A stretch of DNA of 64,000 nucleotides. It comes from Candidatus Doudnabacteria bacterium (GTDB lineage: Bacteria; Patescibacteriota; Doudnabacteria; UBA920; 2-01-FULL-46-14). Location of the stretch: the NCBI GenBank assembly GCA_041497195.1, contig JBGQGB010000001.1:213504-277503 (forward strand). The letters run 5' to 3'. The position numbers and the translations under genes are program-made. Position 1 is the stretch's first letter. The number at the start of each line of letters is the position of its first letter. This document shows, piece after piece, positions 1 through 64,000 of this stretch. The notes under the pieces are model-generated. The model did no database searches, was not told the origin of the DNA, and saw only the letters and a list, made by a program, of their open reading frames with translations.

Positions 1-19
1 CCCGCCCGCCTGACTCGTC

Positions 20-94
20 TGGTGACCTTGGTAGGAATCGAACCTACATCCGCGGCTTAGAAGGCCGCTGCTCTATCCATTGAGCTACAAGGCC
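20..94 (-). tRNA. tRNA-Arg (anticodon TCT), 75 nt including an encoded CCA
   Basis: The reverse complement folds as a cloverleaf: acceptor stem GGCCTTG/CAAGGTC, D arm GCTC-AATGGATA-GAGC, anticodon stem GCGGC/GCCGC with loop CTTCTAA, T arm GTAGG-TTCGATT-CCTAC, then discriminator A and CCA. Confidence 0.8.
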
Positions 95-111
95 GTCAGG
101 CGAGTCGGGCA

Positions 112-136
112 GGTATCCATTGAACTACGAGGGCTC
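112..136 (-). pseudogene. tRNA 5' fragment (acceptor plus D-arm, GCCCTCGTAGTTCAATGGATA) in tandem 17 nt upstream of tRNA-Arg(TCT)
   Basis: The sequence closely matches the 5' 21 nt of the tRNA-Arg(TCG) at 5214 (GCCCTCGTAGCTCAACGGATA) but lacks an anticodon arm and a 3' half. Confidence 0.3.
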
Positions 137-275
137 TTTTGACTGCTTGAAGTCTATCATTTTGTACCGCTCCCTTCAATCCACGACTCCAGTGAACAAA
201 TCCCAAGGCCTTGACCAACGAGGTTTTTTGGTCTATGATGAGCTGTCGTAATCATCCAAGGAGGATGTTGATTTT

Positions 276-725
276 ATGAAAAGGGTTCTTTTGGCGGTTA
301 TGGTAGTGATAGCCCTCGGAGTTGGCGGACTCCTGCGCCCCCAGCATATCTCAGTCACGAGCCTTCTCATCAGTGCCCTCATTGTGGTTTCGATTTTGGC
401 CGCGACCCTCGTGTTCATGCCAGTGACGAAATATATCGAGGTAGAAAAGCTGCTGGAACTGAGGCCGCCTAGTCTGGCTTTTTCACTCAACGGCTTGCGC
501 GGCGTTCCCGCGACCTTTCATTTCCGCCCAGGCACTGGCGAGCCCATCACTGGTAAACTCGTGGAGCGTCATAACTCCCGCGGCACTGTCGGCATCGAGG
601 TTGAAAAAAACGGCACGAAAATCATGGTCACAGTGCTTGTGGCCGACATATGCCGCCTTGGGGTCGAGGAATCAAATTGGCACAAAGCCAAAAGCCCGGC
701 CGAGGAGTACTCTGAAGCGAGATGA
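276..725 (+). CDS. hypothetical small membrane protein (149 aa, two N-terminal TM helices)
   Basis: A strong SD (AAGGAGGA) lies 8 nt upstream of the ATG. The N-terminus is hydrophobic. The stop overlaps the ORF-track ATG at 722. Confidence 0.5.
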   Translation: MKRVLLAVMVVIALGVGGLLRPQHISVTSLLISALIVVSILAATLVFMPVTKYIEVEKLLELRPPSLAFSLNGLRGVPATFHFRPGTGEPITGKLVERHNSRGTVGIEVEKNGTKIMVTVLVADICRLGVEESNWHKAKSPAEEYSEAR

Positions 726-752
726 AGCAAAGCAGATTCTTTCGCCACTCTA

Positions 753-792
753 GCGCCGAACCAGGCACCAACAGGTTCGGCGCTATTTTTTT
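753..792 (+). terminator. rho-independent terminator after gene 276-725
   Basis: A perfect 10-bp stem (GCGCCGAACC...GGTTCGGCGC) with an 11-nt loop is followed by TATTTTTTT. Confidence 0.6.
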
Positions 793-800
793 AGTCGTGT

Positions 801-809
801 GTTATAATC
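801..809 (+). promoter_or_regulatory. extended -10 promoter element (TGTGTTATAAT) for zwf
   Basis: A TGn plus TATAAT element sits 15 nt upstream of the zwf ATG at 824. There is no clear -35. Confidence 0.4.
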
Positions 810-823
810 AAAGTACTTTGATT

Positions 824-2269
824 ATGGAAAAAAAGCTAAAAATTAGAGTCGAACCGACTATCATCACTATCTTTGGCGCGACAGGAGAGCTGAATCGCAC
901 CCGTATCCTGCCTGCGCTTTTTGAATTGTACCGGCACAAGATGCTGCCGAAGATGTTCTATATCGTCGGTTTTGCGCGAAGTGAATTTTCTCACGAGGAG
1001 TTCAGAGAAAAGATCAAACTCGATGGAGACAAAAAACTTTGGAAAAAATTTGCCAAAAATATTTACTATGTCCCGGGCAACTTCACGAGCCACGAGGATT
1101 TTTTCAAGCTTTCCAAACAACTCCAGCAAATTGAAGGACGAGGCCACTCCTGCGCCAACCGGCTTTTCGTGTACGCCACCCTGCCCAGCCATTTCGAAAC
1201 CATTTCTCATGAATTGAAAAGGACTGGCTTGCTCATCGGCTGTGCGATGCACAAACGACAAACCCGTGTGATTGTCGAAAAACCTTTCGGCTCTGACTTG
1301 AGGTCAGCGCAAAAACTAGACATGGTGCTGGATCAATATTTCAAAGAGGAGCAAATCTACCGGATTGACCACTATCTCGGCAAAGAAGCGGTCCAAAACC
1401 TCATCGCATTTCGCTTCGCCAACACCATTTTTGAACCAGTCTGGAACCGCGAGTACGTCGATCATATCCAGATTTCCTCGCTCGAGGACACAGGTATCGG
1501 CAATCGCGGCGCCTACTATGAAGAAGCTGGGGTGCTGCGTGACATGATGCAAAATCACATGATGCAGCTCTTGGCTGTCACTGCCATGGAAATACCGGCA
1601 GAACAGATTCCTGACGCGACCCGCGATGAACGCGCCAAAGTCATCAGAGCGATTCGCAAGCCAAAAGAAAAAGATCTGCAAACTGACTTGGTGGTGGGGC
1701 AATACAAAAACTACCGTGCAGAACCGAATGTCTCCCCTCACTCCAAAATCGAAACATATGCCGCAGTCAAACTTTTCGTGGACAACCCGCGCTGGGAAGG
1801 AGTCCCCTTTTATCTGCGCACCGGCAAACAGCTGCGAAAAAAAATTGCTGAGATCTCGATCGTGTTCAAAGAACCTCTCGGCCACCTTTTCGACAATCAT
1901 GATGAACCGCCCAATGTTCTGACTTTTCAAATCCAGCCGGGCGAGTCTATCGATCTCGCCTTCCTGGTCAAAGACCCGGGATTTGTGACGCAGCTGCGGC
2001 CTCTGGCCATCGACCTGCCCTATGCCAAAAACCTCTCGAACGAAATTCCGGGAGCTTACGAACGGCTCTTGCTCAATTTCATGCAAGGCGACCAGGGTCT
2101 GTTCGCGCGTATGGACGAAATTGAAAACGCGTGGAAATATATTGATGTGCTCGCAGCACACCTTCGCCACAGCCACAAACAGCCAAGAGAATACGAACAA
2201 CGGTCTTGGGGCCCAAAACAAGCTGATAATTTGATAAACAAGGATAAACGACAATGGCTAATCAGATGA
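824..2269 (+). CDS. zwf: glucose-6-phosphate 1-dehydrogenase
   Basis: N-terminal IFGATGELNRTRILPALFEL (NADP-binding), EKPFG, and the RIDHYLGKE active-site signature. The start is moved to the Met after the terminator/promoter, since the ORF-track start at 722 runs through the terminator. Confidence 0.9.
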   Translation: MEKKLKIRVEPTIITIFGATGELNRTRILPALFELYRHKMLPKMFYIVGFARSEFSHEEFREKIKLDGDKKLWKKFAKNIYYVPGNFTSHEDFFKLSKQLQQIEGRGHSCANRLFVYATLPSHFETISHELKRTGLLIGCAMHKRQTRVIVEKPFGSDLRSAQKLDMVLDQYFKEEQIYRIDHYLGKEAVQNLIAFRFANTIFEPVWNREYVDHIQISSLEDTGIGNRGAYYEEAGVLRDMMQNHMMQLLAVTAMEIPAEQIPDATRDERAKVIRAIRKPKEKDLQTDLVVGQYKNYRAEPNVSPHSKIETYAAVKLFVDNPRWEGVPFYLRTGKQLRKKIAEISIVFKEPLGHLFDNHDEPPNVLTFQIQPGESIDLAFLVKDPGFVTQLRPLAIDLPYAKNLSNEIPGAYERLLLNFMQGDQGLFARMDEIENAWKYIDVLAAHLRHSHKQPREYEQRSWGPKQADNLINKDKRQWLIR

Positions 2270-3210
2270 GTCTGGGGGTCTTGGGTCTCGGCCGCATGGG
2301 TATGCAGATTGCTCGGCGGCTTCACAAAAACAAATTCAAGGTCGTGGCATGGAATAGAAGTCCCGAACCGCGCGAAGAATTCAAAAAATTCGCTCTTCGA
2401 CAAGACTCAGAGTCTGGGAGCGGAGTGGTTGCAACCCCGCAAGAACTGATTAAAGAGCTTCCGCAGCCAAGAATCCTCTGGTTTATGCTGCCAGCTGGCG
2501 ATCTTTTGGATGAGATGTTGTTTGGCGAAACAGGATTGGCAGCCGAACTGTCAAAAGGCGACATCATTATCGACGGGGGCAACTCCTTCTATCAGGATTC
2601 GCAGCGCCGCGCCCAGAAACTCGAGGGAGCTGGCGTGCATTTTTTCGACGCTGGCACTTCCGGCGGAGTCTGGGGGGGGAAAAACGGATTTTCCCTGATG
2701 GTCGGCGGCCCAGCACCACTTTGGTCAACAGTTGAACCAATTTTTAAGGCATTAGCAGCAGGGAACGGGAAAAACTACGGTTTAGTTGGAAAAAGTGGTG
2801 CCGGGCATTTTGTGAAAATGGTGCACAATGGCATCGAATATGGGATGATGGAGGCAATCGGTGAAGGCTTGGCTGTGCTCAAAGCTTCGGACTTTGATCT
2901 CAATCTTTCCCAAGTGACAGAAATTTGGAGCAAAGGCTCAGTTGTCTCTTCGTGGCTAGTGGAACTGGCGAAAAACGCTCTCGACACCGAAGATCTGAAT
3001 AAAGTCTTGGGCTACATCCACCACACTGGCGAGGGCGAGTGGACAATCAAAGAAGCAAAAAAACTCGGGGTCGACGTCCGAGTCATCGAAGATGCTTTCA
3101 AAATCCGCCAAGAATCAGCAGATCCGAAAAATCAAGAAAAATTTTCCAACAAAATCGTGGCACTCTTGCGCAAGCAATTCGGCGGCCATGACGTCAAGTA
3201 TAAAGAATAG
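2254..3210 (+). CDS. gnd: 6-phosphogluconate dehydrogenase, decarboxylating (short YqeC/Gnd-like form)
   Basis: N-terminal GVLGLGRMG Rossmann motif, GNSFYQDS, 318 aa, and a 16-nt overlap with zwf. Confidence 0.8.
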   Translation: MANQMSLGVLGLGRMGMQIARRLHKNKFKVVAWNRSPEPREEFKKFALRQDSESGSGVVATPQELIKELPQPRILWFMLPAGDLLDEMLFGETGLAAELSKGDIIIDGGNSFYQDSQRRAQKLEGAGVHFFDAGTSGGVWGGKNGFSLMVGGPAPLWSTVEPIFKALAAGNGKNYGLVGKSGAGHFVKMVHNGIEYGMMEAIGEGLAVLKASDFDLNLSQVTEIWSKGSVVSSWLVELAKNALDTEDLNKVLGYIHHTGEGEWTIKEAKKLGVDVRVIEDAFKIRQESADPKNQEKFSNKIVALLRKQFGGHDVKYKE

Positions 3211-3802
3211 CTCGCGCCGGAGAGCCATCACCGCCGATTAATTTGAGAGGTAAAATGACCAGGTTGTAGCGACCTGGTTTTACTTTTCCCAAATCCAATC
3301 CTTCCACCACGACTATTCCTGTTCGCAACAACTCTTTGTGCACCGGGTGTCCAGGAGCGCTTTTGGACTCAATCCCATAGTAATCAATCCCGACCAGGTC
3401 AATTTTTTTGGACGCCAAATAGCGCGCAGCCTCAAAAGATAGAGAAACGTAATCAGCAGTAAATTTCTTTTGCTTCAGAAGGCTTGAATTTCGCGTCTTA
3501 AACAAAATTTTATCCCCACGCTGCGGTTTGAATTTTTTTACTTCCGCCAAGGAAATAAGGCTTTGGGCCCTTGACCCCACTACCCGAGCCGGCCCCACTA
3601 ATTTCTGCAATGGCAGCCTGTCCACACCAGAGCTTTCGAACAGGAAATGCTTTGGTGCGTCGACATGCGTACCCGTGTGTGAAGACATCATGATTTTTGA
3701 GACGATGGCACTACTTCGACTCTCTACTCGCGAAAACTTGGTATCATTCGGCCACACTACCATCCCCTCTCGCACTGGCAATGTAATATCAATGAATTTC
3801 AT
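3194..3802 (-). CDS. cyclase-family protein (kynurenine formamidase/arylformamidase-like)
   Basis: HTGTHVDAPKHF matches the HxGTHxDxPxH metal-binding signature of the putative cyclase family. Confidence 0.55.
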   Translation of the reverse strand: MKFIDITLPVREGMVVWPNDTKFSRVESRSSAIVSKIMMSSHTGTHVDAPKHFLFESSGVDRLPLQKLVGPARVVGSRAQSLISLAEVKKFKPQRGDKILFKTRNSSLLKQKKFTADYVSLSFEAARYLASKKIDLVGIDYYGIESKSAPGHPVHKELLRTGIVVVEGLDLGKVKPGRYNLVILPLKLIGGDGSPARAILYT

Positions 3803-3809
3803 AAAATCT

Positions 3810-4868
3810 TTAGTGGACTCGTTCCGGCTCAGTAGCCTTGCGGAAAAATAATGTCAATAAAAGTTTTCCCGATTCCTCCGAGGTTTTAAGCCGGTAGTCG
3901 ATCGCCTTGAGATCCCGAAGCAGCCGGATGAGGCGAGTAGTTGTAAATTTTTTGGCAAGCTTGAGATTGATCCAGACGCGCCCCGGTTTCCAGTCGAGAA
4001 TTTTCGCAATTTCCTCAGGGGAATTCTGCCCTTCCAGATCCTTCACCAAAAGCAGTGACCGGATTTGCGCGGCCAGGATGCCAACGATTTGGATTGGCTG
4101 CGATTTGACATCGCTGGCTTGGACGTCCTGAAACATTTGTTCCATAAGTAATATCGCCTCCTGCAACTGGCCGTTGGCGACCAGGTCAGTGAGACCAAAT
4201 ATCTCCCGGGAAATATTGCGAAACCCTAGCTTCTGGACGTCTTGCGGTCCGATTGTCTTGTCATCCAGCCGATAGAGGATAAGTTTTTCCAATTCCGTCT
4301 CCACTTGCCACATGTCGTAGTCCTCCCCCAGTCTCGACACTAGATCTGCCATTGCCGCAGGTTTGATCTCGTAGCCGTCTCTGGCAAGACGATTCTTAAT
4401 CCAAGAAGTGAGGTCGCTCCCAGAGGGAATCTGAAAATCTTTTGTTTCAGCGATTTTTTGCAACTGTTTGAAAAAACGCAAACGTTTATCAGTACCCTCT
4501 TGCTCTACAAACAACGCTTCTACAGTTTTGCTGAGTTTGGGCAGGACTTCGAGTAAATACTTCCCTGTTTTCGGGCAATCGTTGAGCTCATCCACAAAAT
4601 CCCGCAAAATCAAAAATTTCCGGTCTGCGAACAGGCTGCGACTCTCCAACAGCTCCTGCAAACGAATCCGCAATGATTCATCCGTAAACCCTTCAGAACC
4701 CGAAAGTTCCTCTATCACTCCCTGCGGGTATTTCTGGCGAAACGTTTCGCGCAAAATTTGCACTTCCCGCAAAAGGTCTAGCGAATCTTCACCATAAAAC
4801 AAATAAACCCCGCTGCCGGTATCTCCTCGTTTGGTTGCTGATTTTTTTTCTAGCCTAACTCTCTCCAT
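3810..4868 (-). CDS. holA: DNA polymerase III delta subunit
   Basis: N-terminal LFYGEDSLDL, SLFADRKFLILRD, and a C-terminal region (IFGLTDLVANG...ILAAQIRSLLLVK) typical of HolA domain III. Confidence 0.55.
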   Translation of the reverse strand: MERVRLEKKSATKRGDTGSGVYLFYGEDSLDLLREVQILRETFRQKYPQGVIEELSGSEGFTDESLRIRLQELLESRSLFADRKFLILRDFVDELNDCPKTGKYLLEVLPKLSKTVEALFVEQEGTDKRLRFFKQLQKIAETKDFQIPSGSDLTSWIKNRLARDGYEIKPAAMADLVSRLGEDYDMWQVETELEKLILYRLDDKTIGPQDVQKLGFRNISREIFGLTDLVANGQLQEAILLMEQMFQDVQASDVKSQPIQIVGILAAQIRSLLLVKDLEGQNSPEEIAKILDWKPGRVWINLKLAKKFTTTRLIRLLRDLKAIDYRLKTSEESGKLLLTLFFRKATEPERVH

Positions 4869-4916
4869 TTTCTCTTGCTCTAAAAAATGAAAATGTACTG
4901 CAGCGAAAAAACTGAT

Positions 4917-5129
4917 TTAGAAAAGTCGCGATCCCTTATCCTCTCGGTTTATATTGATTCTCTGGTTGATGGTTTTGTTGAGGTCAATAACCCGCACTTT
5001 CCATTCTTTGCCAATTTTAAAAGCCGGGAGTTTGCCTTTTTTGCACCATTCCCAAATGGTTTTTTCGGTCACACCAAAAAACTTCGCCAGCTCCGGAGCG
5101 CCGTAAATTTTGTCCTTTTCGTCAGCCAT
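4917..5129 (-). CDS. excisionase/MerR-type helix-turn-helix DNA-binding protein (about 70 aa)
   Basis: The motif LAKFFGVTEKTIWEWCKKGKLPAFKIGKEWKV matches the excisionase-family HTH. The start is taken at MADEKDK because the longer ORF-track start would overlap the tRNA at 5214-5285. Confidence 0.6.
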   Translation of the reverse strand: MADEKDKIYGAPELAKFFGVTEKTIWEWCKKGKLPAFKIGKEWKVRVIDLNKTINQRININREDKGSRLF

Positions 5130-5213
5130 AGCTCCTCTATTATACCACTGCTGATTGAAAAAAATAAGCCTGTTCCCTATACTATTTACGCACGGGCTTC
5201 TGCCAATGCCTGT

Positions 5214-5285
5214 GCCCTCGTAGCTCAACGGATAGAGCACTGGTCTTCGGAACCAGTGATGTGGGTTCAATTCCTGCCGAGGGCA
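5214..5285 (+). tRNA. tRNA-Arg (anticodon TCG), CCA not encoded
   Basis: Acceptor stem GCCCTCG/CGAGGGC, D arm GCTC-AACGGATA-GAGC, anticodon stem CTGGT/ACCAG with loop CTTCGGA, and T arm GTGGG-TTCAATT-CCTGC with two G-U pairs. Confidence 0.7.
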
Positions 5286-5322
5286 ATGGCATTGGTGGAA
5301 CATCGATCCTCCAGTTTAGGCG

Positions 5323-5346
5323 GATCAAATCCCTCCGGGCGCACCA
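5323..5346 (+). repeat. tRNA 3'-end-like fragment (GATCAAATCCCTCCGGGCGCACCA) resembling the 3' end of tRNA-Lys at 6227-6302
   Basis: There is a 10/10 match to GGGCGCACCA, and with a 1-nt indel an ATCCCT match as well. It is in direct orientation, about 900 bp upstream of the intact tRNA-Lys. Confidence 0.4.
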
Positions 5347-5350
5347 ATAA

Positions 5351-5382
5351 AAAAACAGCCGATAGGGCTGTTTTTTTTTTTT
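5351..5382 (+). terminator. rho-independent terminator after tRNA-Arg(TCG)
   Basis: Stem AAACAGCC/GGCTGTTT with loop GATAG, followed by a 12-nt T run and preceded by an A run. Confidence 0.7.
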
Positions 5383-5482
5383 GCGTTCCTCAAAGTTGAC
5401 GAAGCTTAGAAAAAGTGTTAGTATCTTTTGTCAAGCTAAAACAACAGGCTTGCAATCCAACTAAAAGAGGAGGAACAAACTC

Positions 5483-6121
5483 ATGAGCCAAACCTGGCGA
5501 GAATGGCTTGCTGAAAGGCGAGCGGCGTCAAGTATGAGTGTTGAGGTAGTTCCACTCACAGACGTACCAGGCTGGGGCCTACAAGACGATGGCTCTTGCT
5601 ATCGCCGACCGGATAGAAAATTCTTTGAAATCGTTGGCATGCAAATCAGTGTCCCCAGACCAGAACAGCGCGAAGTTGTATCGTGGGGACAGCCTGCGAT
5701 CTGCGAGGTCGGCCAAGGAGCAGTAGTCTTGGTGGAAACCACGCTGGGCTTTCTGATTCAAGCTAAAGCCGAGCCAGGAAACGATGCTAAGGGACGGGTA
5801 CTTCTGGCCCCCACGCTCCAAGCAAGTCAATCCAACTTGGACGGCGCCCACGGAGGGCCTCGGCCGCCACGCGCTGACCTGCTGGATAATACGTTCCCTG
5901 CCTGGACCGAACTGCGGCAAGACGGCGGTCGGTTCTTCAACAAAGTCAACTGCTATGCAGCGATTTTTGTGGTCGGCGTTGGCAATGAACTTCAACTGCG
6001 CGAAGACGAGCGCTGGTTCACGCCGGCAGAACTGAACGAAGCCGTGCTCGCCGGAGAAGTCAACGAACACCTAACCCAGGTCTTCGCGATCTGGCACGCT
6101 CATAGCCACGGCAAAGGCTAA
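5483..6121 (+). CDS. single-domain NDP-hexose 2,3-dehydratase-like protein (Nudix-fold hexose dehydratase family), GC-rich
   Basis: WLAERRAA, VEVVPL..GW, FFEI.G, SWGQP and LIQAKAEPGN closely match motifs remembered from the N-terminal domain of TylX3/EvaA-type 2,3-dehydratases. A strong SD (AAAGAGGAGG) is present. GC is about 57% against about 45% in flanking DNA. Confidence 0.5.
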   Translation: MSQTWREWLAERRAASSMSVEVVPLTDVPGWGLQDDGSCYRRPDRKFFEIVGMQISVPRPEQREVVSWGQPAICEVGQGAVVLVETTLGFLIQAKAEPGNDAKGRVLLAPTLQASQSNLDGAHGGPRPPRADLLDNTFPAWTELRQDGGRFFNKVNCYAAIFVVGVGNELQLREDERWFTPAELNEAVLAGEVNEHLTQVFAIWHAHSHGKG

Positions 6122-6135
6122 GAAATCCAAGCGGC

Positions 6136-6181
6136 GGGGAATCGGTCTTCCGGTTCCTCGCCCAATTTTTTTATATTTGCT
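6136..6181 (+). terminator. rho-independent terminator after gene 5483-6121
   Basis: GC-rich hairpin GGCGGGGAATCGG-TCTT-CCGGTTCCTCGCC followed by TTTTTTT. Confidence 0.55.
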
Positions 6182-6206
6182 ATCTCAGCGAAAAATCTGA
6201 TAAAAT
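6177..6206 (+). promoter_or_regulatory. sigma70-type promoter for tRNA-Lys (-35 TTGCTA, 18-nt spacer, -10 TAAAAT)
   Basis: The hexamers are spaced for a transcription start about 14 nt upstream of the tRNA. Confidence 0.45.
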
Positions 6207-6226
6207 TTGAAGGCTCCTGATGTCGA

Positions 6227-6302
6227 GCGCCCATAGCTCAGTTGGTAGAGCAGTTGCCTCTTAAGCAAACGGTCGCAGGTTCGATCCCTGCTGGGCGCAC
6301 CA
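6227..6302 (+). tRNA. tRNA-Lys (anticodon CTT) with encoded CCA
   Basis: Acceptor stem GCGCCCA/TGGGCGC, D arm GCTC-AGTTGGTA-GAGC, anticodon loop CTCTTAA, T arm GCAGG-TTCGATC-CCTGC, then ACCA. Confidence 0.85.
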
Positions 6303-6327
6303 GAAACGTTCCTTAGTTCATGAAGGT

Positions 6328-6981
6328 ATGAATCCAGAAATTGAAACTCGTTTCGAGAATACCCGGAAATCCCAAACTTTTCACAACCTAGTCAGCGCTT
6401 TTGATTTGGACAAAAAAATGGTTTTGGACATCGGTTGCTCCTACGGCGAATTTCTCAACAATTTCGGCAGTGGCAGCGTCGGGATCACGATTGCCAAGGA
6501 AGAAATCGAATACGGCAAACAAAGGGGCCTAGATGTCAGATATGGCAATATTGAATCTGATAATTTTATTTTACAGGAAAAATTTGACGTTATTTTCGCC
6601 AACAATCTATTGGAACATTTATACTCGCCTCATAACTTTCTCTGGAAAATCAAAACATATCTCAAGCCCAACGGCATGCTGATCCTCGGCGTTCCTTGCA
6701 TACCAAAAATTGTTTCGCTGCTGCGTACGAAAAAATTTCAAGGAAGCTTGGCCGGAGCCCATATCAATTTTTTTACTAGGGAGACTCTAGTAAAAACCGT
6801 ACAGAGGGCCGGCTGGAAACCGGCCACAACAAGAGGTTTCCATTTTGCCAGCAAAATATTAGATTGGCTGTTGACCCCCATATATCCTCACTTTTACGTA
6901 GTCGCGACAGTCGAGCAGAATTTTCAATATCCAGAAAAGAGACAGAAAGAACTGGCAGATAGATTAGCACCAACAAGCTAA
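6328..6981 (+). CDS. class I SAM-dependent methyltransferase
   Basis: VLDIGCSYGEF glycine-rich SAM motif, with an acidic residue after the beta-2 strand. Confidence 0.65.
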   Translation: MNPEIETRFENTRKSQTFHNLVSAFDLDKKMVLDIGCSYGEFLNNFGSGSVGITIAKEEIEYGKQRGLDVRYGNIESDNFILQEKFDVIFANNLLEHLYSPHNFLWKIKTYLKPNGMLILGVPCIPKIVSLLRTKKFQGSLAGAHINFFTRETLVKTVQRAGWKPATTRGFHFASKILDWLLTPIYPHFYVVATVEQNFQYPEKRQKELADRLAPTS

Positions 6982-7137
6982 AAACATAGAAAACTTATAG
7001 AGATAGATCGGGAGTAGATTAAGTATTTCTTGTCGCTACAATTTCCGGCCAGCTATTCGCTTCCTCTCCGTCAATAATTCCTAATCCTGCCCATAGGTCT
7101 CTATACTTTGCGAAGTATCTCGATCTACACCCGAACC

Positions 7138-7173
7138 ACAACAAATTCCCGCCTAAAAGCGGGAATTTGTTGT
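7138..7173. terminator. perfect 15-bp inverted repeat (ACAACAAATTCCCGC-CTAAAA-GCGGGAATTTGTTGT) between convergent genes
   Basis: It is a strong hairpin but has no U-tract on either strand, so terminator function is uncertain. Confidence 0.35.
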
Positions 7174-7188
7174 CAGTTCAAAAAAAGT

Positions 7189-7485
7189 TTATTTATACTC
7201 TGCAACTGGATTTTCGCGACCATTGACCCCTTGTTGTAATTTATAAGGCGGCTCCACATAACCCTGTCTTGATTTTAGCCATGTTTGGAACTCTTGATCA
7301 GTTTTCGCATCAATTGTGATAGCCGGCTGGGCAGTTTGCTGCGGGGGTGTCTCGAGCTCCCGGAAGTTAAGATAGAGATATTTATACGTAACTAAAATCT
7401 CAACAAGGATCGTGATGAGAAACAGAACCCACAATATAGTCTGCAAGCTTAAATGGAAGCGAAGATTTTTCGCGGAAATTTTCAT
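7189..7485 (-). CDS. small membrane protein, last gene of the pilMNO operon (98 aa, one TM)
   Basis: Shares an ATGA overlap with pilO and has a hydrophobic segment ILWVLFLITILVEILV. Confidence 0.4.
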   Translation of the reverse strand: MKISAKNLRFHLSLQTILWVLFLITILVEILVTYKYLYLNFRELETPPQQTAQPAITIDAKTDQEFQTWLKSRQGYVEPPYKLQQGVNGRENPVAEYK

Positions 7486-8102
7486 GGCTTTTTAATCAAA
7501 AAAACACCTTCGATGTTACTAGTGACCGTCCCGACATTGCCCAAAAGCTGATTTGGTCCCGCTTGCTCTTTGTCTGCCGTCATACTTAAGGAACTTATCT
7601 CACTCATAAAAGAAAGATTTTCTAAATTGACAAAAAAATCAATCAACTGGCGGTATGTTCCCCCGAGTTTCAAAAAATAATGAACTTCTTCAACATTTTT
7701 GAGACCTGGCACCACTGAAGGAAGCTTCTCTTGACTTGCTTTACTTCCAGGGCCAGCCTCGGCACTATCTACAATTGATAAAACTGCGGTAGGTCCACTT
7801 TTATCAATAGCACTTTCAACTCCTTCTACCAATCCTACGATCTCCTCGCGTTTGGGAAACATTTCGTTTAGACTTTGCTGATCGCTACCCAATTGTTTGA
7901 GCTGAATTGATAAATTTTTCAAACTTTCAATATCTGCCTGGATTTGCTGGAAATCACTCTGATTCTGCTTGATCGCTTCATCCGTGCTTTGAAAATTGCG
8001 CAACATCGGAAGGATGAAAAAAGTTACAACCAAAACCGCCCCAACAATAACCGCGATGACGCTGAGAATAATTTTAGTTTGAGAAGAAAAAGCTCTGAAC
8101 AT
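7482..8102 (-). CDS. pilO: type IV pilus assembly protein PilO-like
   Basis: Single N-terminal TM, coiled-coil region, position after pilM/pilN. The start is moved to the Met at 8100-8102, 1 nt after the pilN stop. Confidence 0.55.
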   Translation of the reverse strand: MFRAFSSQTKIILSVIAVIVGAVLVVTFFILPMLRNFQSTDEAIKQNQSDFQQIQADIESLKNLSIQLKQLGSDQQSLNEMFPKREEIVGLVEGVESAIDKSGPTAVLSIVDSAEAGPGSKASQEKLPSVVPGLKNVEEVHYFLKLGGTYRQLIDFFVNLENLSFMSEISSLSMTADKEQAGPNQLLGNVGTVTSNIEGVFLIKKP

Positions 8103-8103
8103 A

Positions 8104-8658
8104 TTAGTTGAGTATTTCTGGTCGAATATAAAATCGAAACTTCCAAACTGCATCTGTTCGCTTTTCGAGATTCAGCAGAGGAAAATTGACGTTGTTAAAA
8201 TAAGAAGAAGCCAAGAGGTTTTGCCTTAATTGTAAAACGGATTTTCTATCACTGGCACGGCCGCTTGCCTCAACCTTCAGGCTACTTCTACTAATAGTCA
8301 AACTATCGACAGTCAGCCCCGCGGGTAACAATCTGGCAAATTCGATCAAAACTGGAGATAGATTTTGATGTCTGGCGCTAAGGGTCCGAAAATTAGTCAA
8401 ATTTAGATTGAAGTCACCTGCGGCTTTTTGAATTCCCTGCTCTTGAAGCTTGTTAAAAGCAATTTGTTCGGTCTGAACTCGTTGTTGTGAAATCTTTAAT
8501 TCTTCCTGCAAAAAAGTCTGGGCAGCAAAAATCAAAACCGCCAAAATAAGAAAACTTAACCCCAACCAAAATCCAAAACTCCATAACTCTGTATGAATTA
8601 GTTGGAGTTTATACTCCTTTTGCTCGTCAGACGGAAGAAGATTGACAAATTTTTTCAT
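8104..8658 (-). CDS. pilN: type IV pilus assembly protein PilN-like
   Basis: 184 aa with a single TM (FGFWLGLSFLILAVLIFAA) followed by coiled coil. It lies immediately downstream of pilM. Confidence 0.6.
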   Translation of the reverse strand: MKKFVNLLPSDEQKEYKLQLIHTELWSFGFWLGLSFLILAVLIFAAQTFLQEELKISQQRVQTEQIAFNKLQEQGIQKAAGDFNLNLTNFRTLSARHQNLSPVLIEFARLLPAGLTVDSLTISRSSLKVEASGRASDRKSVLQLRQNLLASSYFNNVNFPLLNLEKRTDAVWKFRFYIRPEILN

Positions 8659-8667
8659 AAAATGTCC

Positions 8668-9795
8668 CTAATCAATTTCCCTGAGTCCCAAACCTATTGC
8701 AGTTGCAAAACTCAAAGAATCATCACGTGATAATGGCGGGGTTTGGCCTTTTGCCAAAACATTTGCCCAAGGATTTCCCAATTCGATTTTCAAATCTAGA
8801 AGTGAACGAAGAGGATGAGCATTGTCAGTTTGATGAGAAAGTTTTTGGTGCAAAAAAGACGGCAGATGCTTCAATTTACTTGATCCTCCACAAAGTACCA
8901 AGCGTGAAATTTTGCTGCTCCCGCTGGAGTGTTCTTCAAAAAAACGAATAGTATTTTTTATTTCTTCGATCAAGTTATTTAGCGGCGATCTCAAAGCTTG
9001 CTTCACCGTCCCATGCTCCGCTTCTTCATCAATTCCCACCTCGCGTTTCAGCCGCTCAGCGACTTCTCTATCTATCCCCAAAGATTTGGCAATGGCATCG
9101 GTAAAAACATCTCCGGCGATTGCAAAGGATGACGTAAATTGAAGCGTGCCGTGATCGCTAATGATTAGACTTGTACGGACTGTATCAATATCCACAATCA
9201 AAACTGCCTCTTGCGTTTTGGACATCAGGCTGCGAGCAGTCGCTTGGGATTCCACTTCCAAAGCAACTGGTTGAAGTCCTGCATCTTTCAAAACTTTGAC
9301 CAAACTATCTACATAATCTTTCGGAGCCGCGGTAATGAGTACCGTCATTTTCTTGCCCGAGGTCTGTGCCTCTCCGCCCAAGTCTAAACTAGGTAAAGTG
9401 GGCGAAAGAACGACCCAATCGAGATAAACCTGACTAATAGGAAGGGGTATGTAAGCTTCGGCTTCCCAAGGAACTGCCTCAACGGCCTCTGCCTCGGATA
9501 ATGCAGGCATTTGAATTACCCGGACAAATGATTTTGTCTCCGGTATCGAGGCGACCACTTGTTTTGTAGTCACTTTGCCAAATTTCGGCGATGCGATGGC
9601 TGACCTAATCGTTTTGACCAGAGCATTTGGATCCTGAATTTTGTCGCCCGAAAAAATCGCCTTTGACATTGTGTAATCTGAATAAGCCTGAACGTTCTTT
9701 TTTCCGTCTAGCCGATAAAACTGAATCAACTTTACGGAAATATCACTAATATCAAGCCCCAAAGGTGATTTGTGGTCGCTGAAAATATTAAGCAT
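8668..9795 (-). CDS. pilM: type IV pilus assembly protein PilM (actin-like ATPase fold)
   Basis: N-terminal GLDISDISVKLIQ, LVVDIDTVRTSLII and GGSSKLKHLPSFL motifs are typical of PilM/FtsA-like proteins. Confidence 0.8.
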   Translation of the reverse strand: MLNIFSDHKSPLGLDISDISVKLIQFYRLDGKKNVQAYSDYTMSKAIFSGDKIQDPNALVKTIRSAIASPKFGKVTTKQVVASIPETKSFVRVIQMPALSEAEAVEAVPWEAEAYIPLPISQVYLDWVVLSPTLPSLDLGGEAQTSGKKMTVLITAAPKDYVDSLVKVLKDAGLQPVALEVESQATARSLMSKTQEAVLIVDIDTVRTSLIISDHGTLQFTSSFAIAGDVFTDAIAKSLGIDREVAERLKREVGIDEEAEHGTVKQALRSPLNNLIEEIKNTIRFFEEHSSGSSKISRLVLCGGSSKLKHLPSFLHQKLSHQTDNAHPLRSLLDLKIELGNPWANVLAKGQTPPLSRDDSLSFATAIGLGLREID

Positions 9796-9844
9796 TGGTT
9801 TGTCTAAGACAGAATTTTTGTTTCAATTTGGAGAACTTATTTAT

Positions 9845-9853
9845 ATTATAGCA
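9845..9853 (-). promoter_or_regulatory. extended -10 element (TGCTATAAT on minus strand) upstream of pilM
   Basis: Sits in the 110-nt gap between the 453-aa gene and pilM. The -35 is weak. Confidence 0.3.
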
Positions 9854-9905
9854 CAAATCGAACCAAAAGTAAAACAAAACGCAAAACGATACATCCAAGC
9901 TTTCT

Positions 9906-11267
9906 TCAATTTATTTCTCTCCAAGTACCTCGCTCAATTTTCCACGACCCACCAGGCCCACCAGTAAAATTAACACTAGCCAAACCAGTCTCATAAGTTA
10001 TTATTGAATTGTTTGACAAGGAAATCTGCCAGCCAGTAACTTCCCGAAGTTGGGCATTGTTCGCGACGGCCACGGTTCCGTTTGCCGCGTAAGCGATCAA
10101 AGCATCGGCGTTATTGGCGATTGAAAAAGCACTGCCACTAAATGAGGTCGTCAGCATCATTATATAACTACTCGGGCCGGCTTTTTGAAAAATTGCATCA
10201 TTGGAGACGTCGATTATTCCATCCGCAACGATGACCTCGCTACCGTTTCCATAACTCGGCGACAAAGTGATGATGGCGTTATTGGAAACTGAGATTTTTC
10301 CGTTTACCCAAATGGGGCCGGTCAAGGTCAATTCTGCTCCGTTTGAAAGCGTCAAATTTCCCGTTATTTTTTTTGGTCCGATAGTTGCTTGGGCGAAATT
10401 GCTCAAGGCATAATCTCCAATAATCGTCCCACCGCTTGTCGCCTGATTCTCCCAATCTGTGATTTCCTGATTAGAGATGGGTAAAGGAATGCTTTGTGGG
10501 TTAGGCTCGCCTGGATATGGAGTATTTTGCGATCCGCTGATTGTACAAGAAGTTTTTGTCGTATAAGAAGCGTTACCGCCGACCGTACAGTTACTAACTG
10601 AGTACATAAAAGCGCTTGCACCAACCGTGACATTGTCCATGGCGTAGCCATAGGCGTTGGCCCCGACAGCGACGTTAGTATCGATTTGATTGGCATGAGC
10701 GTTACCATCAATCTGCACACGATCAAAAATCCTACCGGTCGCACCGCTCGAATAAGCATCGCCGGTAATGTGGGCTCCGGCTGCACCATCAATGGTTCCA
10801 TCACTGTAAACACTGCCATTGATTAGAGAATTATTACTCATCACGAGTCCCCCCTGGCCAACTTGCACCCCATAATTAAAACTCACGTTCGTGGTGTCAA
10901 TACTCACCCGCACTTTTATCTGTTTCGTTACTTGCGGAGCGGCTTTGTTTGGAATATAACCTGTTGCAGTAATTTCTCGTAGACTTGAAGAAAGGTTGCT
11001 GATACTAGTATCAAAGACCCCGGCCCCTAGAATGGTTCCGGTTTCACCAGTATAACCACCTGCTGTTTGGTTCAGTTGCCAAACGGCTTTGTCGATAGCT
11101 GCTTCTGCCAATTGCAACGCTTGCTCTTTGGCCACCGCAATTCTTGTCGCGCGGACATTTAGAAAAACGTACGAAAGCAGAGCGGAAACCAAAGTCATAA
11201 CCACTACCAAAAAAATAATCGAAAGGATCATGATTTGACCAGACGAATATGATTTATTCATAGGCAT
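9906..11267 (-). CDS. pilus-associated secreted repeat protein (453 aa) with an N-terminal TM/pilin-like anchor and Gly/Asn/Ser/Thr-rich, beta-helix-like repeats
   Basis: Its start overlaps the stop of the pseudopilin gene by 1 nt. It has a hydrophobic N-terminus without the GFxxxE motif, and repeated (N/S)xxVGxN / GxAxxxG segments. Confidence 0.45.
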   Translation of the reverse strand: MPMNKSYSSGQIMILSIIFLVVVMTLVSALLSYVFLNVRATRIAVAKEQALQLAEAAIDKAVWQLNQTAGGYTGETGTILGAGVFDTSISNLSSSLREITATGYIPNKAAPQVTKQIKVRVSIDTTNVSFNYGVQVGQGGLVMSNNSLINGSVYSDGTIDGAAGAHITGDAYSSGATGRIFDRVQIDGNAHANQIDTNVAVGANAYGYAMDNVTVGASAFMYSVSNCTVGGNASYTTKTSCTISGSQNTPYPGEPNPQSIPLPISNQEITDWENQATSGGTIIGDYALSNFAQATIGPKKITGNLTLSNGAELTLTGPIWVNGKISVSNNAIITLSPSYGNGSEVIVADGIIDVSNDAIFQKAGPSSYIMMLTTSFSGSAFSIANNADALIAYAANGTVAVANNAQLREVTGWQISLSNNSIITYETGLASVNFTGGPGGSWKIERGTWREIN

Positions 11268-11860
11268 TATTTATTTCGTAAAGTCACGGAACCGCTTATT
11301 TGTTCTGAGGCAGGAAAACGACCGGAGTCAGCAAGGCTAAATTGATAATCGACAGCATGGGCCAAATTAAAATCAGAATTGTCATAGCTCAAATTGATAC
11401 TGTTCAATTTATTAGAAAGTTCAAGAAAACGACCGTGACGATTGCTAGCCGGGTCTGGCGCGACCGTCAGAATTAAACGAGCAGAATTGTTCGGGTCTTG
11501 ACCGATGATCGCGTAATCGTAAGTATTTGGAATTATTTGATTAGAGCTATCAAGTGACGGCAATTGCAAAACAATAAGGTTCGCCCCGGTCGTGTACGTT
11601 ACCGAATTGTAAACATGCGAAGGAACAAAAGCGATAGCGGTACGAACGTAAAGTACTAACTGATCTGCCGCTTCTCGAGCTTCATTGTTAAACCTAACCC
11701 CCCCGGATTGCGTCTGATAAAATTGATTGCTGGAAAGAAAAATACCTACCCCCAAAACTACCAAAATTGCCATCAAAGCAGTCACTACAAGAATTTCTGA
11801 CAAAGTAAAGCCAGAAAAAAACGATTCAAGAGTGAAGGTGCGGTTTTTATGGTTTGCCAA
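11267..11860 (-). CDS. pseudopilin/minor pilin with prepilin-type N-terminal cleavage/methylation domain
   Basis: SGFTLSEILVVTALMAILVV matches the class III signal (G-F-T-L-x-E). Confidence 0.7.
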   Translation of the reverse strand: MANHKNRTFTLESFFSGFTLSEILVVTALMAILVVLGVGIFLSSNQFYQTQSGGVRFNNEAREAADQLVLYVRTAIAFVPSHVYNSVTYTTGANLIVLQLPSLDSSNQIIPNTYDYAIIGQDPNNSARLILTVAPDPASNRHGRFLELSNKLNSINLSYDNSDFNLAHAVDYQFSLADSGRFPASEQISGSVTLRNK

Positions 11861-12224
11861 GTCCGATGCTGCCTATTAAAGTTTCTAAACTCACACTGTG
11901 CGAGCCGCTAGCGTCAGACCAAGAAATTGTCACGACCGCGTCCTTGATTTTAGCGCTACTCTGATAGCTAGCCACTGTCAAGTTTGCACTGCCGGAGGGC
12001 AATTCGGCCAGAGCCGCGTCATTGTAAGAACCACTGGCGGGCAGAGACGCATATGACGTATTTCGAAGTTCCTCAATTTTCTTCGCCGCCAGATGATACG
12101 CAAGGTTTTGATTCCGCGCCGTTTTTATCAGAGGAAGAGACGATATCACCAAACCGAAAATAGTCATGGTAACCAAAAGGAACGCCAGGGCAATAATTAC
12201 CTCCACAAGGGTAAAACCTTTCAT
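11847..12224 (-). CDS. type IV pilin (prepilin N-terminal methylation domain), Ser-rich C-terminal half
   Basis: MKGFTLVEVIIALAFLLV, 125 aa, with an ATGA overlap with pilC. Confidence 0.75.
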   Translation of the reverse strand: MKGFTLVEVIIALAFLLVTMTIFGLVISSLPLIKTARNQNLAYHLAAKKIEELRNTSYASLPASGSYNDAALAELPSGSANLTVASYQSSAKIKDAVVTISWSDASGSHSVSLETLIGSIGLGKP

Positions 12225-13438
12225 ATATTTTGACCAATATTGTAAATCGGCAAAATCAAACCCACGGCTAACACGCCGACAATCGCGCCAATCACAATCA
12301 CCAAGATAGGTTCGATGATTGATGAGAGATTTTTCATGGTATCGTCAACCTCCGTTTCGTAGAAATTGGCGACTTGGGCCAAAACTTTCTCCATGGTTCC
12401 TGATTCCTCGCCGACCTGAATCATTTGGGTGACCATTGACGTAAAAAGCTTGGGATATTTTTCCAGTGCGACCACGAGATCCACCCCAATTTTAACTTTG
12501 TCGGCAGCGTCGGCGAGAGCTTTCTGATAATAAATATTGGTCATCGTATCGCTTGTAATTTTCAAAGCTTGAACAATAGGCATCCCCGAACGCAACAAAC
12601 CGCTGAAAATAATGGTAAAGCGGGCCAGGTTGAGTTTTTTCACAATTTTGCCGATAATGGGCAGGGTGATATAAATTTTATGCATGACAGCGCGTCCTCC
12701 CTTGGTCTTTTGCCAAAACCAAAACGACGCAAATAGTGCGATAAAAACCAAAAGCACGAGAAATGAATATTTAGACATAATGTCAACGACTCTGATAATC
12801 ACGACGGTTAAGAGGGGTAACTGAGTATTAAACTCTTTGAAACTGGCAGTCAATTTCGGCAGGACGAATGCGAACATAAGATAGCCAATGATTACCAGGG
12901 CCACCAAAACCACTGCAGGATACATCAAAGCACCACGGGTCCTGCGCAACAAATTGTAGTCCCGGTCAATTTGCACTCCCAAATATTCTAAAGTCTCGTC
13001 CAGATTTCCGGTCTCCTCCCCGACTTTCACCATATTCGTGAGCATGGGCGAAAATACTTTCGGGAAGGCCTCCATACTTTCGGACAAAGTCTTACCCGTC
13101 TCCACATCATGGGCAATAGTCGCCACAACGCTTTGAAAATAGGGGTTTGGCATTTGTTTAGACAGGACGTGAATAGCCTTGGCAACTGGCAAACCGGCCT
13201 TGATAGTGACCGATAAATTGTTTATAAAGGTCAATTTTTCTAAAAGCGAAACATGGGAAAAAATTTTCCTAAAAAGATCGTTGAAATTCAGCGACCCTGA
13301 TCGTTTTTCCACGATTGCAGTCGGGAGAAGTCCTTGACTGCGCAGCATTTGTCCGACCGCTTCTCGCGACGGTGCATCAAGCACGTCGGTAATAGTTCTA
13401 CCTTCCCGATTACGGGCGGTATAAGCAAATGATGGCAT
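12221..13438 (-). CDS. pilC: type IV pilus platform protein PilC (GspF family)
   Basis: 405 aa, three TM segments and a duplicated GspF domain (..GETGNLDE.. and ..GEESGTMEK..). Confidence 0.85.
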   Translation of the reverse strand: MPSFAYTARNREGRTITDVLDAPSREAVGQMLRSQGLLPTAIVEKRSGSLNFNDLFRKIFSHVSLLEKLTFINNLSVTIKAGLPVAKAIHVLSKQMPNPYFQSVVATIAHDVETGKTLSESMEAFPKVFSPMLTNMVKVGEETGNLDETLEYLGVQIDRDYNLLRRTRGALMYPAVVLVALVIIGYLMFAFVLPKLTASFKEFNTQLPLLTVVIIRVVDIMSKYSFLVLLVFIALFASFWFWQKTKGGRAVMHKIYITLPIIGKIVKKLNLARFTIIFSGLLRSGMPIVQALKITSDTMTNIYYQKALADAADKVKIGVDLVVALEKYPKLFTSMVTQMIQVGEESGTMEKVLAQVANFYETEVDDTMKNLSSIIEPILVIVIGAIVGVLAVGLILPIYNIGQNI

Positions 13439-13441
13439 ATT

Positions 13442-15196
13442 TTATTCCTTACTTACTCTCAAAACCTCGGCAATTGTCGTCAAACCTAGATGAGCTTTGA
13501 TGAAACCATCTTGCCACATCAAGACCATCCCATCCTGAACAGCTTGCTCCTGGATTTGGTTGGTAGTCGAGCGAGCTAGAATCAATTTGGCGACGCTTTC
13601 CGTGATATCCAAAACTTCATAAATGCCCATGCGACTCTTATAACCAGAGTGTCCGCATTTATCACACCCGCGTCCTTCGTAAAATTCCGCGTCTTGGATG
13701 TGTTTTATCTTTTTGTCCAAAACCTGTTCCCGTTTCATAACCTCCAGCAAATGGTCAAGATTAAAATCCAGCGACAAACTCTGAACCATCTTCTCGTCCA
13801 ATTTTACCTGGGCTTTACAATCGGGACAAATTTTTCGAACCAAACGTTGACCAATGATAGTGTTGAGAGTTGAAGCGATGAGATAAGGCTCGACGCCAAT
13901 ATCCAACAACCGTGGAATCGCGCCGGCCGCATTATTGGTGTGTAGTGTCGACAAGACGATATGGCCGGTCATGGCCGCATGGACGGCTTCTTCCGAAGTC
14001 TCCAAATCACGAATTTCTCCGATCATAATGATATTGGGGTCTTGCCGCAACAGCGCCCGCAACCCAATCGCAAAAGTCAGTCCGATCTTCGGATTGACTT
14101 GCATTTGATTTACTCCAGGCATCCGGTATTCAATCGGGTCTTCGATGGTGCTGATGTTAATGCCTTTAACATTCAGTTTGGTCAAAAAGGTATACAAAGT
14201 GGTGGATTTGCCTGAACCGGTCGGGCCAGTGATGAGCGTCATTCCATGCGGCCTTGTTAAATTACGCTTGATGACCTCAAGCGACGTCCGCGCAAATCCG
14301 AGCTCTTCAAAAGTCAAGGCTTTGGCCCCTTCATCCAACAGACGCAAGACGACTTTTTCTCCGTCAAACACCGGAATAGTCGAGACTCGGAAAGAAATAT
14401 TATACTCGTCGGTTTGAAGCTTGAAACGCCCGTCTTGCGGCAACCGGTGTTCGTCTATTTTCAGATTGGACAGGACTTTCAGGCGGGCAACCAAGGCTGG
14501 TTGAATAATTTTTGGCAGAGTCATCACGTCATGAAGAATCCCGTCAATTCGATAGCGGACAATGACTTCCTTTTCTTGCGGTTCAATGTGGATGTCCGAA
14601 GCCCCTTCAAAAATTGCGTATTCGAGAAGGGTGTCGACTACGCGCACTACCGGAATTTCTTCGGCCATTTTCTTGAGGGACTGGTCTCCCTCACTTTCCA
14701 CACTTTCTGTCGCCGGAGCCCCTTGTTTTTTGGTAGTGAGGATTTTTTCAAACTCAGCCTTTAGGCTGCTATGGTACTGGGCGAGAGCGAATTCCATCCC
14801 GGTCTTTGTAGCGAGATGCGGCTTGATGACGAATCCGGTTTTCTTTTTGACAAATTCCCTGGTCTGCAGGTCCTCGGGGTCGGTCATGGCCAAATCCAAC
14901 TCCTCGCCGCGTTTTTTGAAAGCCACGACCTGGTGCCGATGCGCAATCGGCTCGGGGATAATCTTCAAAACTTCCTCGGGAATCTTAATCTGCGTCAAAT
15001 CCACGAGCGGAATTTTGAGAAAATCACTAACTAATTTGGCAAGCCGCTCCTCGGGAATAATTTTCCGGACAACTAAATAATTCACCAGGGGCTGCTTTTT
15101 GTCCTGGGCTTCTTTTTCCAATTCTGCAAAATCAACATCTTTGATTATCTGTTGATCCACAAGAATTCGCTTGAGGTCAGTTGAGGCCAGAGCCAT
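13442..15196 (-). CDS. pilB: type IV pilus assembly ATPase PilB (GspE family)
   Basis: N-terminal T2SSE_N domain, Walker A GPTGSGKST, Asp and His boxes, and a tetracysteine motif CPDC...CDKCGHSGY. Confidence 0.9.
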   Translation of the reverse strand: MALASTDLKRILVDQQIIKDVDFAELEKEAQDKKQPLVNYLVVRKIIPEERLAKLVSDFLKIPLVDLTQIKIPEEVLKIIPEPIAHRHQVVAFKKRGEELDLAMTDPEDLQTREFVKKKTGFVIKPHLATKTGMEFALAQYHSSLKAEFEKILTTKKQGAPATESVESEGDQSLKKMAEEIPVVRVVDTLLEYAIFEGASDIHIEPQEKEVIVRYRIDGILHDVMTLPKIIQPALVARLKVLSNLKIDEHRLPQDGRFKLQTDEYNISFRVSTIPVFDGEKVVLRLLDEGAKALTFEELGFARTSLEVIKRNLTRPHGMTLITGPTGSGKSTTLYTFLTKLNVKGINISTIEDPIEYRMPGVNQMQVNPKIGLTFAIGLRALLRQDPNIIMIGEIRDLETSEEAVHAAMTGHIVLSTLHTNNAAGAIPRLLDIGVEPYLIASTLNTIIGQRLVRKICPDCKAQVKLDEKMVQSLSLDFNLDHLLEVMKREQVLDKKIKHIQDAEFYEGRGCDKCGHSGYKSRMGIYEVLDITESVAKLILARSTTNQIQEQAVQDGMVLMWQDGFIKAHLGLTTIAEVLRVSKE

Positions 15197-15291
15197 ATTG
15201 GTTTTGATTTCAGGTGAAGCAGAAACAGCAAATACAAATATCAGATCAGAGTTCCCGACATCTGTATTGTTCTACGATGTAGAGTTATTTA

Positions 15292-15300
15292 ATTATATCA
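15292..15300 (-). promoter_or_regulatory. extended -10 element (TGATATAAT on minus strand) upstream of pilB
   Basis: About 95 nt upstream of the pilB ATG. It overlaps the last codons of the Wzy_C gene. Confidence 0.35.
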
Positions 15301-17748
15301 TTTTTTGCAGGTTGTTTCCAGTTCGTGCAAAAATTGCTGGCCCTGAACAGCGTAAGCATTGTCGATCTGGACTGCCGCCTGAACTTGCTCTCGCGCATTC
15401 ACCAAATCACACATTTGTCCGTATATCGAGGCCAACTGGGCATGCAGAACAGGACTACCCTGATTCATGACCAACGCTGCTTTGTAATTTTCGATGGCTT
15501 TAGAATTGTTGCCGGCTTGCAGATATGCTTGGGCCATGCTTTCGTATTCCTGTTCAGTAAAATGGATATTCAAAATATCAAGGATATATTTCGTCTCAGA
15601 GGCAACGAGACCCTCGCGTCCAGAAATGATTGCAGCCAACAAATAATTAAACCGTGTTTCTTTGGTGGTGGGGTTTAACTCCACTGCTTTTTGAAACTGG
15701 TACAGACCTGTCGGGTAATCTTTTTTGGAAAAATATGCCTGACCTAATTCAACATAAATCTGGGAACGAGTCGGGGAGAGACTCAAGGCCTTTTGCCCTA
15801 ATGTGACGACTTCGCTTAGGGCATTTTGATCGCTGGAATAACGATTTAAAAGACTCATCTCATACAAATAACTTTTCACATCTTGCGGGGCTTCCTTGAT
15901 GCTTTTCTGTATCTCGCTAGTCGCGTATTGATAAAACTCGGCCTTTTCCTGAGGAGACAGGTCCGGGCTGCCTTGCGCGGCGTTGACGTAATCAACCATC
16001 CGTTCCCTGATTTCTTGGTCCATATAAGTTCCGTACGATAGGGCGTGTTTGAAAGCCGGCTCCACCGCTCGATAATTTTGTAGAGCTCCCATTTTTATTC
16101 CCTGGGTCGCATAATAATTGGCAAAGGCTGGCTTGAAATTGACAAAAAGCGCGACAGTAAAAACAATCACTCCCAGAATTATCGGGAAAACTAATCCGGG
16201 ATTGTAGCTGGTTCCTGCCCCCGGCATTTGATCCTCGCTGTCAGAAAAGTTTTTGAGAAAGGCAATGAAACCCAAAAACGTAAAAAACATCAAATAGGTA
16301 GCCTGCGTATCGAAGACAAACATATTCTGGATGAAATAAGCCAAAAGCGTAACCGTCAAAATCAGCGGAAACTGCCAGGGCAAATCCGCAGCATTCTTTC
16401 TGAAAAGTTTCCACAATGTGCCAAAAGCGGCCCCAAAAATTCCCAAATATGCAATCAACCCGACTAAGCCAGAGGTGACGCCGACATCGAAAAATATATT
16501 GTGGGCTCGGTCAAACCAAATTTGACTGCCTTGTTTTTTGAAAATCCTGGCTGGGAAATATTTATTGAAAGCGACATTGTAATTTTCATAGCCGTAACCG
16601 AGAAAAAAACGATCCTTCCAACCCTTCCAAGAGGCTTGCCAGGTATCCAGACGAGACTGTGTCGTAGTATCGTTCACGGAAATGGTCGTCATTCTGAAAA
16701 GGGTACGATTTTGCTTGACCCAATTAGCGTTGCGACTAGCATAAATCAGCGCCGCGGAGAGAATGAGAAAAAAAAGCAGGCCTGATGACACTAATTTGAC
16801 AGATTTGCTAGAAGATTTAAAAATATAAAACAAAAAGTATACAAGCAGAGCAACGAACATGGCGACAAGCGCCCCGCGAGTTTGGGTTTGAAATAAAATC
16901 AACAACTGAAAGAAAAAGGCGGCAGCCAAAAACGGCTTGGTAAATTTTCCTGCCGCAAAAACCACGGCAGCAGCCACAACCAAGTAGACGACAAAATATG
17001 GAAAATAAATCAGCTGGCCGAAACTATCAAACGAGTGAGCTTCGTTGAGTTGAAACAGCAAAGCCAGAACGACTGCAAAAAGAGCCATCAGCCAAAGGGG
17101 TAAAGTAATCGGTTCGTCTTTTTTGATGGAAAAAAACAAATACAGGCTAAGAAATGCCCCGAAGATCAGGAAAGCAGCATAAAACGCGGCATTACCGATC
17201 GTCGCGGAGATCCGATCCCCCCCTGTCGGCAATAGCCTGGCGCAGAAAGCATTCTGGTCAGGTGAAATCTGGGCATTACAATTCAATTGGGCAAAACCAT
17301 ATAGAGCGGTACAGGTGATTATAATGATGGCAATTAGAAAAAAACGCGACCATTCCTTTTTCGATCGCAGGGTGCTGGCTAAAATCGTAAAATAAGCGGC
17401 GAAATGAAGAATCGTGACGATCCCTTCACCTCTCTCCACTGTGCCAAAGAAGCTGCGATGAAAATTCACGCCAAAAAGACTTGCAATCAAAATCACAGCG
17501 ACGTAAATCCACACCGCGCGCATTAGCCAGTTCCATCGCGGACGAACTTCTGGATACCGAAGCGCCAAAATCAAATAAATACAAAGAGCGATTTCGACCA
17601 ACAACCGGAAAAACAAAATTTTGGTAGTGATGAAGGGAAACAAAAACATGCTCCAGACCCACACAGGTGTGAGCAAAAGAGCATATAAAATAACCTTTAA
17701 AAATTTGTAAAGGCGGCTATCATCTAAGGCCGCGACTGGATTAGCCAT
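15298..17748 (-). CDS. Wzy_C (O-antigen ligase/PglL/PilO-like) polytopic membrane protein with C-terminal TPR repeats (816 aa)
   Basis: At least 10 TM helices, a periplasmic loop with R...H and the GYGYENYNVAF motif typical of Wzy_C, and a C-terminal roughly 300-aa TPR region. Confidence 0.6.
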   Translation of the reverse strand: MANPVAALDDSRLYKFLKVILYALLLTPVWVWSMFLFPFITTKILFFRLLVEIALCIYLILALRYPEVRPRWNWLMRAVWIYVAVILIASLFGVNFHRSFFGTVERGEGIVTILHFAAYFTILASTLRSKKEWSRFFLIAIIIITCTALYGFAQLNCNAQISPDQNAFCARLLPTGGDRISATIGNAAFYAAFLIFGAFLSLYLFFSIKKDEPITLPLWLMALFAVVLALLFQLNEAHSFDSFGQLIYFPYFVVYLVVAAAVVFAAGKFTKPFLAAAFFFQLLILFQTQTRGALVAMFVALLVYFLFYIFKSSSKSVKLVSSGLLFFLILSAALIYASRNANWVKQNRTLFRMTTISVNDTTTQSRLDTWQASWKGWKDRFFLGYGYENYNVAFNKYFPARIFKKQGSQIWFDRAHNIFFDVGVTSGLVGLIAYLGIFGAAFGTLWKLFRKNAADLPWQFPLILTVTLLAYFIQNMFVFDTQATYLMFFTFLGFIAFLKNFSDSEDQMPGAGTSYNPGLVFPIILGVIVFTVALFVNFKPAFANYYATQGIKMGALQNYRAVEPAFKHALSYGTYMDQEIRERMVDYVNAAQGSPDLSPQEKAEFYQYATSEIQKSIKEAPQDVKSYLYEMSLLNRYSSDQNALSEVVTLGQKALSLSPTRSQIYVELGQAYFSKKDYPTGLYQFQKAVELNPTTKETRFNYLLAAIISGREGLVASETKYILDILNIHFTEQEYESMAQAYLQAGNNSKAIENYKAALVMNQGSPVLHAQLASIYGQMCDLVNAREQVQAAVQIDNAYAVQGQQFLHELETTCKK

Positions 17749-17813
17749 GGACTCAGTTTAACGAATCCGGAATGACTGGTCAAATCTCGAAATTTTGCTA
17801 TAATTAGAAGGAA

Positions 17814-19193
17814 ATGTTGTTAAATCGCTTCAAAAAAATTTTCCTCTTCGTCGGAGATTTGGCAGTTTTGTACTCATCTTTGTATCTCACCCTGCTGATC
17901 CGTTTCCGTGCATTCCCGACCCTCCAGACCTGGAACGTCCACTTCAGGCCTTTCACCATCTTGTTTGTGGTGTGGGTTCTGGTTTTCTACATCGACGGAC
18001 TTTACGAAATCGCGACGAGTAAAAACGACGTCGAATTTTATAATAAAATCCTGCGAAATCTTCTGATAAACTATGGGCTGGCGGCCGCATATTTTTATCT
18101 CTTGACTAATAAGCTCTTTTCCATTAAGCCACAAACCGTATTTTTTATATTCATGGGCGTAGTGGCCGTATTATTTTTCCTGTGGCGATATTGGTATAAC
18201 GAACTGGTCCAAAGTCCTACCTTGTCACGCAACGTGCTCGTCATCGGGATGAAAGACGAGGCACGCGAGCTGATCGAGGAAATTATCAAAAAACCACAAC
18301 TTGGTTACCGTATTAGCGCTATCATTCACGATGGCTATCGAAAGGATTACGATTTTCCGAACGTGAAAATTTTTGGCAGTTCAGTGAGCCTAAAAAAATT
18401 GCTTCGAGAAGAAAAAATCAGCACTGTGGTGACTGCATTTGATCCCCACGCCAATCAGGCTCTCGTGCAGAATCTCTTTGAGAGTTTAGCCCTCAAACTT
18501 CAATTTTCTGATTTACCAACCTTTTACGAAAAGCTTACTGGCAAAATACCTGTCACCACGATTGGACATATCTGGTTTTTGGAAAATCTGGCGGAGAGCG
18601 AAAAAGATGTATATGATTCGATCAAGCGAGGATTAGATATTATCTTCGCCGTACTCGGCTTGATTATTTCCGTCCCTCTGATTCCGTTCATCAGCTTGGC
18701 AATCAAACTAAACGGCCATGGCACTTTACTGTTCAGACAAACTCGCGTCGGTCTTTTAGGCAAACATTTCGTGGCCACAAAATTTCGGAGCATGATTGTC
18801 GGTGCGGAAAAAGAGGGCGAACCGCAGTGGGCAAAAAAAAATGACCCGCGGGTGACAAATGTCGGCAAATTTCTCAGGAAAACCCGCATGGATGAAATTC
18901 CACAACTTTTCAACGTGTTGCGCGGAGAGATGTCTTTCATCGGACCACGACCGGAGCGCCCCGAGTTCGTGAAAAATTTACAAAGCATGATTCCTTTCTA
19001 TAACGAACGCCACTTGGTAAAACCCGGGCTGACGGGTTGGGCACAAATCAACTTCCAGTATGGCGCTTCAACCGGGGACGCTTTGAAAAAACTCCAATAT
19101 GATCTCTTTTACATCAAAAACCGATCCCTTGCTCTGGATGTCGGCGTGATGTTGAAAACGATCAATATCATTCTGACTGGGCGCGGACAATAA
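17814..19193 (+). CDS. polyprenyl-phosphate sugar-1-phosphate transferase (WbaP/bacterial sugar transferase family), the initiating enzyme
   Basis: C-terminal signature FRQTRVG..FVATKFRSM..DPRVTNVGKFLRKTRMDEIPQLFNVLRGEMSFIGPRPERPEF, with 4-5 N-terminal TM helices. Confidence 0.85.
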   Translation: MLLNRFKKIFLFVGDLAVLYSSLYLTLLIRFRAFPTLQTWNVHFRPFTILFVVWVLVFYIDGLYEIATSKNDVEFYNKILRNLLINYGLAAAYFYLLTNKLFSIKPQTVFFIFMGVVAVLFFLWRYWYNELVQSPTLSRNVLVIGMKDEARELIEEIIKKPQLGYRISAIIHDGYRKDYDFPNVKIFGSSVSLKKLLREEKISTVVTAFDPHANQALVQNLFESLALKLQFSDLPTFYEKLTGKIPVTTIGHIWFLENLAESEKDVYDSIKRGLDIIFAVLGLIISVPLIPFISLAIKLNGHGTLLFRQTRVGLLGKHFVATKFRSMIVGAEKEGEPQWAKKNDPRVTNVGKFLRKTRMDEIPQLFNVLRGEMSFIGPRPERPEFVKNLQSMIPFYNERHLVKPGLTGWAQINFQYGASTGDALKKLQYDLFYIKNRSLALDVGVMLKTINIILTGRGQ

Positions 19194-19199
19194 TAGAAT

Positions 19200-19562
19200 T
19201 TAGCGGGCGATGAGCACTAAACCGAAAATGACCAAAACGACGCCGGCGAATTGCATCAGACTGATTGTCTCGCGCAAAAACAACCAAGAAAAAAATAGCA
19301 CCAAAATGTAGTTCAAACTGGTAAAAGGTATCGCGACACTTAATTTCAGCTTGGACAGAACCAAGAGCCAGAACATAAAACCAAAACCGAGGCTCACCAA
19401 CCCCAGAAATAAATAGAGATTTGTGAAAACTTTCGGAATGAGGTCCAAAAAATTCCGCAGGGAAAACTCCACTACCCCAATTTTGGTCATGCCCAATTTG
19501 ATGAGCACTTGGGCCGCAACTGTCAGAATAATGCTGACGAACAACAATACGTAAGTTATCAT
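19200..19562 (-). CDS. small 4-TM membrane protein (SMR/EamA-like; ArnE/ArnF-type flippase candidate)
   Basis: 120 aa with four hydrophobic helices, sited in the glycan cluster. Confidence 0.4.
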   Translation of the reverse strand: MITYVLLFVSIILTVAAQVLIKLGMTKIGVVEFSLRNFLDLIPKVFTNLYLFLGLVSLGFGFMFWLLVLSKLKLSVAIPFTSLNYILVLFFSWLFLRETISLMQFAGVVLVIFGLVLIAR

Positions 19563-21589
19563 AATTGGTTTATTTGATTTAAAACGTAAATATCTACGGT
19601 TTGAAGCGAGCGTTGCAAATGATAAGAACTCTGAATGCCCCGGAGAAAATATTCGACCTGGTCATTGCGGTAAGCATCGCGGCCAACTAGCACTACAGGC
19701 AATCGGTTTTGCCGAACCTGACGAATGTATTTATCCATTTCGGACTGGAAATATATCGTGAAGGTATAATAAAAATCAAAATAATTCGCTTTGTCTGCAT
19801 ATATTAGAAATTTCGTGTCGTTCTTGGACATGATCGGGATGCGCTCGGTAGCGAAATTTTGGGAGACAAATTTGGCATCCTGATAAGTGCTCTGATCCTC
19901 CGGCCGCACTCCCAACAAATTCTGTCGCATTGTCGCATATTGTCTGACGGAGAATTCTACTGGCAGTTTAAAACAAAATAGCAATAAAGCATACACCAGT
20001 AATCCGAAAAACGCCCCGCTAATCAGCTTGCCGGAATCGCTCGGCCCCTCCCGGTCCTGAACATATTTAAAAGCGTAAAACACAATCAGGATGAACGGCA
20101 CCGTTACGACATAGAGTAGCTGCCACGTGGACTCTCCAACATAATAAATCAGCGAAGTCGCGCCAAAAGCTCCCAAAAAGAACAAGGGCATGTCAATCAT
20201 TGGTTCTTTTTTCCAGAGGCGGTAAACCGCGACTAGCAAAACAACTAGGTAAGAAAAATAAAAAAGCTCGTACAAACCAATAGGCGGCAATGGATACATT
20301 CCCGCGCCCTGAGTAAAGTACTTCGTTTCTTTGAGAAAAAGGTGCCAGTCTGGCCACCCGCCATAAATGCCATGATTAATGAGATTGATTGCGGCAAACA
20401 GACCCACCGCGTAAAGTCCGTAGAACAGGATGATTTTCAATACTCTCTTGAGATCCCAATTATGTGCCAACTCGCGATAGATGAGGGTCGCCACAGTCGC
20501 CACAGTCAGATATAATCCAGAATCAAAATTCCAAAATATGGCGACAGCAGATAGCGCCAAAGCCACGTGCATAAATTTTGGCTTTAGCGTTTTGGAATAT
20601 TGATAAATTGCCAATAAAGTCGGCAAATAGAGCCCCCACCGAAACGGGCTCATCCCGGGAAAAAACAAGACCGATCTTGAAAAACTGTTTTGAAAAAAAT
20701 AAAGGATAGAAACAATCGTCGCAGTCGCCAAGCTAGCGAGAGTGTAGGATTTTAGCCAAAGCCGGGCAAACAAAAAAATTCCGATAAAAAGCAAAAAATA
20801 ACACACAGTAATTATGAGGGCCAGCATCGGGTAAGTCATGGGAATAAGCTTAAACACCCCGGCCAGCAAGTATACGTCGAGCAATCCATATAGATGCGAA
20901 GACTCATATAACATGGCCTTACCGTGGTAGACGTCGTTCACTGCTCCAAGGTAATAATTGAAATGGTGGGTATCAAGCGGAAAACTTGGGTTAAAAATCA
21001 AGATTCCGAGGATAATAACCAAAACTGGCCAAAATCTTCGAAAAAATTTCTCCGTACGCTCGTGCGAATAAAATTTAGTATTGTATTTGCCCAGAAAATA
21101 AAAACCAGCCACAAACAAACCGCTCAAAAGCAAAACTGCGTGGGCGACTAGAATCCGCTTTGTCGTAAGCAACCACAAAATATGCCAGATCCCTTTTTTT
21201 TCCACAAGACTCAACAAAGCCCCCAGCTTAATGAGGCTCGAAAGTTTCTTTAGAACAACTGCTCCAGCGCCAAGCAAGGCAATCAAGGATAAACCGATTA
21301 GATGTTTTTTTCTGATTCGCGAAACGAGCGGCACCAATACTAAAGCTAAAGTTGGAACCACCAAATAACTCAGGACATAGAGCGGGGCCTCAAACGGCTC
21401 AGCTTGCATAAATGTCGGGCCAAAGCTGAGGAAAAGACCGACCGGCCTTCCATCAATGCCCATGTAATGATAAAGCCAATTCTGGAAATACCGGGCTGAC
21501 AAAAAATAAATGATTGTGCCGGTTCCGAGGGCCAGGAAATACTGTTTCTTGTTGCTCAGCACTGAATCCAAGCTCATTTCAATTCGCAA
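19559..21589 (-). CDS. large polytopic membrane protein (676 aa), GT-C-like candidate; paralog of 34681-36711
   Basis: At least 12 TM helices. Shares blocks with the second copy (PFExPLYxLSY, LYE..YG.L..YL.A, FWN.D.G.Y, YYVG.S.W). Confidence 0.45.
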   Translation of the reverse strand: MRIEMSLDSVLSNKKQYFLALGTGTIIYFLSARYFQNWLYHYMGIDGRPVGLFLSFGPTFMQAEPFEAPLYVLSYLVVPTLALVLVPLVSRIRKKHLIGLSLIALLGAGAVVLKKLSSLIKLGALLSLVEKKGIWHILWLLTTKRILVAHAVLLLSGLFVAGFYFLGKYNTKFYSHERTEKFFRRFWPVLVIILGILIFNPSFPLDTHHFNYYLGAVNDVYHGKAMLYESSHLYGLLDVYLLAGVFKLIPMTYPMLALIITVCYFLLFIGIFLFARLWLKSYTLASLATATIVSILYFFQNSFSRSVLFFPGMSPFRWGLYLPTLLAIYQYSKTLKPKFMHVALALSAVAIFWNFDSGLYLTVATVATLIYRELAHNWDLKRVLKIILFYGLYAVGLFAAINLINHGIYGGWPDWHLFLKETKYFTQGAGMYPLPPIGLYELFYFSYLVVLLVAVYRLWKKEPMIDMPLFFLGAFGATSLIYYVGESTWQLLYVVTVPFILIVFYAFKYVQDREGPSDSGKLISGAFFGLLVYALLLFCFKLPVEFSVRQYATMRQNLLGVRPEDQSTYQDAKFVSQNFATERIPIMSKNDTKFLIYADKANYFDFYYTFTIYFQSEMDKYIRQVRQNRLPVVLVGRDAYRNDQVEYFLRGIQSSYHLQRSLQTVDIYVLNQINQL

Positions 21590-21614
21590 ATATTAAGTAG
21601 GTAATCTAGGAATT

Positions 21615-22769
21615 TTATACGTCGATTGAAAAATCCTTTTGAAAGCGCAAACGGCCTTGCCGTCCGAATTCTCTGGCCAACTTCTTATCTCGAATCAGGG
21701 CGGCAATCGCGGCTGTAAACTCTTCTGTCTGCAAGGGATCCCGAATAAAACCTGTCTTCCCATCTTCCACCATTTCTCCGCTTCCCCCGAATATAGTGGC
21801 TACCACCGGACGCGCCGCCCGCATCGCTTCTAAAACCACGGTCGGCAGTGAATCAAAGCAAATTGAGGGAACAATCACCACACCGCAATCACGCATGGCC
21901 TCCTGATAACGAGTTTCATCCAACCAGCCGGTAAAGTTTAGTAAATTTTCCACGCCCAGACGGCGCGCCAAATCAAACATTTTTTCGGTTATCGGCCCCT
22001 GAGCTCCAACTATTCGCAACTTAACTTCAAGTTTATATTTTTCACGTAGTTTATGCAAATATTTTACCGCTTCCAATGCGCCTTTTGATGAAAAAAGTCT
22101 GCCCCCGAAAAAAATCGTGTCGTCAAAAATTTCGCTCGGCGCTTGCTTGAGGTCTGGGATTTTATTGTGCACAACTTTGTCAATCTCGATACCATTAGCG
22201 TTCAAAAAACTCGCCAGAGCTTGGCTTACGGCATAACGGACAGTGGCCAATCGCAAAAATCTGCGTATGAAAAAGTTGCGGAATGGATTGAAAGCAAACT
22301 TTGCTTGTTGCAGATGCCGCCACCAAGAATAGCGATACTGAAACCTGTAGCCATCGACCGAAGCACTATAAGGAATATTGCAGAATTTTACATACGGCGT
22401 AACGGAAACGACGTCGTGCAAAGTTATCACTGACTTGATGCCGCGACTCCTTAAAATGCGTAAACAATAATATGACCAGTTAGTGTGGATATTGTGAAGG
22501 TAGACTTCCTGCGGACGGAATCTGTTTAGCTCTTTCTGCAAAATTTTGATTGCGCGCGGGTGGTACAGTCCCAGATAGTTTCTCCACCGAGGATGATAAT
22601 CCAAATTATAAGTTCGGATCTGATACTCGGCCGGATTAAAACCAGCGGGGCTGTGGGCGGCAAGAACCAGGGCTTCATGCCCATGAGCCAAATGCTGGGC
22701 CTCTATCATAGCAATCGTGCCCGCTCCCCCGCCTGTGCCAAAATGGTCAGTCAAAATCAAAATTTTCAT
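21615..22769 (-). CDS. glycosyltransferase family 4
   Basis: Retaining GT-B layout, with a C-terminal ...FGGSGEMVEDGKTGF... (EX7E-like) motif. Confidence 0.7.
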   Translation of the reverse strand: MKILILTDHFGTGGGAGTIAMIEAQHLAHGHEALVLAAHSPAGFNPAEYQIRTYNLDYHPRWRNYLGLYHPRAIKILQKELNRFRPQEVYLHNIHTNWSYYCLRILRSRGIKSVITLHDVVSVTPYVKFCNIPYSASVDGYRFQYRYSWWRHLQQAKFAFNPFRNFFIRRFLRLATVRYAVSQALASFLNANGIEIDKVVHNKIPDLKQAPSEIFDDTIFFGGRLFSSKGALEAVKYLHKLREKYKLEVKLRIVGAQGPITEKMFDLARRLGVENLLNFTGWLDETRYQEAMRDCGVVIVPSICFDSLPTVVLEAMRAARPVVATIFGGSGEMVEDGKTGFIRDPLQTEEFTAAIAALIRDKKLAREFGRQGRLRFQKDFSIDV

Positions 22770-23452
22770 TTAGGTGATTTTTGAGAAGCTTCCTTGCGAC
22801 CTAAAAAATACATGCCGCCGGCAACCTTGGAAACATCCGGACGGCTTAGCAAAAAATAATCCAAATATTTCAGCGGAGCAACTAAAATTTTCATAGAATT
22901 TTTGAAGACAAATTTAAAAAAAGCACTTTTGGGCCAAAGCTGAGCGTACTCGACTAAGATCCAGGCGATCCCCGAACCTGGTCCATTGGTAATCCCTGTT
23001 TGCAGCTCTTTGAAATTCCGACACAGCAATCTCATTCCGCTGAGAGTCCAGCGCTGGTAATCTCCAGGCGCTTCATGATAGGGCTGTAAAAAGGGAAATT
23101 CAATATAAAGCTCCCCGCCAACTTTGAGCACGCGCCACGCTTCGTTAATTATTACTTGCGGCTCTTTCACATGTTCCAAAAGTCCACCATTGAATACGAC
23201 GTCTACGCTCTCGTCCAGAAAGGGCAAATTCTCCCCAAAAGCCTTGATAGTGTTTGGACCCCCTCGATAGGGATCAACATTTACAGCTCCCGGAACAGGA
23301 TCATAACCTCCGGATCCCACGTTGATAATTTTTTTCCCTTGTAAATTTTTATATCTTGCCAAAACTCTAGAATAATTATTGGTTGGATAGAAAATTCCGC
23401 CACGATAAAAAGACTTTCCTAACGTCTTTTTTATTTGCAAGAACATGTTCAC
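22766..23452 (-). CDS. class I SAM-dependent methyltransferase
   Basis: KIINVGSGG glycine-rich motif and an LKVGGELYIEF region. Shares an ATGA overlap with the upstream GT4. Confidence 0.6.
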   Translation of the reverse strand: MNMFLQIKKTLGKSFYRGGIFYPTNNYSRVLARYKNLQGKKIINVGSGGYDPVPGAVNVDPYRGGPNTIKAFGENLPFLDESVDVVFNGGLLEHVKEPQVIINEAWRVLKVGGELYIEFPFLQPYHEAPGDYQRWTLSGMRLLCRNFKELQTGITNGPGSGIAWILVEYAQLWPKSAFFKFVFKNSMKILVAPLKYLDYFLLSRPDVSKVAGGMYFLGRKEASQKSPK

Positions 23453-23459
23453 AAATTTA

Positions 23460-24218
23460 TCACTTTATCCCACAGGCTAAAATTTCAGTGAATAGATCAC
23501 GCTTAGTCGGCGGATCATATTCAATCATGAACGGATTCCATCCGAATAAAAAATAGAAAAAATTGACAAGCCAGGTCCCAAAATGCCTGTTACCAAAATT
23601 ACGAAATGTGTAACTATACAACCCATACCAAAAAATATGGTGAGTCAATTTGAGCTGAACCGCACTAAAATATTCTGCCATAATTTTTTCCAGTTCTTTC
23701 GGAAAAAACTCTCGGACATGATTCGAATCAGCAGGAATTTCTGAAAGCCGATGTGGAGTACTCAAAACCAATTTCCCTCCTGCACGCAAAACCCGCCTCG
23801 CTTCCATAAGCATTTTTTCCGGATACTGTAAATGCTCGATCACTTCGCAGCTAACCACCAAATCAAAGCTTTCTTCGGGAAAGGGCAATTCGTAAGCCGA
23901 GCCAAGGACAAAATCGTAACGAAGATTGTGTTTTCTATCTTGCGAAGCCAAATTTTCCTGTGCGAATTTAATTCCCAATTCTTCATTGTCGACGCCGGTA
24001 ATAATCGCCCCTTGTTCGGCCAAGAGAAAAGTCAGCGCCCCGTCCCCGCAACCCAGATCCAATATTTTCTTGCCCCGAATATCCCCGGCTATTTTGACGA
24101 TCCAATCATAACGAGCCTGCTGAAAAGCGTTAAATTTTCTAATGTCCCGACTGACCATCTCGCGCCAATGGATGCTGCCCCGGTCTTGGTACTTATTAAA
24201 TACTTTCTCTTCGGTCAT
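23460..24218 (-). CDS. class I SAM-dependent methyltransferase
   Basis: ILDLGCGDGALT and LRAGGKLVLSTP. The start is taken at MTEEK to limit overlap with the wzx gene. Confidence 0.65.
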   Translation of the reverse strand: MTEEKVFNKYQDRGSIHWREMVSRDIRKFNAFQQARYDWIVKIAGDIRGKKILDLGCGDGALTFLLAEQGAIITGVDNEELGIKFAQENLASQDRKHNLRYDFVLGSAYELPFPEESFDLVVSCEVIEHLQYPEKMLMEARRVLRAGGKLVLSTPHRLSEIPADSNHVREFFPKELEKIMAEYFSAVQLKLTHHIFWYGLYSYTFRNFGNRHFGTWLVNFFYFLFGWNPFMIEYDPPTKRDLFTEILACGIK

Positions 24219-25539
24219 TTTTTTGCGCAAAGAAAAATAAATATAAATAAGACAAAAAATTCGGCAGAAACGCAAAAATCAGAGTCGTCGCTATCAATCC
24301 TTTAATATGATGAAACCGAATTAGGTAATAAGAAGTGGGGATGAGGCACGTTAAATTGATGAACTGAATCGCAACCAAGACTCGCATTTTGTTCAGAGTT
24401 CGAAATAGCGGCGCAATGCCCACGTCCGCGGCAATGATTGCTGGATACAAAGCCAAACCGTAAATCAAGCGGATACTCGGTTTGTATTGCGGAAAAATCA
24501 GTTCAATGACCGGACTGGCTAACAAGACCATTAGGAGGATGATCGCTAGCATAACGGCTAAGGATACCAAACTGACTTGCCAAAACCGACGAAACAACTT
24601 CTGCGGACCCGCCGTTTGCGTAAAAGAAAATTGCACGTCCAAAAGTCTGGTTACTGGATCCAAAAGCAAAAGCGGCAAGGATACATAGGCCAAAGCAATC
24701 TTGTAAAATCCAATCCCTGAATCAGTTGCCATAAAATACCCCGTAAACAACAGCGGGACCGTACCTACAAATTTGATCAAATTTTTTCCCACCGCAATCT
24801 CCATGGAAAATCGGAAAAATTGCTTGAATTTTTTCCAGGAAAGTCGCTGGCGGAAAAATTCGCCCATCTTCGGGACCAATGGCTCGACTTTTACCAGCTG
24901 CTGATAAACTATAATGCCCACGATGCTAATGATTATGGTGGCAACAAGCTGGCCGATAACAATTCCGAAAACTTTGAGCCCCAGCAAAACCAAGCCCAAT
25001 GGGACGAGCGCCATCAAAATTTTGTTGCTGGATTCCAAAATCGCCAGTGATTTCATTTTCCGCCAGACCTGAAGAACAATCGCAGCCAAAGGGTAAAAAA
25101 AGGTCAGGGCCGTGATTGCCACGACAATTGCCGCCAACTCCCCTAAATACCGATCATGATAAAATTTGTCTCCTAAATACGGGGCCAACAGAAAACCCGC
25201 AAGACCGGTAGTGAAGAGACCGATGATTGAAACTAACCCAAAAAAATTCAAAACCTGGTTAGTTTCTGCAAAATCGTTCTGACTTCGAGCCCTGGCCAAA
25301 AGGTTGATAGCTGCCTGACCAATCCCAAAGTCTTGAAAGATATTGATCGTTCCACCCAAGGCAAATACTAAACCGTAAAAACCATACTGTTCCGGCCCCA
25401 GGATCCGGGCAAAAATTAAAGACGCCAATACCGCGACAGCCCGGGCGAGGATTGAAGAAGTCTGCAAAACCGCGACGTCTTTTGTAAACGGATGGGAGAC
25501 CCACTTCAAAATTTTTTCTTTCAGACTAGGCAGATTCAT
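24196..25539 (-). CDS. wzx: oligosaccharide/polysaccharide flippase (Wzx, MOP superfamily)
   Basis: 447 aa, about 12 TM helices, polysacc_synt-type topology. Confidence 0.65.
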   Translation of the reverse strand: MNLPSLKEKILKWVSHPFTKDVAVLQTSSILARAVAVLASLIFARILGPEQYGFYGLVFALGGTINIFQDFGIGQAAINLLARARSQNDFAETNQVLNFFGLVSIIGLFTTGLAGFLLAPYLGDKFYHDRYLGELAAIVVAITALTFFYPLAAIVLQVWRKMKSLAILESSNKILMALVPLGLVLLGLKVFGIVIGQLVATIIISIVGIIVYQQLVKVEPLVPKMGEFFRQRLSWKKFKQFFRFSMEIAVGKNLIKFVGTVPLLFTGYFMATDSGIGFYKIALAYVSLPLLLLDPVTRLLDVQFSFTQTAGPQKLFRRFWQVSLVSLAVMLAIILLMVLLASPVIELIFPQYKPSIRLIYGLALYPAIIAADVGIAPLFRTLNKMRVLVAIQFINLTCLIPTSYYLIRFHHIKGLIATTLIFAFLPNFLSYLYLFFFAQKNDRRESI

Positions 25540-27920
25540 AGAGTATATTGAAAAACTATCCTGTGTTTCCCTGGCGGTATTGGTATGGCTTGATTGAGAT
25601 AATTGGCCCGGTAAACGGTCACGGAAATACCGTCAATGGTTGCGCGCCACCCAGGATAAAAATTCTGACCAAACAACATAATCCGCGACGTCTGGGCGCT
25701 CACCATAAATTCAAAATCACTGTTCGAACTTTTAAGCTCCGTGATATTCCCTTCCCCTGCTTGGTTCGTCGGGCACGGCTGATCGCATTCAACTAGCACT
25801 GCATCTCTTGTAGCGGCTTCCAAATTCTTCTGCCAAGACTGAGCTTCAGATAAAAGATTGTCAAAAACCACGTTATTAGCCAAATAATACCGCGGCTTGA
25901 CTTGTAAATTTTGATAGAGATACAGAGGAATCTCATACTTTGTGGCACGCCAGGTAAACACCTCCTTCAAAGTCGGATCAGTCAGCGGATAGGCACTGAC
26001 GACATATTTGACGTTATATTCCGACAGCAGGGGCAATCTCTCAAGAAACAACTTTATTTTATCGTCCAGAGAAAGCTTTTCGTCCACGAGAATGCCAGAA
26101 GTTTCCAGGGAGCGGTCGCTGCCTAAATAGGCTAGGAGCCGACTGTGGCGGCGATCCATGATGTTATCATAATAATCCAACGAATCCACCCCGTAATAAG
26201 GACCAAGATTGGGAACCAGCAGATTTTTTAATAATTCTACGTTCTGAACCGAATCATAACCGTACGGGGTATCAAGCTTGTCAAAAACGGTAAAACCGGA
26301 AAACAAAGTCAGTACTCGAAAATTGCTCTGGTCTCTTTTCAAATATTCTACCAGCGGAGGTGGAGTATTGAGCTGCTGTGCGCTGACAAAATTGAAACTG
26401 GCAAAATCAATTAAAACCAAATTCAAAAAAGTCAAACTAACAACGTAAAAAATAAAGCGGCGCTCTCCTAGACTCCGCCTAAAATAAAACAGTGTCGAGC
26501 CGAGTGCCAGCGAAATAACTGCTGCCGAAATCGGTATGTTCGGAAAAGTCGTCCCTGTTTTGATCTTCCCGACTAACTGCTCCACTACTTGATAATAGTG
26601 CTCTGTTGGTAAAGTCAGGCTGCCGCTCATGGCTCGATTTTGGATATAATGTGCGGCTTTGCTACTAGCTAGAAAACTAATTGTAGGAAAAATTATGGAC
26701 CAGGAGGCAAATATTCCGGCGATTGATAAAGTAATTACCATTAAAAACTTTGAAAGTTTCAAACCTAATGCGGGCTGTCGTAATAGAGTCTCAAACCCGT
26801 ATGCAGAAACGACGGTGGCAGCAAAAATTCCCACGTAAACTAGTCTTGATAAACCTCGAAAGGATTGAAACAAAGGTAAATGATGTATCACCCACATGAG
26901 GGGTGAATATTTTACCGACGCTGCTATCGATAAAACAGCAAGCCAGGCAAAAAATTTGTAAAATGCGCCTTTCGCTCCAAAAAAAGAAAAAATGACTAGG
27001 AGCGACGGCACGGCGCCCAGATAAAACAAGCCGGGCTGGGTGATGCCGACGGGCAGAGATAGATTGGGAAAAATCAAAGACAGTAAATCGCCTGGCAAAA
27101 CAGCGCCCAATTGTGCGTCTGCAAAACTCACCCCGCCTGCCCGCGAAGACAGCTGACTAGCTAGCAACGACGCGTGAAACTGCGGCCAAAATAAAACGGC
27201 CGCGATAGCCAAAGTAAACCCGGCAAATACAAGGGTTTGAAATTTAAAGAGGACGACGGTTCCCAGGTGTTTATTGTGGAAGTCCAAAAACAGCGCCCAA
27301 ACCCCTGCTGCAAAAAGGGCCTGCAGAGACCATTGAAAATGAGCGGCCAGCATGACTGTCCCGATGAGTCCTCCGGCAAATATAGCCATCAAGATAGATT
27401 TTTTGTAAGACTGGCTCGTGGAAAAATATAAAAAGAAAAAAAACAAAGCAGGCAACAATATGTCTCCCGAAGTCACCGTCATATTTGCGGACCAAACAAA
27501 GTACGCTGCCGTCCAGGGTAAAACGAGTCCGGCAAAAACGGCCACGACTTTTCTCAACCCAAGCCGCGATACCAATTCGAAAGTAAAAATCGAGATCAGC
27601 CAGACATTCACAAAAGTGACCCAAGAAAAAACGGCTAGCACTGAAAAATTTTTATAAAGCAACTGGTTGAGCCATGACAGCAACCCCCCCATCAACCCGG
27701 CGACGGGAACAAAACCAGTGAGAACATGCGGATTCCAAAAAATCGACTTTCCCGCCAGCAATGATTCACGCAAAAACTGTAAACTTGTATATTGCTGCAA
27801 AATGACGTCGCCGTCGGCAAAAATTTGTTTGGCAAACAAAATCGGAAAAAAAATAACAAGCCCGGGCAGGGCGAGTATTGAATAAATGGTTAATTTGCGA
27901 AATATAGTCCTAAAATTCAT
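25536..27920 (-). CDS. YfhO-like GT-C membrane glycosyltransferase candidate (794 aa)
   Basis: N-terminal FAKQIFADGDVILQQYTSLQFLRESLLAGKSIFWNPHVLTGFP is typical of the YfhO family. Many TM helices and a C-terminal soluble domain. Confidence 0.5.
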   Translation of the reverse strand: MNFRTIFRKLTIYSILALPGLVIFFPILFAKQIFADGDVILQQYTSLQFLRESLLAGKSIFWNPHVLTGFVPVAGLMGGLLSWLNQLLYKNFSVLAVFSWVTFVNVWLISIFTFELVSRLGLRKVVAVFAGLVLPWTAAYFVWSANMTVTSGDILLPALFFFFLYFSTSQSYKKSILMAIFAGGLIGTVMLAAHFQWSLQALFAAGVWALFLDFHNKHLGTVVLFKFQTLVFAGFTLAIAAVLFWPQFHASLLASQLSSRAGGVSFADAQLGAVLPGDLLSLIFPNLSLPVGITQPGLFYLGAVPSLLVIFSFFGAKGAFYKFFAWLAVLSIAASVKYSPLMWVIHHLPLFQSFRGLSRLVYVGIFAATVVSAYGFETLLRQPALGLKLSKFLMVITLSIAGIFASWSIIFPTISFLASSKAAHYIQNRAMSGSLTLPTEHYYQVVEQLVGKIKTGTTFPNIPISAAVISLALGSTLFYFRRSLGERRFIFYVVSLTFLNLVLIDFASFNFVSAQQLNTPPPLVEYLKRDQSNFRVLTLFSGFTVFDKLDTPYGYDSVQNVELLKNLLVPNLGPYYGVDSLDYYDNIMDRRHSRLLAYLGSDRSLETSGILVDEKLSLDDKIKLFLERLPLLSEYNVKYVVSAYPLTDPTLKEVFTWRATKYEIPLYLYQNLQVKPRYYLANNVVFDNLLSEAQSWQKNLEAATRDAVLVECDQPCPTNQAGEGNITELKSSNSDFEFMVSAQTSRIMLFGQNFYPGWRATIDGISVTVYRANYLNQAIPIPPGKHRIVFQYTL

Positions 27921-27922
27921 AC

Positions 27923-28666
27923 TCAGCGAACTTTGCGTCCGATAATTATGACCGATGACCCGATCGGAAAACTTAAAAATCTCAAGAGCCGAGATTCAAT
28001 TTTAGAAAAAAACACGAACATTTTGTTGAGTACCTCCGGTAATTCCACGTAGCTGAATTGGGGATGAAATCGTTTTTCTTGAAAATGCCCGACCGCTCGA
28101 TAAAAAAATACGAGAGGAAATACGAAAAAGAAAATGTAACTTGATTTGACGGTCACAAACCCAGCTTCCGCCAATTTGGCTTCCAAGTCTTTTCTTCGAT
28201 AACGCCTCACATGATGCACCGCGTCGTCGAGCTCACTCCACAAAAACTTGAACGCCGGCACGCTTAGCAAAACATATCCACTCAGTTTCAGAATTCGATT
28301 AATCTCCTGCAGCGCCTTCTTGTCGTCTTCAAAATGCTCCAAGACATCAAACATGGTTACCAGATCGGCTGATTTGTCAGGCAAGCCAGTTTCGTAAAAT
28401 CCCTTCATCAGAGCGACAGTGTCCAAACCCTTGCTGCGACAAAAATCCAAGGCGCGGGGTTCTATATCTAAACCGAGGACTTTTCCGTGTTTTCGCAACA
28501 TTACAAAATTTCCCCCCGTCCCGCAACCAATATCTACGATTTTGCTACTCTGCGCCGGCTGATGAAAAAAACGCTCCAACAGCTTATCAAAAATATAACG
28601 ACGCCCCAGATACCACCAATACCGATTTTCAAGCTCATCAGTCTTATCGTAGGCCTCTTGCCGCAT
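27923..28666 (-). CDS. class I SAM-dependent methyltransferase
   Basis: IVDIGCGTGGN. The start is moved to the Met that overlaps the upstream stop by 1 nt (TAATG). Confidence 0.65.
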   Translation of the reverse strand: MRQEAYDKTDELENRYWWYLGRRYIFDKLLERFFHQPAQSSKIVDIGCGTGGNFVMLRKHGKVLGLDIEPRALDFCRSKGLDTVALMKGFYETGLPDKSADLVTMFDVLEHFEDDKKALQEINRILKLSGYVLLSVPAFKFLWSELDDAVHHVRRYRRKDLEAKLAEAGFVTVKSSYIFFFVFPLVFFYRAVGHFQEKRFHPQFSYVELPEVLNKMFVFFSKIESRLLRFLSFPIGSSVIIIGRKVR

Positions 28667-29919
28667 TACAAAATCCTTTCTGACCCGATGGGGACGATGA
28701 ATTTGCCTCCGTTCTGGCGAAAGTTTTGTTCTTTTTCCAGCACAACGTTTTTGTAATTCCAAGCCAACAGAAAAGCATAATCCGTGTGATCTTTCCGAAA
28801 TTCGGACACATGGACTACGGGAACGTGCGTTCCCGGGGTATAGAGACCGATTTTCGAAGGAAGCTCCTCAGTAGAATAATCAAGAATATCTATCCCGATA
28901 CCGAAATAATTCAAGAGGGTGTTCCCTTTTGCCGGCGCGCCATAACCAACTATTTTTTTCCCCTGTTTTTTAAGGTCCCGTAACAGACTCACAACTTCAG
29001 CTTTTAATTCTGCAATACGGCGAGCTAGGTCTGTGTATGAGTCCAACTGGTTCAGTTTTAATTTCAGCTCTTTCGCGACTAGATTTTGCACCGAGGGCAT
29101 TATTGGTCTGGCTCCGTGTTTGCAAGCAAAAACTCGAATGGAATTGCCCTGTATTGGGTGAATCTCCACGTCAAAAATGTCCATATCATGTTGAGCAAAA
29201 AGTCGCAATAAGGGACGGGCTGCCAAATACGACAAATGTTCGTGATAAATCGTATCGAACGAAAGGTTTTCAAACATGTCCAAAAGATACGGCGCCTCGA
29301 ACACAAACACCCCGTCATCCGTCAACAATTCCCTGACGCCCTTCGCCAGATCGTGATGATTGTTGATATGCGCGACCACATTGTTGCCAACAATCACTTT
29401 TGCCCGACCCTGCTTGGTGGCGATGTGTTTGGCAATTTTTTCGGAAAAAAAATCAGGCAAGGTCGGAATCCCCCGCTTGTTGGCGCTTTCGGCGATATTC
29501 TTCGCTGGATCAATCCCCAGAATCCGGCATCCTGATTCTTTCACCACCGCCAGGAAATGACCGTCATTACTGCCAATTTCAACGGCCAAGTCATCTTTTG
29601 ACCCAATAAATTTCTGTACTATCGACTCCGCATAATCGCGAAAATGTTTCGAGGCTGGCATTCCTGAAGAAAAGTATAAATAATCACGAAACATGATCTT
29701 TGGATCGACTACGTCCCGGAGTTGCACTAGTCCGCAATCGTTGCAAAATACCACCCTCAGTGGATAAACAGGCTCTGGGGTACTGAGCTGGTCGGCGCGC
29801 AAAAAGGAATTTGCCAGAGGCTGCTCTCCCAGATCTAAAAATTGGACTAAAGAAGCATTGCCGCAAATGCGACAGCTAGATATTTGCCTAACTCCAGCGG
29901 CCATTCGATTGTCTTTCAT
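28666..29919 (-). CDS. NDP-hexose C-methyltransferase (TylCIII/EvaC family: zinc-ribbon plus class I MTase plus C-terminal C-MT domain)
   Basis: N-terminal CRICGN...FCNDCGLVQL zinc ribbon, EIGSNDG SAM motif, 417 aa. Confidence 0.7.
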   Translation of the reverse strand: MKDNRMAAGVRQISSCRICGNASLVQFLDLGEQPLANSFLRADQLSTPEPVYPLRVVFCNDCGLVQLRDVVDPKIMFRDYLYFSSGMPASKHFRDYAESIVQKFIGSKDDLAVEIGSNDGHFLAVVKESGCRILGIDPAKNIAESANKRGIPTLPDFFSEKIAKHIATKQGRAKVIVGNNVVAHINNHHDLAKGVRELLTDDGVFVFEAPYLLDMFENLSFDTIYHEHLSYLAARPLLRLFAQHDMDIFDVEIHPIQGNSIRVFACKHGARPIMPSVQNLVAKELKLKLNQLDSYTDLARRIAELKAEVVSLLRDLKKQGKKIVGYGAPAKGNTLLNYFGIGIDILDYSTEELPSKIGLYTPGTHVPVVHVSEFRKDHTDYAFLLAWNYKNVVLEKEQNFRQNGGKFIVPIGSERIL

Positions 29920-30952
29920 AGTGATCCAAAAAACCAGGTTTCAGGCGGATATTCTTCCACCAAGACTCATTCGCAACATACCAATTTACAACCTCCTCGA
30001 TGGCATTTTGAAAACTATGAATGCGCGACCAACCCAACTCTTTCTGAAGCTTGGAGGAATCGGGAGCATAGCGATTATCAGCTCCCGGCCGATCATTCAC
30101 GTGATGCCTATGCTCTTCCGGATTTTTTTGCAAATGTTTGGCCAGCGCAGCAATAACGGCCAAATTGGATAACTCTTCGCCGGCGACATTATAAACTGAA
30201 TGATTGGAAGCTTGCTGAATGATCAGATCAATGGCTCGACAAAAATCCTGCACATGCAACCAGCTGCGGATATGGCGGCCATCGCCGTGAATGGGAACTT
30301 TTTTGCCTTCGAGCATGTTCGTGACGGCTAGTGGAATCAGCTTTTCCGGATACTGATACGGGCCGTAATTATTGGAGCCGCGAACGATGATGGCGGGCAG
30401 ATTATGAGTCCGCATATAAGCTTGAACCATCAGGTCAGCCCCGGCTTTCGAAGCAGAATAGGGATTGGAAGGCCTAAGCGGCGCTTCCTCAGACGCGTAG
30501 CCTTCGCTCATCGAGCCGTAAACCTCGTCGGTGGAAACATGGATAAACCGCGGAACGCCGTATTTTCTCGCCGCCTCGATCAAGCAACGGGTACCGTCGA
30601 TATTGGTGCGAATAAAATGGATCACGTTGAAGATCGCCCGGTCGACGTGTGACTCGGCGGCAAAATGCACGATCAGATCAAATTTATGTTCGGAAAAAAT
30701 TTGGTCCAAAAGAGACTCGTTGCAGATATCGCCTTGAATAAATTCATACCTGCCGTCTTTCGGCTCCAGCTGAGCCTCCCGAAATTCGATGTCCTTGAGA
30801 TTGTCGGGATTTCCGGCATAGGTCAACAAATCGAGGTTGGTGATTCGCGCATGCGGATAAGTATGATAGAAATAACGAATAAAATTCGAGCCGATAAAGC
30901 CCGAACCACCAGTAATCAAAACTTTATGAAACCGCTGACTGGCACCGTTCAT
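29888..30952 (-). CDS. rfbB: dTDP-glucose 4,6-dehydratase
   Basis: VLITGGSGFIGSNF, YSASKAGAD (YxxxK), extended SDR, 354 aa. Confidence 0.8.
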   Translation of the reverse strand: MNGASQRFHKVLITGGSGFIGSNFIRYFYHTYPHARITNLDLLTYAGNPDNLKDIEFREAQLEPKDGRYEFIQGDICNESLLDQIFSEHKFDLIVHFAAESHVDRAIFNVIHFIRTNIDGTRCLIEAARKYGVPRFIHVSTDEVYGSMSEGYASEEAPLRPSNPYSASKAGADLMVQAYMRTHNLPAIIVRGSNNYGPYQYPEKLIPLAVTNMLEGKKVPIHGDGRHIRSWLHVQDFCRAIDLIIQQASNHSVYNVAGEELSNLAVIAALAKHLQKNPEEHRHHVNDRPGADNRYAPDSSKLQKELGWSRIHSFQNAIEEVVNWYVANESWWKNIRLKPGFLDHYERQSNGRWS

Positions 30953-31683
30953 TTCTGAGAATACAATCCCTTCTTATTTCTGATTAAAATTTTGAACATC
31001 CCGATGATGGAACGCCATGATTCCCAAAGCGGCCTGACTTGCGAACCGCGATAATCCGTCCAATTGACAGGTAGTTCTTGAAACTTCCAGCCGCGTTTCT
31101 CCCCCGCATAGACTATTTCCGCCTCGGCCAAAAAACTATTGTCGAACTGGTGGTTAAAAATATCCAAAGCCGCCTCACGCCGAAACATTTTGAAACCATT
31201 TACCCGATCGATCATCCGCCAGCCGAACATAATATGAGCCAAAAGCACGAAACCCCAGCCGAGCGCGATGCGGTGAAGGGGCTGGGGCGAGAGCACGCGC
31301 GCCCCTTTGATGTTGCGGCTGCCAATCAATACTTGTACTTCGGGGTGCGATGCGAAATATTTCAAAAAATCAATTATCGCCTCTTCCCCCACACTGCCAT
31401 CCGCGTCGGTTTCCAAAACAAACTTGCCGTTGCTGGCAAAAACCGCATCGCGCACGACGGCACCGCGACCGCGGTTTTTCGGGAAAGACAGAAGCCGCAG
31501 CTTGGGATACATTTCCGCATATTGTTTCACTGCGGCAACCGTCCCATCCGTACTGCCGTCATCCGCCACAATGACCTCATAATCACCGTGGTAGTGCACG
31601 TAAAAATAATCGAAAAGGCGCTTCAGGGTCCCAGGCAAGCGCTCTTGCTCGTTGTAAGCCGGAATGATTACTGACAGTTCCAC
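30949..31683 (-). CDS. GT2 polyprenol-phosphate glycosyltransferase (DPM1/GtrB-like, soluble form)
   Basis: LSVIIPAYNE, ADDGSTDGT, ETDADGS (DxD). Confidence 0.75.
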   Translation of the reverse strand: MELSVIIPAYNEQERLPGTLKRLFDYFYVHYHGDYEVIVADDGSTDGTVAAVKQYAEMYPKLRLLSFPKNRGRGAVVRDAVFASNGKFVLETDADGSVGEEAIIDFLKYFASHPEVQVLIGSRNIKGARVLSPQPLHRIALGWGFVLLAHIMFGWRMIDRVNGFKMFRREAALDIFNHQFDNSFLAEAEIVYAGEKRGWKFQELPVNWTDYRGSQVRPLWESWRSIIGMFKILIRNKKGLYSQK

Positions 31684-31752
31684 GTGATTAAATACACAGT
31701 TAAAAAGTCCACTTCAGTATAACAAAAAAATGCCCTTATTTCAAGCATTTTC

Positions 31753-32640
31753 TTAGCCGAGGCGTCTGTAAATTTTCTCCAAATTTCTGGTCACCCGGAG
31801 GCCATGTGCGATCCCGGTAATCGGTGTCTCGCCAGTTTGCACAGATCTGATAAAATGTTCAAGCTCGCTACGCAGGGGTTCGGTATCCAGCACTGTCGGC
31901 AGCGCAACAACGCTGCCTTTTACCGCCATTTGCAACTGGGTTTGACCCTCGATTTCGGTAAATGTCGCGACTCCGTTCTCGGCTGCAAATGTCATGCGGC
32001 GGGTCTTTTGCGGCGCAACGCTCGAAACCGCAAACGCCAACTGCACTCTCCCCTCAAACTCGACCATGGTCTGCGCGAAATCATCAAACTTCTCCTGCGT
32101 GATTTTCAAAATACTTCCCTGGGCCGTCGCCACCTCTGGACCGTCGCAAAGCCAATCAATGATGGATAGAGCATGCGGAGCTGCGTCCCAAAACGCGCCC
32201 ACGTCTTCCCGCACCGGGCCGGGGTAGAAATGTTCATATGAAATAAACCGAACTCGACCGAGCCGGCCACTGGTTATTTCATTTTTCAGCAGCTGAAGAT
32301 GCGCGTTGTAAACATACTGGTGTCCGACCATCATGACGACAGGACTCTTGTCGAGTAAATTTTTGATCACTTCCGCCTGCGCCACACTCAGAACCATGGG
32401 TTTTTCCACCAGCACATGCTTGCCGGCTTCGATGCCTCGACGCAAATAATCAAAATGCGTCGCGGCCGGAGTGGCAATCACAACGCAGTCAATTTCTCGG
32501 TCCCGTAAAACCGCATCTGGATCGCCGGACGACCGACTGACTACGGTTTTGAGCACCGCGCCCGGAAGACTCTGCAATATCCTCACGTAATGCTGCCCGA
32601 AGCGACCAGTACCGATCACAGCAAATCTCAGTGCAGCCAT
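31753..32640 (-). CDS. Gfo/Idh/MocA-family NAD(P)-dependent sugar oxidoreductase
   Basis: RFAVIGTGRFG Rossmann motif and an EKP motif (VLVEKP). The start is taken at the internal Met to avoid overlap with the cupin gene. Confidence 0.7.
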   Translation of the reverse strand: MAALRFAVIGTGRFGQHYVRILQSLPGAVLKTVVSRSSGDPDAVLRDREIDCVVIATPAATHFDYLRRGIEAGKHVLVEKPMVLSVAQAEVIKNLLDKSPVVMMVGHQYVYNAHLQLLKNEITSGRLGRVRFISYEHFYPGPVREDVGAFWDAAPHALSIIDWLCDGPEVATAQGSILKITQEKFDDFAQTMVEFEGRVQLAFAVSSVAPQKTRRMTFAAENGVATFTEIEGQTQLQMAVKGSVVALPTVLDTEPLRSELEHFIRSVQTGETPITGIAHGLRVTRNLEKIYRRLG

Positions 32641-32645
32641 GTTCT

Positions 32646-33023
32646 TTAGATTAATTTGACCCGAATCGTATCGTCTTCGTAATGTGCCTGATTGCGCGGC
32701 TGGGTCGAGAAAGTCCAAAATACGGTGTCTTCAAGAAATTTGACAGCGTGGATCGTCAGCGGCGGCGTGCAAACCATGTCACCGGCATTCAAAATTTCTT
32801 TTTCAATTTCTCCTCCAGACGCCGGTTTTTCGTACCATTCGGCTTTACCGGAGACGATATAGCACCAGTGCTGATCTTTTTTGTGATAATGATTGGAGCG
32901 GACTGAGCCAGTTTTGGATGTGATATAAAGGATGCTGTGAATCGGCTCCTCCGTATCCAAAACCCGCATGATGACTCCCCGCTCCTCGATGATTTCCGGC
33001 TTGATGTTTCTGGTAATATTCAT
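32646..33023 (-). CDS. cupin-fold protein (WxcM/FdtA-like sugar ketoisomerase candidate)
   Basis: 125 aa, HYHKKDQHW ... cupin motifs. Lies next to an oxidoreductase. Confidence 0.4.
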   Translation of the reverse strand: MNITRNIKPEIIEERGVIMRVLDTEEPIHSILYITSKTGSVRSNHYHKKDQHWCYIVSGKAEWYEKPASGGEIEKEILNAGDMVCTPPLTIHAVKFLEDTVFWTFSTQPRNQAHYEDDTIRVKLI

Positions 33024-33159
33024 GGATTGTGCAAAAATTTTAAACGCGAATGCTCATTCAGCATAACAAAAAAAAAGTCTTCCCGCAACTATTTATTACG
33101 GTTGACACTCCTGGTTTTTTCAAATACACTGAGATATTGTAAAACGAGAAGGAGAAACT

Positions 33160-33810
33160 ATGAACCCTCATGGGTGGAACTCACTAAACTTGTTTCGCGC
33201 TCAAACTTTGGCTCTGAGCGACGGGCCGCCAAAACCTGTGGATGCAATTTTTCTCCACACTCGAGCCAAGGGCGACGATGACCAACTTTTTGAAATTGCC
33301 GCTAAAGCGCTCCGAACTGGACTCGCTCGCTACGTGATTACTAACGGTTCTGACGGGCAGTCCCACCGGCGTGGGCCAGGCAGTGGTTGGGCCGGAAAAG
33401 ACGCATGGGTGAAAGCCCTGCGGAAGCTTGGTATTCGCGAAACAGCAATTTTGCTCTGCCAGCCCGCTCTCGACACGCGGGAAGAAAACACTCAATTTTT
33501 AGAAACGGCCGTAAGTCACGGATTCAAACGAGTCGCAATTCTGGCACAACCTCACCAGGTGCTCCGCGCCATGCTCGGACTGTTGAAAGAAATGGATTTG
33601 CAGAAGCATTACTTGCAAGTTTACGTGATGACGCCTCAGTCCTGCCCGTGGTGGCGCAAGGTCTACGGCTCCCAAGGGCTTCATTTGAAACCCCGGTTTG
33701 AGCATATAGAGGACGAAGCTTCTCGCATCGAAAAATATGCTACAAAAGGAGATCTAGCTACTCCCAGTGAATACTTCGCGTACCTGAAACACCGCGACCA
33801 GGTGAAATAA
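33160..33810 (+). CDS. DUF218 (YdcF/ElyC/SanA-like) domain protein, GC-rich
   Basis: Core pattern ...YVITNGSDG...ALDTREENTQFL...VAILAQPHQVLRA resembles the DUF218 fold. Confidence 0.45.
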   Translation: MNPHGWNSLNLFRAQTLALSDGPPKPVDAIFLHTRAKGDDDQLFEIAAKALRTGLARYVITNGSDGQSHRRGPGSGWAGKDAWVKALRKLGIRETAILLCQPALDTREENTQFLETAVSHGFKRVAILAQPHQVLRAMLGLLKEMDLQKHYLQVYVMTPQSCPWWRKVYGSQGLHLKPRFEHIEDEASRIEKYATKGDLATPSEYFAYLKHRDQVK

Positions 33811-33828
33811 AGTGAACCAGCCTGCAGA

Positions 33829-33865
33829 GCTGCTTAGGATCAAGTGGTCCTAAGCAGCTTTTTTT
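33829..33865 (+). terminator. rho-independent terminator
   Basis: Perfect 11-bp stem GCTGCTTAGGA/TCCTAAGCAGC with an 8-nt loop, followed by TTTTTTT. Confidence 0.65.
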
Positions 33866-33887
33866 ATTTCCTGCTACTTTTGAGGGG

Positions 33888-33916
33888 TTGACAGAACGCC
33901 AAAATCCTGCTAAAAT
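33888..33916 (+). promoter_or_regulatory. consensus sigma70 promoter (-35 TTGACA, 17-nt spacer, -10 TAAAAT)
   Basis: Near-perfect hexamers about 55 nt upstream of the AGGAGG/ATG of the gene at 33973. Confidence 0.6.
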
Positions 33917-33972
33917 CCATTTTCAAATAAAAATCAAGATCGCACTTTTTGCAACGCCCATTAGGAGGGAAC

Positions 33973-34557
33973 ATGAAAAAACTAAGGGGAAGTTTGCTAC
34001 AGGAGATTAAGGCTCATCGGCTCATTCGGCCTGGCCGGCTAAACTGGACCAACCTCGAAATTGCAATCGCCGTGTCTATTCTCAAAAAGTTCGCCACGTG
34101 TCGCCAAAATGGATGGATCGTTCCCTTCGCGGTATTTGAGGCTCACGCTGAAGGCACGAAACTGGTGAACTCTGATGTGGCAATTATTGACCCTCGCGGC
34201 CGGATCTACCTAATAGAACGCGGGGCCAAAGAGCTATGGGCTGGCCAACTGCATTTGCCGGGGTGCACGCATGCCTACGAAACCCTCAAACAGGCCACGC
34301 AACGGCTCCTCGACAACGAACTCAAACTCTTTAGGCTCAAGCTGGCTGATCTGTGTCACATCGGCGAGCCTCTCGAAATGCAGGATCTACCAAGAGGCCC
34401 GATCCAATCCAACCTGTTCATTGCACGTATCGAAAGGATTCCCCAAGGAATCAAGGGTCGCTTCTATGCAGCAAAAGAAATTCTGTGGAAGCGACTGGTG
34501 GTCTCCCACCGGAAGGTCTCTCTTCCGTGGTTAATAAACCACCACTACCTCAAATAG
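33973..34557 (+). CDS. hypothetical protein (194 aa), possibly a divergent Nudix-like fold
   Basis: AGGAGG SD 7 nt upstream of the ATG. The ORF-track start is a TTG inside the SD region. Confidence 0.4.
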   Translation: MKKLRGSLLQEIKAHRLIRPGRLNWTNLEIAIAVSILKKFATCRQNGWIVPFAVFEAHAEGTKLVNSDVAIIDPRGRIYLIERGAKELWAGQLHLPGCTHAYETLKQATQRLLDNELKLFRLKLADLCHIGEPLEMQDLPRGPIQSNLFIARIERIPQGIKGRFYAAKEILWKRLVVSHRKVSLPWLINHHYLK

Positions 34558-34680
34558 GGTTTCCTCTATCCTCTATTTACCCGGCGACTGCTTCATTTCT
34601 GGCGGTCGTCGTTTTTTTTGCGCCGATTTTTGCGAAACTGGGAATAAATAAATTCGTTCCGTTTTACAGTTCCGCAGTAT

Positions 34681-36711
34681 TCAAAAACCTTTTAAACGAT
34701 AAATCTTCAGGGTGTTCAGGGTTTTTTCCAACTCGTAGTGTTGTTTTGCAAAATTCTCAAGATCAGCTATCCGGACGTCATAATTTTTGTAAAGAAAAAC
34801 GTGTTCGGGCTGCGAAGCAGCTAATTGTTCCGTCAGCGCTTTGACCTGGCTATGAAAGACGATTTGATAGTCATCATACACGCGGTATAACTTCTGGCCG
34901 TTTTGGGTACTATAGAAAAAATTTATCTTCCCCGCCATCAGCAGCAACTTTCCGTCGTCAGGATGGAATAGCGGTATGGCTTCTTCTGAGTAATGCTCCT
35001 TGATATATCGGGCATCTTCGTAAATCTGCTGGTCCTTTGGCGCGATTGCGGTCAAGCTTATTTTGGAATAATCGCGATAAGCAAACACTACCGGCAATTT
35101 GGCCAAGCTTAGTGTGGCAAAAAAAGCGAGAAACGCGCCCAGAGCTGCCGACATGAACCGTTTCCAAGTTTTTTGATCGGAAAACGCAAAATAGCGGTAA
35201 AACGCGGACCACAACAAAAGCAGCATGGACAAAGACGTTGCATTCAAATAACTCCAGGCAGAATTACCGACATAATAAGTCAAAGCAAAAATGCCGTAAA
35301 CGGTGAAAAAAACGGTAAGTAAATGTTCGGGGCGCCGGCGCCACAACCCCGTCGCTATCCAAACGGCAAAGCCCGAATAGACCAGCACGAAGATTTCAAA
35401 CAGGCCGACTTTCGGCATCGGGAGCTTGCCAAACCCCTGCTCAAATCCGGTCAAAACCAACCAGACGAATCTCCATTTCGGCCACTGATGATAGAGGAGC
35501 CGATTGAGGCCGCCAATCACCCCAAAAACTATGGCGATATAGCCCGCCTGTTCCAAACCGGCAATCAGTATTTTTCGAAGTTTCGGCCAAAACCGGGCGA
35601 CGCGAATGTGAACGTCATAGCCCAAGGTGGCAAACACTGCGATATTGACATAAATTCCCGTATCAACGTTCCAAAATAAAGCCAAAGCCGAGAAAAAAAG
35701 AAGCAATTGTCTCTTTCCTGTACTGGGAAATTTAACGTACCGGGAGATCAGCCAAGCTAATACTATGTAAAACCCCTGCCGGTATACCGTCTGGCCGGGA
35801 AAATCATACGGCGTGAGATAAGGATCAGTAAGGAGGAAAAAATTCACGACAACCGCGAGCCATGTCCCCACCAGAGCGAACAGATCTGAATTCATCCAGT
35901 TTTTCAAGGTCCGGTAAACCAAAACGAAAAAGGTAAAATACAATACCATCAGGATTACCGAGAAAGCCTGGTACGATATCGGCAGCAGAAATTTCATGAT
36001 TGCGGCCACCAAATAAGTGTTCAAGATCCCATAGATACCGACGGTTTCATACAGCAGGGGTTGGCCCCGCAGCATCAGATCGACGGGAGAGACTACCATG
36101 TTCGTATATCCTTCGGCAGAAGGAAAATTGGGATGAAAAACGATCAGGGCTAGAAAGACAAAAAAATAAGGGACAATTTTTTTCAGGCGCGGAGACTGGT
36201 TGAGGGTCTGTAACCAGAGGGTTTTACTTTGCCGCCAAAACACGACCGAAAATGCAAAAATTGCGGCCAAAAAGGATAGCCGGACGATGTAAATCCTTTT
36301 GGTGAACAAAAGCCAAGCCAAGTGCCAGAGGCTTCTTCTCTGAAAATATCCCGTCGCAAAAGCCCAGCTTGGAAGATGGACGCGAAAAACCAGCCTCGAC
36401 GCATAAACAATACCCGCCAGGACCGCAGTTCCGGCAACATACTGGAAAACTTTCGAATTGCGCAGAGAATAAAAAACCAAGGCCAGAAGCGGGATGACCG
36501 CATAGCTGAGAAAATAAAGGGGAATTTCGAACGGTTCGGGCAAGATGGGAAATCCCGGATAGGCGTCAACCATTTCAAAATTCCAAAACGTGAAGTGGTT
36601 CTGAAACACCCGGGACGCAATAAAATAGATTAGTACGCTTGGTACCAGCCACAGCGCGTAACTGGCGAAATCGAATGTTTTGAATGATTCGAAAAATTTT
36701 ATGGACTTCAT
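34681..36711 (-). CDS. large polytopic membrane protein (676 aa), GT-C-like candidate; paralog of 19559-21589
   Basis: Same length and shared blocks with the first copy. At least 12 TM helices. Confidence 0.45.
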   Translation of the reverse strand: MKSIKFFESFKTFDFASYALWLVPSVLIYFIASRVFQNHFTFWNFEMVDAYPGFPILPEPFEIPLYFLSYAVIPLLALVFYSLRNSKVFQYVAGTAVLAGIVYASRLVFRVHLPSWAFATGYFQRRSLWHLAWLLFTKRIYIVRLSFLAAIFAFSVVFWRQSKTLWLQTLNQSPRLKKIVPYFFVFLALIVFHPNFPSAEGYTNMVVSPVDLMLRGQPLLYETVGIYGILNTYLVAAIMKFLLPISYQAFSVILMVLYFTFFVLVYRTLKNWMNSDLFALVGTWLAVVVNFFLLTDPYLTPYDFPGQTVYRQGFYIVLAWLISRYVKFPSTGKRQLLLFFSALALFWNVDTGIYVNIAVFATLGYDVHIRVARFWPKLRKILIAGLEQAGYIAIVFGVIGGLNRLLYHQWPKWRFVWLVLTGFEQGFGKLPMPKVGLFEIFVLVYSGFAVWIATGLWRRRPEHLLTVFFTVYGIFALTYYVGNSAWSYLNATSLSMLLLLWSAFYRYFAFSDQKTWKRFMSAALGAFLAFFATLSLAKLPVVFAYRDYSKISLTAIAPKDQQIYEDARYIKEHYSEEAIPLFHPDDGKLLLMAGKINFFYSTQNGQKLYRVYDDYQIVFHSQVKALTEQLAASQPEHVFLYKNYDVRIADLENFAKQHYELEKTLNTLKIYRLKGF

Positions 36712-37334
36712 AAATCACCGCTATTTTTAGTCGGTTCTTGTCTTTTAAGCCTGGCCAAAACCGCTACCGCTTCTGTAGAAAACTTCTTTCCTTGTTTCAC
36801 TTTAAGGATATCGAAATATTCCCTAATCAAACCTAGGTGTTTGTTTAGAGGGCGAATAAATTTGCCCCGATCATGGGAAGTCAAAAATCTCCCGATGTAA
36901 TTGTCCGGGCTTTGCTCAATTGGATCAAACGCAACGAGATATCCGGAAGTACGTTTAGCTAAACTGGCTAGCAGATCACGGGCATCGGGATCGGAAATGT
37001 GATGAAGTAAATCAACTAGCAGGGCGATCTCAAAAGTTCGTCCCTGTAAATCTGCATCCTGAAGCTTCACACATTGGAATTTCTTCTTTTCAGTCCCGTA
37101 ATGTTTGCTCGCGTATTCAATATACCGGCAATCCATGTCAATACCCAAATATTCTCCATCGGTCAGAGCGGAATGTTGTCCCGTCCCGCAGCCCACGTCA
37201 AGCATCGACACCGAACGATCAATATCGAACTCTCTAACTATTGCGTCTACGCCCCTATAACTGCCGAAGCATAAATCCAAAAGTTTGCGGAAAAAATTCC
37301 AAACATAGACGTTGTCAAGTACATGCATTGGCAA
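36708..37334 (-). CDS. class I SAM-dependent methyltransferase
   Basis: MLDVGCGTGQHS. Shares an ATGA overlap with the downstream paralogous membrane protein. Confidence 0.65.
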   Translation of the reverse strand: MPMHVLDNVYVWNFFRKLLDLCFGSYRGVDAIVREFDIDRSVSMLDVGCGTGQHSALTDGEYLGIDMDCRYIEYASKHYGTEKKKFQCVKLQDADLQGRTFEIALLVDLLHHISDPDARDLLASLAKRTSGYLVAFDPIEQSPDNYIGRFLTSHDRGKFIRPLNKHLGLIREYFDILKVKQGKKFSTEAVAVLARLKRQEPTKNSGDL

Positions 37335-37337
37335 AGT

Positions 37338-38558
37338 TTAAAAATATTTAGCCAAAAAAAACTTGAGTTTTGATTCCAAATATTGAAGTTGCAAATCGGC
37401 TAACCCCTGATGGCACCCAACGACAAAAGCATTTCGCATAATGTATTCAGTGTTGGAAAAATTCCGCGAACCAATCTTTCTGGGAATTTCTCTGAATCCC
37501 GGCTGTTTAAGAATATCCCCGGTAAATACCGGGCGAGTCTGGATATTATTTGCTTCCAAATATTTTACAATCTCGAGGCGGGAAAAAGGGGCATTTTTTT
37601 TAATAATCAATGGGAAAGCCAGCCAAGCCGTATAACTTTTGGCGGTTTGGGCTGGTAGGATAAAATACCTTTCGTAACGCTTGAAAAAATTATAAAGCCG
37701 CCTAAAGTTTTTTTGCCTGATTTTCACGAAGCCCGGAAACTTCTTGAGTTGGACCAAAGCGAAAGCGGCAGAGATCTCAAGCGGCAAAAAATTGTATCCG
37801 ATTTCCGAAAAAATGAACTTGGCGTCATATGGTATGCCGGAAAGTTTGGTTCGAAACCTATTTTCCACAAGTTCGGAACTTTGTTTCTCTCCAAACAATG
37901 AAGATTGTCTACCCCAACCGCGCAAAACTAGCAGCCTTTTGTACCAACGCGGATCATTGACGCAAACCATCCCGCCCCCACCAGCACCGTTAATAATGTG
38001 CGAGCCATAAAAACTGGTCGTGGAAATGTCAGAATAGGCACCGCTCGGCTTGCCCACAAATCTGCCGCCCAAAGTATCGCAGGAGTCTTCAATGAACCAG
38101 AGCTTGTGTTTACGCGCAATCTGCTGGAGCATCTTTAAATTGGGAATATTGCCAAGCAGGGACGGAATCATCAGGGCGCGGGTACGTTTGGTGATATTTT
38201 TTTCTATCTGCTCGATATCGATCAGATAGGTTCCCAAGCTGACATCAATAAATACCGGCACGAGTCCTTTTTGCACTATTGGCGCGACAGTGGTGGCAAA
38301 AGTCAAAAGCGGAGTAATCACTTCACTTCCTTTGGGCAGATTCAGAATCTCCAACGCCAAAAGATTGGCTGACGAGCCCGAATTGACCATGACTCCATAT
38401 TTTTTCCCGAAAAGTCTGGCGATTCGGTTTTCAAATTCCTGAGTTTTATCACCCAGGGCCGTATTGCCTCTGAGCACTTTTACTACAGCCTCTATCTCTT
38501 CGGGGCCATGAACCGAGAGTGCGTACGGCACGGATACAGATTTTTTTAGTTTCAACAT
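37338..38558 (-). CDS. DegT/DnrJ/EryC1/StrS-family PLP-dependent sugar aminotransferase/dehydrase
   Basis: 406 aa. N-terminus ...HGPEEIEAVVKVL..GDKTQEFE..FGKKYGVMVNSGSSANLLAL. The Lys-containing region is conserved. Confidence 0.8.
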   Translation of the reverse strand: MLKLKKSVSVPYALSVHGPEEIEAVVKVLRGNTALGDKTQEFENRIARLFGKKYGVMVNSGSSANLLALEILNLPKGSEVITPLLTFATTVAPIVQKGLVPVFIDVSLGTYLIDIEQIEKNITKRTRALMIPSLLGNIPNLKMLQQIARKHKLWFIEDSCDTLGGRFVGKPSGAYSDISTTSFYGSHIINGAGGGGMVCVNDPRWYKRLLVLRGWGRQSSLFGEKQSSELVENRFRTKLSGIPYDAKFIFSEIGYNFLPLEISAAFALVQLKKFPGFVKIRQKNFRRLYNFFKRYERYFILPAQTAKSYTAWLAFPLIIKKNAPFSRLEIVKYLEANNIQTRPVFTGDILKQPGFREIPRKIGSRNFSNTEYIMRNAFVVGCHQGLADLQLQYLESKLKFFLAKYF

Positions 38559-38604
38559 TAAAAAAAGGATATTAAGGCTTTCTTTTCTTATTATAGCAAG
38601 ATAT

Positions 38605-38662
38605 CAAACTCTGACAAAAAAAATACACCGGCTCTCGGAGAACAAAATTCGTCTCCAAAAGC
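38605..38662 (-). terminator. rho-independent terminator after gene 38694-39299
   Basis: Stem CACCGGCT/AGCCGGTG with an inner hairpin, followed on the minus strand by a T run. Confidence 0.45.
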
Positions 38663-38693
38663 CGGTGAACAAACCGGTTTTGCTGCAAGGGCA

Positions 38694-39299
38694 TCAAAGC
38701 CGCAAATTCTCACGCTTGAGAAAGTACTCTACCCCTGCTGGGATAAGCTTCTCCAGGTGGTGTGGGCAAACGTTTGGCGGGAGTTCCTTCACAGGAAACC
38801 AGCCCGTGCCCTCACCTGGCTGGTCGACGGGATCCGTCTCGAAAAACACGGCTACCGGCATGTGACAATACCACCCGCGTTCCTCCTGTTGGAAAAACTC
38901 CTTCCCGTAAAGGACTGAAAACTTTGCAACCGGGGCCTTGAATTTCGCTTCGGCCACCCGTCGCACGACTACCGCGTAATCTTCCCCATTCTGAATGGCG
39001 CTCCCTCCCACCTCATACTGGTTAGGGTAAGCTTCGTTGGGGCCACGCAAACGCAACCAGACCTCGAGTTTTTGTGTCTTCTGATTGCGACGAACGCAGA
39101 CTCCCTCGACGGCAAGGTGTGGATCAAGCCTGTTCAGCTCGTTAAACAGCTTGGCGCCATAGGGCTGGTCGGCATCGATCAGAGACAAAACTTTCGCCGC
39201 AAACAGCCGGAGCCGCTCGTGGAAAGTCTCTTGTGCTGATGCAGGGTTAAACAGACTGTGGAATGCTTGCCAAATCACTTCCCATGCTTCTTGCAACAT
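38694..39299 (-). CDS. hypothetical protein (201 aa), GC about 53%
   Basis: Strong SD (AAGGAGGAGGAGAG). No family recognised. Confidence 0.4.
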   Translation of the reverse strand: MLQEAWEVIWQAFHSLFNPASAQETFHERLRLFAAKVLSLIDADQPYGAKLFNELNRLDPHLAVEGVCVRRNQKTQKLEVWLRLRGPNEAYPNQYEVGGSAIQNGEDYAVVVRRVAEAKFKAPVAKFSVLYGKEFFQQEERGWYCHMPVAVFFETDPVDQPGEGTGWFPVKELPPNVCPHHLEKLIPAGVEYFLKRENLRL

Positions 39300-39471
39300 A
39301 TCTCTCCTCCTCCTTGAGTGCTTGCCCTAGAAAAACGACAATCCGAACAACCTGAGAAAGTGGATAATACCAATTTTTTCCTCTACTGTCAAGAGTATAA
39401 GGTGGGGTTGTTTCAAAACAAAAAACAGAATCTCTCGACCCTGTTTTTACCGATGAGAATTGGCGCTATAC

Positions 39472-39942
39472 CTATCTTTTCAGTTTCTTTCGGACTTTCT
39501 CCCAAACGTCTTTGTGTTCGTTGATTATAGCCCGCGGCATCTTGCCAAAAAACTTCCCATGTACGGGTTTCGTTTCGGTTTCACATAAAAAGACGAGAGA
39601 CACCGCATGGCCGCGTGGTCCACTCGTGTAATTCACTGGAAACAAAAATTTTGAGCGTACTACATCGACTCCAAGTTCTGTCAGCGCCGTCTGTTGAATC
39701 CGTTCCTCAAAAGTCTCGTTATACCGCAACAATCCCCCGGGAAAATGCCATCCTGTCCACCATTGATCGCGCCGCCACGTCAATAAAATCTGTTTCTTCG
39801 AGTTAACGACGACCAGTTCACACGCCACAAATGGAACAACTCTGACAAAACCGTTAAATACCGCGGGCGGCAACCCTTCGTGGGGATGGTCAATTTTCTT
39901 TAAAATTTTCAGCAACTGTCGGATCTCTTTGCTTCCTAACAT
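39472..39942 (-). CDS. NUDIX hydrolase
   Basis: The Nudix box PGGLLRYNETFEERIQQTALTELGV fits GX5EX7REUXEEXGU. Confidence 0.6.
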   Translation of the reverse strand: MLGSKEIRQLLKILKKIDHPHEGLPPAVFNGFVRVVPFVACELVVVNSKKQILLTWRRDQWWTGWHFPGGLLRYNETFEERIQQTALTELGVDVVRSKFLFPVNYTSGPRGHAVSLVFLCETETKPVHGKFFGKMPRAIINEHKDVWEKVRKKLKR

Positions 39943-39945
39943 AAT

Positions 39946-40338
39946 CTACGTTTTGAAAGTCCAGTGTTTATGGGCGAAAAAAGAAAACAGGACCATCACC
40001 ACCAAAAGCACGGTCTGGGCCGCAATCGGACGCCACTTTACCCACTCCACGAGCACCACCAGCCCGCCCAGACCAATCAGGTACTGGACGGCGTAAACGG
40101 CAAAAAACTTCAGAATTTCTCCGAAACGCCGGCTGGCAATGCGAAAGGTAAAGTATTTATTCCACAAATAGCTGTTGGTCACGGCTAGCGCGAAAGACAA
40201 AACTGACGCCAGCACGTAGTGCAATTTTAAAAAAACGAACAGGACGAAAAAACCATAGGCCACGCCGGTATTGAGCGCTCCCACCAAAAGAAATCTCGAA
40301 AACGGAGAGTTATTAACCCGGCTCCACGGTCCGTTCAT
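39946..40338 (-). CDS. GtrA-family 4-TM protein (polyprenol-P-sugar flippase candidate)
   Basis: 130 aa, FLLVGALNTGVAYGFFVLFV..., GtrA-like topology. Adjacent to a GtrB-like GT2. Confidence 0.65.
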   Translation of the reverse strand: MNGPWSRVNNSPFSRFLLVGALNTGVAYGFFVLFVFLKLHYVLASVLSFALAVTNSYLWNKYFTFRIASRRFGEILKFFAVYAVQYLIGLGGLVVLVEWVKWRPIAAQTVLLVVMVLFSFFAHKHWTFKT

Positions 40339-41278
40339 GCTTGTTCTGCGTCACTACCTCTTTAACAATGTAATTGGGGCGGTTTTTGGTTTCCTCGAAA
40401 ATAATAGCTATGTACTTGCCAACTACACTGATAGCCAAAACTTGGATGCCACCGAAAAACATGATCCCTAAAAATAACGTGGCCGATCCTTGAATCGGGT
40501 TGCCGGCGACAAGAACCCAGGCGATGTAAATAATTATTGAAATCACCGACAAGAACACAAAAAATAAACCAAGGTAGGTGATGAAATCGAGTGGCACGTT
40601 GGAAAAAGCAACCAGACCAGATTCGGCCGATTTCAAATAATTGAAAAAACTGTAACTGGACTTTCCATATTTCCGGGCTTGCCGATCATAAGGAATGAAT
40701 GTCCGTCGAAACCCGGCCCAAGCCAAAAGTCCCCGGTGAAACCGGTGCCTTTCGGGCATTTGTATGACTTCTCGATTTACCCGAGCATCATAAAGTCCAA
40801 ACCCTGTTACTCCGCGAGGAATATCTATATACGAAGTTTCTTTTAGTAATTTGTAGAAGAACCGTCGAAACCATCCAATCAAAAAATTATCTTCTGTTTT
40901 TTGAGTCTGCCCCAAAACCAAATCGTAGCCTTCCTCCCATTTCTTAATGAACTGCGGGATCAAACTTGGCGGTTCCTGAAGATCGGCAGGCAATGGAATG
41001 ATCGCCTCTCCGTGGGCATGGCGCAGCCCGGCCAAACCCGAGGCCTCGGGGCCAAAATTACGCGACAGCAAAACCGCTACGACTTTCGGGTCCTCACGAG
41101 CCAGCTTTTTCATCAATGCTGCCGACTGATCCATGCTCCCATTGTCGACAAAAATGATTTCATGTTCGTAATTAGGTAAGGTCGCCAAAACTCTCTTTAC
41201 CTCTTTGTAAGTATTGTTGATGTTTTCTTCCTCGTTATAACAAGGAATAACAATAGATATCAATTTCCGTTGTGTCAT
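40313..41278 (-). CDS. GT2 polyprenol-phosphate glycosyltransferase (GtrB/CsbB-like, two C-terminal TM helices)
   Basis: ISIVIPCYNEEENI, VDNGSMD and a DxD-equivalent, with C-terminal TMs. The start is taken at the internal Met MTQRK. Confidence 0.75.
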   Translation of the reverse strand: MTQRKLISIVIPCYNEEENINNTYKEVKRVLATLPNYEHEIIFVDNGSMDQSAALMKKLAREDPKVVAVLLSRNFGPEASGLAGLRHAHGEAIIPLPADLQEPPSLIPQFIKKWEEGYDLVLGQTQKTEDNFLIGWFRRFFYKLLKETSYIDIPRGVTGFGLYDARVNREVIQMPERHRFHRGLLAWAGFRRTFIPYDRQARKYGKSSYSFFNYLKSAESGLVAFSNVPLDFITYLGLFFVFLSVISIIIYIAWVLVAGNPIQGSATLFLGIMFFGGIQVLAISVVGKYIAIIFEETKNRPNYIVKEVVTQNKHERTVEPG

Positions 41279-41282
41279 AAAA

Positions 41283-42905
41283 TTACTCTTTTTTCGGCGA
41301 CCACTTACCAAGCGGCATCTCCTTCGAATCGGTAAATATCTCGCAAAGCACGGGGCCGGAAGACCGCAGGGCCTTGCGGGTAACGTTTATCAGATCAGCC
41401 CGATCGGCAATTCGAAAATAGCGCATATTAAAAGCGGCGGCGATCTTTTTCATATCCGGAATCCCTACACCGCTTTTTATCCCTGCGCCGTAAATCCGAC
41501 CAAAGTAGTTAAGCTGCGTGCGCGAAATGGATAAATAACCGTCGTTATTCATCACAAATAATTTAATGGGGAGCTTATGATAACTGATTGTTTCCAATTC
41601 TTGCAAATTGAACATAAGCGAGCCTTCGCCATCCACGCAGACCACAGGTTTCTTATCGACTGCAAAACAAGTTCCCACAGCCGCCGGCAAGGCGTGACCC
41701 ATTGATCCCATGCCCAAATTGACAATCAGACGCTGATTCTTTTTCAACGCTAAGGTTTTAAATGCCGCAACCGAAGCCGATGGACCGTTACCTACAACAA
41801 TCGGCAATTTGGTATCTAAGTGATCAAAAAACTCATAGGAAGCGAGTTTTTTAGGCAGCTTGTATCGCTGGGGTTTTACTTGCACTGGCCATCTATGTAA
41901 AAGTAAAGGCTCTTTTAATAAGGCTCTTAAAAAATCTTTTATATCTGCCGCAACTGGCAGGTTCAAGCTTAAAGTTTTTTTATGCAGTTCGGCCGGATCA
42001 ATGTCTACCATAATCTGGTAAGCTTGCCTGGCAAAATATTCATAATCAAAGGAAACCTGCTGGATGCTCATACGCGTGCCCAAGATTAAAAGCAAATCAC
42101 ATTCCCCTACCGCTTGATTAGCCGTCTCCCCTCCAGCCATTCCCTGCAAGCCCAAAAAATAAGGATAAGCCTTGGTGACTAAGCCCAAACCACTAACGGA
42201 AACCACGGCATTAATTTTGGTTCTGGCTAAAAGCTTCTGGAGTTCCGATTCTGCGTGAGCCAACCTCACTCCGTTGCCAACCAATAACAAAGGATGTTTC
42301 GCTGCCCTCAACTTTTGGGCGACTTTTTTAATTAACTCAGCTGATACGACGTGTCTTAGTTTTGGCGGTCGAAACCCTTTTAATTTTTCCGGATTAATTT
42401 TCGTCCGTTGGATGTCCAAAGGAATATCCAACCAGACCGGGCCAGGCCTTCCATGGGTCGCAATATGCAGAGCCTTCTCCAGTTCGTAACGAATCAACCG
42501 GGGGTCGGTGATCATTACTATGTATTTAGTAACCGGCTGGGCAATCTTTTTGATATCAGCCTCCTGTTCGGCCAGGAGCCGCAAACCCCCACTGGCTTGG
42601 ACTTGAGTCCGGACCTGACCGCTCAAAATGATCATGGGTATAGAATCGGTCCAAGCACCAGCCACTCCATTTAGAGCATTGAGACTTGCTGGACCGCTGG
42701 TAATACAAATAGCGCCCATGCTTCCAGTCATGCGCGCGTAAGCCTCCGCGGCCATTGCGCAAGCTTGCTCGTGATGACAACACACGTAATTCATACCAAG
42801 CCGTCCAATACTGTCGTTCAGATACATGGCACTGCCACCAGTGACCATAAATATCGTCTTGACATGCTTTTTTATTTCTAGAATTACGTAATCGGACAAC
42901 AACAT
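41283..42905 (-). CDS. thiamine-pyrophosphate-dependent enzyme, acetolactate-synthase large-subunit-like (YerE-like branched-sugar synthase candidate)
   Basis: 540 aa, TPP N-, central and C-domains (GGSAMYLND...; GDG-like motif GMGSMGHALPAAVG; ...NNDGYLSI). Confidence 0.7.
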   Translation of the reverse strand: MLLSDYVILEIKKHVKTIFMVTGGSAMYLNDSIGRLGMNYVCCHHEQACAMAAEAYARMTGSMGAICITSGPASLNALNGVAGAWTDSIPMIILSGQVRTQVQASGGLRLLAEQEADIKKIAQPVTKYIVMITDPRLIRYELEKALHIATHGRPGPVWLDIPLDIQRTKINPEKLKGFRPPKLRHVVSAELIKKVAQKLRAAKHPLLLVGNGVRLAHAESELQKLLARTKINAVVSVSGLGLVTKAYPYFLGLQGMAGGETANQAVGECDLLLILGTRMSIQQVSFDYEYFARQAYQIMVDIDPAELHKKTLSLNLPVAADIKDFLRALLKEPLLLHRWPVQVKPQRYKLPKKLASYEFFDHLDTKLPIVVGNGPSASVAAFKTLALKKNQRLIVNLGMGSMGHALPAAVGTCFAVDKKPVVCVDGEGSLMFNLQELETISYHKLPIKLFVMNNDGYLSISRTQLNYFGRIYGAGIKSGVGIPDMKKIAAAFNMRYFRIADRADLINVTRKALRSSGPVLCEIFTDSKEMPLGKWSPKKE

Positions 42906-42933
42906 AAAAAAATAAATTATCGGATTTACTGAT

Positions 42934-43866
42934 CTAATTCTTAGGCCTGGTCTGAGCGCGGACTTGAACTAGATACTCATCATTAATTATTGCTTCCCTG
43001 TCTAATTGAGAGGCTAGACCTTTGTAGTAATCGAATAAACTCTTGATCCCGTCCCTGATACCAGTAAATTGGACTCCGGGTAATTCTTGTCGCAACCGGG
43101 CGTTGCTGCCAGTGTATTCATAGCTGTTTCCCTGATTCAAGGTCGAGACCTTGGATTGAAACTCGGAAATGCCATTGATCATCTGACAAATGTCCACCAA
43201 TTCCACTGTTTGGTCTGGGACCACGTTGTAACTTTTATAATGCGCTTTGTGTGTGAGAAAATACTCTACAACCGGCCCAAGATCGGTAACGTATAGATAA
43301 CTAAATTTGGCGTTTCGGTTGACTTTCAGGTCCTGCTTGAGAAGATTTTTTACAATACTGTTAGAAATAAAGGAAAAAAGATAATTTTCCCCAGGCCCGT
43401 AAATACCAAATAGGCGCAAGCAAATCAGATTTTCTGCTCGCTCAATATATTGAGAGATAGCGTATTTATAAAATCCGTAGTCGTCTTTAGGAACGTACTT
43501 TCCAAACTCCTCCTCACCAACCTTCACGAGAGGGCGAAATTTGCCATACTCCGCGCCCGAACCGAGAACAATGAACTTTTCCAAGTGATCTAAGTTTGCC
43601 GCCAGGTTAAAAAAAATTCGCAAATTGCGTTCCACCATTTCGTAGGACTCAGATGACTTCCCCGGTTTTTGGTGAGCACAGTGCACAACAGCGGCGATCT
43701 GGTTTACGGCTATGTAATCTACAACTGCTTGCGCATCAGTCAACTCTAGTTCATCGTGTCGCGGCGCAAAAATTTTATAGCTCTGCTCCAAATAGCGCTT
43801 TAAGTATCCTCCAATAAACCCGCTTCCACCGGTAACGATAATATTCGTCTTTTTGGATGAAATCAT
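42934..43866 (-). CDS. NAD(P)-dependent SDR epimerase/reductase (dTDP-4-dehydrorhamnose-reductase/YerF-like)
   Basis: IIVTGGSGFIGGYL Rossmann motif, YxxxK (YKYAISQYIE). The start is taken at MISSKK. Confidence 0.6.
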   Translation of the reverse strand: MISSKKTNIIVTGGSGFIGGYLKRYLEQSYKIFAPRHDELELTDAQAVVDYIAVNQIAAVVHCAHQKPGKSSESYEMVERNLRIFFNLAANLDHLEKFIVLGSGAEYGKFRPLVKVGEEEFGKYVPKDDYGFYKYAISQYIERAENLICLRLFGIYGPGENYLFSFISNSIVKNLLKQDLKVNRNAKFSYLYVTDLGPVVEYFLTHKAHYKSYNVVPDQTVELVDICQMINGISEFQSKVSTLNQGNSYEYTGSNARLRQELPGVQFTGIRDGIKSLFDYYKGLASQLDREAIINDEYLVQVRAQTRPKN

Positions 43867-44041
43867 ATATTTTATTTGCGACGCTGCGCAAGCACGTGTC
43901 ACCAGACTTCTTTTCTCCCTGCATTATAGAATAATCGTCTGAATTTGGAAAGGTGCTCTCGTCAGCTGAATTCTGGGTTTGGTAGTTGATTTTTTACGAC
44001 AAATCTTTTAAAATATGCGTAGATGCCAAATTTAAAAAACG

Positions 44042-45043
44042 ATGAATCACTACGACAACAAAGCCATTCTCATCACCGGCGGGACCGGATCATTTGGTAA
44101 AAATTTTACCAAGTTCCTTCTGAAAAATCCACTCGTAAAACGAGTCACAATCTTCAGTCGTGACGAGTTCAAGCAGCACTACATGCAAAAGGAGCTCACT
44201 GACCCTCGACTGCGTTTTTTTATCGGCGACGTGCGTGACCTGCCTAGACTAGAACGCGCTTTTCAAGGAGTGGATATCGTTATTCACGCGGCCGCTCTCA
44301 AACATATTCCCGCCCTCGAATACAATCCTTTTGAGGCAGTAAAAACTAATATCATGGGGACTCAAAATGTCATTGAAGCTGCCATCGATCAAAAAGTTGC
44401 TCAGGTACTCTTGATTTCGACTGATAAAGCCGCTCAACCAACTAATTTGTATGGCGCCACCAAACTCTGCGCGGAAAAACTATTCGTATCCGGCAACTCC
44501 TACACCCGCGGCAAAACTACTTTTAGCGCCGTAAGATACGGCAACGTCATAGGAAGTCGTGGCAGTATTGTCGAAATGTTATTAGAAAACAAAGGCAGCG
44601 GCAAAGTCCCAATTACCGATCTGGAAATGACCAGATTTTGGATTACTTTTGCACAAAGTTTTCAACTCGTGACTTTTGCCTTAGAAAATATGGAGGGAGG
44701 CGAAATTTTCGTCCCCAAAATTCCCAGCATGAAATTGATTGATCTTTTTAATATTTTGGCTCCTGGGGTTGAAAAAGAAGTTATCGGAATTAGGCCGGGG
44801 GAAAAACTGCATGAAGTACTGCTGACCGAGCATGAATCGAGACATACCATTGAACTTTCTGACTATTTTGTCATCTTACCGGAATTCACGCACTTTAGCG
44901 GGGAGAGAGGACTTTACGGTAAATACAAAGAGCGGGGGCAAAAACTCGATTCAAAATTCTCTTTTGTGAGCCATACAAATGAAAAATGGCTGACGTCTGA
45001 AGAACTGATATTGATTTTAAAAGAAGCTAGCCTGGAATTATGA
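44042..45043 (+). CDS. pseB: UDP-N-acetylglucosamine 4,6-dehydratase (inverting), PseB/FlaA1/CapD-like
   Basis: ILITGGTGSFGKNF, RVTIFSRDEFKQ, FIGDVRD. Confidence 0.8.
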   Translation: MNHYDNKAILITGGTGSFGKNFTKFLLKNPLVKRVTIFSRDEFKQHYMQKELTDPRLRFFIGDVRDLPRLERAFQGVDIVIHAAALKHIPALEYNPFEAVKTNIMGTQNVIEAAIDQKVAQVLLISTDKAAQPTNLYGATKLCAEKLFVSGNSYTRGKTTFSAVRYGNVIGSRGSIVEMLLENKGSGKVPITDLEMTRFWITFAQSFQLVTFALENMEGGEIFVPKIPSMKLIDLFNILAPGVEKEVIGIRPGEKLHEVLLTEHESRHTIELSDYFVILPEFTHFSGERGLYGKYKERGQKLDSKFSFVSHTNEKWLTSEELILILKEASLEL

Positions 45044-46146
45044 TTCCCTATGGTCACCAAACTGTCGATAAGCTGGACATCCAAGCGGTTAAAAAAGTTT
45101 TAGAATCGGACTATCTGACGACCGGGCCGAAAGTAGTAGAATTTGAATCAGCTGCGAGTAAACTAATAGGAACAAAGTACGCTGTAGCCGTAGCAAACGG
45201 CACTGCGGCTTTACATTTATCCTATTTGGCTGCCGGACTGGGTCCGGGGGATGAAGTCATTACTAGCCCAAACACTTTTGTCGCAACTACTAACATGCTT
45301 TTAGCGGTCGGGGCTAAACCGGTTTTCTGCGACATCCGCACGGATACTCACAATATAGACGAGGATAAAATCGAAAAACTAATCAATCGTAAGACCCGCG
45401 CCATCGTTCCGATGCATTTTGCCGGACATCCGTGCGAGATGGATAAAATTTGGAGATTGGCAAAAAAAAATAAGCTTTTGGTGATTGAAGACGCGGCCCA
45501 CGCTTTTGGAGCAAAATACCGCAATCGCTATATCGGAGGCGGCAAGAGCGACTTAACGACGTTTAGTTTTCATCCTGTCAAATCGATAACCACTGGCGAA
45601 GGCGGTCTGATAGTGACCAACAATCCAAAATTGCACGTAAAACTAAAACTTTTACGCAATCACGGCATAAAAAAAGATAAAAACGGTTTTAATGTGATGA
45701 CCGTTCTGGGCTACAATTTCCGCCTGACCGAGCTACAAGCAGCTTTGGGACTGAGTCAACTGAGCAAACTAAAAAAATTCCTAAACTTGCGCCACCAAAT
45801 GGCGAAATTGTACCGAAATAATTTGAAGCGTCTCCCACAAATTGCGCTACCGGTGGAACACCAGGATTGTTACAGCGCCTGGCACATCTATGTTATTAAT
45901 CTAAAAAATCCGAAACATCGGCTACCTCTTTACCGGCACTTACTCAAAAATGGCATCGGTGCCAACTTCCATTACCCTGCCGTCTATAAGCATCCTTACT
46001 ACCGAAAACTAAATTTGACGGCCTCCTGTCCAGTAGCAGATAACTATAGCGCATCGGCTATAACTTTACCCTTATTCCCTGAACTATCTTCCACTGAAGT
46101 AAAATTTATCTGCAACAAAATTTCAGAATATTTTCAAGCTTTATAA
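45040..46146 (+). CDS. pseC: DegT-family aminotransferase, PseC-like (UDP-4-amino-4,6-dideoxy sugar transaminase)
   Basis: IPYGHQTVDKLDIQAVKKVLESDYLTTGPKVVEFE. The Lys region FSFHPVKSITTGEGG. ATGA overlap with pseB. Confidence 0.75.
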   Translation: MIPYGHQTVDKLDIQAVKKVLESDYLTTGPKVVEFESAASKLIGTKYAVAVANGTAALHLSYLAAGLGPGDEVITSPNTFVATTNMLLAVGAKPVFCDIRTDTHNIDEDKIEKLINRKTRAIVPMHFAGHPCEMDKIWRLAKKNKLLVIEDAAHAFGAKYRNRYIGGGKSDLTTFSFHPVKSITTGEGGLIVTNNPKLHVKLKLLRNHGIKKDKNGFNVMTVLGYNFRLTELQAALGLSQLSKLKKFLNLRHQMAKLYRNNLKRLPQIALPVEHQDCYSAWHIYVINLKNPKHRLPLYRHLLKNGIGANFHYPAVYKHPYYRKLNLTASCPVADNYSASAITLPLFPELSSTEVKFICNKISEYFQAL

Positions 46147-46154
46147 CTCTTTGC

Positions 46155-46772
46155 ATGGCCAAGGAAAAAACCGCTATTATCATTTTGGGAGGAGGTTTGA
46201 AAAGGAATAAAAATGGAAGCTGGCGAACAGCCAATTATGGCAAAGCAGGCGACAAATTCGGCATGACCGGGGACCGCTTGCGGATAATCGCCGGCGCATA
46301 TTTGGCTCAAGACCACGGCGAATACCTTGTTCTTGCGGCGGGCGGGCGGGGCCAATATAAAAATATCCCCGGGTCTCCTAATATTTCTAGGGTAATTAAA
46401 AATGAGCTTCTAGAACTAGGGGTCCCTAAAAAACAAATTCTGGAAGAGAGCAAGTCAGATACGACTTACCGGCAGCTGCAGAATGTCACCAGATTAGTTC
46501 GCAAGCTGCGAGTTATTAAAGTTTTTATCCTAACCAACCAATGGCATATTCCGCGAATTCTGGCTTTACTAAAACATAACCCTGGGCTACGTAAACTCGC
46601 CGGATACGAGCCAGAACTGCTCTCAGCGGAAACCATTGTGTTAAAATATGATCGGAAAAAATGGAGAAAAATCATTCAAACAGCCCGTTCCAGCAAAGAG
46701 TTTAAAAAACGTGTGAAGCTTGAAATGAATGGCATTAAAGCTATTAAAAATCAAACCTACTTTTACAAATAA
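46155..46772 (+). CDS. DUF218 (YdcF/ElyC/SanA-like) domain protein
   Basis: AIIILGGG...LVLAAGGRG...SKSDTTYRQL pattern. Confidence 0.5.
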   Translation: MAKEKTAIIILGGGLKRNKNGSWRTANYGKAGDKFGMTGDRLRIIAGAYLAQDHGEYLVLAAGGRGQYKNIPGSPNISRVIKNELLELGVPKKQILEESKSDTTYRQLQNVTRLVRKLRVIKVFILTNQWHIPRILALLKHNPGLRKLAGYEPELLSAETIVLKYDRKKWRKIIQTARSSKEFKKRVKLEMNGIKAIKNQTYFYK

Positions 46773-46775
46773 TAT

Positions 46776-47858
46776 ATGAGCCGGAAAATAACAATTCAAA
46801 CACCCAAAGGGAAACGCCACATTGGCCCTAACGAACCGGTTTTTATTGTCGCTGAAATGTCTGGCAATCATAATCAGGATATCAACCGAGCGTTTGCGAT
46901 TATTGATGCGGCAGCAGAAGCGGGCGCCGATGCCGTCAAATTGCAGACGTATACCGCTGATACTTTGACTATAAATTCGGATAAAAAATGGTTCCGGGTC
47001 GAAGTTAACAAAGCATGGAAAGGACGGACTTTGTACCAATTATACCAGGAGGCCCATACGCCCTGGGATTGGCAACCCAAACTAAAAAAATATGCGGAAA
47101 GCAAAGGCCTGGTCTTGTTTTCGACACCTTTTGACGAAACCTCGGTAGATTTCTTGGAGAGATTGGATGTTCAACTCTATAAAATTGCCTCTTTTGAAAA
47201 CGGCGATTTAGAATTGTTACAAAAAATTGGCCAAACGAAAAAACCAGTAATCATATCGCGTGGCATGAGTTCGATCGAGGATTTAAAGCTCTCCCTCCGG
47301 ACGCTCAGATCGGCTGGTGCTCCGGAAATTGCCGTACTGCACTGCATCAGTTCCTACCCCGCAACCCCTGATCAGATGAATTTGGCAACGATTCCCGACA
47401 TCGCCAAACGTTTCAAAGTCATATCGGGATTGTCTGATCACACCCTCGGCATTAATGTGGCTATAGGTGCCGTAGCTCTGGGGGCATCCATCATAGAGAA
47501 ACATTTTACGCTCAAACGATCGGGCGGAGGGGTGGATGCCGAGTTTTCCCTCGAACCGCATGAGCTAAAAAAGCTGGTGCAAGCCATACGAGAAACAGAA
47601 ATAGCCATCGGCAAGCCCACTTACGAAATAGAATCTAAAGAGGCCGAAAATCTAGTCTTCCGCCGCTCATTATTTATCGTAAAAAACATCAAGGCCGGAG
47701 AAAAACTGACTTCAAAAAACGTTAGATCAATTCGTCCGGGATACGGGCTTCCGCCTAAATATCTAAAGAGAATTTTGGGAAAAACCGTAAAAAAAAATTT
47801 AGATCGAGGAACTCCGCTGTCTTGGAGTTTAATAAATTCGGGAAGCAATGTTGATTAA
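46776..47858 (+). CDS. pseI: NeuB-family nonulosonic acid synthase (pseudaminic/legionaminic/sialic acid synthase) with C-terminal SAF domain
   Basis: IVAEMSGNHNQDINRAFAIIDAAAEAGADAVKLQTY and a C-terminal antifreeze-like domain. Confidence 0.8.
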   Translation: MSRKITIQTPKGKRHIGPNEPVFIVAEMSGNHNQDINRAFAIIDAAAEAGADAVKLQTYTADTLTINSDKKWFRVEVNKAWKGRTLYQLYQEAHTPWDWQPKLKKYAESKGLVLFSTPFDETSVDFLERLDVQLYKIASFENGDLELLQKIGQTKKPVIISRGMSSIEDLKLSLRTLRSAGAPEIAVLHCISSYPATPDQMNLATIPDIAKRFKVISGLSDHTLGINVAIGAVALGASIIEKHFTLKRSGGGVDAEFSLEPHELKKLVQAIRETEIAIGKPTYEIESKEAENLVFRRSLFIVKNIKAGEKLTSKNVRSIRPGYGLPPKYLKRILGKTVKKNLDRGTPLSWSLINSGSNVD

Positions 47859-48516
47859 TATAGTCACTGACAATAAAAAAAGCTGGTTTTACAGCAAAGT
47901 TATAAGACTGGCCAAACGGATCAGAGCCCTCAGCCACCGTGTTAAAATATTATCTGATGCCGCAAAATTGCCGAGTCGCTCGGATATTACATTTTTTTTA
48001 AGCTACGAAAACTACATTCCCCGCAAAGTCCGCTACCAAAGCCGTCATAATATCGTGATTCACGCCAGTGATCTGCCACGAGGCCGCGGCATGTCCCCGG
48101 CTACATGGCAAATTGTAGCTGGGCAAAAAACGATCCCGGTTACGTTATTTGAGGTTGCCGACGGTTTTGACTCGGGGGATTTCTACCTAAAAGACAAATT
48201 TCATCTAGACGGGACAGAATTGATAGAGGAGTGGCGGGAAAAACTTTACCTATGCATGGAGAGAATGATTTTGAAATTTGTAAATAATATTAACAACCTG
48301 GAACCTCTGAAACAACGGGGAAAAATAAGCGTCTATCCACGTCGGACTTTCGAAAACAGCAAGCTTGATATCAACAAGTCGCTAAAATCGCAGTTCAACC
48401 TTCTGAGAGTGACAGACAACGAAAGGTACCCCGCCTTTTTCAACCACCGCGGTAACAAATATATTTTGAAGGTTTATAAAAAATCGGCAAATCACAAAGG
48501 TAATAAAGAAAAATAG
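47848..48516 (+). CDS. formyltransferase-family protein (Fmt/PurN N-domain-like; sugar N-formyltransferase candidate)
   Basis: HASDLPRGRGMSPATWQIVAGQK contains the conserved Asn/His/Asp catalytic-region pattern of formyltransferases. 222 aa. Confidence 0.6.
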   Translation: MLINIVTDNKKSWFYSKVIRLAKRIRALSHRVKILSDAAKLPSRSDITFFLSYENYIPRKVRYQSRHNIVIHASDLPRGRGMSPATWQIVAGQKTIPVTLFEVADGFDSGDFYLKDKFHLDGTELIEEWREKLYLCMERMILKFVNNINNLEPLKQRGKISVYPRRTFENSKLDINKSLKSQFNLLRVTDNERYPAFFNHRGNKYILKVYKKSANHKGNKEK

Positions 48517-48653
48517 CTGATCATAGTCAGTTGTCTAAGCGTATTCGAGGTGAACTCTGGTCAAATTTCCAAAACATCTCCTGGCGAAAAAGCGCCGGGA
48601 TTTCTTTCTGCTTTATAAAGCGGAAATAAATATTTTAATTCCTCAATTTTATA

Positions 48654-49511
48654 TTAAAACACAATTTCAGCGCGCAAATTGTTTGCCAGTCCCAACCAAC
48701 AATCAACTGGCAGAACCCTTAGAATGCGCAACAAAGACGACAAAAACGGCCCCTCCGGAATGCAATTCACCTCCTCCAGCCTACGAATCCCCCGCTGGCG
48801 CACTGTGCAGGAAACACCAAGACCGGATACCATGGCGCGCAGCGATCGAGAGGTGAACAGATTGATGTGGGCTGACGCTACCGTCGGAACAGCTCCAATT
48901 GCCCGATACAACCTCGCTCTCCATTTCAGTCCTCGTTCGTTCGGCACGTCTATCAGTACTTTGGACCTTGGAGGCAAGATCGTTTTCAAAAAAACGAATA
49001 TCTCTCTCGGATTGACCAAATGTTCAAGCACATTATCAAGGTACACCAATACTGGTCCGTTCAACTGCCTGAGCGCTTCCTCCAGGGAGGCGTGAATTGT
49101 TACCCTGTCGCCCAGTCTCTGTTTCAACTGCTTTACGAAAAAAGTATAAGGTTCAACAACGTGATATGAAACGTCCGGCTGCAATTCCAAAAAAGCCTCA
49201 GCGGCCAACCCCAGGCCGGGACCGACTTCCAACACCGACATTCCTCTGTGAAAGGCGCTGATCAGCCAAACCGCCTGATTTTTAGCAAAGAACTTACGAC
49301 GTTCGAAAAATGCTGGTTCAAGGTAAACATTGTCATAATTTTTGGCCATGAGCTCAGGGTTCTCAATCTCCCCGATATACGGATCTTTATGCCCGCCACC
49401 GCAAGACCGACATCGCACCCAAAAGTGGCCATTCCAAGTTAAGTACGGCTCAAAAACAGACTGCATGCCACAAATCGGGCATGACCCAATCACCGCCGCA
49501 CTTAATTCCAT
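48654..49511 (-). CDS. SAM-dependent methyltransferase with N-terminal zinc ribbon
   Basis: CPICG...CRSCGGGH, then VLEVGPGLGLAAEAF. Confidence 0.55.
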   Translation of the reverse strand: MELSAAVIGSCPICGMQSVFEPYLTWNGHFWVRCRSCGGGHKDPYIGEIENPELMAKNYDNVYLEPAFFERRKFFAKNQAVWLISAFHRGMSVLEVGPGLGLAAEAFLELQPDVSYHVVEPYTFFVKQLKQRLGDRVTIHASLEEALRQLNGPVLVYLDNVLEHLVNPREIFVFLKTILPPRSKVLIDVPNERGLKWRARLYRAIGAVPTVASAHINLFTSRSLRAMVSGLGVSCTVRQRGIRRLEEVNCIPEGPFLSSLLRILRVLPVDCWLGLANNLRAEIVF

Positions 49512-49687
49512 AATTTGCTCTTTGTTATTATCAAGATATTCTTTCTCAATAGATATCTAACTGAGCCCTGCTTTGCAACTAACGTTTTTTTATATCACAG
49601 GCGCCTCTTTCGCCATACTTTTACGCCACCTGCTTAAAAAGATGATAATCTAGAAATTCTGGCACAAATAAATTTTTTAATATCTTT

Positions 49688-50662
49688 CTATTTATTTGGA
49701 GTTTCTTCAAAATATTTTTTATACCAAATGTAAGTTTCCTTAACCCCTTCTTCGAAACTGTATTTCGGCTCCCAAGCCAAAAGCCGTCGCGCTTTCTCAT
49801 TGCTAATGCTTTGCTCCTGAATTTCATTTTTATGATTATTCAAGACTCGGTACTGACAAGTTTGTCCTAAAATTGAGGAAATTTTTTCGATCATTGCTTT
49901 TACGGAAAAATTGGAGTTCGCGCTAAAATTGAATGCCTCACCGGCAATCTTATCAATTTTCTCAGCCAATAATACATACCCCTCCACTACGTCTTTGACG
50001 TAAAGATAGTCCCGTGTAAAATTTCCGTCACTTCTGACTTCTAAAACCTTTTGGTTTATGACGGCATCCATGATCCCCGGGATCAAACGACTAAAGTTTA
50101 GGTCTCCCGGGCCGAAAATATTTCCAAACCTGCTCACGGCAACTGGTAACCCATAAGTTTTATAATAAGAAAGAGCGATCAGGTCGGCACTCGATTTGGA
50201 AACTTCATAAGGATGATCGCCCGCGAGTTTTTGAACCTCAGTAGCCTTCAGGCAGTCTTTGCCGTAAGCCTTATCACTTGACGCCACGATGACCGCTTTT
50301 ATATAAGGCGAGCGGCGCGCCGCTTCCAAAATATGCACGGTGCCCATGACGTTCGTTAAAAAAGTCTCATACGGATTGACGTAAGCGGCTGTAACCGTAG
50401 ACTGAGCGGCCACATGAAAAATATATTCGATTTCGTATTTGGTGACTACGTCTATGACCCGTCGAAAATCGGTTATGTCGCACCACGCGTTCACAACCTT
50501 TGTCCCTAAGCTGCGACCAGCAAAATAGGATTGCGGATTATGAGACCGGGTGGTGATGTGGACCTTGGCACCCCGGGCAACTAAGCTTTCCGTCAAATGT
50601 CCGCCGACTAGCCCGGTACCACCCGTAACCAAAACCCTTTTTTTTGTCAGTGCTTGCATCAT
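49688..50662 (-). CDS. rfbG: CDP-glucose 4,6-dehydratase-like SDR
   Basis: VLVTGGTGLVGGHL, YEVSKSSAD (YxxxK). Lies directly downstream of the cytidylyltransferase. Confidence 0.7.
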   Translation of the reverse strand: MMQALTKKRVLVTGGTGLVGGHLTESLVARGAKVHITTRSHNPQSYFAGRSLGTKVVNAWCDITDFRRVIDVVTKYEIEYIFHVAAQSTVTAAYVNPYETFLTNVMGTVHILEAARRSPYIKAVIVASSDKAYGKDCLKATEVQKLAGDHPYEVSKSSADLIALSYYKTYGLPVAVSRFGNIFGPGDLNFSRLIPGIMDAVINQKVLEVRSDGNFTRDYLYVKDVVEGYVLLAEKIDKIAGEAFNFSANSNFSVKAMIEKISSILGQTCQYRVLNNHKNEIQEQSISNEKARRLLAWEPKYSFEEGVKETYIWYKKYFEETPNK

Positions 50663-50664
50663 AT

Positions 50665-51492
50665 CTATTTTTCATCCTTCCAGACTTTCCAAAAAGGTTC
50701 ATGTGCCCACTGCGAATTCAATTCTTCCATATCCCGATGGGTATCCATACACTTCCAACCCCCAGGGTGACTATACATGGACAATTGTTTAATTTCCGAC
50801 AACGGAACAAATACCTCTTCGATCATACTGTTGAGTTGTACGAAATCGAAAACTTCCTTTTTAAAAACCATAAAACCGCCATTAATATAATCTTGCCCTG
50901 TGCCCGCACGCGAATTTTGTAATTTTTTTGCATTTTCACTTAGACTGACAACCCCGGATTGGTGAAATCCCGTGACCTTTTGCCGGCTGCCGTCAAGCAA
51001 AATAACTCCAAAACGAGTCAAAAGGCGAACCCCGGTAATCGTGCCGATAGTATTTTGCTCTTTATGAAACTTCAAAAGTTCAATCAGGTTGACGTCGCCT
51101 ACACCGTCGCCGTAGGTGACCATAAAATTTTCGTCCCCGTCCAAATAAGGCGCAACGCGGCGTAATCGTTCTCCTGTCAGGGTATCTTGTCCGGTATCGA
51201 CGAATGTAACCTTAAAACCGTCGCCATTATCATTATGAAAGACTAATTTGTTTGTCTCGGTATTTAAAGAAAAATCATTCGCATAAATCCGCTGCCTTAA
51301 GAAATAATCCTTGATCATATCCCCCTTATACCCCAAACATAAAATAAAATCTTTGTAGCCATAATGAGAATAAATTTTCATAATATGCCAAAGAATCGGT
51401 CTTCCTCCGATTTCTACCAAGGGTTTGGGTTTAAATTCAGTTTCTTCGCGCAGGCGAGTGCCCTTGCCTCCGCACAAAATAACGACTTTCAT
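50665..51492 (-). CDS. rfbF: glucose-1-phosphate cytidylyltransferase
   Basis: MKVVILCGGKGTRLREETEFKPKPLVEIGGRPILWHIMKIYSHYGYKDFILCLGYKG. Confidence 0.85.
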   Translation of the reverse strand: MKVVILCGGKGTRLREETEFKPKPLVEIGGRPILWHIMKIYSHYGYKDFILCLGYKGDMIKDYFLRQRIYANDFSLNTETNKLVFHNDNGDGFKVTFVDTGQDTLTGERLRRVAPYLDGDENFMVTYGDGVGDVNLIELLKFHKEQNTIGTITGVRLLTRFGVILLDGSRQKVTGFHQSGVVSLSENAKKLQNSRAGTGQDYINGGFMVFKKEVFDFVQLNSMIEEVFVPLSEIKQLSMYSHPGGWKCMDTHRDMEELNSQWAHEPFWKVWKDEK

Positions 51493-51533
51493 AGTAAGAA
51501 AATTATACTAGAATGAAACAAAATTATCAAGCC

Positions 51534-52559
51534 TCAAGGAATCATGGAAAATCCTGCAAGTGTCATCAGCAACAATGACTGAAAAACTGAACGGTTGCCG
51601 CCCCAGGCAAAGTCTATGAACAGTCCCGATTTCTCGCTGAATATAATCGCCAGGGAATCATACAAACCCCCTACGGACAGATATTCAACTCGACCAAAAA
51701 TTAAATCCATAAGCCCCCGGATCTTCATAGTCGTCATTAGATTGCTCTCTGGTAGATCTACGCCAATAAATTGCAGATACTTCCGATCCAGGTCATCAGG
51801 TGTTTGGTCTTGCCCGTCCAAACGCAGTCCTCGGTAAATCCCACCCTCGACCTTATAATCAAGGCGAGACAGGTTAGGGCCGCTCAAATCATAATCCGCG
51901 ATCGCACCGCCCTCTCCGATTATATGGAACTTGCCGACGCTGTAGTCGCGCGGCTCGACAATGCTCGCTTTGATCCCGTTCCGGAATATTATTTGCCGTT
52001 CGGCAATTTTCCCGTGCGAATAGGTATTTTTTATTTTGGAAATATAATTTACCCCGGTTAGCATTTTCAAAGTTGCCAGGGCATGATAACGATAGCCGCT
52101 GTGAATCAAGCTTATTTCTTTAATCTTGCCGATCTGGCCTTGGTCAATAAGTTTGCGCGCCAGCACAAAAGGGGGCAAAGTGATTGAGTCTTCCGAAACG
52201 CCAACGGATCTAAATTTTTTAAAATATCTGGCACAGCGGATGTCATGCAAACTCAAAACAGGCGTATCAATCAGTAATCGCACGTGCTGTGTATTATAAA
52301 CGGCCAATTTCTTGAGCACATCGGGAACCTGTTCCAAAGTTACTGCCACCATAATCAAATCCAGGGATCGAAAATCGATTCTCGAGAAATCATTGATCGT
52401 CTGGATTTGCATTTTCCGGTTGAAAAGCGAAATATCTTTAATTGACCGCGAATAAACAGCAAGCAATTCAAATTCATCTTGCAAGCAGTAGATTGCCGGC
52501 AAAATAGTATTTTGGACCCGCTGACCTGAACCAATCACCAGAACGTTTTTCTTAGGCAT
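51534..52559 (-). CDS. Gfo/Idh/MocA-like oxidoreductase (divergent)
   Basis: NVLVIGSGQRVQNTILPAI N-terminal Rossmann-like motif. The start is set at MPKKN, 8 nt overlapping the upstream stop. Confidence 0.4.
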   Translation of the reverse strand: MPKKNVLVIGSGQRVQNTILPAIYCLQDEFELLAVYSRSIKDISLFNRKMQIQTINDFSRIDFRSLDLIMVAVTLEQVPDVLKKLAVYNTQHVRLLIDTPVLSLHDIRCARYFKKFRSVGVSEDSITLPPFVLARKLIDQGQIGKIKEISLIHSGYRYHALATLKMLTGVNYISKIKNTYSHGKIAERQIIFRNGIKASIVEPRDYSVGKFHIIGEGGAIADYDLSGPNLSRLDYKVEGGIYRGLRLDGQDQTPDDLDRKYLQFIGVDLPESNLMTTMKIRGLMDLIFGRVEYLSVGGLYDSLAIIFSEKSGLFIDFAWGGNRSVFQSLLLMTLAGFSMIP

Positions 52560-53991
52560 TTGATTTGATATGATCAGCCAGTCTGATCGCCAAGGCAATA
52601 ATAGTTGCCGTGGGATGTGCATACCCAGCAGTCGGAAATAGCGAACTGCCTGCGACGTATAAATTATTAAGCGTATGGACTTTGCAGTTTTGGTCCACGA
52701 CAGACGTTTTCGGCTCAGTTCCCATGCGCGTCGTACCCATGTGATGCGAAGCGTCAGTTTTGATTGGCCATTCGGCCGCAGTCTCATCCAACAAGGGACT
52801 CTCCAAATCCCCTATTTTCATTCGGTTTAATTCCGCCTTGAGGGTCTCATGCAAGATGCGCATGGTTTTTTTCTCCAAATTGCTTACTGACCAAAAAATT
52901 TCGGCCCGCGGCCTGCCGAACGCGTCCCGAGTCTGACCCAATGCAATCCGGTTCTCCGGATTCGGCTCCTGCTCCATGAAGTTCCGGAGTGAAATCGAGA
53001 CCGGCTTTGGATTGACAATTTTCCGGATGAATTTGGCAAAAATTGAAGATCGTCCAAAATTCGGCTGTAGCTGAACATAGCTGTTCAGAACTTGTTCGTG
53101 TTTCTGGATCTGTTCGCTCAAGCCCAGCCCAATGAAGTACTGTCCGAATTGGTCGTAGCCGTCCCAAAAACCGCTCAAATCCAGATTCTGATCGGATAAC
53201 CTAATCGTTCCCACTTTTCCTTTAGGATGGTCCATATAGTATCGGCCAACCTGGTCAGATTCGTTTCCGATGCCAGATAGCAAAAGCAAACGAGCATTTT
53301 CAATCCCGCCGCAAGCCAAAATGAAGACTTTCGCATTAACACGGAAAGCATTACCGGCGAAAGTTTTCACCGCCACGTTCTCCACTCCGGAATTAGCTGC
53401 CCCAGCCGGCAAATTCAAAGCAACGGCATTGAAATAGACTTGGATATTTGACGATTGTTCAAAACGAGTATAAAAAACTTTTGCAAAATTGATTTTGTCC
53501 TGGTCCATGCGCCGCACGATGGTCGGGTTTACAGTACTCCGGGCAAATAAATTTTCATGGGGCCCAAAGGCTTCTGGGCTTGGAGCCTGGACCAATTTCG
53601 CAGCCCGTTCGTAATACGCGTCCAAATCCTCCCGGCCTATCGGCCAGCCCGAATGCGGCACCCAAGGCCGTGCAGCAAAATCAATCTGGTCATGGAGTTT
53701 CCAAATGCCGGCCCAGACCTGCGTCGTCCCACCAAAGCCTTGGGTCCGGGATTTTGGCGAGATTGGCAAACCAGTTGTTCCAAACTCATACAGTGCATCA
53801 AGTTCGGTCTGATTTTCCAGCGCGCCGCTTTCCAAAACGCAGATGCTTTTTTGTTGACTTTCCAGTTCGAGCGCCAGCGGGATACCTGCCGCGCCCGTGC
53901 CGATGATACAAATATCAGCCTCGATAATCGTATCATCTGCAATGGTCCGCGCGTCAATGAACATATTCCAAGCCTTTCCAAACTTCCGCAA
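52552..53991 (-). CDS. GMC-family FAD-dependent oxidoreductase
   Basis: DICIIGTGAAGIPLALEL (FAD GxGxxG) and C-terminal HHMGTTRMG (GMC active-site His region). Confidence 0.75.
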   Translation of the reverse strand: MRKFGKAWNMFIDARTIADDTIIEADICIIGTGAAGIPLALELESQQKSICVLESGALENQTELDALYEFGTTGLPISPKSRTQGFGGTTQVWAGIWKLHDQIDFAARPWVPHSGWPIGREDLDAYYERAAKLVQAPSPEAFGPHENLFARSTVNPTIVRRMDQDKINFAKVFYTRFEQSSNIQVYFNAVALNLPAGAANSGVENVAVKTFAGNAFRVNAKVFILACGGIENARLLLLSGIGNESDQVGRYYMDHPKGKVGTIRLSDQNLDLSGFWDGYDQFGQYFIGLGLSEQIQKHEQVLNSYVQLQPNFGRSSIFAKFIRKIVNPKPVSISLRNFMEQEPNPENRIALGQTRDAFGRPRAEIFWSVSNLEKKTMRILHETLKAELNRMKIGDLESPLLDETAAEWPIKTDASHHMGTTRMGTEPKTSVVDQNCKVHTLNNLYVAGSSLFPTAGYAHPTATIIALAIRLADHIKSNA

Positions 53992-55012
53992 AGGTAATAT
54001 CTCTCATGCAGCGGGAAAAATCCTCGCGCAAAGCATTCGGGCAATTCATCATGTAGCATTTCGGATGTACTGGCTCCTGGCACTCGCCCACAATCACAGC
54101 TTTTGCTCCCTGCGGGCGCTGGCTCGTGCTACAGCACGGGCCCATTAAATCCACCACCGGCACAGCCAAAGCGTCAGCGATATACAAGGGTCCAGTATCA
54201 GCGGAAACAAACACTGAAAAAATGCTTACTAAAGCTGCCAATTGACTTAATGAAAACAAACCTGCTGTATTGAAAAACATGCCGCGGTCCACACTTAAGG
54301 CCAGTTTCTCCAATTTCTCCCGCTCCGGTAGCGAACCGACTCCAATCACGCAAAATCCAGACTCATTTAATCGGTTCACCAAGTGCGCAAAGTTCTCAAT
54401 TCCCCATTCTTTGAAATCCTTTCCCGCAGTGACGGAGATTCCCGCTAACTTTTTGCCTTGTAATCCGTACTGGTTTAAAAATTGGTCGGCTACCACGCGA
54501 TCTTGCGCATCAAAATAAACCTCTCGCCGCCGGACCGGATTTGTGACCCCCAATGCTTTCGCCATCTCCAAATAATGATCCTGGGCCGCGGTGACGAAAT
54601 CATAGTTAAACTTCTTGGTCAAAAAAAACGAATAAAGTTTTTCCTTTTTTGACATTTTGTCATGCACGGTCCCGAGCAAATTCGGAATTCCCGCGACAAC
54701 GCACCTTTTCAAGATTTCCACGCTGGGCATCAAAATCAATACGTGCGAATATTGTTTCTGTCTGAGTATCCGGATACTTACTGTTCTGGGCAAAATTTCT
54801 CCGACCGCATCATTGCCTTTCAGAACTTCTTCAGCAAAAGTACCGGCTACTACATCAACCGGTTCGGCAAAATTGTTTTTCAGCGTTCGAAACAAAGGCG
54901 TCGTGCAGACCAAATCCCCGATTTTTCCCTCTTGTACGACTAAAACCCGGCGCCTGCCGGTAGACGATTTCAAAAATAAGCGAGCCGTGAGCGTTGTGAG
55001 GAAATCAAACAT
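53954..55012 (-). CDS. glycosyltransferase family 9 (ADP-heptose-dependent heptosyltransferase)
   Basis: VLVVQEGKIGDLVCTTPLFRTLK N-terminal motif. GT-B, 352 aa. Confidence 0.7.
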   Translation of the reverse strand: MFDFLTTLTARLFLKSSTGRRRVLVVQEGKIGDLVCTTPLFRTLKNNFAEPVDVVAGTFAEEVLKGNDAVGEILPRTVSIRILRQKQYSHVLILMPSVEILKRCVVAGIPNLLGTVHDKMSKKEKLYSFFLTKKFNYDFVTAAQDHYLEMAKALGVTNPVRRREVYFDAQDRVVADQFLNQYGLQGKKLAGISVTAGKDFKEWGIENFAHLVNRLNESGFCVIGVGSLPEREKLEKLALSVDRGMFFNTAGLFSLSQLAALVSIFSVFVSADTGPLYIADALAVPVVDLMGPCCSTSQRPQGAKAVIVGECQEPVHPKCYMMNCPNALREDFSRCMRDITFAEVWKGLEYVH

Positions 55013-55964
55013 TCAAGTAATTTTTGACATAATCATTGATGCCGTCTTCCAATTCGAAAAAGGCTTCCGAATAACCGGCTCTCCGCAAACTGCTGACATC
55101 AGCTTGAGTGAAATACTGATACTTTTGCCGAATCTCCCGGGGCATCTCGAAAAATTCTAGATTTGGCTCTCGGTTGAGCGAGGCGAAAAGTGCTTTACCC
55201 AGATCCAGAAAACTCCTAGCCTTTCCCGTCCCGACATTAAATATCCCGCTGTGTTGCGGATTATCCAAAAAAAACATAATCACCTTCAGCACATCCTTGG
55301 CGTAAACGAAATCTCGCTTCTCGCCCCCATCCGCCAATCCGGGCTGGGATGACTTAAATAAACGCATCTTCCCGGTTTGTTTTATTTGTTCATAGCCCTG
55401 GCAGATAAGCGAGGCCATCTTACCTTTATGACCCTCATTCGGCCCATAGACATTGAAAAATTTCAAGCCGACCCATTGACCGGGTTTTTGCCTGCTATCC
55501 AAGACCATTTCGTCAAACCAATATTTCGAATAACCATACAGATTCAGCGGGGTGAACCGCCGTGCCTGATCGCTGAACCCTTGACTGCCGTCTCCATACG
55601 TTGCTGCCGAAGACCCGTAAATAAAGCGCGAGCCGGCTCGAACGCAATAATCAAACAAAACTTTTGAGTACTGGGTGTTGTTCTCGCGGAAATATTGCTC
55701 ATCCTGCACGGTAGTATCCGTACAGGCGCCCAAATGGATGATGGTTTCGATTCCCGTAAGCTCGGGGAGTATAGTTAAAAATTCGTTCTTGCCAAAATAG
55801 CGCTCGTATTTCAAATTTTGCAAATGAGTTTTTTTCCGCTCATAGTCAAGCTGATCCACGACATAAAGCGACTGGAGGCCACGCAGGTTCAGCGCCTGGA
55901 CCAAATTTGAGCCGATGAACCCGGCGGCTCCAGTGACGACGATTTTGTTACTTTGCTCCGACAT
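55005..55964 (-). CDS. hldD: ADP-L-glycero-D-manno-heptose 6-epimerase
   Basis: IVVTGAAGFIGSN, YGSSAATYG, NLYGYSKYWFDE, FNVYGPNEGHKG, KRDFVY, FNVGTG, YFTQAD, LRRAGY. Block-by-block match to E. coli HldD. Confidence 0.9.
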   Translation of the reverse strand: MSEQSNKIVVTGAAGFIGSNLVQALNLRGLQSLYVVDQLDYERKKTHLQNLKYERYFGKNEFLTILPELTGIETIIHLGACTDTTVQDEQYFRENNTQYSKVLFDYCVRAGSRFIYGSSAATYGDGSQGFSDQARRFTPLNLYGYSKYWFDEMVLDSRQKPGQWVGLKFFNVYGPNEGHKGKMASLICQGYEQIKQTGKMRLFKSSQPGLADGGEKRDFVYAKDVLKVIMFFLDNPQHSGIFNVGTGKARSFLDLGKALFASLNREPNLEFFEMPREIRQKYQYFTQADVSSLRRAGYSEAFFELEDGINDYVKNYLNV

Positions 55965-56958
55965 TGAAAATCTTACTTACTGCGCTTTTCAGGTCGCGGG
56001 CATAAAAATTCGGCTCCAGTTTTAGATCTCTAGGCATGGGGGGACCCAGCTTAATCGTGTTTGCATTGACCTCACGGCCCATAACAATATCCGCAGGTCC
56101 ATCTCCAATCACCCAACTATGATTGAGGTTCAAATGAAAATCTTTTACTGCCTGCATGATGAGTACTGTCCCTGGTTTCCGGCAATCGCAGTGATCAGCG
56201 GGTTTGTGTGGACAAATATAAATGGCATCGAGCCGGATACCCCGCATGCGGAGTTCCCGCTTCATGTGTTGGTGAAGTTTTATGGTGTGGCTTTTCGGAA
56301 AATAGCCGCGACCGATGCCAGATTGATTGGTAATCACAATGATTTTATACTCCGATTTACTGAGTCTCTTTAGGGCCTGGGGAGTGCCGGGTACGAATTC
56401 GAAGTCTTCGATTTTGTGAATGTATCCCCGTTTATTTAAATTAATCGTTCCGTCTCTATCAAGGAAGACAGCTCGAGGCGAGGAGCTGGCATTTGCGTTT
56501 TTGAATTTTTTTATCAAATTCGAAGTTGAGTAGCCTAGCTTCAATTTTATTACCGCGACGCGGCCACCGTATCTCTCAACGGTAGCGCGTTCAATGCAAT
56601 TTTTTCCCCAGTCCGACCCGTTTGCGTGAATCGCCGGGCGTACAACAGACAAAATTATTTTTGGGTTGATCTCGTCAAACAAACACACATAATCAACGCA
56701 CTCCAAAGCCGCAAGCAAAACCGCACGGGCGTTCTGGTCAAGAATCGGCCGCTGCGACCCTTTATAGCTTCTGACTGACTTATCGCTATTCAAAAGAACC
56801 GCGAGCCGATCGCCTTGGGCCCTGGCTTGGCGCAACAACTCCAAATGGCCGGGGTGCAGAATATCAAAACTCCCGTTCACGGTGACCAGCTTTTGTTTCT
56901 GGTTTTTCATTTGACGGGAGATGGCGGCTAACTGCTTTCTGGATCTAAACTTTTTCAT
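55948..56958 (-). CDS. hldC: fusion of D-beta-D-heptose-1-phosphate adenylyltransferase (HldE domain II/HldC) and D,D-heptose-1,7-bisphosphate phosphatase (GmhB)
   Basis: N-half: LVTVNGSFDILHPGHLELLRQARAQGDRLAVLLNSD..GYSTSNLIKK (cytidylyltransferase-like). C-half: LDRDGTIN..., ITNQSGIGRGYF and CDCRKP (HAD/GmhB). The start is set at MKKFRSRKQ. Confidence 0.75.
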   Translation of the reverse strand: MKKFRSRKQLAAISRQMKNQKQKLVTVNGSFDILHPGHLELLRQARAQGDRLAVLLNSDKSVRSYKGSQRPILDQNARAVLLAALECVDYVCLFDEINPKIILSVVRPAIHANGSDWGKNCIERATVERYGGRVAVIKLKLGYSTSNLIKKFKNANASSSPRAVFLDRDGTINLNKRGYIHKIEDFEFVPGTPQALKRLSKSEYKIIVITNQSGIGRGYFPKSHTIKLHQHMKRELRMRGIRLDAIYICPHKPADHCDCRKPGTVLIMQAVKDFHLNLNHSWVIGDGPADIVMGREVNANTIKLGPPMPRDLKLEPNFYARDLKSAVSKIFNVGAK

Positions 56959-58264
56959 AATCGCCGAGGTTGATTTTTTTGCTTTCTTCAAAACGATTAG
57001 TATCAGCTTCCTCGTGATGTGTACTGATCTCCAAAATTTCCGAGTTCTCCATTCCCGTGAAACGGTGTACGGTCCCTGGAGGGATCCGAATATAATTATT
57101 CTCCCGGAGATGCAAAACTTTGTCACCTAGCTCCAAACGAACATGCCCTTTGGTGATGAGAAACATCTCATCTTTCACCTTGTGGGAGTGCAGACTGCAT
57201 TGATACCCTTTATTCAAAGACAGCAATTTGGAGCAATATTTGTCGTTATTTTCAAGCCACTTTTCAAATCCCCAAACCTTTGGAACAACTTCCACAGCGC
57301 TCACATCATGGTGAGAGACGAGAGCTGACAGTAATTCTTCAGCTGAGAGAGTGGCAGTACCAAATTTTTGCACGACTATTTCACCCGCCAAATTTCCTAA
57401 ATGGGCCGCCTCTGCCAAGTTCAAGTCGCACACCATGCCCAAAGCCACTACCGCGACAACCGTATCTCCCGCGCCGCTGACGTCAAATACTTTGACTTTT
57501 CTCGAGGGTAAATGCTTCGCCGGTTTTGCTTTTTCGAAAACATAAATTCCGTTTTCTCCCATGGTCAAAACTACAGATGCATTGAAATCTTTGACTAATT
57601 GCGGGCCAATTTCTTCGAGAGTAATGGAACCGGTCATTTCCATACCTTCTTTTACGTTTGGCGTTATCACGTCAACGCCATAAAAAATTTTTTTATTGCT
57701 TGGCTTGAGGTCGGCAACGATTAACTTGTGGCCTTTTTTCCCCAGCTTGATGATCTCCGCCACCGCCCGTTCGGACAAAGCCCCTTTCGCATAGTCGGAA
57801 AAAATTATCGCCTCGCAGGCTGGCAGCAGCCGTTTGACTGTTGTAATCAGCCGATCCTCCTCGTCCGTATCCAAAGACTTCACAACCTCGTCATCAACGC
57901 GGAGAAGCTGATGGCCAGCTGCCACTAGCCGATGCTTCAAAATTGTCGGACGAGTGGTGAAATCCAGAACGCCAGCGGCAGAAATCCGATTCTTCTTCAA
58001 TAATTCGAGAATCTTGGTTTTCCTTGAATCGTCCCCAACAAAACCACAGAGAGTAACGCGGGCGCCCAAGGCCGCTGCATTATTGGCCACATTTGCCGCC
58101 CCTCCCAACACAAAATTTTCCTCTAATTTATGCAGTATCGGGACCGGGGCTTCGGGCGACATACGTGTTACTTCGCCATAGGTGTACTGGTCGAGCATGA
58201 TGTCGCCGACTACTAAAATCCCTTTTCCGGCAAATTGTTTGATGGCGCGGCGCAGATGTTCCAT
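56945..58264 (-). CDS. hldA: D-beta-D-heptose-7-phosphate kinase (HldE domain I/HldA, PfkB family) fused to a C-terminal phosphomannose-isomerase type II-like cupin domain
   Basis: N-terminus ILVVGDIMLDQYTYGEVTRMSPEAPVPIL...GGAANVANN...GFVGDD, and a GAGD motif later. The C-terminal roughly 115 aa (VPKVWGFEKWL...SLHSHKVKDEMFLITKGHVRLE...YIRIPPGTVHRF..ILEIS..EEADTNRFE) matches the cupin PMI domain of ManC/AlgA-type enzymes. Confidence 0.75.
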   Translation of the reverse strand: MEHLRRAIKQFAGKGILVVGDIMLDQYTYGEVTRMSPEAPVPILHKLEENFVLGGAANVANNAAALGARVTLCGFVGDDSRKTKILELLKKNRISAAGVLDFTTRPTILKHRLVAAGHQLLRVDDEVVKSLDTDEEDRLITTVKRLLPACEAIIFSDYAKGALSERAVAEIIKLGKKGHKLIVADLKPSNKKIFYGVDVITPNVKEGMEMTGSITLEEIGPQLVKDFNASVVLTMGENGIYVFEKAKPAKHLPSRKVKVFDVSGAGDTVVAVVALGMVCDLNLAEAAHLGNLAGEIVVQKFGTATLSAEELLSALVSHHDVSAVEVVPKVWGFEKWLENNDKYCSKLLSLNKGYQCSLHSHKVKDEMFLITKGHVRLELGDKVLHLRENNYIRIPPGTVHRFTGMENSEILEISTHHEEADTNRFEESKKINLGDYEKV

Positions 58265-58277
58265 AGGTTTTTAAATT

Positions 58278-59414
58278 CTATTTTATTTTTCGAGAGGAGT
58301 CAATGCTCGCCAAGATGTGCAGTACTCGTTCCTGCCATGAATACTGCCATACGAAATTCCGGTTTTCTGAAAAATCTCGGGCTTGGGCTCGGCGGATTGC
58401 TTGTGCCAAAGCCACGGGGTCGTCCGGACGAGTAAACTCAACCTGGGACTTAGAAACAATTTCCCGCACCGAGGGCAAATCGGCAGCCACGATTGGTCGT
58501 CCTATGGCTAAATACTCAAACAGTTTCAAGGGTGAGGTATACAAACTGGATATTTCAGCTTTTGCAGAATTGGGCAAAACCAAAACATCGGCCGCGTTCA
58601 GGTACTGAGGAATTTTGTCATAGGAGATATGGCCAACCAACATGATATTGCCGGGCTGGTGCAGTTTTTCCCCCAGATATTTTTTAAAAGCGCTCATCTC
58701 GTGGGGTGAACCGCCGACCAAAACAAATAAATAATCATCCGCAAAACTCCGCGCTGCTTCAGCCAGAACATACACTCCCTTCCAAGCAAAAAAATTCCCA
58801 GTATACATGATGATCTGTTTGTCCTGCGGCAGTCCAAGCTGTTGCCGACTATGGGTTTTCGATTCAGTTATCTGGAACTGTTTGAGGTCAACCCCGTCGG
58901 GTAAAACAATAATTTTTTCTGCCGGATAGCCCAATCGTTCCAAAGCTTCCCGCAGGCCGTGGCTGATCACAACAATTCGCTGTAAACGCTTGGCCAACGG
59001 CTGGACGCTGCGCCGAATGGTGCGTGAAATATTGTGCACTTCCAAAAACACCGGCGCTCCGGGCGGAAACCCGCGCGCTGATAATTCGTCGCGGGTATAG
59101 ATCAAATCGGACTGATGGTGTCCCAGATACCTGCGGACTGCTCTGGCAAATGACCAGCTCTGCAAAACGCTCAAGAGCTTCGGAATCAAATCGCTCCACC
59201 GGATCAAATCCAAAGTCGGCAGATACACTATCTCAAACGAGGGCTTGAGCCCATAGTATACAAAAGCGTTACCAGCAATATGAGAGACCCGACGCGGGAC
59301 TATCAATACTACCTCGTGATTAAGGTTGGCAAAAGCTTCGCACATTTTCATGATTTGAACGCCGTGGGCTTTCTCCGTGGGAATACGGGCATTGGCAATA
59401 TAAAATATTTTCAT
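58278..59414 (-). CDS. glycosyltransferase family 4
   Basis: GT-B group 1 layout. The C-terminal domain has the conserved acidic EX7E-like region. Confidence 0.65.
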   Translation of the reverse strand: MKIFYIANARIPTEKAHGVQIMKMCEAFANLNHEVVLIVPRRVSHIAGNAFVYYGLKPSFEIVYLPTLDLIRWSDLIPKLLSVLQSWSFARAVRRYLGHHQSDLIYTRDELSARGFPPGAPVFLEVHNISRTIRRSVQPLAKRLQRIVVISHGLREALERLGYPAEKIIVLPDGVDLKQFQITESKTHSRQQLGLPQDKQIIMYTGNFFAWKGVYVLAEAARSFADDYLFVLVGGSPHEMSAFKKYLGEKLHQPGNIMLVGHISYDKIPQYLNAADVLVLPNSAKAEISSLYTSPLKLFEYLAIGRPIVAADLPSVREIVSKSQVEFTRPDDPVALAQAIRRAQARDFSENRNFVWQYSWQERVLHILASIDSSRKIK

Positions 59415-59419
59415 GATTC

Positions 59420-60478
59420 TTAATTCAAGTTTAATTGAAACAAAAGCTCCTGACCAATGGCAAGGGGAGTGAATTTTTGAGTGTAAAGCTCGTAGGTATT
59501 CTGCGCCAATGTCTCACGAAGAGCCTGATCGTCGCGAAGGGACAATATCGCTTCTGCCAATGCGCGCGGATCTGCTGGCGCGCAAGTTATCAGGGTTCCG
59601 CTCGGAAATGCCTCCCTGATTGCCGGGGTGTCGGCCGTGATGACTGGCTTGCGGCATGCAACGGCTTCAAAAATTTTATTCGGTACGACTAGCGCGGTTT
59701 TTTTATTCTTTCCAAAAACCCCCAAACAGAGATCAGCCTGGTTCAGAGCGTCAGCTAGCCCGTGATAATCAGTCTCCGGAAAAAACACTATATTGTGAAG
59801 TTGTAATTGTTGGGCCTGGACTTTCAAACTTCGATATTGACTATTAAACCGGGTAATCAGATGAAATTCTATGTCTGGCCTTGATTGGAGCAATGCCGCG
59901 GCCTGCAAAATTGTCTCTGCCCCGTGGAAAGGAACAATATGTCCGTGCCAGTGCACGACAAATTTGGAAAGGCTTGTTGTCGGCGAAGGTCGTGCCCGAG
60001 GAAAAAAAATTTCATTATCTGCTCCCACCAGAACCCGAATAAATTTTTGGGGGGAAAGGTGGTATTGGGTGACGAAATAATCTATCTGTACTTGGGTATC
60101 CAGAAGCACCCGGTAAGCCAAGTTGCAAGCGGATTTTTCCAAACATCGCAGGTACCAGCTCCGCCACCCGTTCCGCGGCGACCGAGCCCGATCCTCAATC
60201 TCAGTCAAATAGAGAGACACAAACGCATCTAGAACCACTGGTTTTTTAGTCAGCAACCGGGCAAACCACATCAATGAATAGCCGGCCATGCCGACCAGCA
60301 AAACATCGTAGGAATTTTTCAGCCTGCGATGCTGCCGATACAAACCCCAATATTTTGCGAAGCCGCGGCGGCGGGTTTGACATTCGACGATATGGACGCC
60401 ATTTGCCGTCAAGCCTTTCTTCAGCACCACAATGCGCGGGTAATCGGGAATATAATTTCCAAAAAAACAGATGGTCAT
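59420..60478 (-). CDS. glycosyltransferase family 4-like
   Basis: GT-B group 1-like, 352 aa. Confidence 0.6.
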   Translation of the reverse strand: MTICFFGNYIPDYPRIVVLKKGLTANGVHIVECQTRRRGFAKYWGLYRQHRRLKNSYDVLLVGMAGYSLMWFARLLTKKPVVLDAFVSLYLTEIEDRARSPRNGWRSWYLRCLEKSACNLAYRVLLDTQVQIDYFVTQYHLSPQKFIRVLVGADNEIFFPRARPSPTTSLSKFVVHWHGHIVPFHGAETILQAAALLQSRPDIEFHLITRFNSQYRSLKVQAQQLQLHNIVFFPETDYHGLADALNQADLCLGVFGKNKKTALVVPNKIFEAVACRKPVITADTPAIREAFPSGTLITCAPADPRALAEAILSLRDDQALRETLAQNTYELYTQKFTPLAIGQELLFQLNLN

Positions 60479-61392
60479 GACAAAATCCGTTGCTTTAGGA
60501 TCCTAATACCCTCAAACCAATATTCTTCCCGACGAGGCCTTGTGTAATGCTTGACTACCGTATTTTGATCGACTCTGCCGCGAATGAAATATGTTTGCTT
60601 GTCGAGCGCCTGGATGCGGTTGTGGCGGCTTAAAACATACGCATGACCAGCCTGTTCAAAGAAATATAAATCACTTTGCGGACCAATTTTTTGGCAAAAT
60701 TCCTCCAAATCCGCTAATTGATAGTCCTGTTTTGCATAGCCGATTATCCCGGCGTTTAAAGTGGCAATATCGGCGGGAAATTTATTGTCTGCAAAAACAA
60801 AATTCATAGGCACGCGGCCGGCCAAAAAAAACGGGTGCGTTTGTTTATGAAGGAGGTCGAGAATTTCCGTAGGCGTGCGAAACCACAAAACATCGGTATC
60901 CAAAAGCAGACGCGCGGATGCTGGGGAGACAAAATATGGATCAACTAACTTGGTGGCAAAAACGACTTTTTGGTTTTGCCGAAACGAACGGGCATAAGGC
61001 GAGTTTTTAAGCCAAATTTCCAAAGCTTGTGTTGTCGCCCATTCATAATCAATAATTTCCGCCTGCGGAAATAATTTCGCGACAATTTTTCTATCCTCTT
61101 CAGAAAAACTCCCATCTTCGTGAATATAGACCCGACCTGACTGCAAAACAACCTGATACCATGATGCGAGCGACCAGAGCAGCATGTCGAGGTCTGTATG
61201 GGAGCAGAGAAAGTGAATGGAATAACTGGGGTCGAAGCTGGCCTGATCGAGCGGGTGCTCTAGAGTTCTGATCTTTGGGCCGAGGAAAAAACGATAATAA
61301 GCATAGGACAGAGGGCGGCGGTAGTGGAAAAAAACACGATAAAGATAGCGCAATTCTTGGTAAAAACGAAGTTTTTTTATAGAATTTTTCAT
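60475..61392 (-). CDS. hypothetical protein, possible GT-A-fold nucleotide-sugar transferase (DxD: LLDTDVLW)
   Basis: Context between GT4 genes with ATGA overlaps. It has a DxD-like motif only. Confidence 0.3.
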   Translation of the reverse strand: MKNSIKKLRFYQELRYLYRVFFHYRRPLSYAYYRFFLGPKIRTLEHPLDQASFDPSYSIHFLCSHTDLDMLLWSLASWYQVVLQSGRVYIHEDGSFSEEDRKIVAKLFPQAEIIDYEWATTQALEIWLKNSPYARSFRQNQKVVFATKLVDPYFVSPASARLLLDTDVLWFRTPTEILDLLHKQTHPFFLAGRVPMNFVFADNKFPADIATLNAGIIGYAKQDYQLADLEEFCQKIGPQSDLYFFEQAGHAYVLSRHNRIQALDKQTYFIRGRVDQNTVVKHYTRPRREEYWFEGIRILKQRILS

Positions 61393-62474
61393 CCAGAAAA
61401 CTCCTTCCCTATTCGTTTCACCAAGTTTTCAAGATTATGCTCCGCTTCCACCCAAAAACGCAGTTTCTCAGTTAATTTCTCTCGTTCACTAAGCGGTAAA
61501 TTCTTAAGATACAAAATTTTCCCAGCCAAATCATTAGGGTTATTACTTTCAAATAACAGCAACGGAGAAATTTTTTTCAGGGGCTGGAGGAATGCTTCGT
61601 TTGAAGTAAGTACCAAAGTCCCCGAGGCGGCTGCTTCCAAAACGGATTTATCCATACTCCCGGTCTGGCTCAAATTAACAAACAAATCACCTTCTCGATA
61701 TTGCTCCTGCACCTGCTCGTAATTTTGTTTCCCTTTAAATTCCACAATTCCCTCCAGACCAGTCTCGCGGACGAGTGCCACCAGTGAATCAAAATAAGAT
61801 TGCTGCGTGGGCAAGCCCAGGCCGCCGTAAATGTCAATCTTCAAATTTTTTTCTCCCTGATCGCGTAAAATCTTGGCGGCTTTGATCAAAATTTCATAAC
61901 TTTTGACTGGGCTAATCCGACCTATACTCACTATCCGAAAATCTGGCGATTGTTTTTTCGAGACTGGATGAAATTTCTCTAAATCAATGCCGTGACCAAC
62001 GACTTTAACTTTGTGGGAAGTGAGGCGAAAACTCTCCTTTGAAGCCGTCAAAACTGCGTCAACGAGCCAGGTTGCGAGTCGCAATTTTAGATCGACTGAT
62101 TTATGTGTATACCAGAGAACCATTTTGGCGCCTTTTTTGCCGAACAACTTCAGCAAAGGCCAAGCTGCAATGGCATAGATTGGGTGCATGTGAATAAAAA
62201 TTCCGTCTGCTCCGGGGAGCAATTCTCTCAAATACCTCCAATAATTCAGAAGTTCTCTGCTGCGTGATTTTCCTTTCTCTTTGCCCATGGAATAAACGGT
62301 CGCATTAGCCGGAAGGCCAGAATCGTCGCCACACTCCAAACAAATGATTTCAATACGTGCGACTGCGACCGAAAGCTTTTCCAACCACATAAAAACAAAC
62401 CCTGTCCGGGCATCTCCTCGATCGATTTTGCGCGTCACAAAAATTAGCTTCATCGGTGCACTACCTCTTTCCAA
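61389..62474 (-). CDS. glycosyltransferase family 4
   Basis: GRISPVKSYEIL...TGSMDKSVLEAAASGTLVLTSNE. Confidence 0.7.
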   Translation of the reverse strand: MERGSAPMKLIFVTRKIDRGDARTGFVFMWLEKLSVAVARIEIICLECGDDSGLPANATVYSMGKEKGKSRSRELLNYWRYLRELLPGADGIFIHMHPIYAIAAWPLLKLFGKKGAKMVLWYTHKSVDLKLRLATWLVDAVLTASKESFRLTSHKVKVVGHGIDLEKFHPVSKKQSPDFRIVSIGRISPVKSYEILIKAAKILRDQGEKNLKIDIYGGLGLPTQQSYFDSLVALVRETGLEGIVEFKGKQNYEQVQEQYREGDLFVNLSQTGSMDKSVLEAAASGTLVLTSNEAFLQPLKKISPLLLFESNNPNDLAGKILYLKNLPLSEREKLTEKLRFWVEAEHNLENLVKRIGKEFSG

Positions 62475-63535
62475 AAATTAACAATCGACTCGATTGCTCT
62501 ATCGTTATCGACTCTGATGGTTTGCTCTGCCTTGAACCCCAATTGCCTGGCCAAATCAGGATTGCCCAAAAGCTCGAGTATTGCTGCTGTTAATGCTTCG
62601 GCCTCGTTGATCGGAACTAGTATGCCATTTTCATGATCTCGGATGAGAGTACCGGGACCGGCCGTCAGTGTGGCAACAACAGGCTTGCCTGAAGCAGCGG
62701 CTTCTACAATCACTTTCCCATAACTTTCCACTGTTGAGGGAAGGACGAGAAAATTGCAGGCCGCATAATAATCGCGCAACTCCTGGGAAGAAAAAGTGCC
62801 TAAAAAATTGACTCGTTTGAGCTCCTGAGCTTGTTTGACGAGTTTTAATTTTTCCGAACCGTCACCTAAGACCAAAAGTCGGGCAGTTGGCGACCTGTCC
62901 TCGACCGCGCGCCAGCTTTTCAGCAACAAAGAAACATTTTTTTCCGGTTCCAAGCGGCCTACATATAAAACCAAACTTTCCTGCGGGAAGAGCTTCAAGA
63001 TTTTTTCCCCGTCCCCGTTAGCAACCTTTTGGGCATCCACTGGCGTTGGTAAAACAAAAATTGTTCCCGGGTCAAAACCTAGCGCATTCAGTTTCCGCTG
63101 CTGAGGCGGAGTATTGACCTTGATAGCATCAGCGCGACGCAAATTGCTCTCTCCTATTTTCAATTTGAGCGGGTGAGCATACCCCCAAAAATCACCGTGT
63201 AGATTGATAATCAATTTGGCCCGAGGGTGATATCTCCGAAACCACCTCGCTAAAATTGCCGTCCAGAAAGGGTCCTGGGCCAGAAAAATATCATAATGAT
63301 TCTGCCGGGCCAGGCCCCTACCTATCCCGTAAGCCACAAAAAAACGCACCAGCTTGCTGCCTCCGGGACTGGGATATGTCCTGAGTTTTCCCAAATTCCA
63401 GGAGCGGCCATCAGTCAAAACAATATCATCAATCTGCCCGGCTAAGGCTGCATACTTTTGGTGCCGCAGGAGGGCCTCAGCGTCCTCAACCGGCCCTACC
63501 AGGCTCGGGTCCAGGCTAAACATCAAAATCTTCAT
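62450..63535 (-). CDS. glycosyltransferase family 4
   Basis: GRLEPEKNVSLLL...ESYGKVIVEAAASGKPVVAT. Confidence 0.7.
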   Translation of the reverse strand: MKILMFSLDPSLVGPVEDAEALLRHQKYAALAGQIDDIVLTDGRSWNLGKLRTYPSPGGSKLVRFFVAYGIGRGLARQNHYDIFLAQDPFWTAILARWFRRYHPRAKLIINLHGDFWGYAHPLKLKIGESNLRRADAIKVNTPPQQRKLNALGFDPGTIFVLPTPVDAQKVANGDGEKILKLFPQESLVLYVGRLEPEKNVSLLLKSWRAVEDRSPTARLLVLGDGSEKLKLVKQAQELKRVNFLGTFSSQELRDYYAACNFLVLPSTVESYGKVIVEAAASGKPVVATLTAGPGTLIRDHENGILVPINEAEALTAAILELLGNPDLARQLGFKAEQTIRVDNDRAIESIVNFWKEVVHR

Positions 63536-64000
63536 AAAAGCCTCCCGAGGGAGACGATGGTGTCATTGACCATTCTGTCAAAACCAAACTTTTCCTGAAC
63601 CAAGGTTTTTCCGTTTCTGATGATATGCTTGCGCAAACCCTCGTCATGCAAAAATCGCAAAATTTCTCGTTCAAATACTGCCAAATCATTGTAGGGAAAC
63701 AATAAACCAGTGAGGCCTGCCTGAACAATCTCACGATTGCCGCCCACGTCCGAAACCAACACCGGAGTTCCCGCAGCCAAGCTCTCCAAAATCACGTGCG
63801 AAAGGCCTTCCCAAGAGGAATTCAAAACGAACAAATCAGCGGCGGCGATATACTCGGCAGTCTCAGTTTGAGAAAGCCGGCCGGTCAGACGGACGTGATT
63901 TTGCAAACCTAGTTTTTCGATCAGCGCTTTGAGCCTGCCTTCCTCCTGCCCCTCGCCGACAATCACCAAGTATAAATCAGGAATTTTATCCCGAAGGCGG
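63532..64000 (-). CDS. glycosyltransferase family 4, C-terminal part only (5' end beyond window edge)
   Basis: SSWEGLSHVILESLAAGTPVLVSDVGGNREIV. The reading frame stays open to the window end. Confidence 0.65.
   Translation of the reverse strand, partial: RLRDKIPDLYLVIVGEGQEEGRLKALIEKLGLQNHVRLTGRLSQTETAEYIAAADLFVLNSSWEGLSHVILESLAAGTPVLVSDVGGNREIVQAGLTGLLFPYNDLAVFEREILRFLHDEGLRKHIIRNGKTLVQEKFGFDRMVNDTIVSLGRLL

Follow-up and report, generated by a model that had tools for sequence, protein, structure and literature searches.

A coupled C-methyltransferase and dTDP-glucose 4,6-dehydratase pair that probably forms the heart of a route to a branched deoxysugar, in a surface-glycan operon from a Patescibacteria (CPR) bacterium

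The mycarose-type C3-methyltransferases MtmC, TylCIII and EryBIII belong to actinomycete antibiotic pathways and are fed by a dTDP-glucose 4,6-dehydratase; their 2,6-dideoxy substrates are made via an adjacent two-domain 2,3-dehydratase. TcaB9, KijD1 and EvaC are C3-methyltransferases of 3-amino-2,3,6-trideoxy sugars. Outside antibiotic metabolism, CDP-vinelose of Azotobacter vinelandii is a nucleotide-linked 6-deoxy-3-C-methyl-2-O-methyl-L-talose, and we know of no genes assigned to vinelose so far. The known three-component polyprenyl-phosphate systems (a GtrB/CsbB-type GT2, a flippase and a YfhO/GT-C protein) are supplied by donors of the UDP-Glc or UDP-GlcNAc type, and none is known to use a dTDP-linked branched deoxysugar. 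For the virenose of Coxiella burnetii, the TylCIII homologue CBU_0691 and an NDP-hexose 4,6-dehydratase have been proposed, largely in silico (PMC3539893).

The locus described here lies in a Patescibacteria (CPR) MAG, within a stretch of 64,000 nucleotides that was analysed as a whole (the window). A C-methyltransferase (C-MT) of the same family as the enzymes above was found beside a dTDP-glucose 4,6-dehydratase (RmlB), in this case among surface glycan genes: Wzx, GT4, Bac_transf and Wzy_C genes occur in the same block as the pair. Together they probably make up a surface-glycan operon in which the pair forms the core of a route to a branched deoxysugar, with later steps that are predicted from the neighboring genes. 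The members of the block, all on the minus strand, were as follows:

32646..33023, minus strand: metal-type cupin, 125 aa, candidate epimerase/isomerase of an NDP-4-keto sugar (Cupin_2 and CapF-C-like matches)
31753..32640, minus strand: GFO/IDH/MocA oxidoreductase (GFO), 295 aa as called, candidate pathway ketoreductase (GFO_IDH_MocA, 2.9e-24)
30949..31683, minus strand: small soluble GT2, 244 aa, candidate polyprenyl-phosphate sugar synthase (Glycos_transf_2, 5.6e-30)
29888..30952, minus strand: dTDP-glucose 4,6-dehydratase (RmlB), 354 aa (TIGR01181, PDB 6BI4, catalytic motifs)
28666..29919, minus strand: NDP-4-ketohexose C-methyltransferase (C-MT), TylCIII/MtmC/TcaB9 family (Pfam, PDB, conserved residues)
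27923..28666, minus strand: class-I SAM methyltransferase, 247 aa as called, candidate sugar O-methyltransferase (Methyltransf_11/_23)
25536..27920, minus strand: polytopic membrane protein, 794 aa, YfhO-like, candidate GT-C glycosyltransferase (YfhO 24.3 bits, below the cut-off of 28.5)
24196..25539, minus strand: Wzx-type flippase (Polysacc_synt, 2.9e-23)
22766..24275, minus strand: two further class-I methyltransferases, about 252 and 226 aa (Methyltransf_11 and related matches)
21615-22769, minus strand: GT4 glycosyltransferase
19559-21589, minus strand: polytopic membrane protein, 676 aa (no Pfam match)

The window further contains genes for a probable yersiniose-type branch, for nonulosonic acid and for heptose. 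Only one aminotransferase is close by in the window, an RfbH-like one at 37338-38558 that belongs to another operon. When positions 19000-33400 were scanned for promoters and terminators, the counts equalled those in shuffled sequence, with the exception of one promoter-like site in the gap between the GFO and GT2 genes.

The first-pass annotation had placed two overlapping reading frames here, and both were recovered on the minus strand at the coordinates listed above. The C-MT frame encodes 417 aa, and the public gene call has 412 aa, starting at Met6 (29904). The overlap with rmlB is 32 nt for the longer frame and 17 nt from Met6, and the rmlB stop codon lies inside the 5' end of the C-MT gene. 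The reading frames of GT2, RmlB, C-MT and the 247-aa methyltransferase all overlap or abut in the window: the GT2 gene overlaps rmlB by 4 nt, and the C-MT stop and the methyltransferase start have one base in common (TAATG). The C-MT and rmlB genes are translationally coupled.

Three Pfam domains, all above their gathering cut-offs, cover the 417-aa C-MT: Methyltransf_13 (PF08421) at residues 16-77 (2.7e-27), Methyltransf_23 at residues 112-246 (2.4e-15), and Methyltransf_14 (PF08484) at residues 255-411 (6.2e-52; 1-159 of 160 profile positions). The central class-I SAM-binding domain also matched Methyltransf_12 and Methyltransf_11. A zinc ribbon, a methyltransferase domain and a C-methyltransferase C-domain had been read from the letters alone, and the profile search found each of them, including the C-terminal domain, the absence of which would have spoken for an O- or N-methyltransferase. 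Against the PDB, C-MT aligned over its full length with 4RV9 (2.4e-101), TcaB9 (1.8e-79) and KijD1 (3.7e-79), with 36-43% identity to the solved enzymes (43% to 4RV9, 36-37% to the TcaB9/KijD1/EvaC group). The 4RV9 entry is deposited as D-mycarose 3-C-methyltransferase; we take it to be MtmC, and it presumably acts on a 2,6-dideoxy substrate.

The zinc cysteines Cys11, Cys14, Cys54 and Cys57 (412-aa numbering) align with cysteines of all three solved enzymes, and the SAM site is kept (motif I VEIGSNDG and the downstream acidic Asp132). His179, Tyr220, Glu222 and His223 align with His181, Tyr222, Glu224 and His225 of TcaB9, which we take to have active-site roles; Tyr220, Glu222 and His223 were identical in all 86 aligned C-MT sequences. 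Position 221 is His, as in MtmC and 84 of the 86 relatives, whereas TcaB9, KijD1 and EvaC, which act on 3-amino sugars and share the fold, the family and the Tyr/Glu/His with the window enzyme, have Asp there. MtmC, TylCIII and EryBIII have the same three domains, and the zinc, SAM and catalytic residues are common to them and to the window C-MT. The earlier naming of a TylCIII/EvaC-type sugar C-methyltransferase is thereby upheld, by full-length alignment to solved 3-C-methyltransferases and by functional residues that are all kept. Homology at 36-43% identity predicts that C3 of an NDP-4-ketohexose receives the methyl group of SAM. On a phylogenetic tree, the window C-MT clade was distinct from all characterised enzymes. 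No NCBIfam family matched C-MT; the lack of a dedicated model there explains why public records label it as a generic class-I methyltransferase.

RmlB scored 409.6 bits against TIGR01181 (dTDP-glucose 4,6-dehydratase; curated cut-off 365.1) and aligned with solved RmlB 6BI4 at 3.3e-97 over residues 10-336. The motifs STDEVYG, with the dehydratase Asp-Glu pair (TDE), and YSASK, with the SDR Tyr-x-x-x-Lys, were present and the same as in the RmlB of locus L003. That C-MT overlaps a dTDP-glucose 4,6-dehydratase homologue, as had been proposed, is borne out by the score above the cut-off and by the coupling of the genes. Together, these results demonstrate the family assignments of C-MT and RmlB, the conservation of their catalytic residues and the coupling. 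The scores of both proteins, like that of the Hexose_dehydrat domain discussed below, far exceed chance expectation.

In the proposed pathway, RmlB would convert dTDP-glucose to dTDP-4-keto-6-deoxy-D-glucose by oxidation and dehydration. The 4-keto group would make the C3 proton acidic, so that C-MT could form an enolate and the methyl group could move from SAM to C3, giving dTDP-3-C-methyl-4-keto-6-deoxyhexose. The co-conserved 125-aa cupin may epimerise or isomerise the keto-sugar, the GFO-family oxidoreductase may reduce the remaining keto group, and the adjacent class-I methyltransferase may O-methylate the sugar. The small GT2 would transfer the sugar, probably to polyprenyl phosphate, and either the YfhO-like GT-C membrane protein or a Wzx-dependent route would attach it to a polymer or protein of the cell surface. 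The most likely product is a dTDP-3-C-methyl-6-deoxyhexose, with the cupin and GFO as finishing enzymes and O-methylation as a possible further change; its destination would be a surface glycan. Vinelose fits this gene logic of C-MT, epimerase, reductase and O-methyltransferase, as well as the RfbF/RfbG-C-MT cassettes often seen in other phyla, but it is CDP-linked and the window C-MT is paired with RmlB instead. Coxiella virenose is, like the putative product here, a surface glycan sugar; its proposed pathway methylates an NDP-4-keto-6-deoxyhexose directly at C3, and a classical 4-ketoreductase is not evident there either (PMC3539893). It differs in that the host is a proteobacterium, the sugar is probably GDP-linked, and no cupin/GFO/GT2/GT-C cassette has been described.

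The GT2 aligned over nearly the full length with the NCBIfam models PpgS, Dol-P-hexose transferase and AglJ, reaching the cut-off of none, and matched PDB DPMS 5MLZ at 1.5e-11. No TM segment was found in its 244 aa. The 794-aa protein has at least 11 TM segments, a DGD after TM1 and a soluble C-terminus of about 285 aa; a PDB sequence search with it returned no match. A DPM1/PpgS-like GT2 near a large polytopic protein with a weak YfhO match recalls the three-component systems, from which the window differs in having a GT2 without TM helices and a YfhO match below cut-off.

The block of cupin, GFO, small GT2, RmlB, C-MT, methyltransferase, YfhO-like protein and Wzx was conserved in other CPR genomes, at loci where C-MT was 65-76% identical to that of the window. 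A Doudnabacteria genome (L003/L004) carries a GT2-RmlB fusion ORF, identical in two assemblies. The 247-aa methyltransferase, the position of the YfhO-like protein, the Wzx-type flippase, the two further class-I methyltransferases, and the order of the GT4 and 676-aa protein genes were conserved in L003 and L005. Among the sister CPR loci L089-L091, similar methyltransferases flank C-MT, and weak PMT_2 or AftD-like GT-C matches were found. GFO was conserved beside the cupin in L003 and L089; the cupin and GFO of the window, L003 and L089 are replaced in L090 and L091 by an FdtA/RmlC-type cupin and RmlD-like SDRs.

A cupin homologue was directly upstream of C-MT in L009, L010, L013, L018, L019, L034 and L061, which represent several unrelated lineages, and beside such cupin-C-MT pairs GFO alternates with DegT aminotransferases. 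C-MT relatives also adjoin other enzymes that generate 4-keto sugars, whether RfbF/RfbG-like ones or UXS/ArnA-like SDRs. The SDRs adjoining C-MT in L006, L009, L010, L013, L018, L019 and L061 were all without the TDE pair. As 4,6-dehydratases, the partner SDRs in other lineages were rejected, motif analysis giving UXS/ArnA-like signatures instead. Overall, the C-MT gene family forms 4,292 clusters at 50% identity from at least 600 species and is usually paired with CDP-glucose enzymes. The first-pass annotation had called C-methylated deoxysugars rare in surface glycans; C-methyl sugars may be chemically uncommon in the glycans characterised so far, but genes of the family abound in the polysaccharide loci of bacteria from different phyla. 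Members of the family are mostly mis-annotated as generic methyltransferases.

A non-canonical regiochemistry is unlikely. The cupin would then be a 3,4-ketoisomerase, C-MT would methylate C2 or C4 of a 3-keto sugar, and GFO (DegT elsewhere) would act on the 3-keto group; or C-MT would methylate C5, as NovU does. The cupin profile matched QdtA (3.6e-6), FdtA (4.3e-4), Cap5F (5e-4) and RmlC-like (2e-3) entries of the PDB, so its best single-domain matches are 3,4-ketoisomerases (QdtA, then FdtA). Such an activity sits ill with the proposed order of steps because 3,4-ketoisomerisation cannot follow C3-methylation. The best matches of GFO were 3-dehydrogenase-like, with NDP-sugar 3-dehydrogenases as the nearest annotated relatives. 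Also against the proposed pathway, GFO-family NDP-sugar enzymes are known to act at C3, not C4, and no canonical SDR 4-ketoreductase was found in the cassette. The alternation of GFO and DegT, as in the Fdt/Qdt pathways, and the position of the window C-MT clade apart from all characterised enzymes also favor an altered regiochemistry. However, the cupin matches are remote, and the epimerases Cap5F and RmlC-like score nearly as well; the cupin carries an HxH...H metal-type site, which FdtA and QdtA are not known to use; and nothing has changed at the positions of the TcaB9 catalytic set. To our knowledge, no C-MT of the TylCIII/MtmC/TcaB9 family acts on a 3-keto sugar.

A mycarose-type route is quite improbable. 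It draws on a gene to which the first-pass annotation had also pointed:

5483-6121: single-domain 2,3-dehydratase-like gene, 212 aa

The domain call was right, one Hexose_dehydrat domain being found (Pfam, 2.4e-29), and the hinted link to the pathway gained no support: the gene is single-domain, lies 23 kb off between two tRNA genes among housekeeping genes, and was never next to C-MT in the loci examined. If its product acted with GFO as a 3-ketoreductase to give dTDP-4-keto-2,6-dideoxyhexose, C-MT would make a 2,6-dideoxy-3-C-methyl sugar, in keeping with the mycarose annotation of 4RV9, the best solved relative, and with the existence of GFO-family 3-ketoreductases. Single-domain homologues were also found near dTDP-sugar genes in L086 and L087. 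Against this, no dehydratase-like homologue was found within 10 kb of C-MT in the CPR C-MT loci examined, and no C-MT in the homologue loci L086-L088. The C-MTs with an adjacent 2,3-dehydratase (L015 and L049, together with MtmC) formed a clade separate from that of the window on the tree. No two-domain NDP-hexose 2,3-dehydratase linked to C-MT was found in the window, where the 212-aa gene is the only one with a Hexose_dehydrat domain. The match of GFO to PDB 3RBV ('Sugar 3-ketoreductase', 2e-8) is limited to the N-terminal Rossmann part. On this weak N-terminal match, a KijD10- or TylCII-type 3-ketoreductase role for GFO is no more than possible.

The supply of nucleotide sugar raises another source for the substrate of C-MT, held to be very improbable:

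49688-51492: RfbF/RfbG-like pair

C-MT would then act on a CDP- (or other NDP-) 4-keto-6-deoxyhexose from this pair, with RmlB serving a different product. No RmlA was found among the window ORFs or in the 10 kb to the right of the window, which also counts against the proposed pathway, and the sole nucleotidyltransferase in the window is RfbF-like. Among 85 loci, C-MT adjoined an RfbF-like gene in 59 and an RfbG-like SDR in 44. The RmlB and C-MT reading frames overlap, however, and their pairing is kept in CPR loci without a nearby RfbF/RfbG pair. On the tree, the window C-MT and the RfbF-associated enzymes form separate clades. The RfbF/RfbG-like pair is followed by a 285-aa methyltransferase of its own, and a link with the RfbH/TPP genes is more plausible for it than one with C-MT.

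That the protein is an O- or N-methyltransferase merely similar to C-methyltransferases is extremely improbable, since nothing in its favor was found beyond the generic public label and the missing NCBIfam model, and the full three-domain architecture, the match to a solved C-MT (E 2e-101) and the catalytic residues all speak against it.

The C-MT/RmlB annotation is correct; enzymes of this family are widespread, and Coxiella virenose offers a precedent for the chemistry. The C-MT call alone adds little for a family with thousands of members. A literature search found no report of C-methyl sugars in CPR bacteria, and the window represents an unusually heavy investment in rare sugars. Tentatively, the surfaces of CPR bacteria could carry a C-methyl-branched, O-methylated 6-deoxyhexose, with a metal-type cupin and a GFO ketoreductase replacing RmlC/RmlD-type enzymes and with polyprenyl phosphate as carrier, via GT2 and then the YfhO-like GT-C. 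In a more radical version, the cupin-associated C-MT clade may act on a 3-keto sugar, methylating C2 or C4. CPR bacteria are largely uncultured episymbionts whose surface glycans probably mediate host attachment. If confirmed, the cassette would open a first biochemical access to the branched sugars of CPR envelopes and possibly provide a new type of ketoreductase for NDP-4-keto sugars.

The open reading frames delimited by the first-pass annotation were exact: 417 aa at 28666..29919 and 354 aa at 29888..30952, both on the minus strand. The longer protein had been called a sugar C-methyltransferase of the TylCIII/EvaC type. Three Pfam domains were assigned to it, namely zinc-binding (Methyltransf_13, 2.7e-27), class-I methyltransferase (Methyltransf_23, 2.4e-15) and C-methyltransferase C-terminal (Methyltransf_14, 6.2e-52, 159 of 160 profile positions), so the domain on which the call of a C- rather than an O- or N-methyltransferase turned was present. 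Against all PDB sequences, the protein gave an end-to-end alignment to 4RV9 (2.4e-101), an entry deposited under the name D-mycarose 3-C-methyltransferase, and matched TcaB9 (1.8e-79) and 5T64, "Sugar 3-C-methyl transferase" (3.7e-79); true identities were 42.8, 36.2, and 36.9%, respectively. We take 4RV9 to be MtmC and 5T64 to be KijD1. The set conserved in an 86-sequence alignment comprised four zinc cysteines, the SAM motif I VEIGSNDG and an acidic residue after motif I. Residues aligned with TcaB9 His181, Tyr222, Glu224, and His225, which we take from Holden-laboratory work to be catalytic, were all kept in this alignment, the last three positions being invariant in 86/86 sequences. Position 221 was His in the window protein, as in MtmC and 84 of the 86 relatives, and Asp in the two 3-amino-sugar enzymes; His221 hints weakly at a substrate with a 3-hydroxyl, not a 3-amino group. 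By every sequence criterion tested, the protein belongs with TylCIII, MtmC, and TcaB9 in one family.

The 354-aa neighbor, read earlier as a dTDP-glucose 4,6-dehydratase homologue (RmlB), scored 409.6 bits on the curated equivalog TIGR01181 (cut-off 365.1), matched the solved RmlB 6BI4 at 3.3e-97 and carried the dehydratase TDE pair and YxxxK motif. The reported overlap of the two genes was borne out, the upstream stop codon falling within the 5' end of the C-methyltransferase gene (32 nt with the longest ORF; 17 nt with a start at Met6, the public 412-aa gene call). Neither the window nor the 10 kb past its right edge yielded an RmlA, so we infer the nucleotide carrier from the RmlB model score.

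Both genes lay in a compact minus-strand block, in the following order:

32646-33023, minus strand: cupin, 125 aa
31753-32640, minus strand: GFO/IDH/MocA oxidoreductase (GFO), then a 69-nt gap before the next gene
30949-31683, minus strand: GT2 glycosyltransferase, 244 aa
29888-30952, minus strand: RmlB
28666-29919, minus strand: C-methyltransferase
27923-28666, minus strand: class-I methyltransferase, 247 aa
25536-27920, minus strand: YfhO-like membrane protein, 794 aa
24196-25539, minus strand: Wzx flippase
thereafter, minus strand: two further methyltransferases, a GT4 glycosyltransferase and a 676-aa membrane protein, in that order

Junctions abutted or overlapped, with ATGA at GT2/rmlB and TAATG between the C-methyltransferase gene and the next methyltransferase gene. 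A consensus scan of the block for promoters and terminators showed no excess. An exact copy of the C-methyltransferase occurred in NCBI assembly GCA_041485525.1, and its named closest relatives were all Patescibacteria (CPR): Doudnabacteria, Azambacteria, Niyogibacteria, and Sungbacteria. The block recurred in a Logan contig, with the C-methyltransferase at 76% identity, and in a Doudnabacteria genome, at 65-66%. In the latter, GT2 and RmlB formed a single 608-codon ORF (loci L003/L004, 8206-10032), identical in two independent assemblies, which argues that the GT2 serves the same pathway as the dehydratase. A second, paralogous GT2 lay just upstream of this fusion.

Cupin homologues were found directly upstream of the C-methyltransferase in seven loci from several lineages, besides the window's own cassette. 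The single-domain matches of the cupin profile were QdtA (3.6e-6), FdtA (4.3e-4), the Cap5F cupin domain (5e-4), and RmlC-like proteins (2e-3). Each of these works on NDP-4-keto-6-deoxy sugars, and the cupin family retained the HxH...H set typical of metal-binding cupins. The third enzyme beside cupin-C-methyltransferase pairs was a GFO oxidoreductase in some loci and a DegT aminotransferase in others. The cupin and GFO of the window, L003 and the CPR-like locus L089 were exchanged for an FdtA/RmlC-type cupin and RmlD-like SDRs in two CPR sister loci (L090, L091). On the simplest reading, which is not secure, the cupin would epimerize or isomerize the keto-sugar and the GFO protein would reduce the keto group. 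The GFO protein most resembled NDP-sugar 3-dehydrogenases, and a 3,4-ketoisomerase could not act once C3 is methylated; methylation at a position other than C3 is therefore kept as a rival. A mycarose-type 2,6-dideoxy route is unsupported and unlikely: a 2,3-dehydratase-like gene at 5483-6121 had been noted, and it does encode a single Hexose_dehydrat domain, but no link to the C-methyltransferase appeared in other loci, neither in three other genomes with a homologue nor within reach of the CPR C-methyltransferase loci.

The 5483-6121 product (212 aa) was flanked by tRNA-Arg and tRNA-Lys among housekeeping genes, and has one such domain whereas characterized NDP-hexose 2,3-dehydratases have two. 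Its family was small (51 clusters, lengths of about 200-215 aa; the single cluster with a named organism was from Patescibacteria), lying near dTDP-sugar genes in two of the three other genomes and among housekeeping genes in the third.

A surface glycan is the product of the block, as its Wzx, GT4, Bac_transf, and Wzy_C genes show. The GT2 was soluble and gave near full-length, sub-threshold alignments to the polyprenyl-phosphate sugar synthases PpgS, Dol-P-hexose transferase and AglJ, and to DPMS 5MLZ. In the 794-aa protein, 11 or more TM segments were counted, with DGD directly behind TM1 and a soluble tail of ~285 aa, and the YfhO match was below threshold; weak PMT_2 or AftD-like GT-C matches lay nearby in sister loci. 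Together, the GT2 and the GT-C-like membrane protein would carry the sugar to its destination. Type IV pilus genes (PilM/N/O-like, PilB ATPase, PilC, pilin-like protein) and a Wzy_C/O-antigen-ligase-like protein with TPR repeats occupied 7189-17748, with no more than one Bac_transf gene and one small EamA-like gene between them and the glycan operon; from this proximity, pilins are a possible glycosylation target. Two 676-aa polytopic membrane proteins (19559-21589 and 34681-36711; 28% mutual identity) had no Pfam match. Both are conserved next to the cassette in Doudnabacteria, and they may be uncharacterized glycan-handling proteins.

Other sugar genes were present in the window. A probable yersiniose-type second branched-sugar pathway (37338-43902 and 48654-51492) comprised an RfbF-like cytidylyltransferase, an RfbG-like dehydratase, an SDR, a GtrB/PgfS-like GT2 with GtrA, an RfbH/E1-like PLP enzyme (354 bits, cut-off 423) and an acetolactate-synthase-like TPP enzyme (540 aa, under all ALS cut-offs). 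The same RfbF/RfbG/RfbH/TPP set lay 6-10 kb from the C-methyltransferase of Patescibacteria locus L011. Nonulosonic-acid-type genes (PseB-like dehydratase, PseC-like aminotransferase, DUF218, NeuB, formyltransferase-like protein) occupied 44042-48516. ADP-heptose genes in this CPR genome (53954-58264) included a GT9 heptosyltransferase, HldD (which passed the TIGR02197 cut-off at 383.6 bits) and a PfkB kinase with a fused cupin; between them lay a CTP_transf_like/HAD gene seen in public gene calls only.

Among 1.84 billion representatives, the C-methyltransferase family formed 4,292 clusters at 50% identity (E <= 1e-30), and it was present in at least 600 species, counting one genome per species. 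Fusion proteins were common, many members being 540-955 aa long, including a 763-aa C-methyltransferase-SDR fusion (L006 1736-4027; 60% identity to the window protein). L089 encoded two paralogues 5 kb apart (9001-10248 and 15158-16405), each near a GFO-family oxidoreductase. A tblastn survey of 85 loci with the window's proteins placed a homologue of the nucleotidyltransferase at 50665-51492 within 10 kb of the C-methyltransferase in 59 loci and one of its partner SDR (49688-50662) nearby in 44, in most cases directly upstream. In NCBIfam, the first of this window pair resembled glucose-1-phosphate cytidylyltransferase and the second CDP-glucose 4,6-dehydratase, each just under cut-off. RmlB above 60% identity was confined to CPR loci among the 85. 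In a third group, the C-methyltransferase adjoined SDRs with SSSEIYGDP and CYDESKR motifs, typical of UDP-glucuronate decarboxylase/ArnA-type 4-oxidases; their NCBIfam matches (ArnA and UDP-xylose synthase) agreed. In cupin cassettes from other phyla (L009, L010, L013, L018), such an SDR directly downstream replaced the 4,6-dehydratase, which hints at C-methylation of a UDP-4-keto-pentose. A neighbor-joining tree sorted the sequences by gene context: natural-product enzymes of actinomycetes, among them two Streptomyces loci in which a 2,3-dehydratase is adjacent; the CPR clade of the window, beside a cupin-associated clade; and a large RfbF-associated clade. The theme shared by these loci is any enzyme making an NDP-4-keto-sugar, then the C-methyltransferase, a pairing that the family's enolate mechanism requires.

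A chemical precedent exists in the CDP-vinelose of Azotobacter. For Coxiella virenose, a 4,6-dehydratase has been paired in silico with such a C-methyltransferase for a surface glycan, and there, as in the window cassette, a 4-ketoreductase was not found (PMC3539893). A literature search for C-methyl sugars in CPR bacteria returned nothing. The annotation is correct and the enzyme type already known; the novelty is modest, and comes from the CPR setting together with the proposed cupin/GFO finishing pair and GT2/GT-C linkage.

Follow-up and report, generated by a model that had tools for sequence, protein, structure and literature searches.

Identity of the ThDP-Dependent Enzyme

The question raised by this locus is whether a ThDP-dependent enzyme encoded within a sugar island is an acetolactate synthase (AHAS) or an enzyme that builds a branched sugar. 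The gene, at positions 41283..42905 (minus strand) of the window (the whole 64-kb stretch of DNA analyzed here), starts with ATG and encodes a 540-aa protein in which all three Pfam domains, TPP_enzyme_N, M and C, were found (E 2e-30 to 2e-32). It lies directly downstream of the gene for a 310-aa extended SDR on the same strand, and the positions given for both ORFs in a first-pass annotation of this DNA were confirmed by ORF and domain searches. Because an identical 540-aa protein is encoded on contigs of three independent assemblies, an assembly artefact was ruled out. Evaluation by Pfam, NCBIfam, PDB and neighbor-joining (NJ) tree analyses leads us to favor, with reasonable confidence, the interpretation that this protein, rather than being an AHAS, is a ThDP-dependent carboligase of the YerE type that probably contains FAD and acts within a proposed CDP-sugar branching and lipid-carrier pathway. 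It would add a further member to an enzyme class that is already known, and does not define a new kind of system.

The names returned by the searches point to an AHAS: every one of the best NCBIfam matches is named as an AHAS large subunit, as is the protein in the JGI annotation, and full-length alignments with real IlvB and IlvG gave 29–33% identity. However, the score against the AHAS equivalog TIGR00118 was 329 bits relative to a cut-off of 538, and the protein was far below the cut-offs of all other NCBIfam AHAS models. The top solved relative in the PDB was JanthE (8rph, 319 bits, 35% identity), which is a YerE-like enzyme (PMC12188165), followed by PpYerE (5ahk, about 231–234 bits, 34% identity) and then by E. 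coli AHAS I (211 bits, 29% identity). Some genuine IlvB proteins score no lower than PpYerE against the 540-aa protein (260 vs. 231 bits), and the similarity score by itself is not decisive between the two classes.

A phylogeny, which the first-pass annotation had proposed as a check, placed the window protein, context-verified homologues, JanthE and PpYerE in one clade with a bootstrap value of 98, whereas genuine IlvB, IlvG and plant AHAS proteins formed a separate clade with a value of 100. This NJ tree was calculated with 100 bootstraps from reference sequences that were partial or partly reconstructed and left out Yersinia YerE; the AHAS controls were ilvB and ilvG products with ilvN, ilvM, ilvC or ilvD genes adjacent. 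The signatures that distinguish YerE-like enzymes from AHAS are HHEQ vs. RHEQ, LRxxxxQE vs. IGTDAFQE, P(L/M)D vs. PKD and R-x-x-(I/V)-x-Q vs. RFDDR, and it was found that the 540-aa protein carries HHEQ, LRLLAEQE, PLD and RMSIQQ, and none of the four AHAS forms.

The gene neighborhood also differs from that of an AHAS large subunit (IlvB/IlvG/IlvI), with which the protein shares its superfamily, domain order and FAD-region motifs. A scan of ORFs of at least 120 aa across the window revealed no small-subunit gene (ilvN or ilvM), ilvC or ilvD (five ORFs of 96–279 aa lay outside the scan), in agreement with the first-pass annotation on ilvC, ilvN and ilvD, and in eight of eight relatives the ThDP gene lies beside a sugar 3-dehydratase gene. 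Furthermore, the host looks like a CPR (candidate-phylum) bacterium, and CPR genomes rarely encode amino-acid biosynthesis. A genuine biosynthetic AHAS sitting by chance in the sugar island is thus very improbable, and the earlier view that this is not a housekeeping acetolactate synthase stands.

The catalytic residue Glu46 lies within the HHEQ motif and corresponds in the alignment to the catalytic Glu residues found in JanthE, PpYerE and AHAS. Compared with the canonical ThDP/Mg2+ motif G-D-G-X24-27-N-N, the 540-aa protein has G426-E427-G428-X24-N453-N454, that is, the canonical spacing and NN pair with GEG for GDG. In an alignment of 124 sequences, E427 was unique (Asp is present in the other 123), and its codon, GAA, is one base from Asp. 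Glu in place of the Asp that anchors Mg2+/ThDP could lower or abolish cofactor binding, such that the gene would be a decaying or catalytically impaired copy. We consider this improbable: the ORF is intact and full length, every other cofactor and catalytic motif is conserved, the tree branch is not longer than those of its neighbors, and three assemblies yielded an identical sequence. In addition, a change of Asp to Glu preserves the carboxylate, and the motif tolerates variation, because that of JanthE is CDG.

The first-pass annotation anticipated loss of the FAD-binding site as typical of YerE, which was wrong. YerE has been described as a TPP-dependent flavoprotein, FAD is shown together with ThDP in the active site of JanthE, and the FAD-region motifs PLLLVGNG, DLLLILGTR and VDID of the window protein are conserved with the FAD-containing JanthE and with AHAS; FAD is apparently retained. 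The three-domain ThDP fold and the FAD region are shared with YerE (of the YerE/YerF pair for yersiniose A in Yersinia pseudotuberculosis), JanthE, PpYerE, ErwE and MMAR_2332. Relative to JanthE and PpYerE, which are in its clade when compared to AHAS, the window protein is 34–35% identical, has GEG where they have GDG or CDG, and has a short C terminus (540 aa vs. 588 aa for the PpYerE chain and 619 aa for the JanthE chain).

A Predicted 3-Dehydratase and CDP-Hexose Genes Near the ThDP Gene

The strongest evidence for a YerE-like function is a gene that was absent from the first-pass annotation, at 37338..38558 (minus strand). Its product is predicted, on the basis of NCBIfam, PDB and residue comparisons, to be a PMP-dependent NDP-4-keto-6-deoxyhexose 3-dehydratase with an E1-like sequence and a ColD-like cofactor set, and would supply the 4-keto-3,6-dideoxy acceptor that YerE needs. 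The NCBIfam RfbH model gave 354 bits, under the cut-off of 423, and in the PDB the Yersinia E1 (3bcx) scored 242 bits and ColD 196 bits. The sequence FYGSH aligns with FYPAH(220) of E1, which puts a His at the E1 His220 position, where the PseC protein encoded in the window has Lys. A His in place of the PLP-binding Lys separates PMP 3-dehydratases from transaminases (PMC8987622).

The window dehydratase resembles both E1 (DdhC/RfbH/AscC) and ColD as a DegT-fold PMP enzyme in which His replaces the Schiff-base Lys, with the best sequence match to Yersinia E1. In contrast to E1, three of the four [2Fe-2S] cysteines are missing (WGRQSSLFGEKQSSELVENRF replaces WGRDC-YCAPGCDNTC, and one Cys is left of the EDCC pair), so that the cofactor content is as in ColD. 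Besides the window, this Fe-S-free form is seen in locus L005 and in L037, a locus from Parcubacteria; the seven other ThDP-linked orthologues retain the cysteines. No ddhD (E3) gene was found in the window island, which fits an Fe-S-free dehydratase.

The gene at 50665..51492 (minus strand) clearly has the sequence features of a glucose-1-phosphate cytidylyltransferase (RfbF/DdhA-like), predicted to catalyze the first CDP-hexose step: the NCBIfam G1P_cyt_trans model gave 264 bits vs. a cut-off of 300, and in the PDB 1tzf scored 203 bits with the next match at 46 bits. The adjacent gene at 49688..50662 (minus strand) encodes a predicted NDP-glucose 4,6-dehydratase (RfbG/DdhB-like), with about 211–212 bits for the NCBIfam CDP_4_6_dhtase model vs. 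a cut-off of 278, and PDB matches of 143 bits to a dTDP-glucose dehydratase and 134.5 bits to a CDP-glucose dehydratase. Therefore, the rfbF and rfbG genes that had been noted at 49688-51492 exist, though both are under their equivalog cut-offs, and they are 7 kb from the ThDP array with a divergent Pse operon in between. The CDP-sugar setting earlier assigned to the ThDP gene was borne out as a deoxygenation pathway, in which the 3-dehydratase of the same array is the decisive missing piece.

Eight related loci were compared (L004, L005/L038, L006, L007, L008, L039, L040 and L041), and a His-type dehydratase gene was found near the ThDP gene in all of them. Five of the eight have rfbF/rfbG-like genes in the cluster: sequence matches show this for L007, L008 and L038, and for L039 and L041 the assignment is from Pfam family and gene size only. 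In L007, L008 and L038 the rfbF orthologue immediately precedes the dehydratase and ThDP genes; L039 and L041 have NTP_transferase genes of the same size, assigned by Pfam only. A GT2 of about 310–337 aa is present in all eight loci, matching the window GT2 directly in six (L004–L008 and L038 at 31–61% identity) and assigned by Pfam label and length only in L039 and L040. A large membrane protein also recurs, in the form of PMT_2 matches in L006, L039 and L040 and of the 676-aa family described below in L005/L038.

YerE and ErwE use CDP-4-keto-3,6-dideoxyglucose as substrate, followed by the action of an NAD(P)H reductase. As in such systems, the window has neighboring genes for a CDP-hexose 4,6-dehydratase and a 3-dehydratase that would yield the 4-keto-3,6-dideoxy acceptor, and an adjacent gene for an NAD(P)-type reductase. 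The window differs in that it lacks E3 (DdhD), the dehydratase is without an Fe-S cluster, and the genes are linked to those for a polyprenyl-phosphate GT2, a GtrA protein and a GT-C-fold protein; the hosts of the YerE-type systems are proteobacteria or a mycobacterium, whereas the window host is probably a candidate-phylum bacterium.

The SDR and NUDIX Genes

The extended SDR (310 aa; 42934..43866, minus strand) matched Pfam Epimerase (9e-27) and RmlD_sub_bind, and has TGGSGFIGG and YxxxK motifs. The gene starts at 43866 within an ORF spanning 42934-43902, in agreement with the JGI gene call and with the end coordinate in the first-pass annotation. The PDB search gave weak matches to the ketoreductases RmlD, GDP-fucose synthase (Fcl) and Rmd, and the protein may be an NAD(P)H ketoreductase that acts on the branch carbonyl (a YerF-like role) or an Fcl/RmlD-like 4-reductase. 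Orthologues are present in L038 (48% identity), L004, L006 and L040.

A NUDIX gene accompanies the SDR gene every time (in L038/L005, L004, L006 and L040). The NUDIX hydrolase of the window (156 aa; 39472..39942, minus strand; Pfam NUDIX 1e-9) gave a weak NCBIfam match to GDP-mannose mannosyl hydrolase, and it could be a pyrophosphatase for nucleotide sugars, by analogy to Gmm beside Fcl. Because the SDR travels with the NUDIX gene as an fcl-gmm-like pair, and is of a different subfamily from the SDR whose gene comes after the ThDP gene in Firmicute loci, it may not be the branch reductase.

A Predicted Lipid-Carrier Delivery Module

Directly downstream of the ThDP gene, at 40313..41278 (minus strand), is a gene encoding a 321-aa predicted polyprenyl-phosphate glycosyltransferase, a GT2 of the GtrB/ArnC/PgfS type (Pfam Glycos_transf_2). 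The NCBIfam scores were 265 bits for PgfS and 151 bits for ArnC, and in the PDB GtrB (5ekp) matched over nearly the full length with 222–223 bits, ArnC with 134–138 bits, and DPMS was also matched. A GtrA-family small membrane protein, which is presumed to be the flippase partner for a lipid-linked sugar, is encoded at 39946..40338 (minus strand; Pfam GtrA_DPMS_TM 3e-26), with an orthologue in L038 at 53% identity.

The third component is a 676-aa polytopic membrane protein (34681..36711, minus strand) for which no match was found in Pfam, nor by sequence in the PDB, and which represents an unannotated family with nine detectable homologues. An AF2 model built from an 11-sequence alignment (pLDDT 77, pTM 0.81) was compared to the PDB using Foldseek, and 21 of the top 24 matches were GT-C enzymes (STT3, AglB, PglB, DPY19, AftA, ALG9/3 and Emb; TM 0.26–0.46), the other three being GPI-transamidase subunit U. 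The TM-scores behind this GT-C assignment are moderate, about 0.4, and the model is from an 11-sequence alignment. The residues E59-P60-x-E62 in the first loop are invariant. The protein presumably serves to transfer the sugar from polyprenyl phosphate onto a surface acceptor.

By family, the predicted Gtr/Arn-type module is thus complete within one array, and the combination of GT2, GtrA and GT-C-fold proteins argues for lipid-carrier (polyprenyl-phosphate) delivery outside the membrane. The arrangement is like that of GtrA/GtrB/GtrC, ArnC/ArnE-F/ArnT and PgfS/PgfM, in which a GT2 with C-terminal membrane helices is found with a GtrA-family protein and a large polytopic GT-C-fold protein. Those systems carry glucose, Ara4N or GlcNAc, whereas the window sugar would be a CDP-derived C-branched dideoxyhexose, and the GT-C-fold protein of the window belongs to its own unannotated family.

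Two genes complete the array. A SAM-dependent methyltransferase (208 aa; 36708..37334, minus strand; Pfam Methyltransf_25/11/12) probably tailors the sugar; orthologues with 50% identity are encoded in L005 and L038, directly upstream of the 676-aa homologue. A 201-aa protein (38694..39299, minus strand) had no match in Pfam or NCBIfam searches; in L005 a weak homologue is encoded in the syntenic position, with the NUDIX gene on one side and the dehydratase gene on the other. Near this gene are a promoter-like site (39392-39364) and a hairpin (39448-39421), and it is possibly its own transcription unit.

The Pse Operon and the Donor

The divergently transcribed operon at 44042..48516 (plus strand) contains genes for PseB, PseC, a DUF218 protein, PseI and a formyltransferase-like protein. 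PseB (447 bits), PseC (434 bits) and PseI (473 bits) passed the NCBIfam equivalog cut-offs, and no PseF, PseG or PseH was recognized in the window. The operon may be a separate nonulosonic-acid pathway or, more speculatively, a source of an alpha-keto-acid donor for the ThDP enzyme.

The first-pass annotation predicted a two-carbon branch, which is unproven, in that HpcH aldolase or NeuB genes lie next to the ThDP gene in relatives, an arrangement like that of the ErwE and MMAR_2332 systems for long branches, and PseI adjoins in the window. The enzyme could be a YerE-type carboligase that uses a long hydroxylated alpha-keto acid instead of pyruvate, resulting in a higher-carbon sugar of the erwiniose/caryophyllose type, with the window donor perhaps coming from PseB-PseC-PseI. 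An HpcH/HpaI aldolase gene directly follows the ThDP gene in L008 and L041, an arrangement that has been described for ErwI/ErwE and MMAR_2331/2332. In L039 a NeuB homologue adjoins the ThDP gene with no PseB, PseC or CMP-synthetase within +/-8 kb, NeuB-cupin fusions are present in L004 and L006, and in L004, L006, L008 and L040 the ThDP gene is flanked by genes for HAD or Cof phosphatases. Without a recognizable PseF, PseG or PseH, the product of the window operon may not be CMP-activated locally. However, this evidence is of gene neighborhood only, the window array has no aldolase gene, PseB, PseC and PseI pass the cut-offs for ordinary pseudaminic acid synthesis, and PseF, PseG and PseH may be elsewhere on the 364-kb contig. 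To our knowledge, no ThDP enzyme uses a nonulosonic acid as donor. We therefore regard a long donor as a minority possibility that merits some weight.

The divergent position of the ThDP gene next to a Pse operon with no recognizable PseH acyltransferase, and the recurrence of NeuB genes near its relatives, could also mean that the enzyme acts on a non-sugar substrate. It would then make or decarboxylate a small keto acid as the source of a substituent, either acyl or hydroxyalkyl (such as one used for N-acylation in the pseudaminic-acid pathway), with no C-branching of a sugar. This seems highly unlikely, because the invariant partner across all eight related loci is the 3-dehydratase and not NeuB, Firmicute loci have the full rfbF-rfbG-E1-ThDP order with no Pse genes, and the ThDP protein groups with ketone-accepting YerE-like enzymes.

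Proposed Pathway

For the preferred interpretation of a YerE-type carboligase, the comparisons above establish the families of the proteins, their placement in the tree, the diagnostic residues and a gene neighborhood that recurs. All of the catalytic steps, as well as the donor, the acceptor and the nucleotide present at each stage, are inferred. The RfbF-like enzyme would produce CDP-glucose, which the RfbG-like enzyme would convert to the 4-keto-6-deoxy sugar. The His-type PMP dehydratase (37338-38558) would then take off the 3-OH to yield CDP-4-keto-3,6-dideoxyhexose, by a ColD-style route without an E3 reductase because the dehydratase has no Fe-S cluster. The ThDP enzyme would decarboxylate an alpha-keto acid, with pyruvate as the default donor and a longer hydroxy-keto acid possible, and add the acyl anion to C4 to form a C-branched tertiary alcohol. 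The branch carbonyl would probably be reduced by the adjacent SDR, and the methyltransferase may tailor the sugar. The finished sugar would be loaded on polyprenyl phosphate by the GtrB/ArnC-type GT2, flipped with the help of GtrA, and transferred by the 676-aa GT-C-fold protein to a surface glycan or protein of the uncultivated, Doudnabacteria-like cell.

In Yersinia, the sugar is built into a cytoplasmic O-unit. An LPS O-antigen is an unlikely target here, unlike in Yersinia, because the host is probably a Doudnabacteria-like candidate-phylum bacterium. Taken as a whole, the first-pass reading holds for the non-AHAS identity, the YerE-like clade and the CDP-hexose pathway, but not for the FAD loss, and its two-carbon branch is unproven; neither the polyprenyl-phosphate route nor the probable Doudnabacteria-like host was part of it.

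A more far-reaching possibility, which we think rather unlikely, is a streamlined route to a C-branched dideoxy sugar in this Doudnabacteria-like bacterium. An Fe-S-free 3-dehydratase would work without E3, the donor for the GEG ThDP enzyme would be not pyruvate but a long acid of the ulosonic or hydroxy-keto kind (possibly made by PseB/PseC/PseI), and the resulting higher-carbon sugar would be exported on polyprenyl phosphate, via the unannotated GT-C family, to pili, S-layer or wall polymers. If true, both the delivery route and the class of donor would be new to YerE-type chemistry.

Identity of the ThDP-dependent enzyme

The ORF at 41283-42905 on the minus strand, starting with ATG and encoding 540 amino acids, lies where the first-pass annotation had placed it, and identical proteins are encoded in contigs of three independent assemblies. 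Pfam searches identified the N-terminal, middle and C-terminal domains of thiamine diphosphate (ThDP) enzymes, each with an E-value of about 1e-30. The annotation had also drawn attention to the lack of acetohydroxyacid synthase (AHAS) partner genes, and it was found that no ilvN/M, ilvC or ilvD was present in the 64-kb window in a Pfam scan of all ORFs of at least 120 aa (five shorter or overlapping ORFs of 96-279 aa lay outside the scan).

Although NCBIfam labels the protein as an acetolactate synthase, its score of 329 bits falls short of the 538 bits required by the biosynthetic AHAS equivalog, and it falls still further under the cut-off of every other AHAS model. Among PDB sequences, the protein matched 8rph (319 bits) and 5ahk (234 bits) best; AHAS enzymes ranked next, at 211 bits for E. 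coli AHAS I and about 196 bits for the plant enzyme. 8rph is JanthE, a characterized YerE-like enzyme. We take 5ahk to be PpYerE, the structure of which was reportedly published in ChemBioChem in 2018; a review confirms only that a PpYerE structure exists.

The margin in pairwise identity was modest (JanthE 35%, PpYerE 34%, AHAS 29-30%), and some real IlvB proteins scored as high as 260 bits against the ThDP protein in tblastn; therefore, a tree was calculated by neighbor joining with 100 bootstraps. The plasmids searched by tblastn yielded only genuine ilvB/ilvG genes, which were reused as annotated AHAS controls. The tree included four genuine ilvB/ilvG genes, fetched with their ilvN/ilvM/ilvC/ilvD neighbors, two further AHAS, the window protein, homologues with inspected gene contexts, five more top homologues, JanthE, PpYerE and distant ThDP outgroups, with the references rebuilt from printed alignments and Yersinia YerE itself absent. 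A genome-contig scan contributed two useful relatives, from an Oscillospiraceae MAG and Christensenella tenuis, and its other 28 matches were ThDP enzymes of other families (23-37% identical), some of which were used as outgroups. The AHAS sequences formed one clade with a support of 100, and JanthE and PpYerE grouped with the window protein and its homologues in a separate clade with a support of 98. The phylogeny called for in the annotation thus places the protein outside AHAS and with the YerE-like enzymes. Alignment columns also separate the two clades, and the window protein has the YerE-side residue at every one, as in the signatures HHEQ (RHEQ in AHAS), LRLLAEQE (IGTDAFQE), PLD (PKD) and RMSIQQ (RFDDR). 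Judged from its sequence, the window protein is not an AHAS, and its fold, clade and pathway context indicate that it works like YerE. The label 'acetolactate synthase large subunit' is a clear misnomer for this protein.

The annotation had expected loss of the FAD site as a trait of YerE, which is incorrect: the title of the YerE publication calls it a "thiamine pyrophosphate-dependent flavoprotein", and according to a figure legend of the JanthE report, the active site holds FAD beside ThDP. The middle-domain motifs common to JanthE and AHAS (PLLLVGNG, DLLLILGTR and VDID) are retained in the window protein, which is therefore likely to bind FAD.

The ThDP/Mg2+ motif of the window protein is G426-E427-G428-X24-NN, that is, GEG instead of GDG. 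An Asp occupies the position of E427 in 123 of the 124 aligned sequences, with Glu in the window protein only, and this substitution may leave the enzyme impaired. The E427 codon is GAA (41625-41627), the same protein is present in all three assemblies, the remainder of the protein looks conserved, and its branch in the tree is not elongated. JanthE itself has a CDG variant of the motif. We read GEG as a probable functional variant in the manner of the JanthE CDG.

The gene array and the 3-dehydratase

The ThDP gene belongs to a minus-strand array running from 43866 to 34681, in the order SDR (42934-43866), ThDP enzyme, GT2, GtrA, NUDIX hydrolase (39472-39942), a 201-aa protein, a DegT-family protein (37338-38558), a methyltransferase and a 676-aa membrane protein (34681-36711). 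The 201-aa protein, encoded on the minus strand between the NUDIX and DegT-family genes, has no assigned function. Three promoter-like sites score highest, matching 10-11 of 12 positions, and each falls exactly in one of the three intergenic gaps, at 43951-43923, 39392-39364 and 38617-38590. A 12-bp hairpin follows the NUDIX gene (39448-39421); the overall promoter and terminator counts were not above the shuffled expectation. This placement would divide the array into three transcription units, the first running from the SDR to the NUDIX gene, the second consisting of the 201-aa gene and the third running from the dehydratase to the 676-aa, GT-C-like protein.

The best PDB matches of the DegT-family protein were Yersinia E1, the CDP-4-keto-6-deoxyglucose 3-dehydrase (242 bits), and ColD (196 bits). 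It has a His at the position of E1 His220, and PseC of the same window has the usual Lys there. A Lys-to-His substitution defines the PMP-dependent 3-dehydratases (PMC8987622). A role as an aminotransferase acting on the branch was rejected because His rather than Lys is at the Schiff-base position. Of the four cysteines that coordinate the [2Fe-2S] cluster in E1/SpnQ, three are missing, and therefore the dehydratase appears to be ColD-like in its cofactor content and is Fe-S-free by sequence; in ColD, glutamate serves to regenerate PMP and an E3 is not required. The related ThDP locus L005 and the Parcubacteria locus L037 also encode the Fe-S-free form; in the remaining seven ThDP-linked orthologues the cysteines are present. 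Among all scanned window ORFs, no E3/DdhD-like reductase was found, which is consistent with an Fe-S-free dehydratase and was not counted against the pathway.

A glucose-1-phosphate cytidylyltransferase (rfbF-like; PDB 1tzf 203 bits, next match 46) and an NDP-glucose 4,6-dehydratase (rfbG-like) are encoded 7 kb away, beyond a divergent operon, and both score under their NCBIfam equivalog cut-offs. The genes immediately upstream of the rfbF-like gene, in the same orientation (51534-53991), encode an FAD oxidoreductase of the GMC family and a protein of 341 aa without family matches, and may contribute further sugar-tailoring steps. Elsewhere in the island, genes at 28666-29919 and 5483-6121 encode an NDP-hexose C-methyltransferase (Methyltransf_13/14) and an NDP-hexose 2,3-dehydratase of half length, respectively; they suggest additional deoxy or C-methyl-branched sugars.

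The SDR and NUDIX proteins

The SDR end coordinate in the annotation is right: the 310-aa gene starts at 43866, as in the JGI gene call for the source contig, which is a metagenome contig of 364 kb. The protein is an extended SDR (Pfam Epimerase, 9e-27, and RmlD_sub_bind), and the solved structures that it matches, all weakly, are those of the 4-ketoreductases RmlD, Fcl and Rmd. The SDR and NUDIX genes co-occur in every locus of the subgroup with short (540-561 aa) ThDP enzymes, namely the window, L004, L006, L038 and L040, a pairing that resembles the E. coli fcl-gmm arrangement. In the Firmicute loci, the SDR gene that follows the ThDP gene encodes a protein of another subfamily. The window SDR may be the branch-ketone reductase that the YerF-like reading implied.

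Related loci

The array was compared with eight other loci encoding ThDP homologues of 40-49% identity, and a His-type 3-dehydratase was found inside the cluster in all eight. In the uncultivated locus L038/L005, almost every member of the window set has an orthologue: RfbF (42% identity), RfbG (43%), SDR (48%), GT2 (61%), GtrA (53%), methyltransferase (50%), 676-aa protein (43-45%), ThDP enzyme (49%), NUDIX (53%) and dehydratase (74%). The order in Christensenella tenuis (L008) is rfbF-rfbG-(741 aa)-E1-ThDP-HpcH aldolase-HAD-SDR-methyltransferase-GT2, and in the Oscillospiraceae MAG (L007) SDR-rfbF-E1-ThDP-SDR-GT2. By Pfam family and gene size, a 5.4-Mb contig (L039) carries rfbF-rfbG-E1-SDR-MT-ThDP-NeuB-GT2-PMT_2, and a metagenome locus (L040) carries ThDP-GT2-E1-PMT_2. 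The recurrent cassette thus consists of a cytidylyltransferase, 4,6-dehydratase, 3-dehydratase, ThDP enzyme, GtrB-like GT2 and a GT-C-fold or PMT_2-type membrane protein. This is the expected neighborhood for an enzyme with an NDP-4-keto-3,6-dideoxyhexose acceptor, which is shown for YerE and proposed for ErwE. The cassette also suggests that the branched sugars are delivered by a polyprenyl-phosphate and GT-C route.

The putative delivery module

Among solved structures, the window GT2 is most similar to polyprenyl-phosphate glycosyltransferases, with 223 bits for GtrB and 138 bits for ArnC, followed by DPMS; its best NCBIfam match is PgfS, and the GtrA gene in the array was recognized by Pfam. 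The 676-aa protein had no match in Pfam, NCBIfam or PDB sequence searches, only nine homologues could be detected among 5.8 billion proteins, and only fold comparison was informative. Its AF2 model (pLDDT 77, pTM 0.81) was compared using Foldseek, and 21 of the 24 top matches were GT-C glycosyltransferases (TM 0.26-0.46), including STT3, AglB, PglB, DPY19, AftA, ALG9/3 and Emb, the remaining three being GPI-transamidase subunit U. An acidic E-P-x-E motif is invariant in the first loop of the protein. Sequence and neighborhood suggest that the branched-sugar genes are coupled to a Gtr/Arn-type lipid-carrier module.

A second 676-aa membrane protein (19559-21589) is a paralogue of the first with 28% identity, a GT-C-like predicted fold and no Pfam family; it is adjoined by a half-size EamA (ArnE/F-like) gene at 19200-19562.

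Proposed pathway and donor

From the protein families and gene contexts observed, we infer a pathway in all its steps. CDP-glucose would be formed and 4,6-dehydrated, followed by PMP-dependent 3-deoxygenation without an E3. The ThDP enzyme would then add a decarboxylated 2-oxo acid to C4, and the SDR would reduce the branch ketone, with methylation possible. The GT2 would move the sugar onto polyprenyl phosphate, GtrA would assist its flip across the membrane, and the GT-C-fold protein would hand it to a surface acceptor.

An aldolase or NeuB gene is beside the ThDP gene in five relatives, and, with regard to branch length, these neighbors point to long hydroxy-keto acids as possible donors, as in ErwE and MMAR_2332; no aldolase was found in the window. 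Adjoining the ThDP array at 44042-48516 are PseB, PseC and PseI, each of which passes its curated cut-off. PseF, PseG and PseH were not recognizable in the window, and in their place are genes for a DUF218 protein and for a truncated protein resembling formyltransferases.

Host and surface target

The taxonomy was drawn from PilB: the window PilB shares 78-83% identity with proteins labeled Candidatus Doudnabacteria, and other matches with a name, at 64-68%, are from Doudnabacteria or the Patescibacteria group. The named homologues of the 676-aa protein are from Parcubacteria and Patescibacteria, and the Parcubacteria MAG locus L037 has several island genes in common with the window (36-61% identity). 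Candidate-phylum bacteria of this kind are not known to have an outer membrane, and therefore a classical LPS O-antigen is unlikely as the surface glycan. Doudnabacteria are listed by NCBI as a candidate phylum. No relevant work on glycosylation in Patescibacteria was found in a literature search.

Type IV pilus genes (PilM/N/O, PilB, PilC and a pilin-like protein) are located at 7482-17748, together with an O-antigen-ligase/TPR fusion (15298-17748) and a WbaP-type initiating transferase (17814-19193). Glycosylation of pilin or a surface protein is a possible target of the island. An ADP-heptose-type set at 53954-58264 encodes a GT9 heptosyltransferase, an epimerase-family SDR (possibly a heptose 6-epimerase), a cytidylyltransferase-HAD fusion and a PfkB kinase-cupin fusion; such genes are unexpected in an apparent candidate-phylum bacterium without LPS.

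Significance

YerE-like enzymes are an established class, more than 200 of which are reported to have been predicted from gene clusters in a published survey, and therefore the window enzyme adds to a known class. Less ordinary are the apparent lipid-carrier coupling, the putative Fe-S-free E1-like dehydratase, the GEG motif and the candidate-phylum host, as deduced from sequence and neighborhood. YerE-like enzymes are sought in biocatalysis for chiral tertiary alcohols, and this clade offers compact 540-aa variants with an unusual GEG motif. If the proposed pathway is true, YerE-type C-branching would extend past its known range in proteobacterial and mycobacterial lipo(oligo)polysaccharides, and would include an uncultivated lineage of a candidate phylum, about whose surface chemistry almost nothing is known.

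Follow-up and report, generated by a model that had tools for sequence, protein, structure and literature searches.

Predicted ADP-heptose genes and a GT9 glycosyltransferase in a surface-glycan and type IV pilus gene context of a CPR bacterium

A GT9 glycosyltransferase encoded together with the ADP-heptose pathway is the classical signature of the lipopolysaccharide (LPS) core, and the locus analysed here raises the question of what such genes serve in a lineage expected to have no LPS. In the stretch of 64,000 nucleotides that was examined (the window), they share the DNA with genes of surface-glycan assembly and of type IV pili. We consider it fairly probable (about 60%) that a monoderm bacterium of the CPR/Patescibacteria makes ADP-heptose, and that the GT9 enzyme adds the heptose to a lipid-linked surface glycan. 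An LPS-type sugar pathway would then be complete in such a lineage, apparently for decoration of a surface glycan, with its first enzyme seemingly exchanged for an unrelated cupin fused to the kinase.

The heptose operon and its predicted donor

The original prediction read hldA-cupin, hldC-gmhB, hldD and a GT9 gene at 53954-58264, and all four assignments were right according to Pfam and NCBIfam matches (Table 1). These minus-strand genes overlap one another by 8-17 nt (55012/55005, 55964/55948 and 56958/56945). The co-directional run with GT4, CDP-hexose-type and oxidoreductase genes, also predicted, was found at 49688-64000. Five GT4 genes or fragments lie upstream of the heptose genes (58278-64000), and beyond the window, on the parent contig, the operon runs on with a PMT/PMT_2 GT-C enzyme and one more GT4. 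On the other side the stop and start codons of the GT9, GMC oxidoreductase and 341-aa genes overlap; this triad is kept in a Doudnabacteria locus (L007), where tblastn matches of 54% and 40% identity follow directly after the GT9 gene. The cytidylyltransferase-like and dehydratase-like pair may represent a second sugar pathway within the same strand run. The heptose gene string is not an assembly artefact, since it recurs in JGI, Logan and NCBI assemblies, on contigs independent of each other.

Table 1. Features of the window discussed in the text (positions counted from its first nucleotide)
Feature	Position	Strand	Evidence
Type IV pilus assembly genes	7482-15196	-	Pfam T2SSE, T2SSF, PilM_2
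Two ORFs in PilN and PilO positions	8104-8658, 7482-8153	-	Assigned by position
PilM	8668-9795	-	Pfam PilM_2
Prepilin-like ORFs	11847-12224, 11267-11860, 9906-11267	-	N-terminal MKGFTLVE-type motifs
PilC	12221-13438	-	Pfam
PilB	13442-15196	-	Pfam
Wzy_C (O-antigen-ligase/O-oligosaccharyltransferase family) membrane protein with C-terminal TPRs, 816 aa	15298-17748	-	PF04932 1.4e-22; TPR domains
Initiating phosphoglycosyltransferase (Bac_transf, WbaP-like)	17814-19193	+	PF02397 1.5e-63
Wzx-type flippase (Polysacc_synt)	24196-25539	-	PF01943 2.9e-23
Glucose-1-P cytidylyltransferase-like and CDP-glucose 4,6-dehydratase-like genes	49688-51492	-	TIGR02623 264 bits; TIGR02622 212 bits (both under model cutoff)
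Protein without assigned family, 341 aa	51534-52559	-	
GMC-family FAD oxidoreductase	52552-53964	-	Pfam GMC_oxred_C 5.5e-25
GT9 glycosyltransferase, 352 aa	53954-55012	-	Pfam PF01075 6.5e-21
HldD, ADP-glycero-manno-heptose 6-epimerase, 319 aa	55005-55964	-	TIGR02197 383.6 bits (equivalog cutoff 274.6)
HldC::GmhB fusion, 336 aa	55948-56958	-	rfaE_dom_II 1.6e-46; GmhB PRK08942 5.4e-49
HldA::cupin, whole gene	56945-58264	-	rfaE_dom_I, Cupin_2, MannoseP_isomer
Cupin domain, residues ~321-439 of HldA::cupin	56945-57304	-	Cupin_2 1.4e-9; PF01050 1.2e-8
HldA kinase part	57305-58264	-	TIGR02198 rfaE_dom_I 4.8e-94, residues 8-315; PfkB 9.1e-40
GT4	58278-59414	-	Pfam
GT4	59420-60478	-	Pfam
Protein without assigned family, 305 aa	60475-61392	-	
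GT4	61389-62453	-	Pfam
GT4	62450-63535	-	Pfam
GT4, cut by window end	63532 onwards	-	Pfam

The window's order of HldA::cupin, HldC::GmhB, HldD and GT9 is repeated in one other locus (L094) and, minus HldD, in a second (L091), while cupin, HldA, GmhB, HldC and GT9 are contiguous in 13 loci of Peregrinibacteria, Peribacteria and Patescibacteria. Despite extensive rearrangement, the gene directly downstream of the heptose genes is GT9, in the window as in over 15 further CPR loci.

By sequence, the kinase, phosphatase, nucleotidyltransferase and epimerase of the pathway are all recognisable, and the isomerase is the sole step missing. HldD scores above its equivalog cutoff; HldA, HldC and GmhB fall slightly under theirs. 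The gene call of the HldC::GmhB fusion can be extended mechanically to a GTG at 57126, and in the resulting 392-aa ORF the heptose-1-P adenylyltransferase is N-terminal (rfaE_dom_II, residues 69-209) and the heptose-1,7-bisphosphate 7-phosphatase C-terminal (GmhB PRK08942, residues 217-358). The corresponding HldC motif, LKLGYSTS, is devoid of the STTR5 arginine that has been associated with CDP/UDP-heptose promiscuity (PMC11573728). Because of this, and because HldD is of the ADP type, ADP is the likely nucleotide of the heptose donor.

The window domains are orthologue-like to those of the canonical pathway (GmhA, HldE or HldA+HldC, GmhB, HldD), whose logic they share, but SIS-type GmhA is missing and the host belongs to a monoderm lineage. 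The three known architectures of heptose nucleotidyltransferases are reported, after Tang et al. (Science 2024), in PMC11573728 and PMC11461863. They comprise the enzyme alone, kinase/nucleotidyltransferase and isomerase/kinase/nucleotidyltransferase, whereas the window encodes kinase::cupin and nucleotidyltransferase::phosphatase, and other genomes cupin::kinase, phosphatase::nucleotidyltransferase, nucleotidyltransferase::cupin and kinase::nucleotidyltransferase::cupin.

The cupin domain and the isomerase step

No match to E. coli LpxA/B/C/D, WaaA or GmhA was obtained in the window by tblastn, and no GmhA homologue was found in any of the cupin-bearing loci examined. In ordinary bacteria gmhA is often unlinked from hldE, so that its local absence alone is weak evidence. 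Among the loci examined, GmhA and the cupin are mutually exclusive: in the one CPR locus with GmhA (L050; 42% identity to the E. coli protein), GmhA-GmhB-HldC-HldD are contiguous and a cupin is missing. Neither the absence of gmhA nor the cupin as its likely substitute had figured in the original prediction.

Fusion of the cupin with the heptose kinase or with the nucleotidyltransferase takes at least four forms: C-terminal on HldA (the window protein and more than 120 clusters), N-terminal (13 loci), on HldC alone (P0290) and on an HldA::HldC didomain (P0319). Since GmhA is lacking and these fusions recur, the HldA-fused cupin is probably the missing sedoheptulose-7-phosphate isomerase, acting in place of SIS-type GmhA. 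In another locus (L093) the HldA::cupin gene adjoins transketolase, Rpe and RpiB, a source of sedoheptulose-7-P.

Residues 326-426 of HldA::cupin match Cupin_2 and MannoseP_isomer in Pfam, the latter (PF01050) being the type II phosphomannose isomerase (PMI) domain. The two canonical cupin motifs for metal binding are both preserved, and the His-x-His...Glu...His metal motif is invariant; in RmlC-type epimerases, by contrast, the metal ligands are not invariant. With the AF2 model of the domain (pLDDT 93), the top PDB fold matches were the minimal cupin PMIs of Thermococcus, 7ZVY and 7ZVM (TM 0.77/0.82), in a set of matches all near E 1e-7 that includes non-isomerases. The window cupin shares with these archaeal enzymes, and with the PF01050 domain of bifunctional GMP/PMI, the small metal-binding fold and the His/His/Glu/His site. 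The chemistry would be analogous as well (ketose-6/7-phosphate to manno-configured aldose phosphate), and the proposed reaction the C7 analogue of the conversion of Fru-6-P to Man-6-P. In contrast to the solved PMIs, to which it is ~16-17% identical, the window cupin is fused to heptose enzymes and would take a C7 substrate.

It is possible, though doubtful, that the cupin is not a sedoheptulose-7-P isomerase but a PMI, a heptose-phosphate/ADP-heptose epimerase or modifier, or a regulatory sugar-binding domain, with GmhA or another isomerase (e.g. RpiB-like) encoded elsewhere. The cupin fold is functionally promiscuous, stand-alone members of the family were found in non-heptose glycan contexts, and at some CPR loci (L022, L037, L047) HldA has neither a cupin nor a nearby GmhA. 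A cupin need not always be the isomerase, because in a Doudnabacteria-type variant of the locus the nucleotidyltransferase carries a fused RpiB-like isomerase and cupins are joined to a phosphatase-like region. Against these points stand the isomerase as the only gap in the pathway, the repeated fusions to pathway enzymes, the exclusion of GmhA, the invariant metal ligands, and a sequence and fold that point to the metal-dependent aldose-ketose isomerases of PMI type II.

Host lineage and glycan assembly genes

On the basis of GT9, HldA::cupin and holA, whose closest named relatives are from Candidatus Doudnabacteria and other CPR/Patescibacteria, the window is assigned to a CPR relative of Candidatus Doudnabacteria. 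Identity between GT9 and the Doudnabacteria protein OGE78121.1 (L007) is 56%, and the relatives of holA are from Doudnabacteria. HldA::cupin has more than 120 clusters of relatives at 48-82% identity, all taxon-named ones belonging to CPR, with the named relatives at 52-57% coming from Paceibacterota, Parcubacteria, Daviesbacteria and Liptonbacteria. The CPR have been reported to lack lipid A/Kdo genes (no KDO2-lipid A or CMP-KDO modules), are predicted to be Gram-positive and fall within a monoderm clade (PMC5220378; PMC9166423 with supplement file 3; bioRxiv 10.1101/2021.05.31.446380). For the window organism, the absence of lpx, kds and gmhA refers to this lineage-level literature and to about 84 kb of contig. 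The proposal that a monoderm host would imply a heptose glycan other than LPS thus gains support, and lipid A/Kdo genes are indeed missing nearby, as predicted: WaaA and Lpx gave no match in the window or in any CPR locus, and WaaA neighbours GT9 only at four non-CPR loci (L048, L058, L064, L066).

The anticipated pilus context was found as well, in an operon with PilM, PilC, PilB and prepilin-like ORFs and with no secretin. It is headed by the Wzy_C-TPR gene, which precedes pilB by 101 nt, in the same orientation, and encodes about 13 hydrophobic segments; the heptose module of L091 is directly bordered by a relative with Wzy_C and TPRs. Wzx-like flippases adjoin GT9 in many CPR loci. A large S/T-rich protein, putatively of the S-layer or cell surface, is encoded nearby. 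The Wzx, phosphoglycosyltransferase and Wzy_C genes favour en-bloc, lipid-linked glycan assembly, and we read the glycan as a lipid-linked surface glycan because these three and a PMT-like GT-C enzyme are present.

The GT9 enzyme and its acceptor

The window's GT9 enzyme, soluble, of the GT-B type and free of transmembrane segments, is a predicted heptosyltransferase that uses ADP-heptose and belongs to a CPR-type group. With its AF2 model (pLDDT 92.3), Foldseek placed WaaF (1PSW) and the Veillonella GT9 3TOV on top (TM 0.75-0.81). The GT-B fold, the catalytic Asp/Lys/Asp and the D(T/S)G motif are common to this enzyme, 3TOV and WaaF/WaaC/WaaQ (CAZy GT9; 1PSW, 2GT1/2H1H/6DFE), and linkage to ADP-heptose genes implies the same donor. 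D33, K201 and D272 align with WaaC D13, K192 and D261 and are kept in 42-43 of 43 CPR sequences. Sequence identity to WaaF/WaaC/WaaQ and 3TOV is, in contrast, ~20%. The original prediction had proposed a phylogeny, and in a neighbour-joining tree, rough in that relatives were pattern-selected and support values are lacking, the window GT9 groups with CPR sequences, outside E. coli WaaC, WaaF, WaaQ and WaaU; it also fails all WaaC/WaaF/WaaQ equivalog cutoffs (e.g. 74 vs 134.6 bits). The GT9 genes adjoining HldA::cupin in L091, L092 and L094 lie outside the window's group, so there is no single CPR heptosyltransferase lineage.

That the genes form an ordinary LPS inner-core module, in which a diderm host with lpx/kds elsewhere in the genome employs a WaaC/WaaF/WaaQ-type GT9 on Kdo2-lipid A, is extremely improbable, even with WaaF as the nearest solved structure and the same catalytic residues. 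All three marker genes place the host in a lineage reported to be without that acceptor, the equivalog scores are far below cutoff, the pilus operon has no secretin, and the neighbours are Wzx, phosphoglycosyltransferase, Wzy_C and GT4 genes instead of waaA/waaL core genes. Only slightly less remote is a GT9 that makes no use of heptose, with ADP-heptose consumed by another transferase, exported or serving as a signal. CAZy GT9 includes a non-heptosyl activity, the window enzyme is divergent (<=27% identity to named heptosyltransferases), and seven other glycosyltransferases are encoded in the operon; its conserved position immediately downstream of heptose genes, and the conserved ADP-heptose-binding and catalytic residues, argue otherwise.

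The suggestion of a BAHT-like enzyme, which like TibC/AAH on autotransporters would work in the cytoplasm and heptosylate Ser/Thr of a surface protein (pilin, S-layer protein or adhesin), did not hold up well, and we regard it as unlikely. It would agree with a host without LPS, with the pilus operon and S/T-rich protein close by, and with one GT9 precedent for protein substrates among a family of which CPR bacteria hold several divergent lineages. BAHT enzymes (TibC, AAH; 4RAP/4RB4), iron-containing dodecameric autotransporter heptosyltransferases, are indeed members of the GT9 superfamily that use ADP-heptose on a non-LPS acceptor. However, a profile of the window's GT9 group (A1) matched TibC at E=1.7 over 45 residues, whereas 3TOV (4.5e-41) and WaaF (2.2e-34) were matched full-length and WaaC at 1e-13; the TM score to TibC was 0.54-0.58. 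GT9 is also 54 residues shorter than TibC (406 aa), has no four-Cys iron finger, as just one Cys is conserved, and is accompanied by no autotransporter but by a complete set of genes for lipid-linked assembly and flipping. The context, a Wzx-type pathway, favours addition of the heptose to a lipid-linked surface glycan over LPS or direct protein heptosylation.

In the model that we favour, four translationally coupled genes would lead from sedoheptulose-7-phosphate to ADP-L-glycero-beta-D-manno-heptose and on to its use. The HldA-fused cupin may form D-glycero-D-manno-heptose-7-P, which the HldA domain would phosphorylate at C1; the GmhB domain would then take off the 7-phosphate, the HldC domain adenylylate the product and HldD epimerise it at C6. 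GT9, with its WaaC/WaaF Asp/Lys/Asp set, would transfer the heptose at the cytoplasmic face. Its acceptor would be an oligosaccharide carried on polyprenyl diphosphate, which the Bac_transf phosphoglycosyltransferase starts and the GT4 enzymes encoded alongside build up. Wzx would flip the completed glycan, and outside the membrane the Wzy_C-TPR protein, possibly together with PMT-like or YfhO-like GT-C enzymes, might polymerise it or transfer it to a protein of the cell surface or a polymer of the wall. The type IV pilin and the S/T-rich protein are candidate targets.

Such a scheme resembles Gram-positive S-layer O-glycosylation and pilin/general O-glycosylation, which likewise employ an initiating phosphoglycosyltransferase, cytoplasmic glycosyltransferases, a flippase and a Wzy_C-family enzyme, and candidate surface protein and pilin genes are close by in the window. 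Aneurinibacillus offers a precedent for heptose in a monoderm surface glycan. In contrast to S-layer O-glycosylation, the nucleotide predicted here is ADP (beta-pathway, HldA/HldC/HldD) and not GDP (HddA/HddC), and the transferase is a GT9.

Heptose genes and their product

An ADP-heptose pathway and a GT9 glycosyltransferase had been assigned to window positions 53954-58264 by the original prediction, and Pfam and NCBIfam matches to all four genes proved both the coordinates and the gene calls right (see the table). Kinase HldA, phosphatase GmhB, adenylyltransferase HldC and 6-epimerase HldD are all present. HldD scores above its equivalog cutoff, and HldA (315 vs. 345), HldC (158 vs. 181.5) and GmhB (166 vs. 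178) fall just under theirs, all three with E values of 1e-46 or lower despite the sub-cutoff scores. Consecutive genes of the module overlap by 8-17 nt and therefore constitute one transcription and translation unit; a promoter/terminator scan returned consensus-level hints only, of an internal promoter upstream of hldA::cupin. The GT9 gene is followed by genes for a GMC oxidoreductase, an unknown 341-aa protein, and glucose-1-P cytidylyltransferase-like and CDP-glucose 4,6-dehydratase-like enzymes. Several public contigs of independent origin, among them a 364-kb one from JGI and one from an NCBI MAG, carry the identical gene string.

Features of the heptose module, the surrounding glycan and pilus genes, and one comparison locus (window coordinates unless stated)
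Feature	Position	Strand	Evidence or remark
GT9 glycosyltransferase	53954-55012	-	PF01075, E 6.5e-21
HldD	55005-55964	-	TIGR02197, 383.6 bits vs. cutoff 274.6
HldC::GmhB fusion	55948-56958	-	rfaE domain II 1.6e-46; GmhB 5.4e-49
HldA::cupin fusion	56945-58264	-	rfaE domain I 4.8e-94; Cupin_2 and MannoseP_isomer, residues 326-426
Five GT4 genes and an unknown 305-aa gene	58278-64000	-	same strand, upstream of HldA::cupin
3,6-Dideoxy/branched-sugar genes	28666-29919, 37338-38558, 41283-42905, 49688-51492		
Nonulosonic-acid set (pseudaminic/legionaminic-type)	44042-48516	+	divergent orientation
Wzx flippase	24196-25539		Polysacc_synt
WbaP-like initiating phosphoglycosyltransferase	17814-19193		Bac_transf
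Wzy_C and TPR membrane protein	15298-17748		816 aa
Pilus genes	7482-15196		pilB, pilC, three prepilin-like ORFs, pilM, two ORFs in pilN/pilO positions
HldA::cupin and pentose-phosphate neighbours in locus L093 (another genome)	6043-9985 and 10001-11359		L093 coordinates

The HldC motif reads LKLGYSTS and is devoid of the arginine of the (F/L)XXGRSTT hallmark, which is associated with CDP/UDP-heptose synthesis (PMC11573728). Since HldD passes the ADP-heptose epimerase cutoff and HldC carries no hallmark arginine, the product, judging from these sequences, is most likely ADP-L-glycero-beta-D-manno-heptose.

The GMC-family FAD oxidoreductase (with a pyranose-oxidase-like C-terminus) and the 341-aa protein, at 51534-53964, are joined to the GT9 gene by overlapping stop/start codons. 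A GMC oxidoreductase also lies beside or near GT9 in two loci from other genomes, L007 (11068-13237) and L012 (16674-17939), and the 341-aa protein recurs beyond the window in L007 only; the oxidoreductase, perhaps with the 341-aa protein, may provide a sugar-oxidising tailoring step. The NCBIfam search gave no match for the 305-aa and 341-aa proteins, nor for the two 676-aa proteins and the 794-aa protein.

Host envelope and the GT9 enzyme

The nearest named relative of the GT9 protein belongs to Candidatus Doudnabacteria (56% identity), and all relatives above ~27% identity belong to CPR (Patescibacteria) groups or sit in bins whose labels are generic or doubtful. Full-length cluster relatives of the HldA::cupin fusion number more than 120 (48-82% identity), and 100% of those bearing a taxon name are CPR (Paceibacterota, Parcubacteria, Daviesbacteria, Liptonbacteria, Patescibacteria). 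The poorly conserved housekeeping gene holA also points to Doudnabacteria. According to the literature, CPR bacteria do not carry lipid A/LPS genes: lpxC and kdsA, for example, are lacking in a curated Parcubacterium (PMC5220378), and none of the eight freshwater CPR classes has the KEGG modules for KDO2-lipid A or CMP-KDO (PMC9166423, supplement file 3). A Gram-positive envelope is predicted for CPR (PMC9166423), which were placed with Chloroflexi in one monoderm clade (bioRxiv 10.1101/2021.05.31.446380). The earlier remark that no lipid A or Kdo genes are nearby holds for the window and 20 kb of flanking sequence, a stretch of ~84 kb of the contig within which Lpx, WaaA and secretin gave no signal. 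Because of this result and the lineage, we assign the organism a probable monoderm envelope.

PF01075 matches residues 83-318 of the GT9 protein with 75.2 bits against a cutoff of 22, which places it in the GT9 family. A group profile, built from the window protein and its 16 closest relatives, gave full-length matches to the Veillonella GT9 3TOV (4.5e-41), WaaF (2.2e-34) and WaaC (1e-13). The AlphaFold (AF2) model is confident (pLDDT 92.3), has the GT-B fold and in Foldseek superposed best on WaaF and 3TOV (TM 0.75-0.81), followed by WaaC. Residues D33, K201 and D272, conserved through the CPR sequences, align with the catalytic residues D13, K192 and D261 of WaaC, the last of which falls in a D(T/S)G motif.

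Two known roles of GT9 enzymes had to be weighed against these data. Synthesis of the LPS core would fit the shared fold and the profile matches, and is rejected on taxonomy, cutoffs, tree and context. All LPS equivalog scores fail (TIGR02195, 74.1 vs. 134.6; TIGR02201, 62.8 vs. 170.2; TIGR02193, 48.1 vs. 185.3). In a neighbour-joining tree of 118 sequences, calculated without support values and including neither TibC nor AAH, the window protein clusters with sequences of Doudnabacteria and other CPR, and E. coli WaaC, WaaF, WaaQ and WaaU fall elsewhere. The genome scan for GT9 loci, biased as it was by the peptide patterns used, provides an internal control: WaaA homologues adjoin GT9 only in non-CPR loci (Omnitrophica and others), and no CPR GT9 locus in that scan has one. 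The other role, heptosylation of autotransporters by the TibC/AAH family (BAHT), had been named in the original prediction as a known role of GT9 enzymes and did not survive comparison of profile, fold and cysteine pattern. The group profile matched TibC with an E value of 1.7 and 10.6 bits, over 45 residues only; TibC was not among the single-sequence matches at E<=1 in the PDB search, and it superposed on the model with a TM of ~0.55. Cys36 is the sole cysteine of the protein conserved across the CPR group, therefore the four-cysteine iron finger of TibC is absent; at 352 aa the protein is also shorter than the ~406 aa of this family, which has dodecamer-forming insertions, and Pfam scans of the window revealed no autotransporter domain.

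On the strength of the cutoffs, profile, fold, residues, tree and WaaA control, the window protein appears by sequence to be a genuine ADP-heptose-type GT9, probably active as an enzyme, and belongs neither among the LPS-core orthologues nor to the BAHT family. With LPS heptosyltransferases it has fold and chemistry in common, whereas acceptor, clade and host differ; with BAHTs it shares the idea of a non-LPS acceptor and no relation in detail. A non-LPS heptosyltransferase module is well supported.

A single CPR-wide GT9 clade is ruled out, as the GT9 proteins beside HldA::cupin in loci L091, L092 and L094 lie outside the group of the window protein; several GT9 lineages are tied to the heptose module in CPR. 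Distant GT9 homologues (23-34% identity) occur in Chloroflexia/Chloroflexota MAGs (L071-L084), members of a largely monoderm phylum, and non-LPS use of GT9 may extend beyond CPR. A strong Foldseek match to the GT9 model (E 3e-13, TM 0.70) was also obtained with 9grx_1, a subunit of the spinach NDH-PSI supercomplex, that is, a GT9-like fold within a plant photosynthetic complex.

The fused cupin as a candidate isomerase

As kinase, phosphatase, nucleotidyltransferase and epimerase are all assigned, isomerisation of sedoheptulose-7-P (S7P) is the only step of the pathway without a gene. GmhA, the SIS-type S7P isomerase, was not detected in the window by tblastn with the E. coli protein and the CPR GmhA of locus L050 (E<=10), nor in the flanks or the cupin-bearing loci (E<=1e-3), and the Pfam lists drawn up for these regions contain no SIS domain. 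Over the window and 90-odd loci (~1.4 Mb) the sole GmhA match was L050, the only CPR locus with a clear GmhA, where GmhA, GmhB, HldC and HldD are contiguous and no cupin is present.

The cupin domain matches PF01050 (type II phosphomannose isomerase) with 35.6 bits against a cutoff of 23.6, and both of its metal-binding motifs, G-x5-H-x-H-x4-E-x6-G and P-x-G-x2-H, are invariant. Its model is confident (pLDDT 93), with the minimal Thermococcus cupin phosphomannose isomerases 7ZVY and 7ZVM as best fold matches (TM 0.77/0.82); a sequence-only PDB search was uninformative and returned quercetinase and generic cupins. Conversion of S7P to D-glycero-D-manno-heptose-7-P is the seven-carbon analogue of the phosphomannose isomerase reaction, fructose-6-P to mannose-6-P. 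The domain is fused to heptose enzymes in several arrangements: C-terminal to HldA (the window and more than 120 clusters), N-terminal to HldA (13 loci, Pfam-confirmed for L021), C-terminal to HldC alone (CTP_transf_like::cupin, P0290, 279 aa), C-terminal to an HldA::HldC didomain (PfkB::CTP_transf_like::cupin, P0319, 587 aa) and as cupin::PfkB with a C-terminal extension (P0277, 606 aa), the P-numbered proteins coming from a search of representative sequences. Published heptose nucleotidyltransferase architectures comprise the nucleotidyltransferase alone, kinase/nucleotidyltransferase and SIS-isomerase/kinase/nucleotidyltransferase (PMC11573728), and the cupin fusions look like a parallel solution. 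In L093 the HldA::cupin gene is divergently adjacent to genes for GAPDH, RpiB, ribulose-phosphate 3-epimerase (Rpe) and a split transketolase, and the transketolase, Rpe and RpiB neighbours represent the pentose-phosphate route yielding S7P.

Based on the fusions, the phosphomannose isomerase-type match and fold, the missing step, the lack of GmhA and the L093 neighbours, we propose, as an inference, that the cupin is the S7P isomerase. Several observations limit this assignment. Near some CPR HldA genes there is no cupin and no GmhA; most of the 947 representatives at E<=1e-10 are stand-alone members, and these are found in other contexts; in a Doudnabacteria-type variant the nucleotidyltransferase is fused with an RpiB-like isomerase instead; and the cupin fold matches are not specific. 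The context of one stand-alone cupin, P0272, is not heptose-related, and therefore the proposal is restricted to the fused subgroup. The joint reading, to which we give a probability of about 0.45, is that a phosphomannose isomerase-like cupin would be an unrecognised, non-homologous S7P isomerase replacing GmhA across much of CPR in a GmhA-independent ADP-heptose pathway, and that diverse non-LPS GT9 enzymes would build heptose into monoderm surface glycans (pilin, S-layer, wall). Apart from the isomerase and the fusion pattern, the window pathway is the same as the canonical one.

ADP-heptose biosynthesis in Paceibacteria has been mentioned in one sentence (PMC9166423); in the literature we found no description of the CPR GT9 linkage, its non-LPS interpretation or a heptose-pathway cupin. 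A cupin/phosphomannose isomerase mention in a CPR paper (PMC7304191) concerns an unrelated cupin-type phosphoglucose isomerase, PF06560. The most novel element of this work, and one open to direct testing, is the cupin-isomerase hypothesis; the recurrent fusions nominate a candidate new enzyme class for the first step committed to heptose synthesis. An unrelated analogue of GmhA is of biochemical interest because GmhA itself is being pursued as a target for antibiotic adjuvants (PMC11056994).

The surface-glycan locus and its counterparts in CPR

Nearly the whole window is a surface-glycan supercluster. Its nonulosonic-acid set consists of a PseB-like dehydratase, a PseC-like aminotransferase, a DUF218 protein, NeuB with a SAF domain and a formyltransferase-like protein. 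Glucose-1-P cytidylyltransferase-like, CDP-glucose 4,6-dehydratase-like and RfbH (E1 dehydrase)-like (354 bits) genes, together with an acetolactate-synthase-like TPP enzyme, which we take to be possibly of YerE type, and a TylC3-type sugar C-methyltransferase, suggest a CDP-linked 3,6-dideoxy or branched-chain sugar. Further members of the supercluster are GT2 and GtrA genes, many methyltransferases, a YfhO-like protein, two polytopic membrane proteins of 676 aa each, the Wzx flippase, the WbaP-like phosphoglycosyltransferase and the Wzy_C-TPR protein. Past the right end of the window, the first genes of the operon encode two UDP-glucose-dehydrogenase-like proteins, an epimerase, GT4 enzymes and a GT-C enzyme of PMT/PMT_2 type. 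The dehydrogenase pair (L089:3428-5048, on the parent contig) consists of adjacent 275- and 267-aa ORFs, both matching the N-terminal and central domains of UDP-glucose/GDP-mannose dehydrogenases, and may reflect tandem duplication, gene splitting or a frameshift.

As in Wzx/Wzy_C-dependent O-glycosylation of proteins or wall, the phosphoglycosyltransferase, the flippase and the Wzy_C-family enzyme are encoded in one gene neighbourhood. The Wzy_C-TPR gene lies upstream of pilB, 101 nt away and co-directional with the pilus genes, and Pfam and ORF inspection of the pilus operon found no secretin gene; this arrangement recalls pilin O-glycosylation of the TfpO/PglL type, here with a pilus system of monoderm type. 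Just before the operon start, at the head of the supercluster, lies a 1297-aa protein without a Pfam domain (its C-terminal 490 residues are L089:1-1470, ~8.5 kb past the right end of the window), in which Ser, Thr, Asn, Gly, Ala and Val are extremely abundant and which has a beta-rich, repetitive appearance. It could be an S-layer or surface glycoprotein that serves as target, and a similar domain-less protein of 1238 aa precedes Wzy_C and the heptose module in L091. This S/T-rich protein and the prepilin-like ORFs (9906-12224) are the only candidate glycan targets.

The heptose module is a conserved CPR unit. A contiguous cupin-HldA-GmhB-HldC-GT9 order is found in 13 Peregrinibacteria, Peribacteria and Patescibacteria loci, the order of the window recurs in L094 behind a Wzx flippase and, minus HldD, in L091 behind two Wzy_C proteins, and a complete Daviesbacteria genome has its PMT_2, HldA::cupin, GmhB and GT9 genes side by side. 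Flippases, GT4/GT2 enzymes, methyltransferases, B12-radical-SAM proteins, carbamoyltransferases and large GT-C-like membrane proteins, the usual neighbours of CPR GT9, are parts of a polyprenol-linked surface glycan pathway.

In the pathway that we propose, the cupin would convert S7P to heptose-7-P, HldA would form heptose-1,7-bisphosphate, GmhB heptose-1-P and HldC ADP-D,D-heptose, which HldD would epimerise to ADP-L,D-heptose. Judging from the gene context, GT9 would then transfer heptose at the cytoplasmic membrane face to a GT4-built oligosaccharide on a polyprenyl-diphosphate carrier started by the Bac_transf enzyme. Wzx would flip the finished glycan, and the Wzy_C-TPR protein, a member of the O-antigen ligase/O-oligosaccharyltransferase family that heads the pilus operon, would transfer or polymerise it, possibly with a contribution of the GT-C enzymes; pilin, the S/T-rich giant protein or a wall polymer may be the target. 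Gram-positive S-layer and pilin O-glycosylation systems follow the same logistics. The heptose precedent among these, the S-layer glycan of Aneurinibacillus, uses the GDP/alpha pathway.

In textbooks, heptose, the ADP-heptose pathway and GT9 mark the LPS inner core of Gram-negative bacteria, and ADP-heptose, an innate-immune agonist sensed by ALPK1, is treated as a Gram-negative signature. The locus ties the heptose module tightly to GT9 in an LPS-free lineage, recurs over many CPR groups and so supplies a concrete example, amenable to testing, of a monoderm surface glycan using heptose; if the joint reading is true, ADP-heptose would also be a product of LPS-free CPR bacteria. GT9 or hldE matches in metagenomes should accordingly not be read as evidence for LPS or an outer membrane. 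The locus also gives a handle on the almost unknown envelope glycobiology of CPR cells.

Some further features of these loci were noted. In many Parcubacteria-type loci (L008, L013, L017, L018, L030, L069 and others) GT9 has on its flanks multiple B12-binding radical-SAM genes of ~477 aa and others of SPASM type, which hints at unusual glycan tailoring, e.g. C-methylation. A second CPR sugar-nucleotide module accompanies GT9 in L007, L009, L012, L014 and L016 (e.g. L016:4234-5112, L007:4286-5386). It consists of an RpiB-like isomerase fused to a cytidylyltransferase-like nucleotidyltransferase, a cupin-less PfkB kinase and a 366-aa protein with cupin-HMM matches, whose C-terminus looks HAD-like by eye and has no Pfam match; this module may make a different NDP-heptose or NDP-sugar. 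Finally, tRNA-Arg(TCG) and tRNA-Lys(CTT) lie beside a small ORF (4917-5303 (-), 5213-5286 (+), 6227-6302 (+)) whose N-terminal half resembles by eye an excisionase-like HTH, and the GC content shifts between the tRNAs; the region may be a small integration hotspot.
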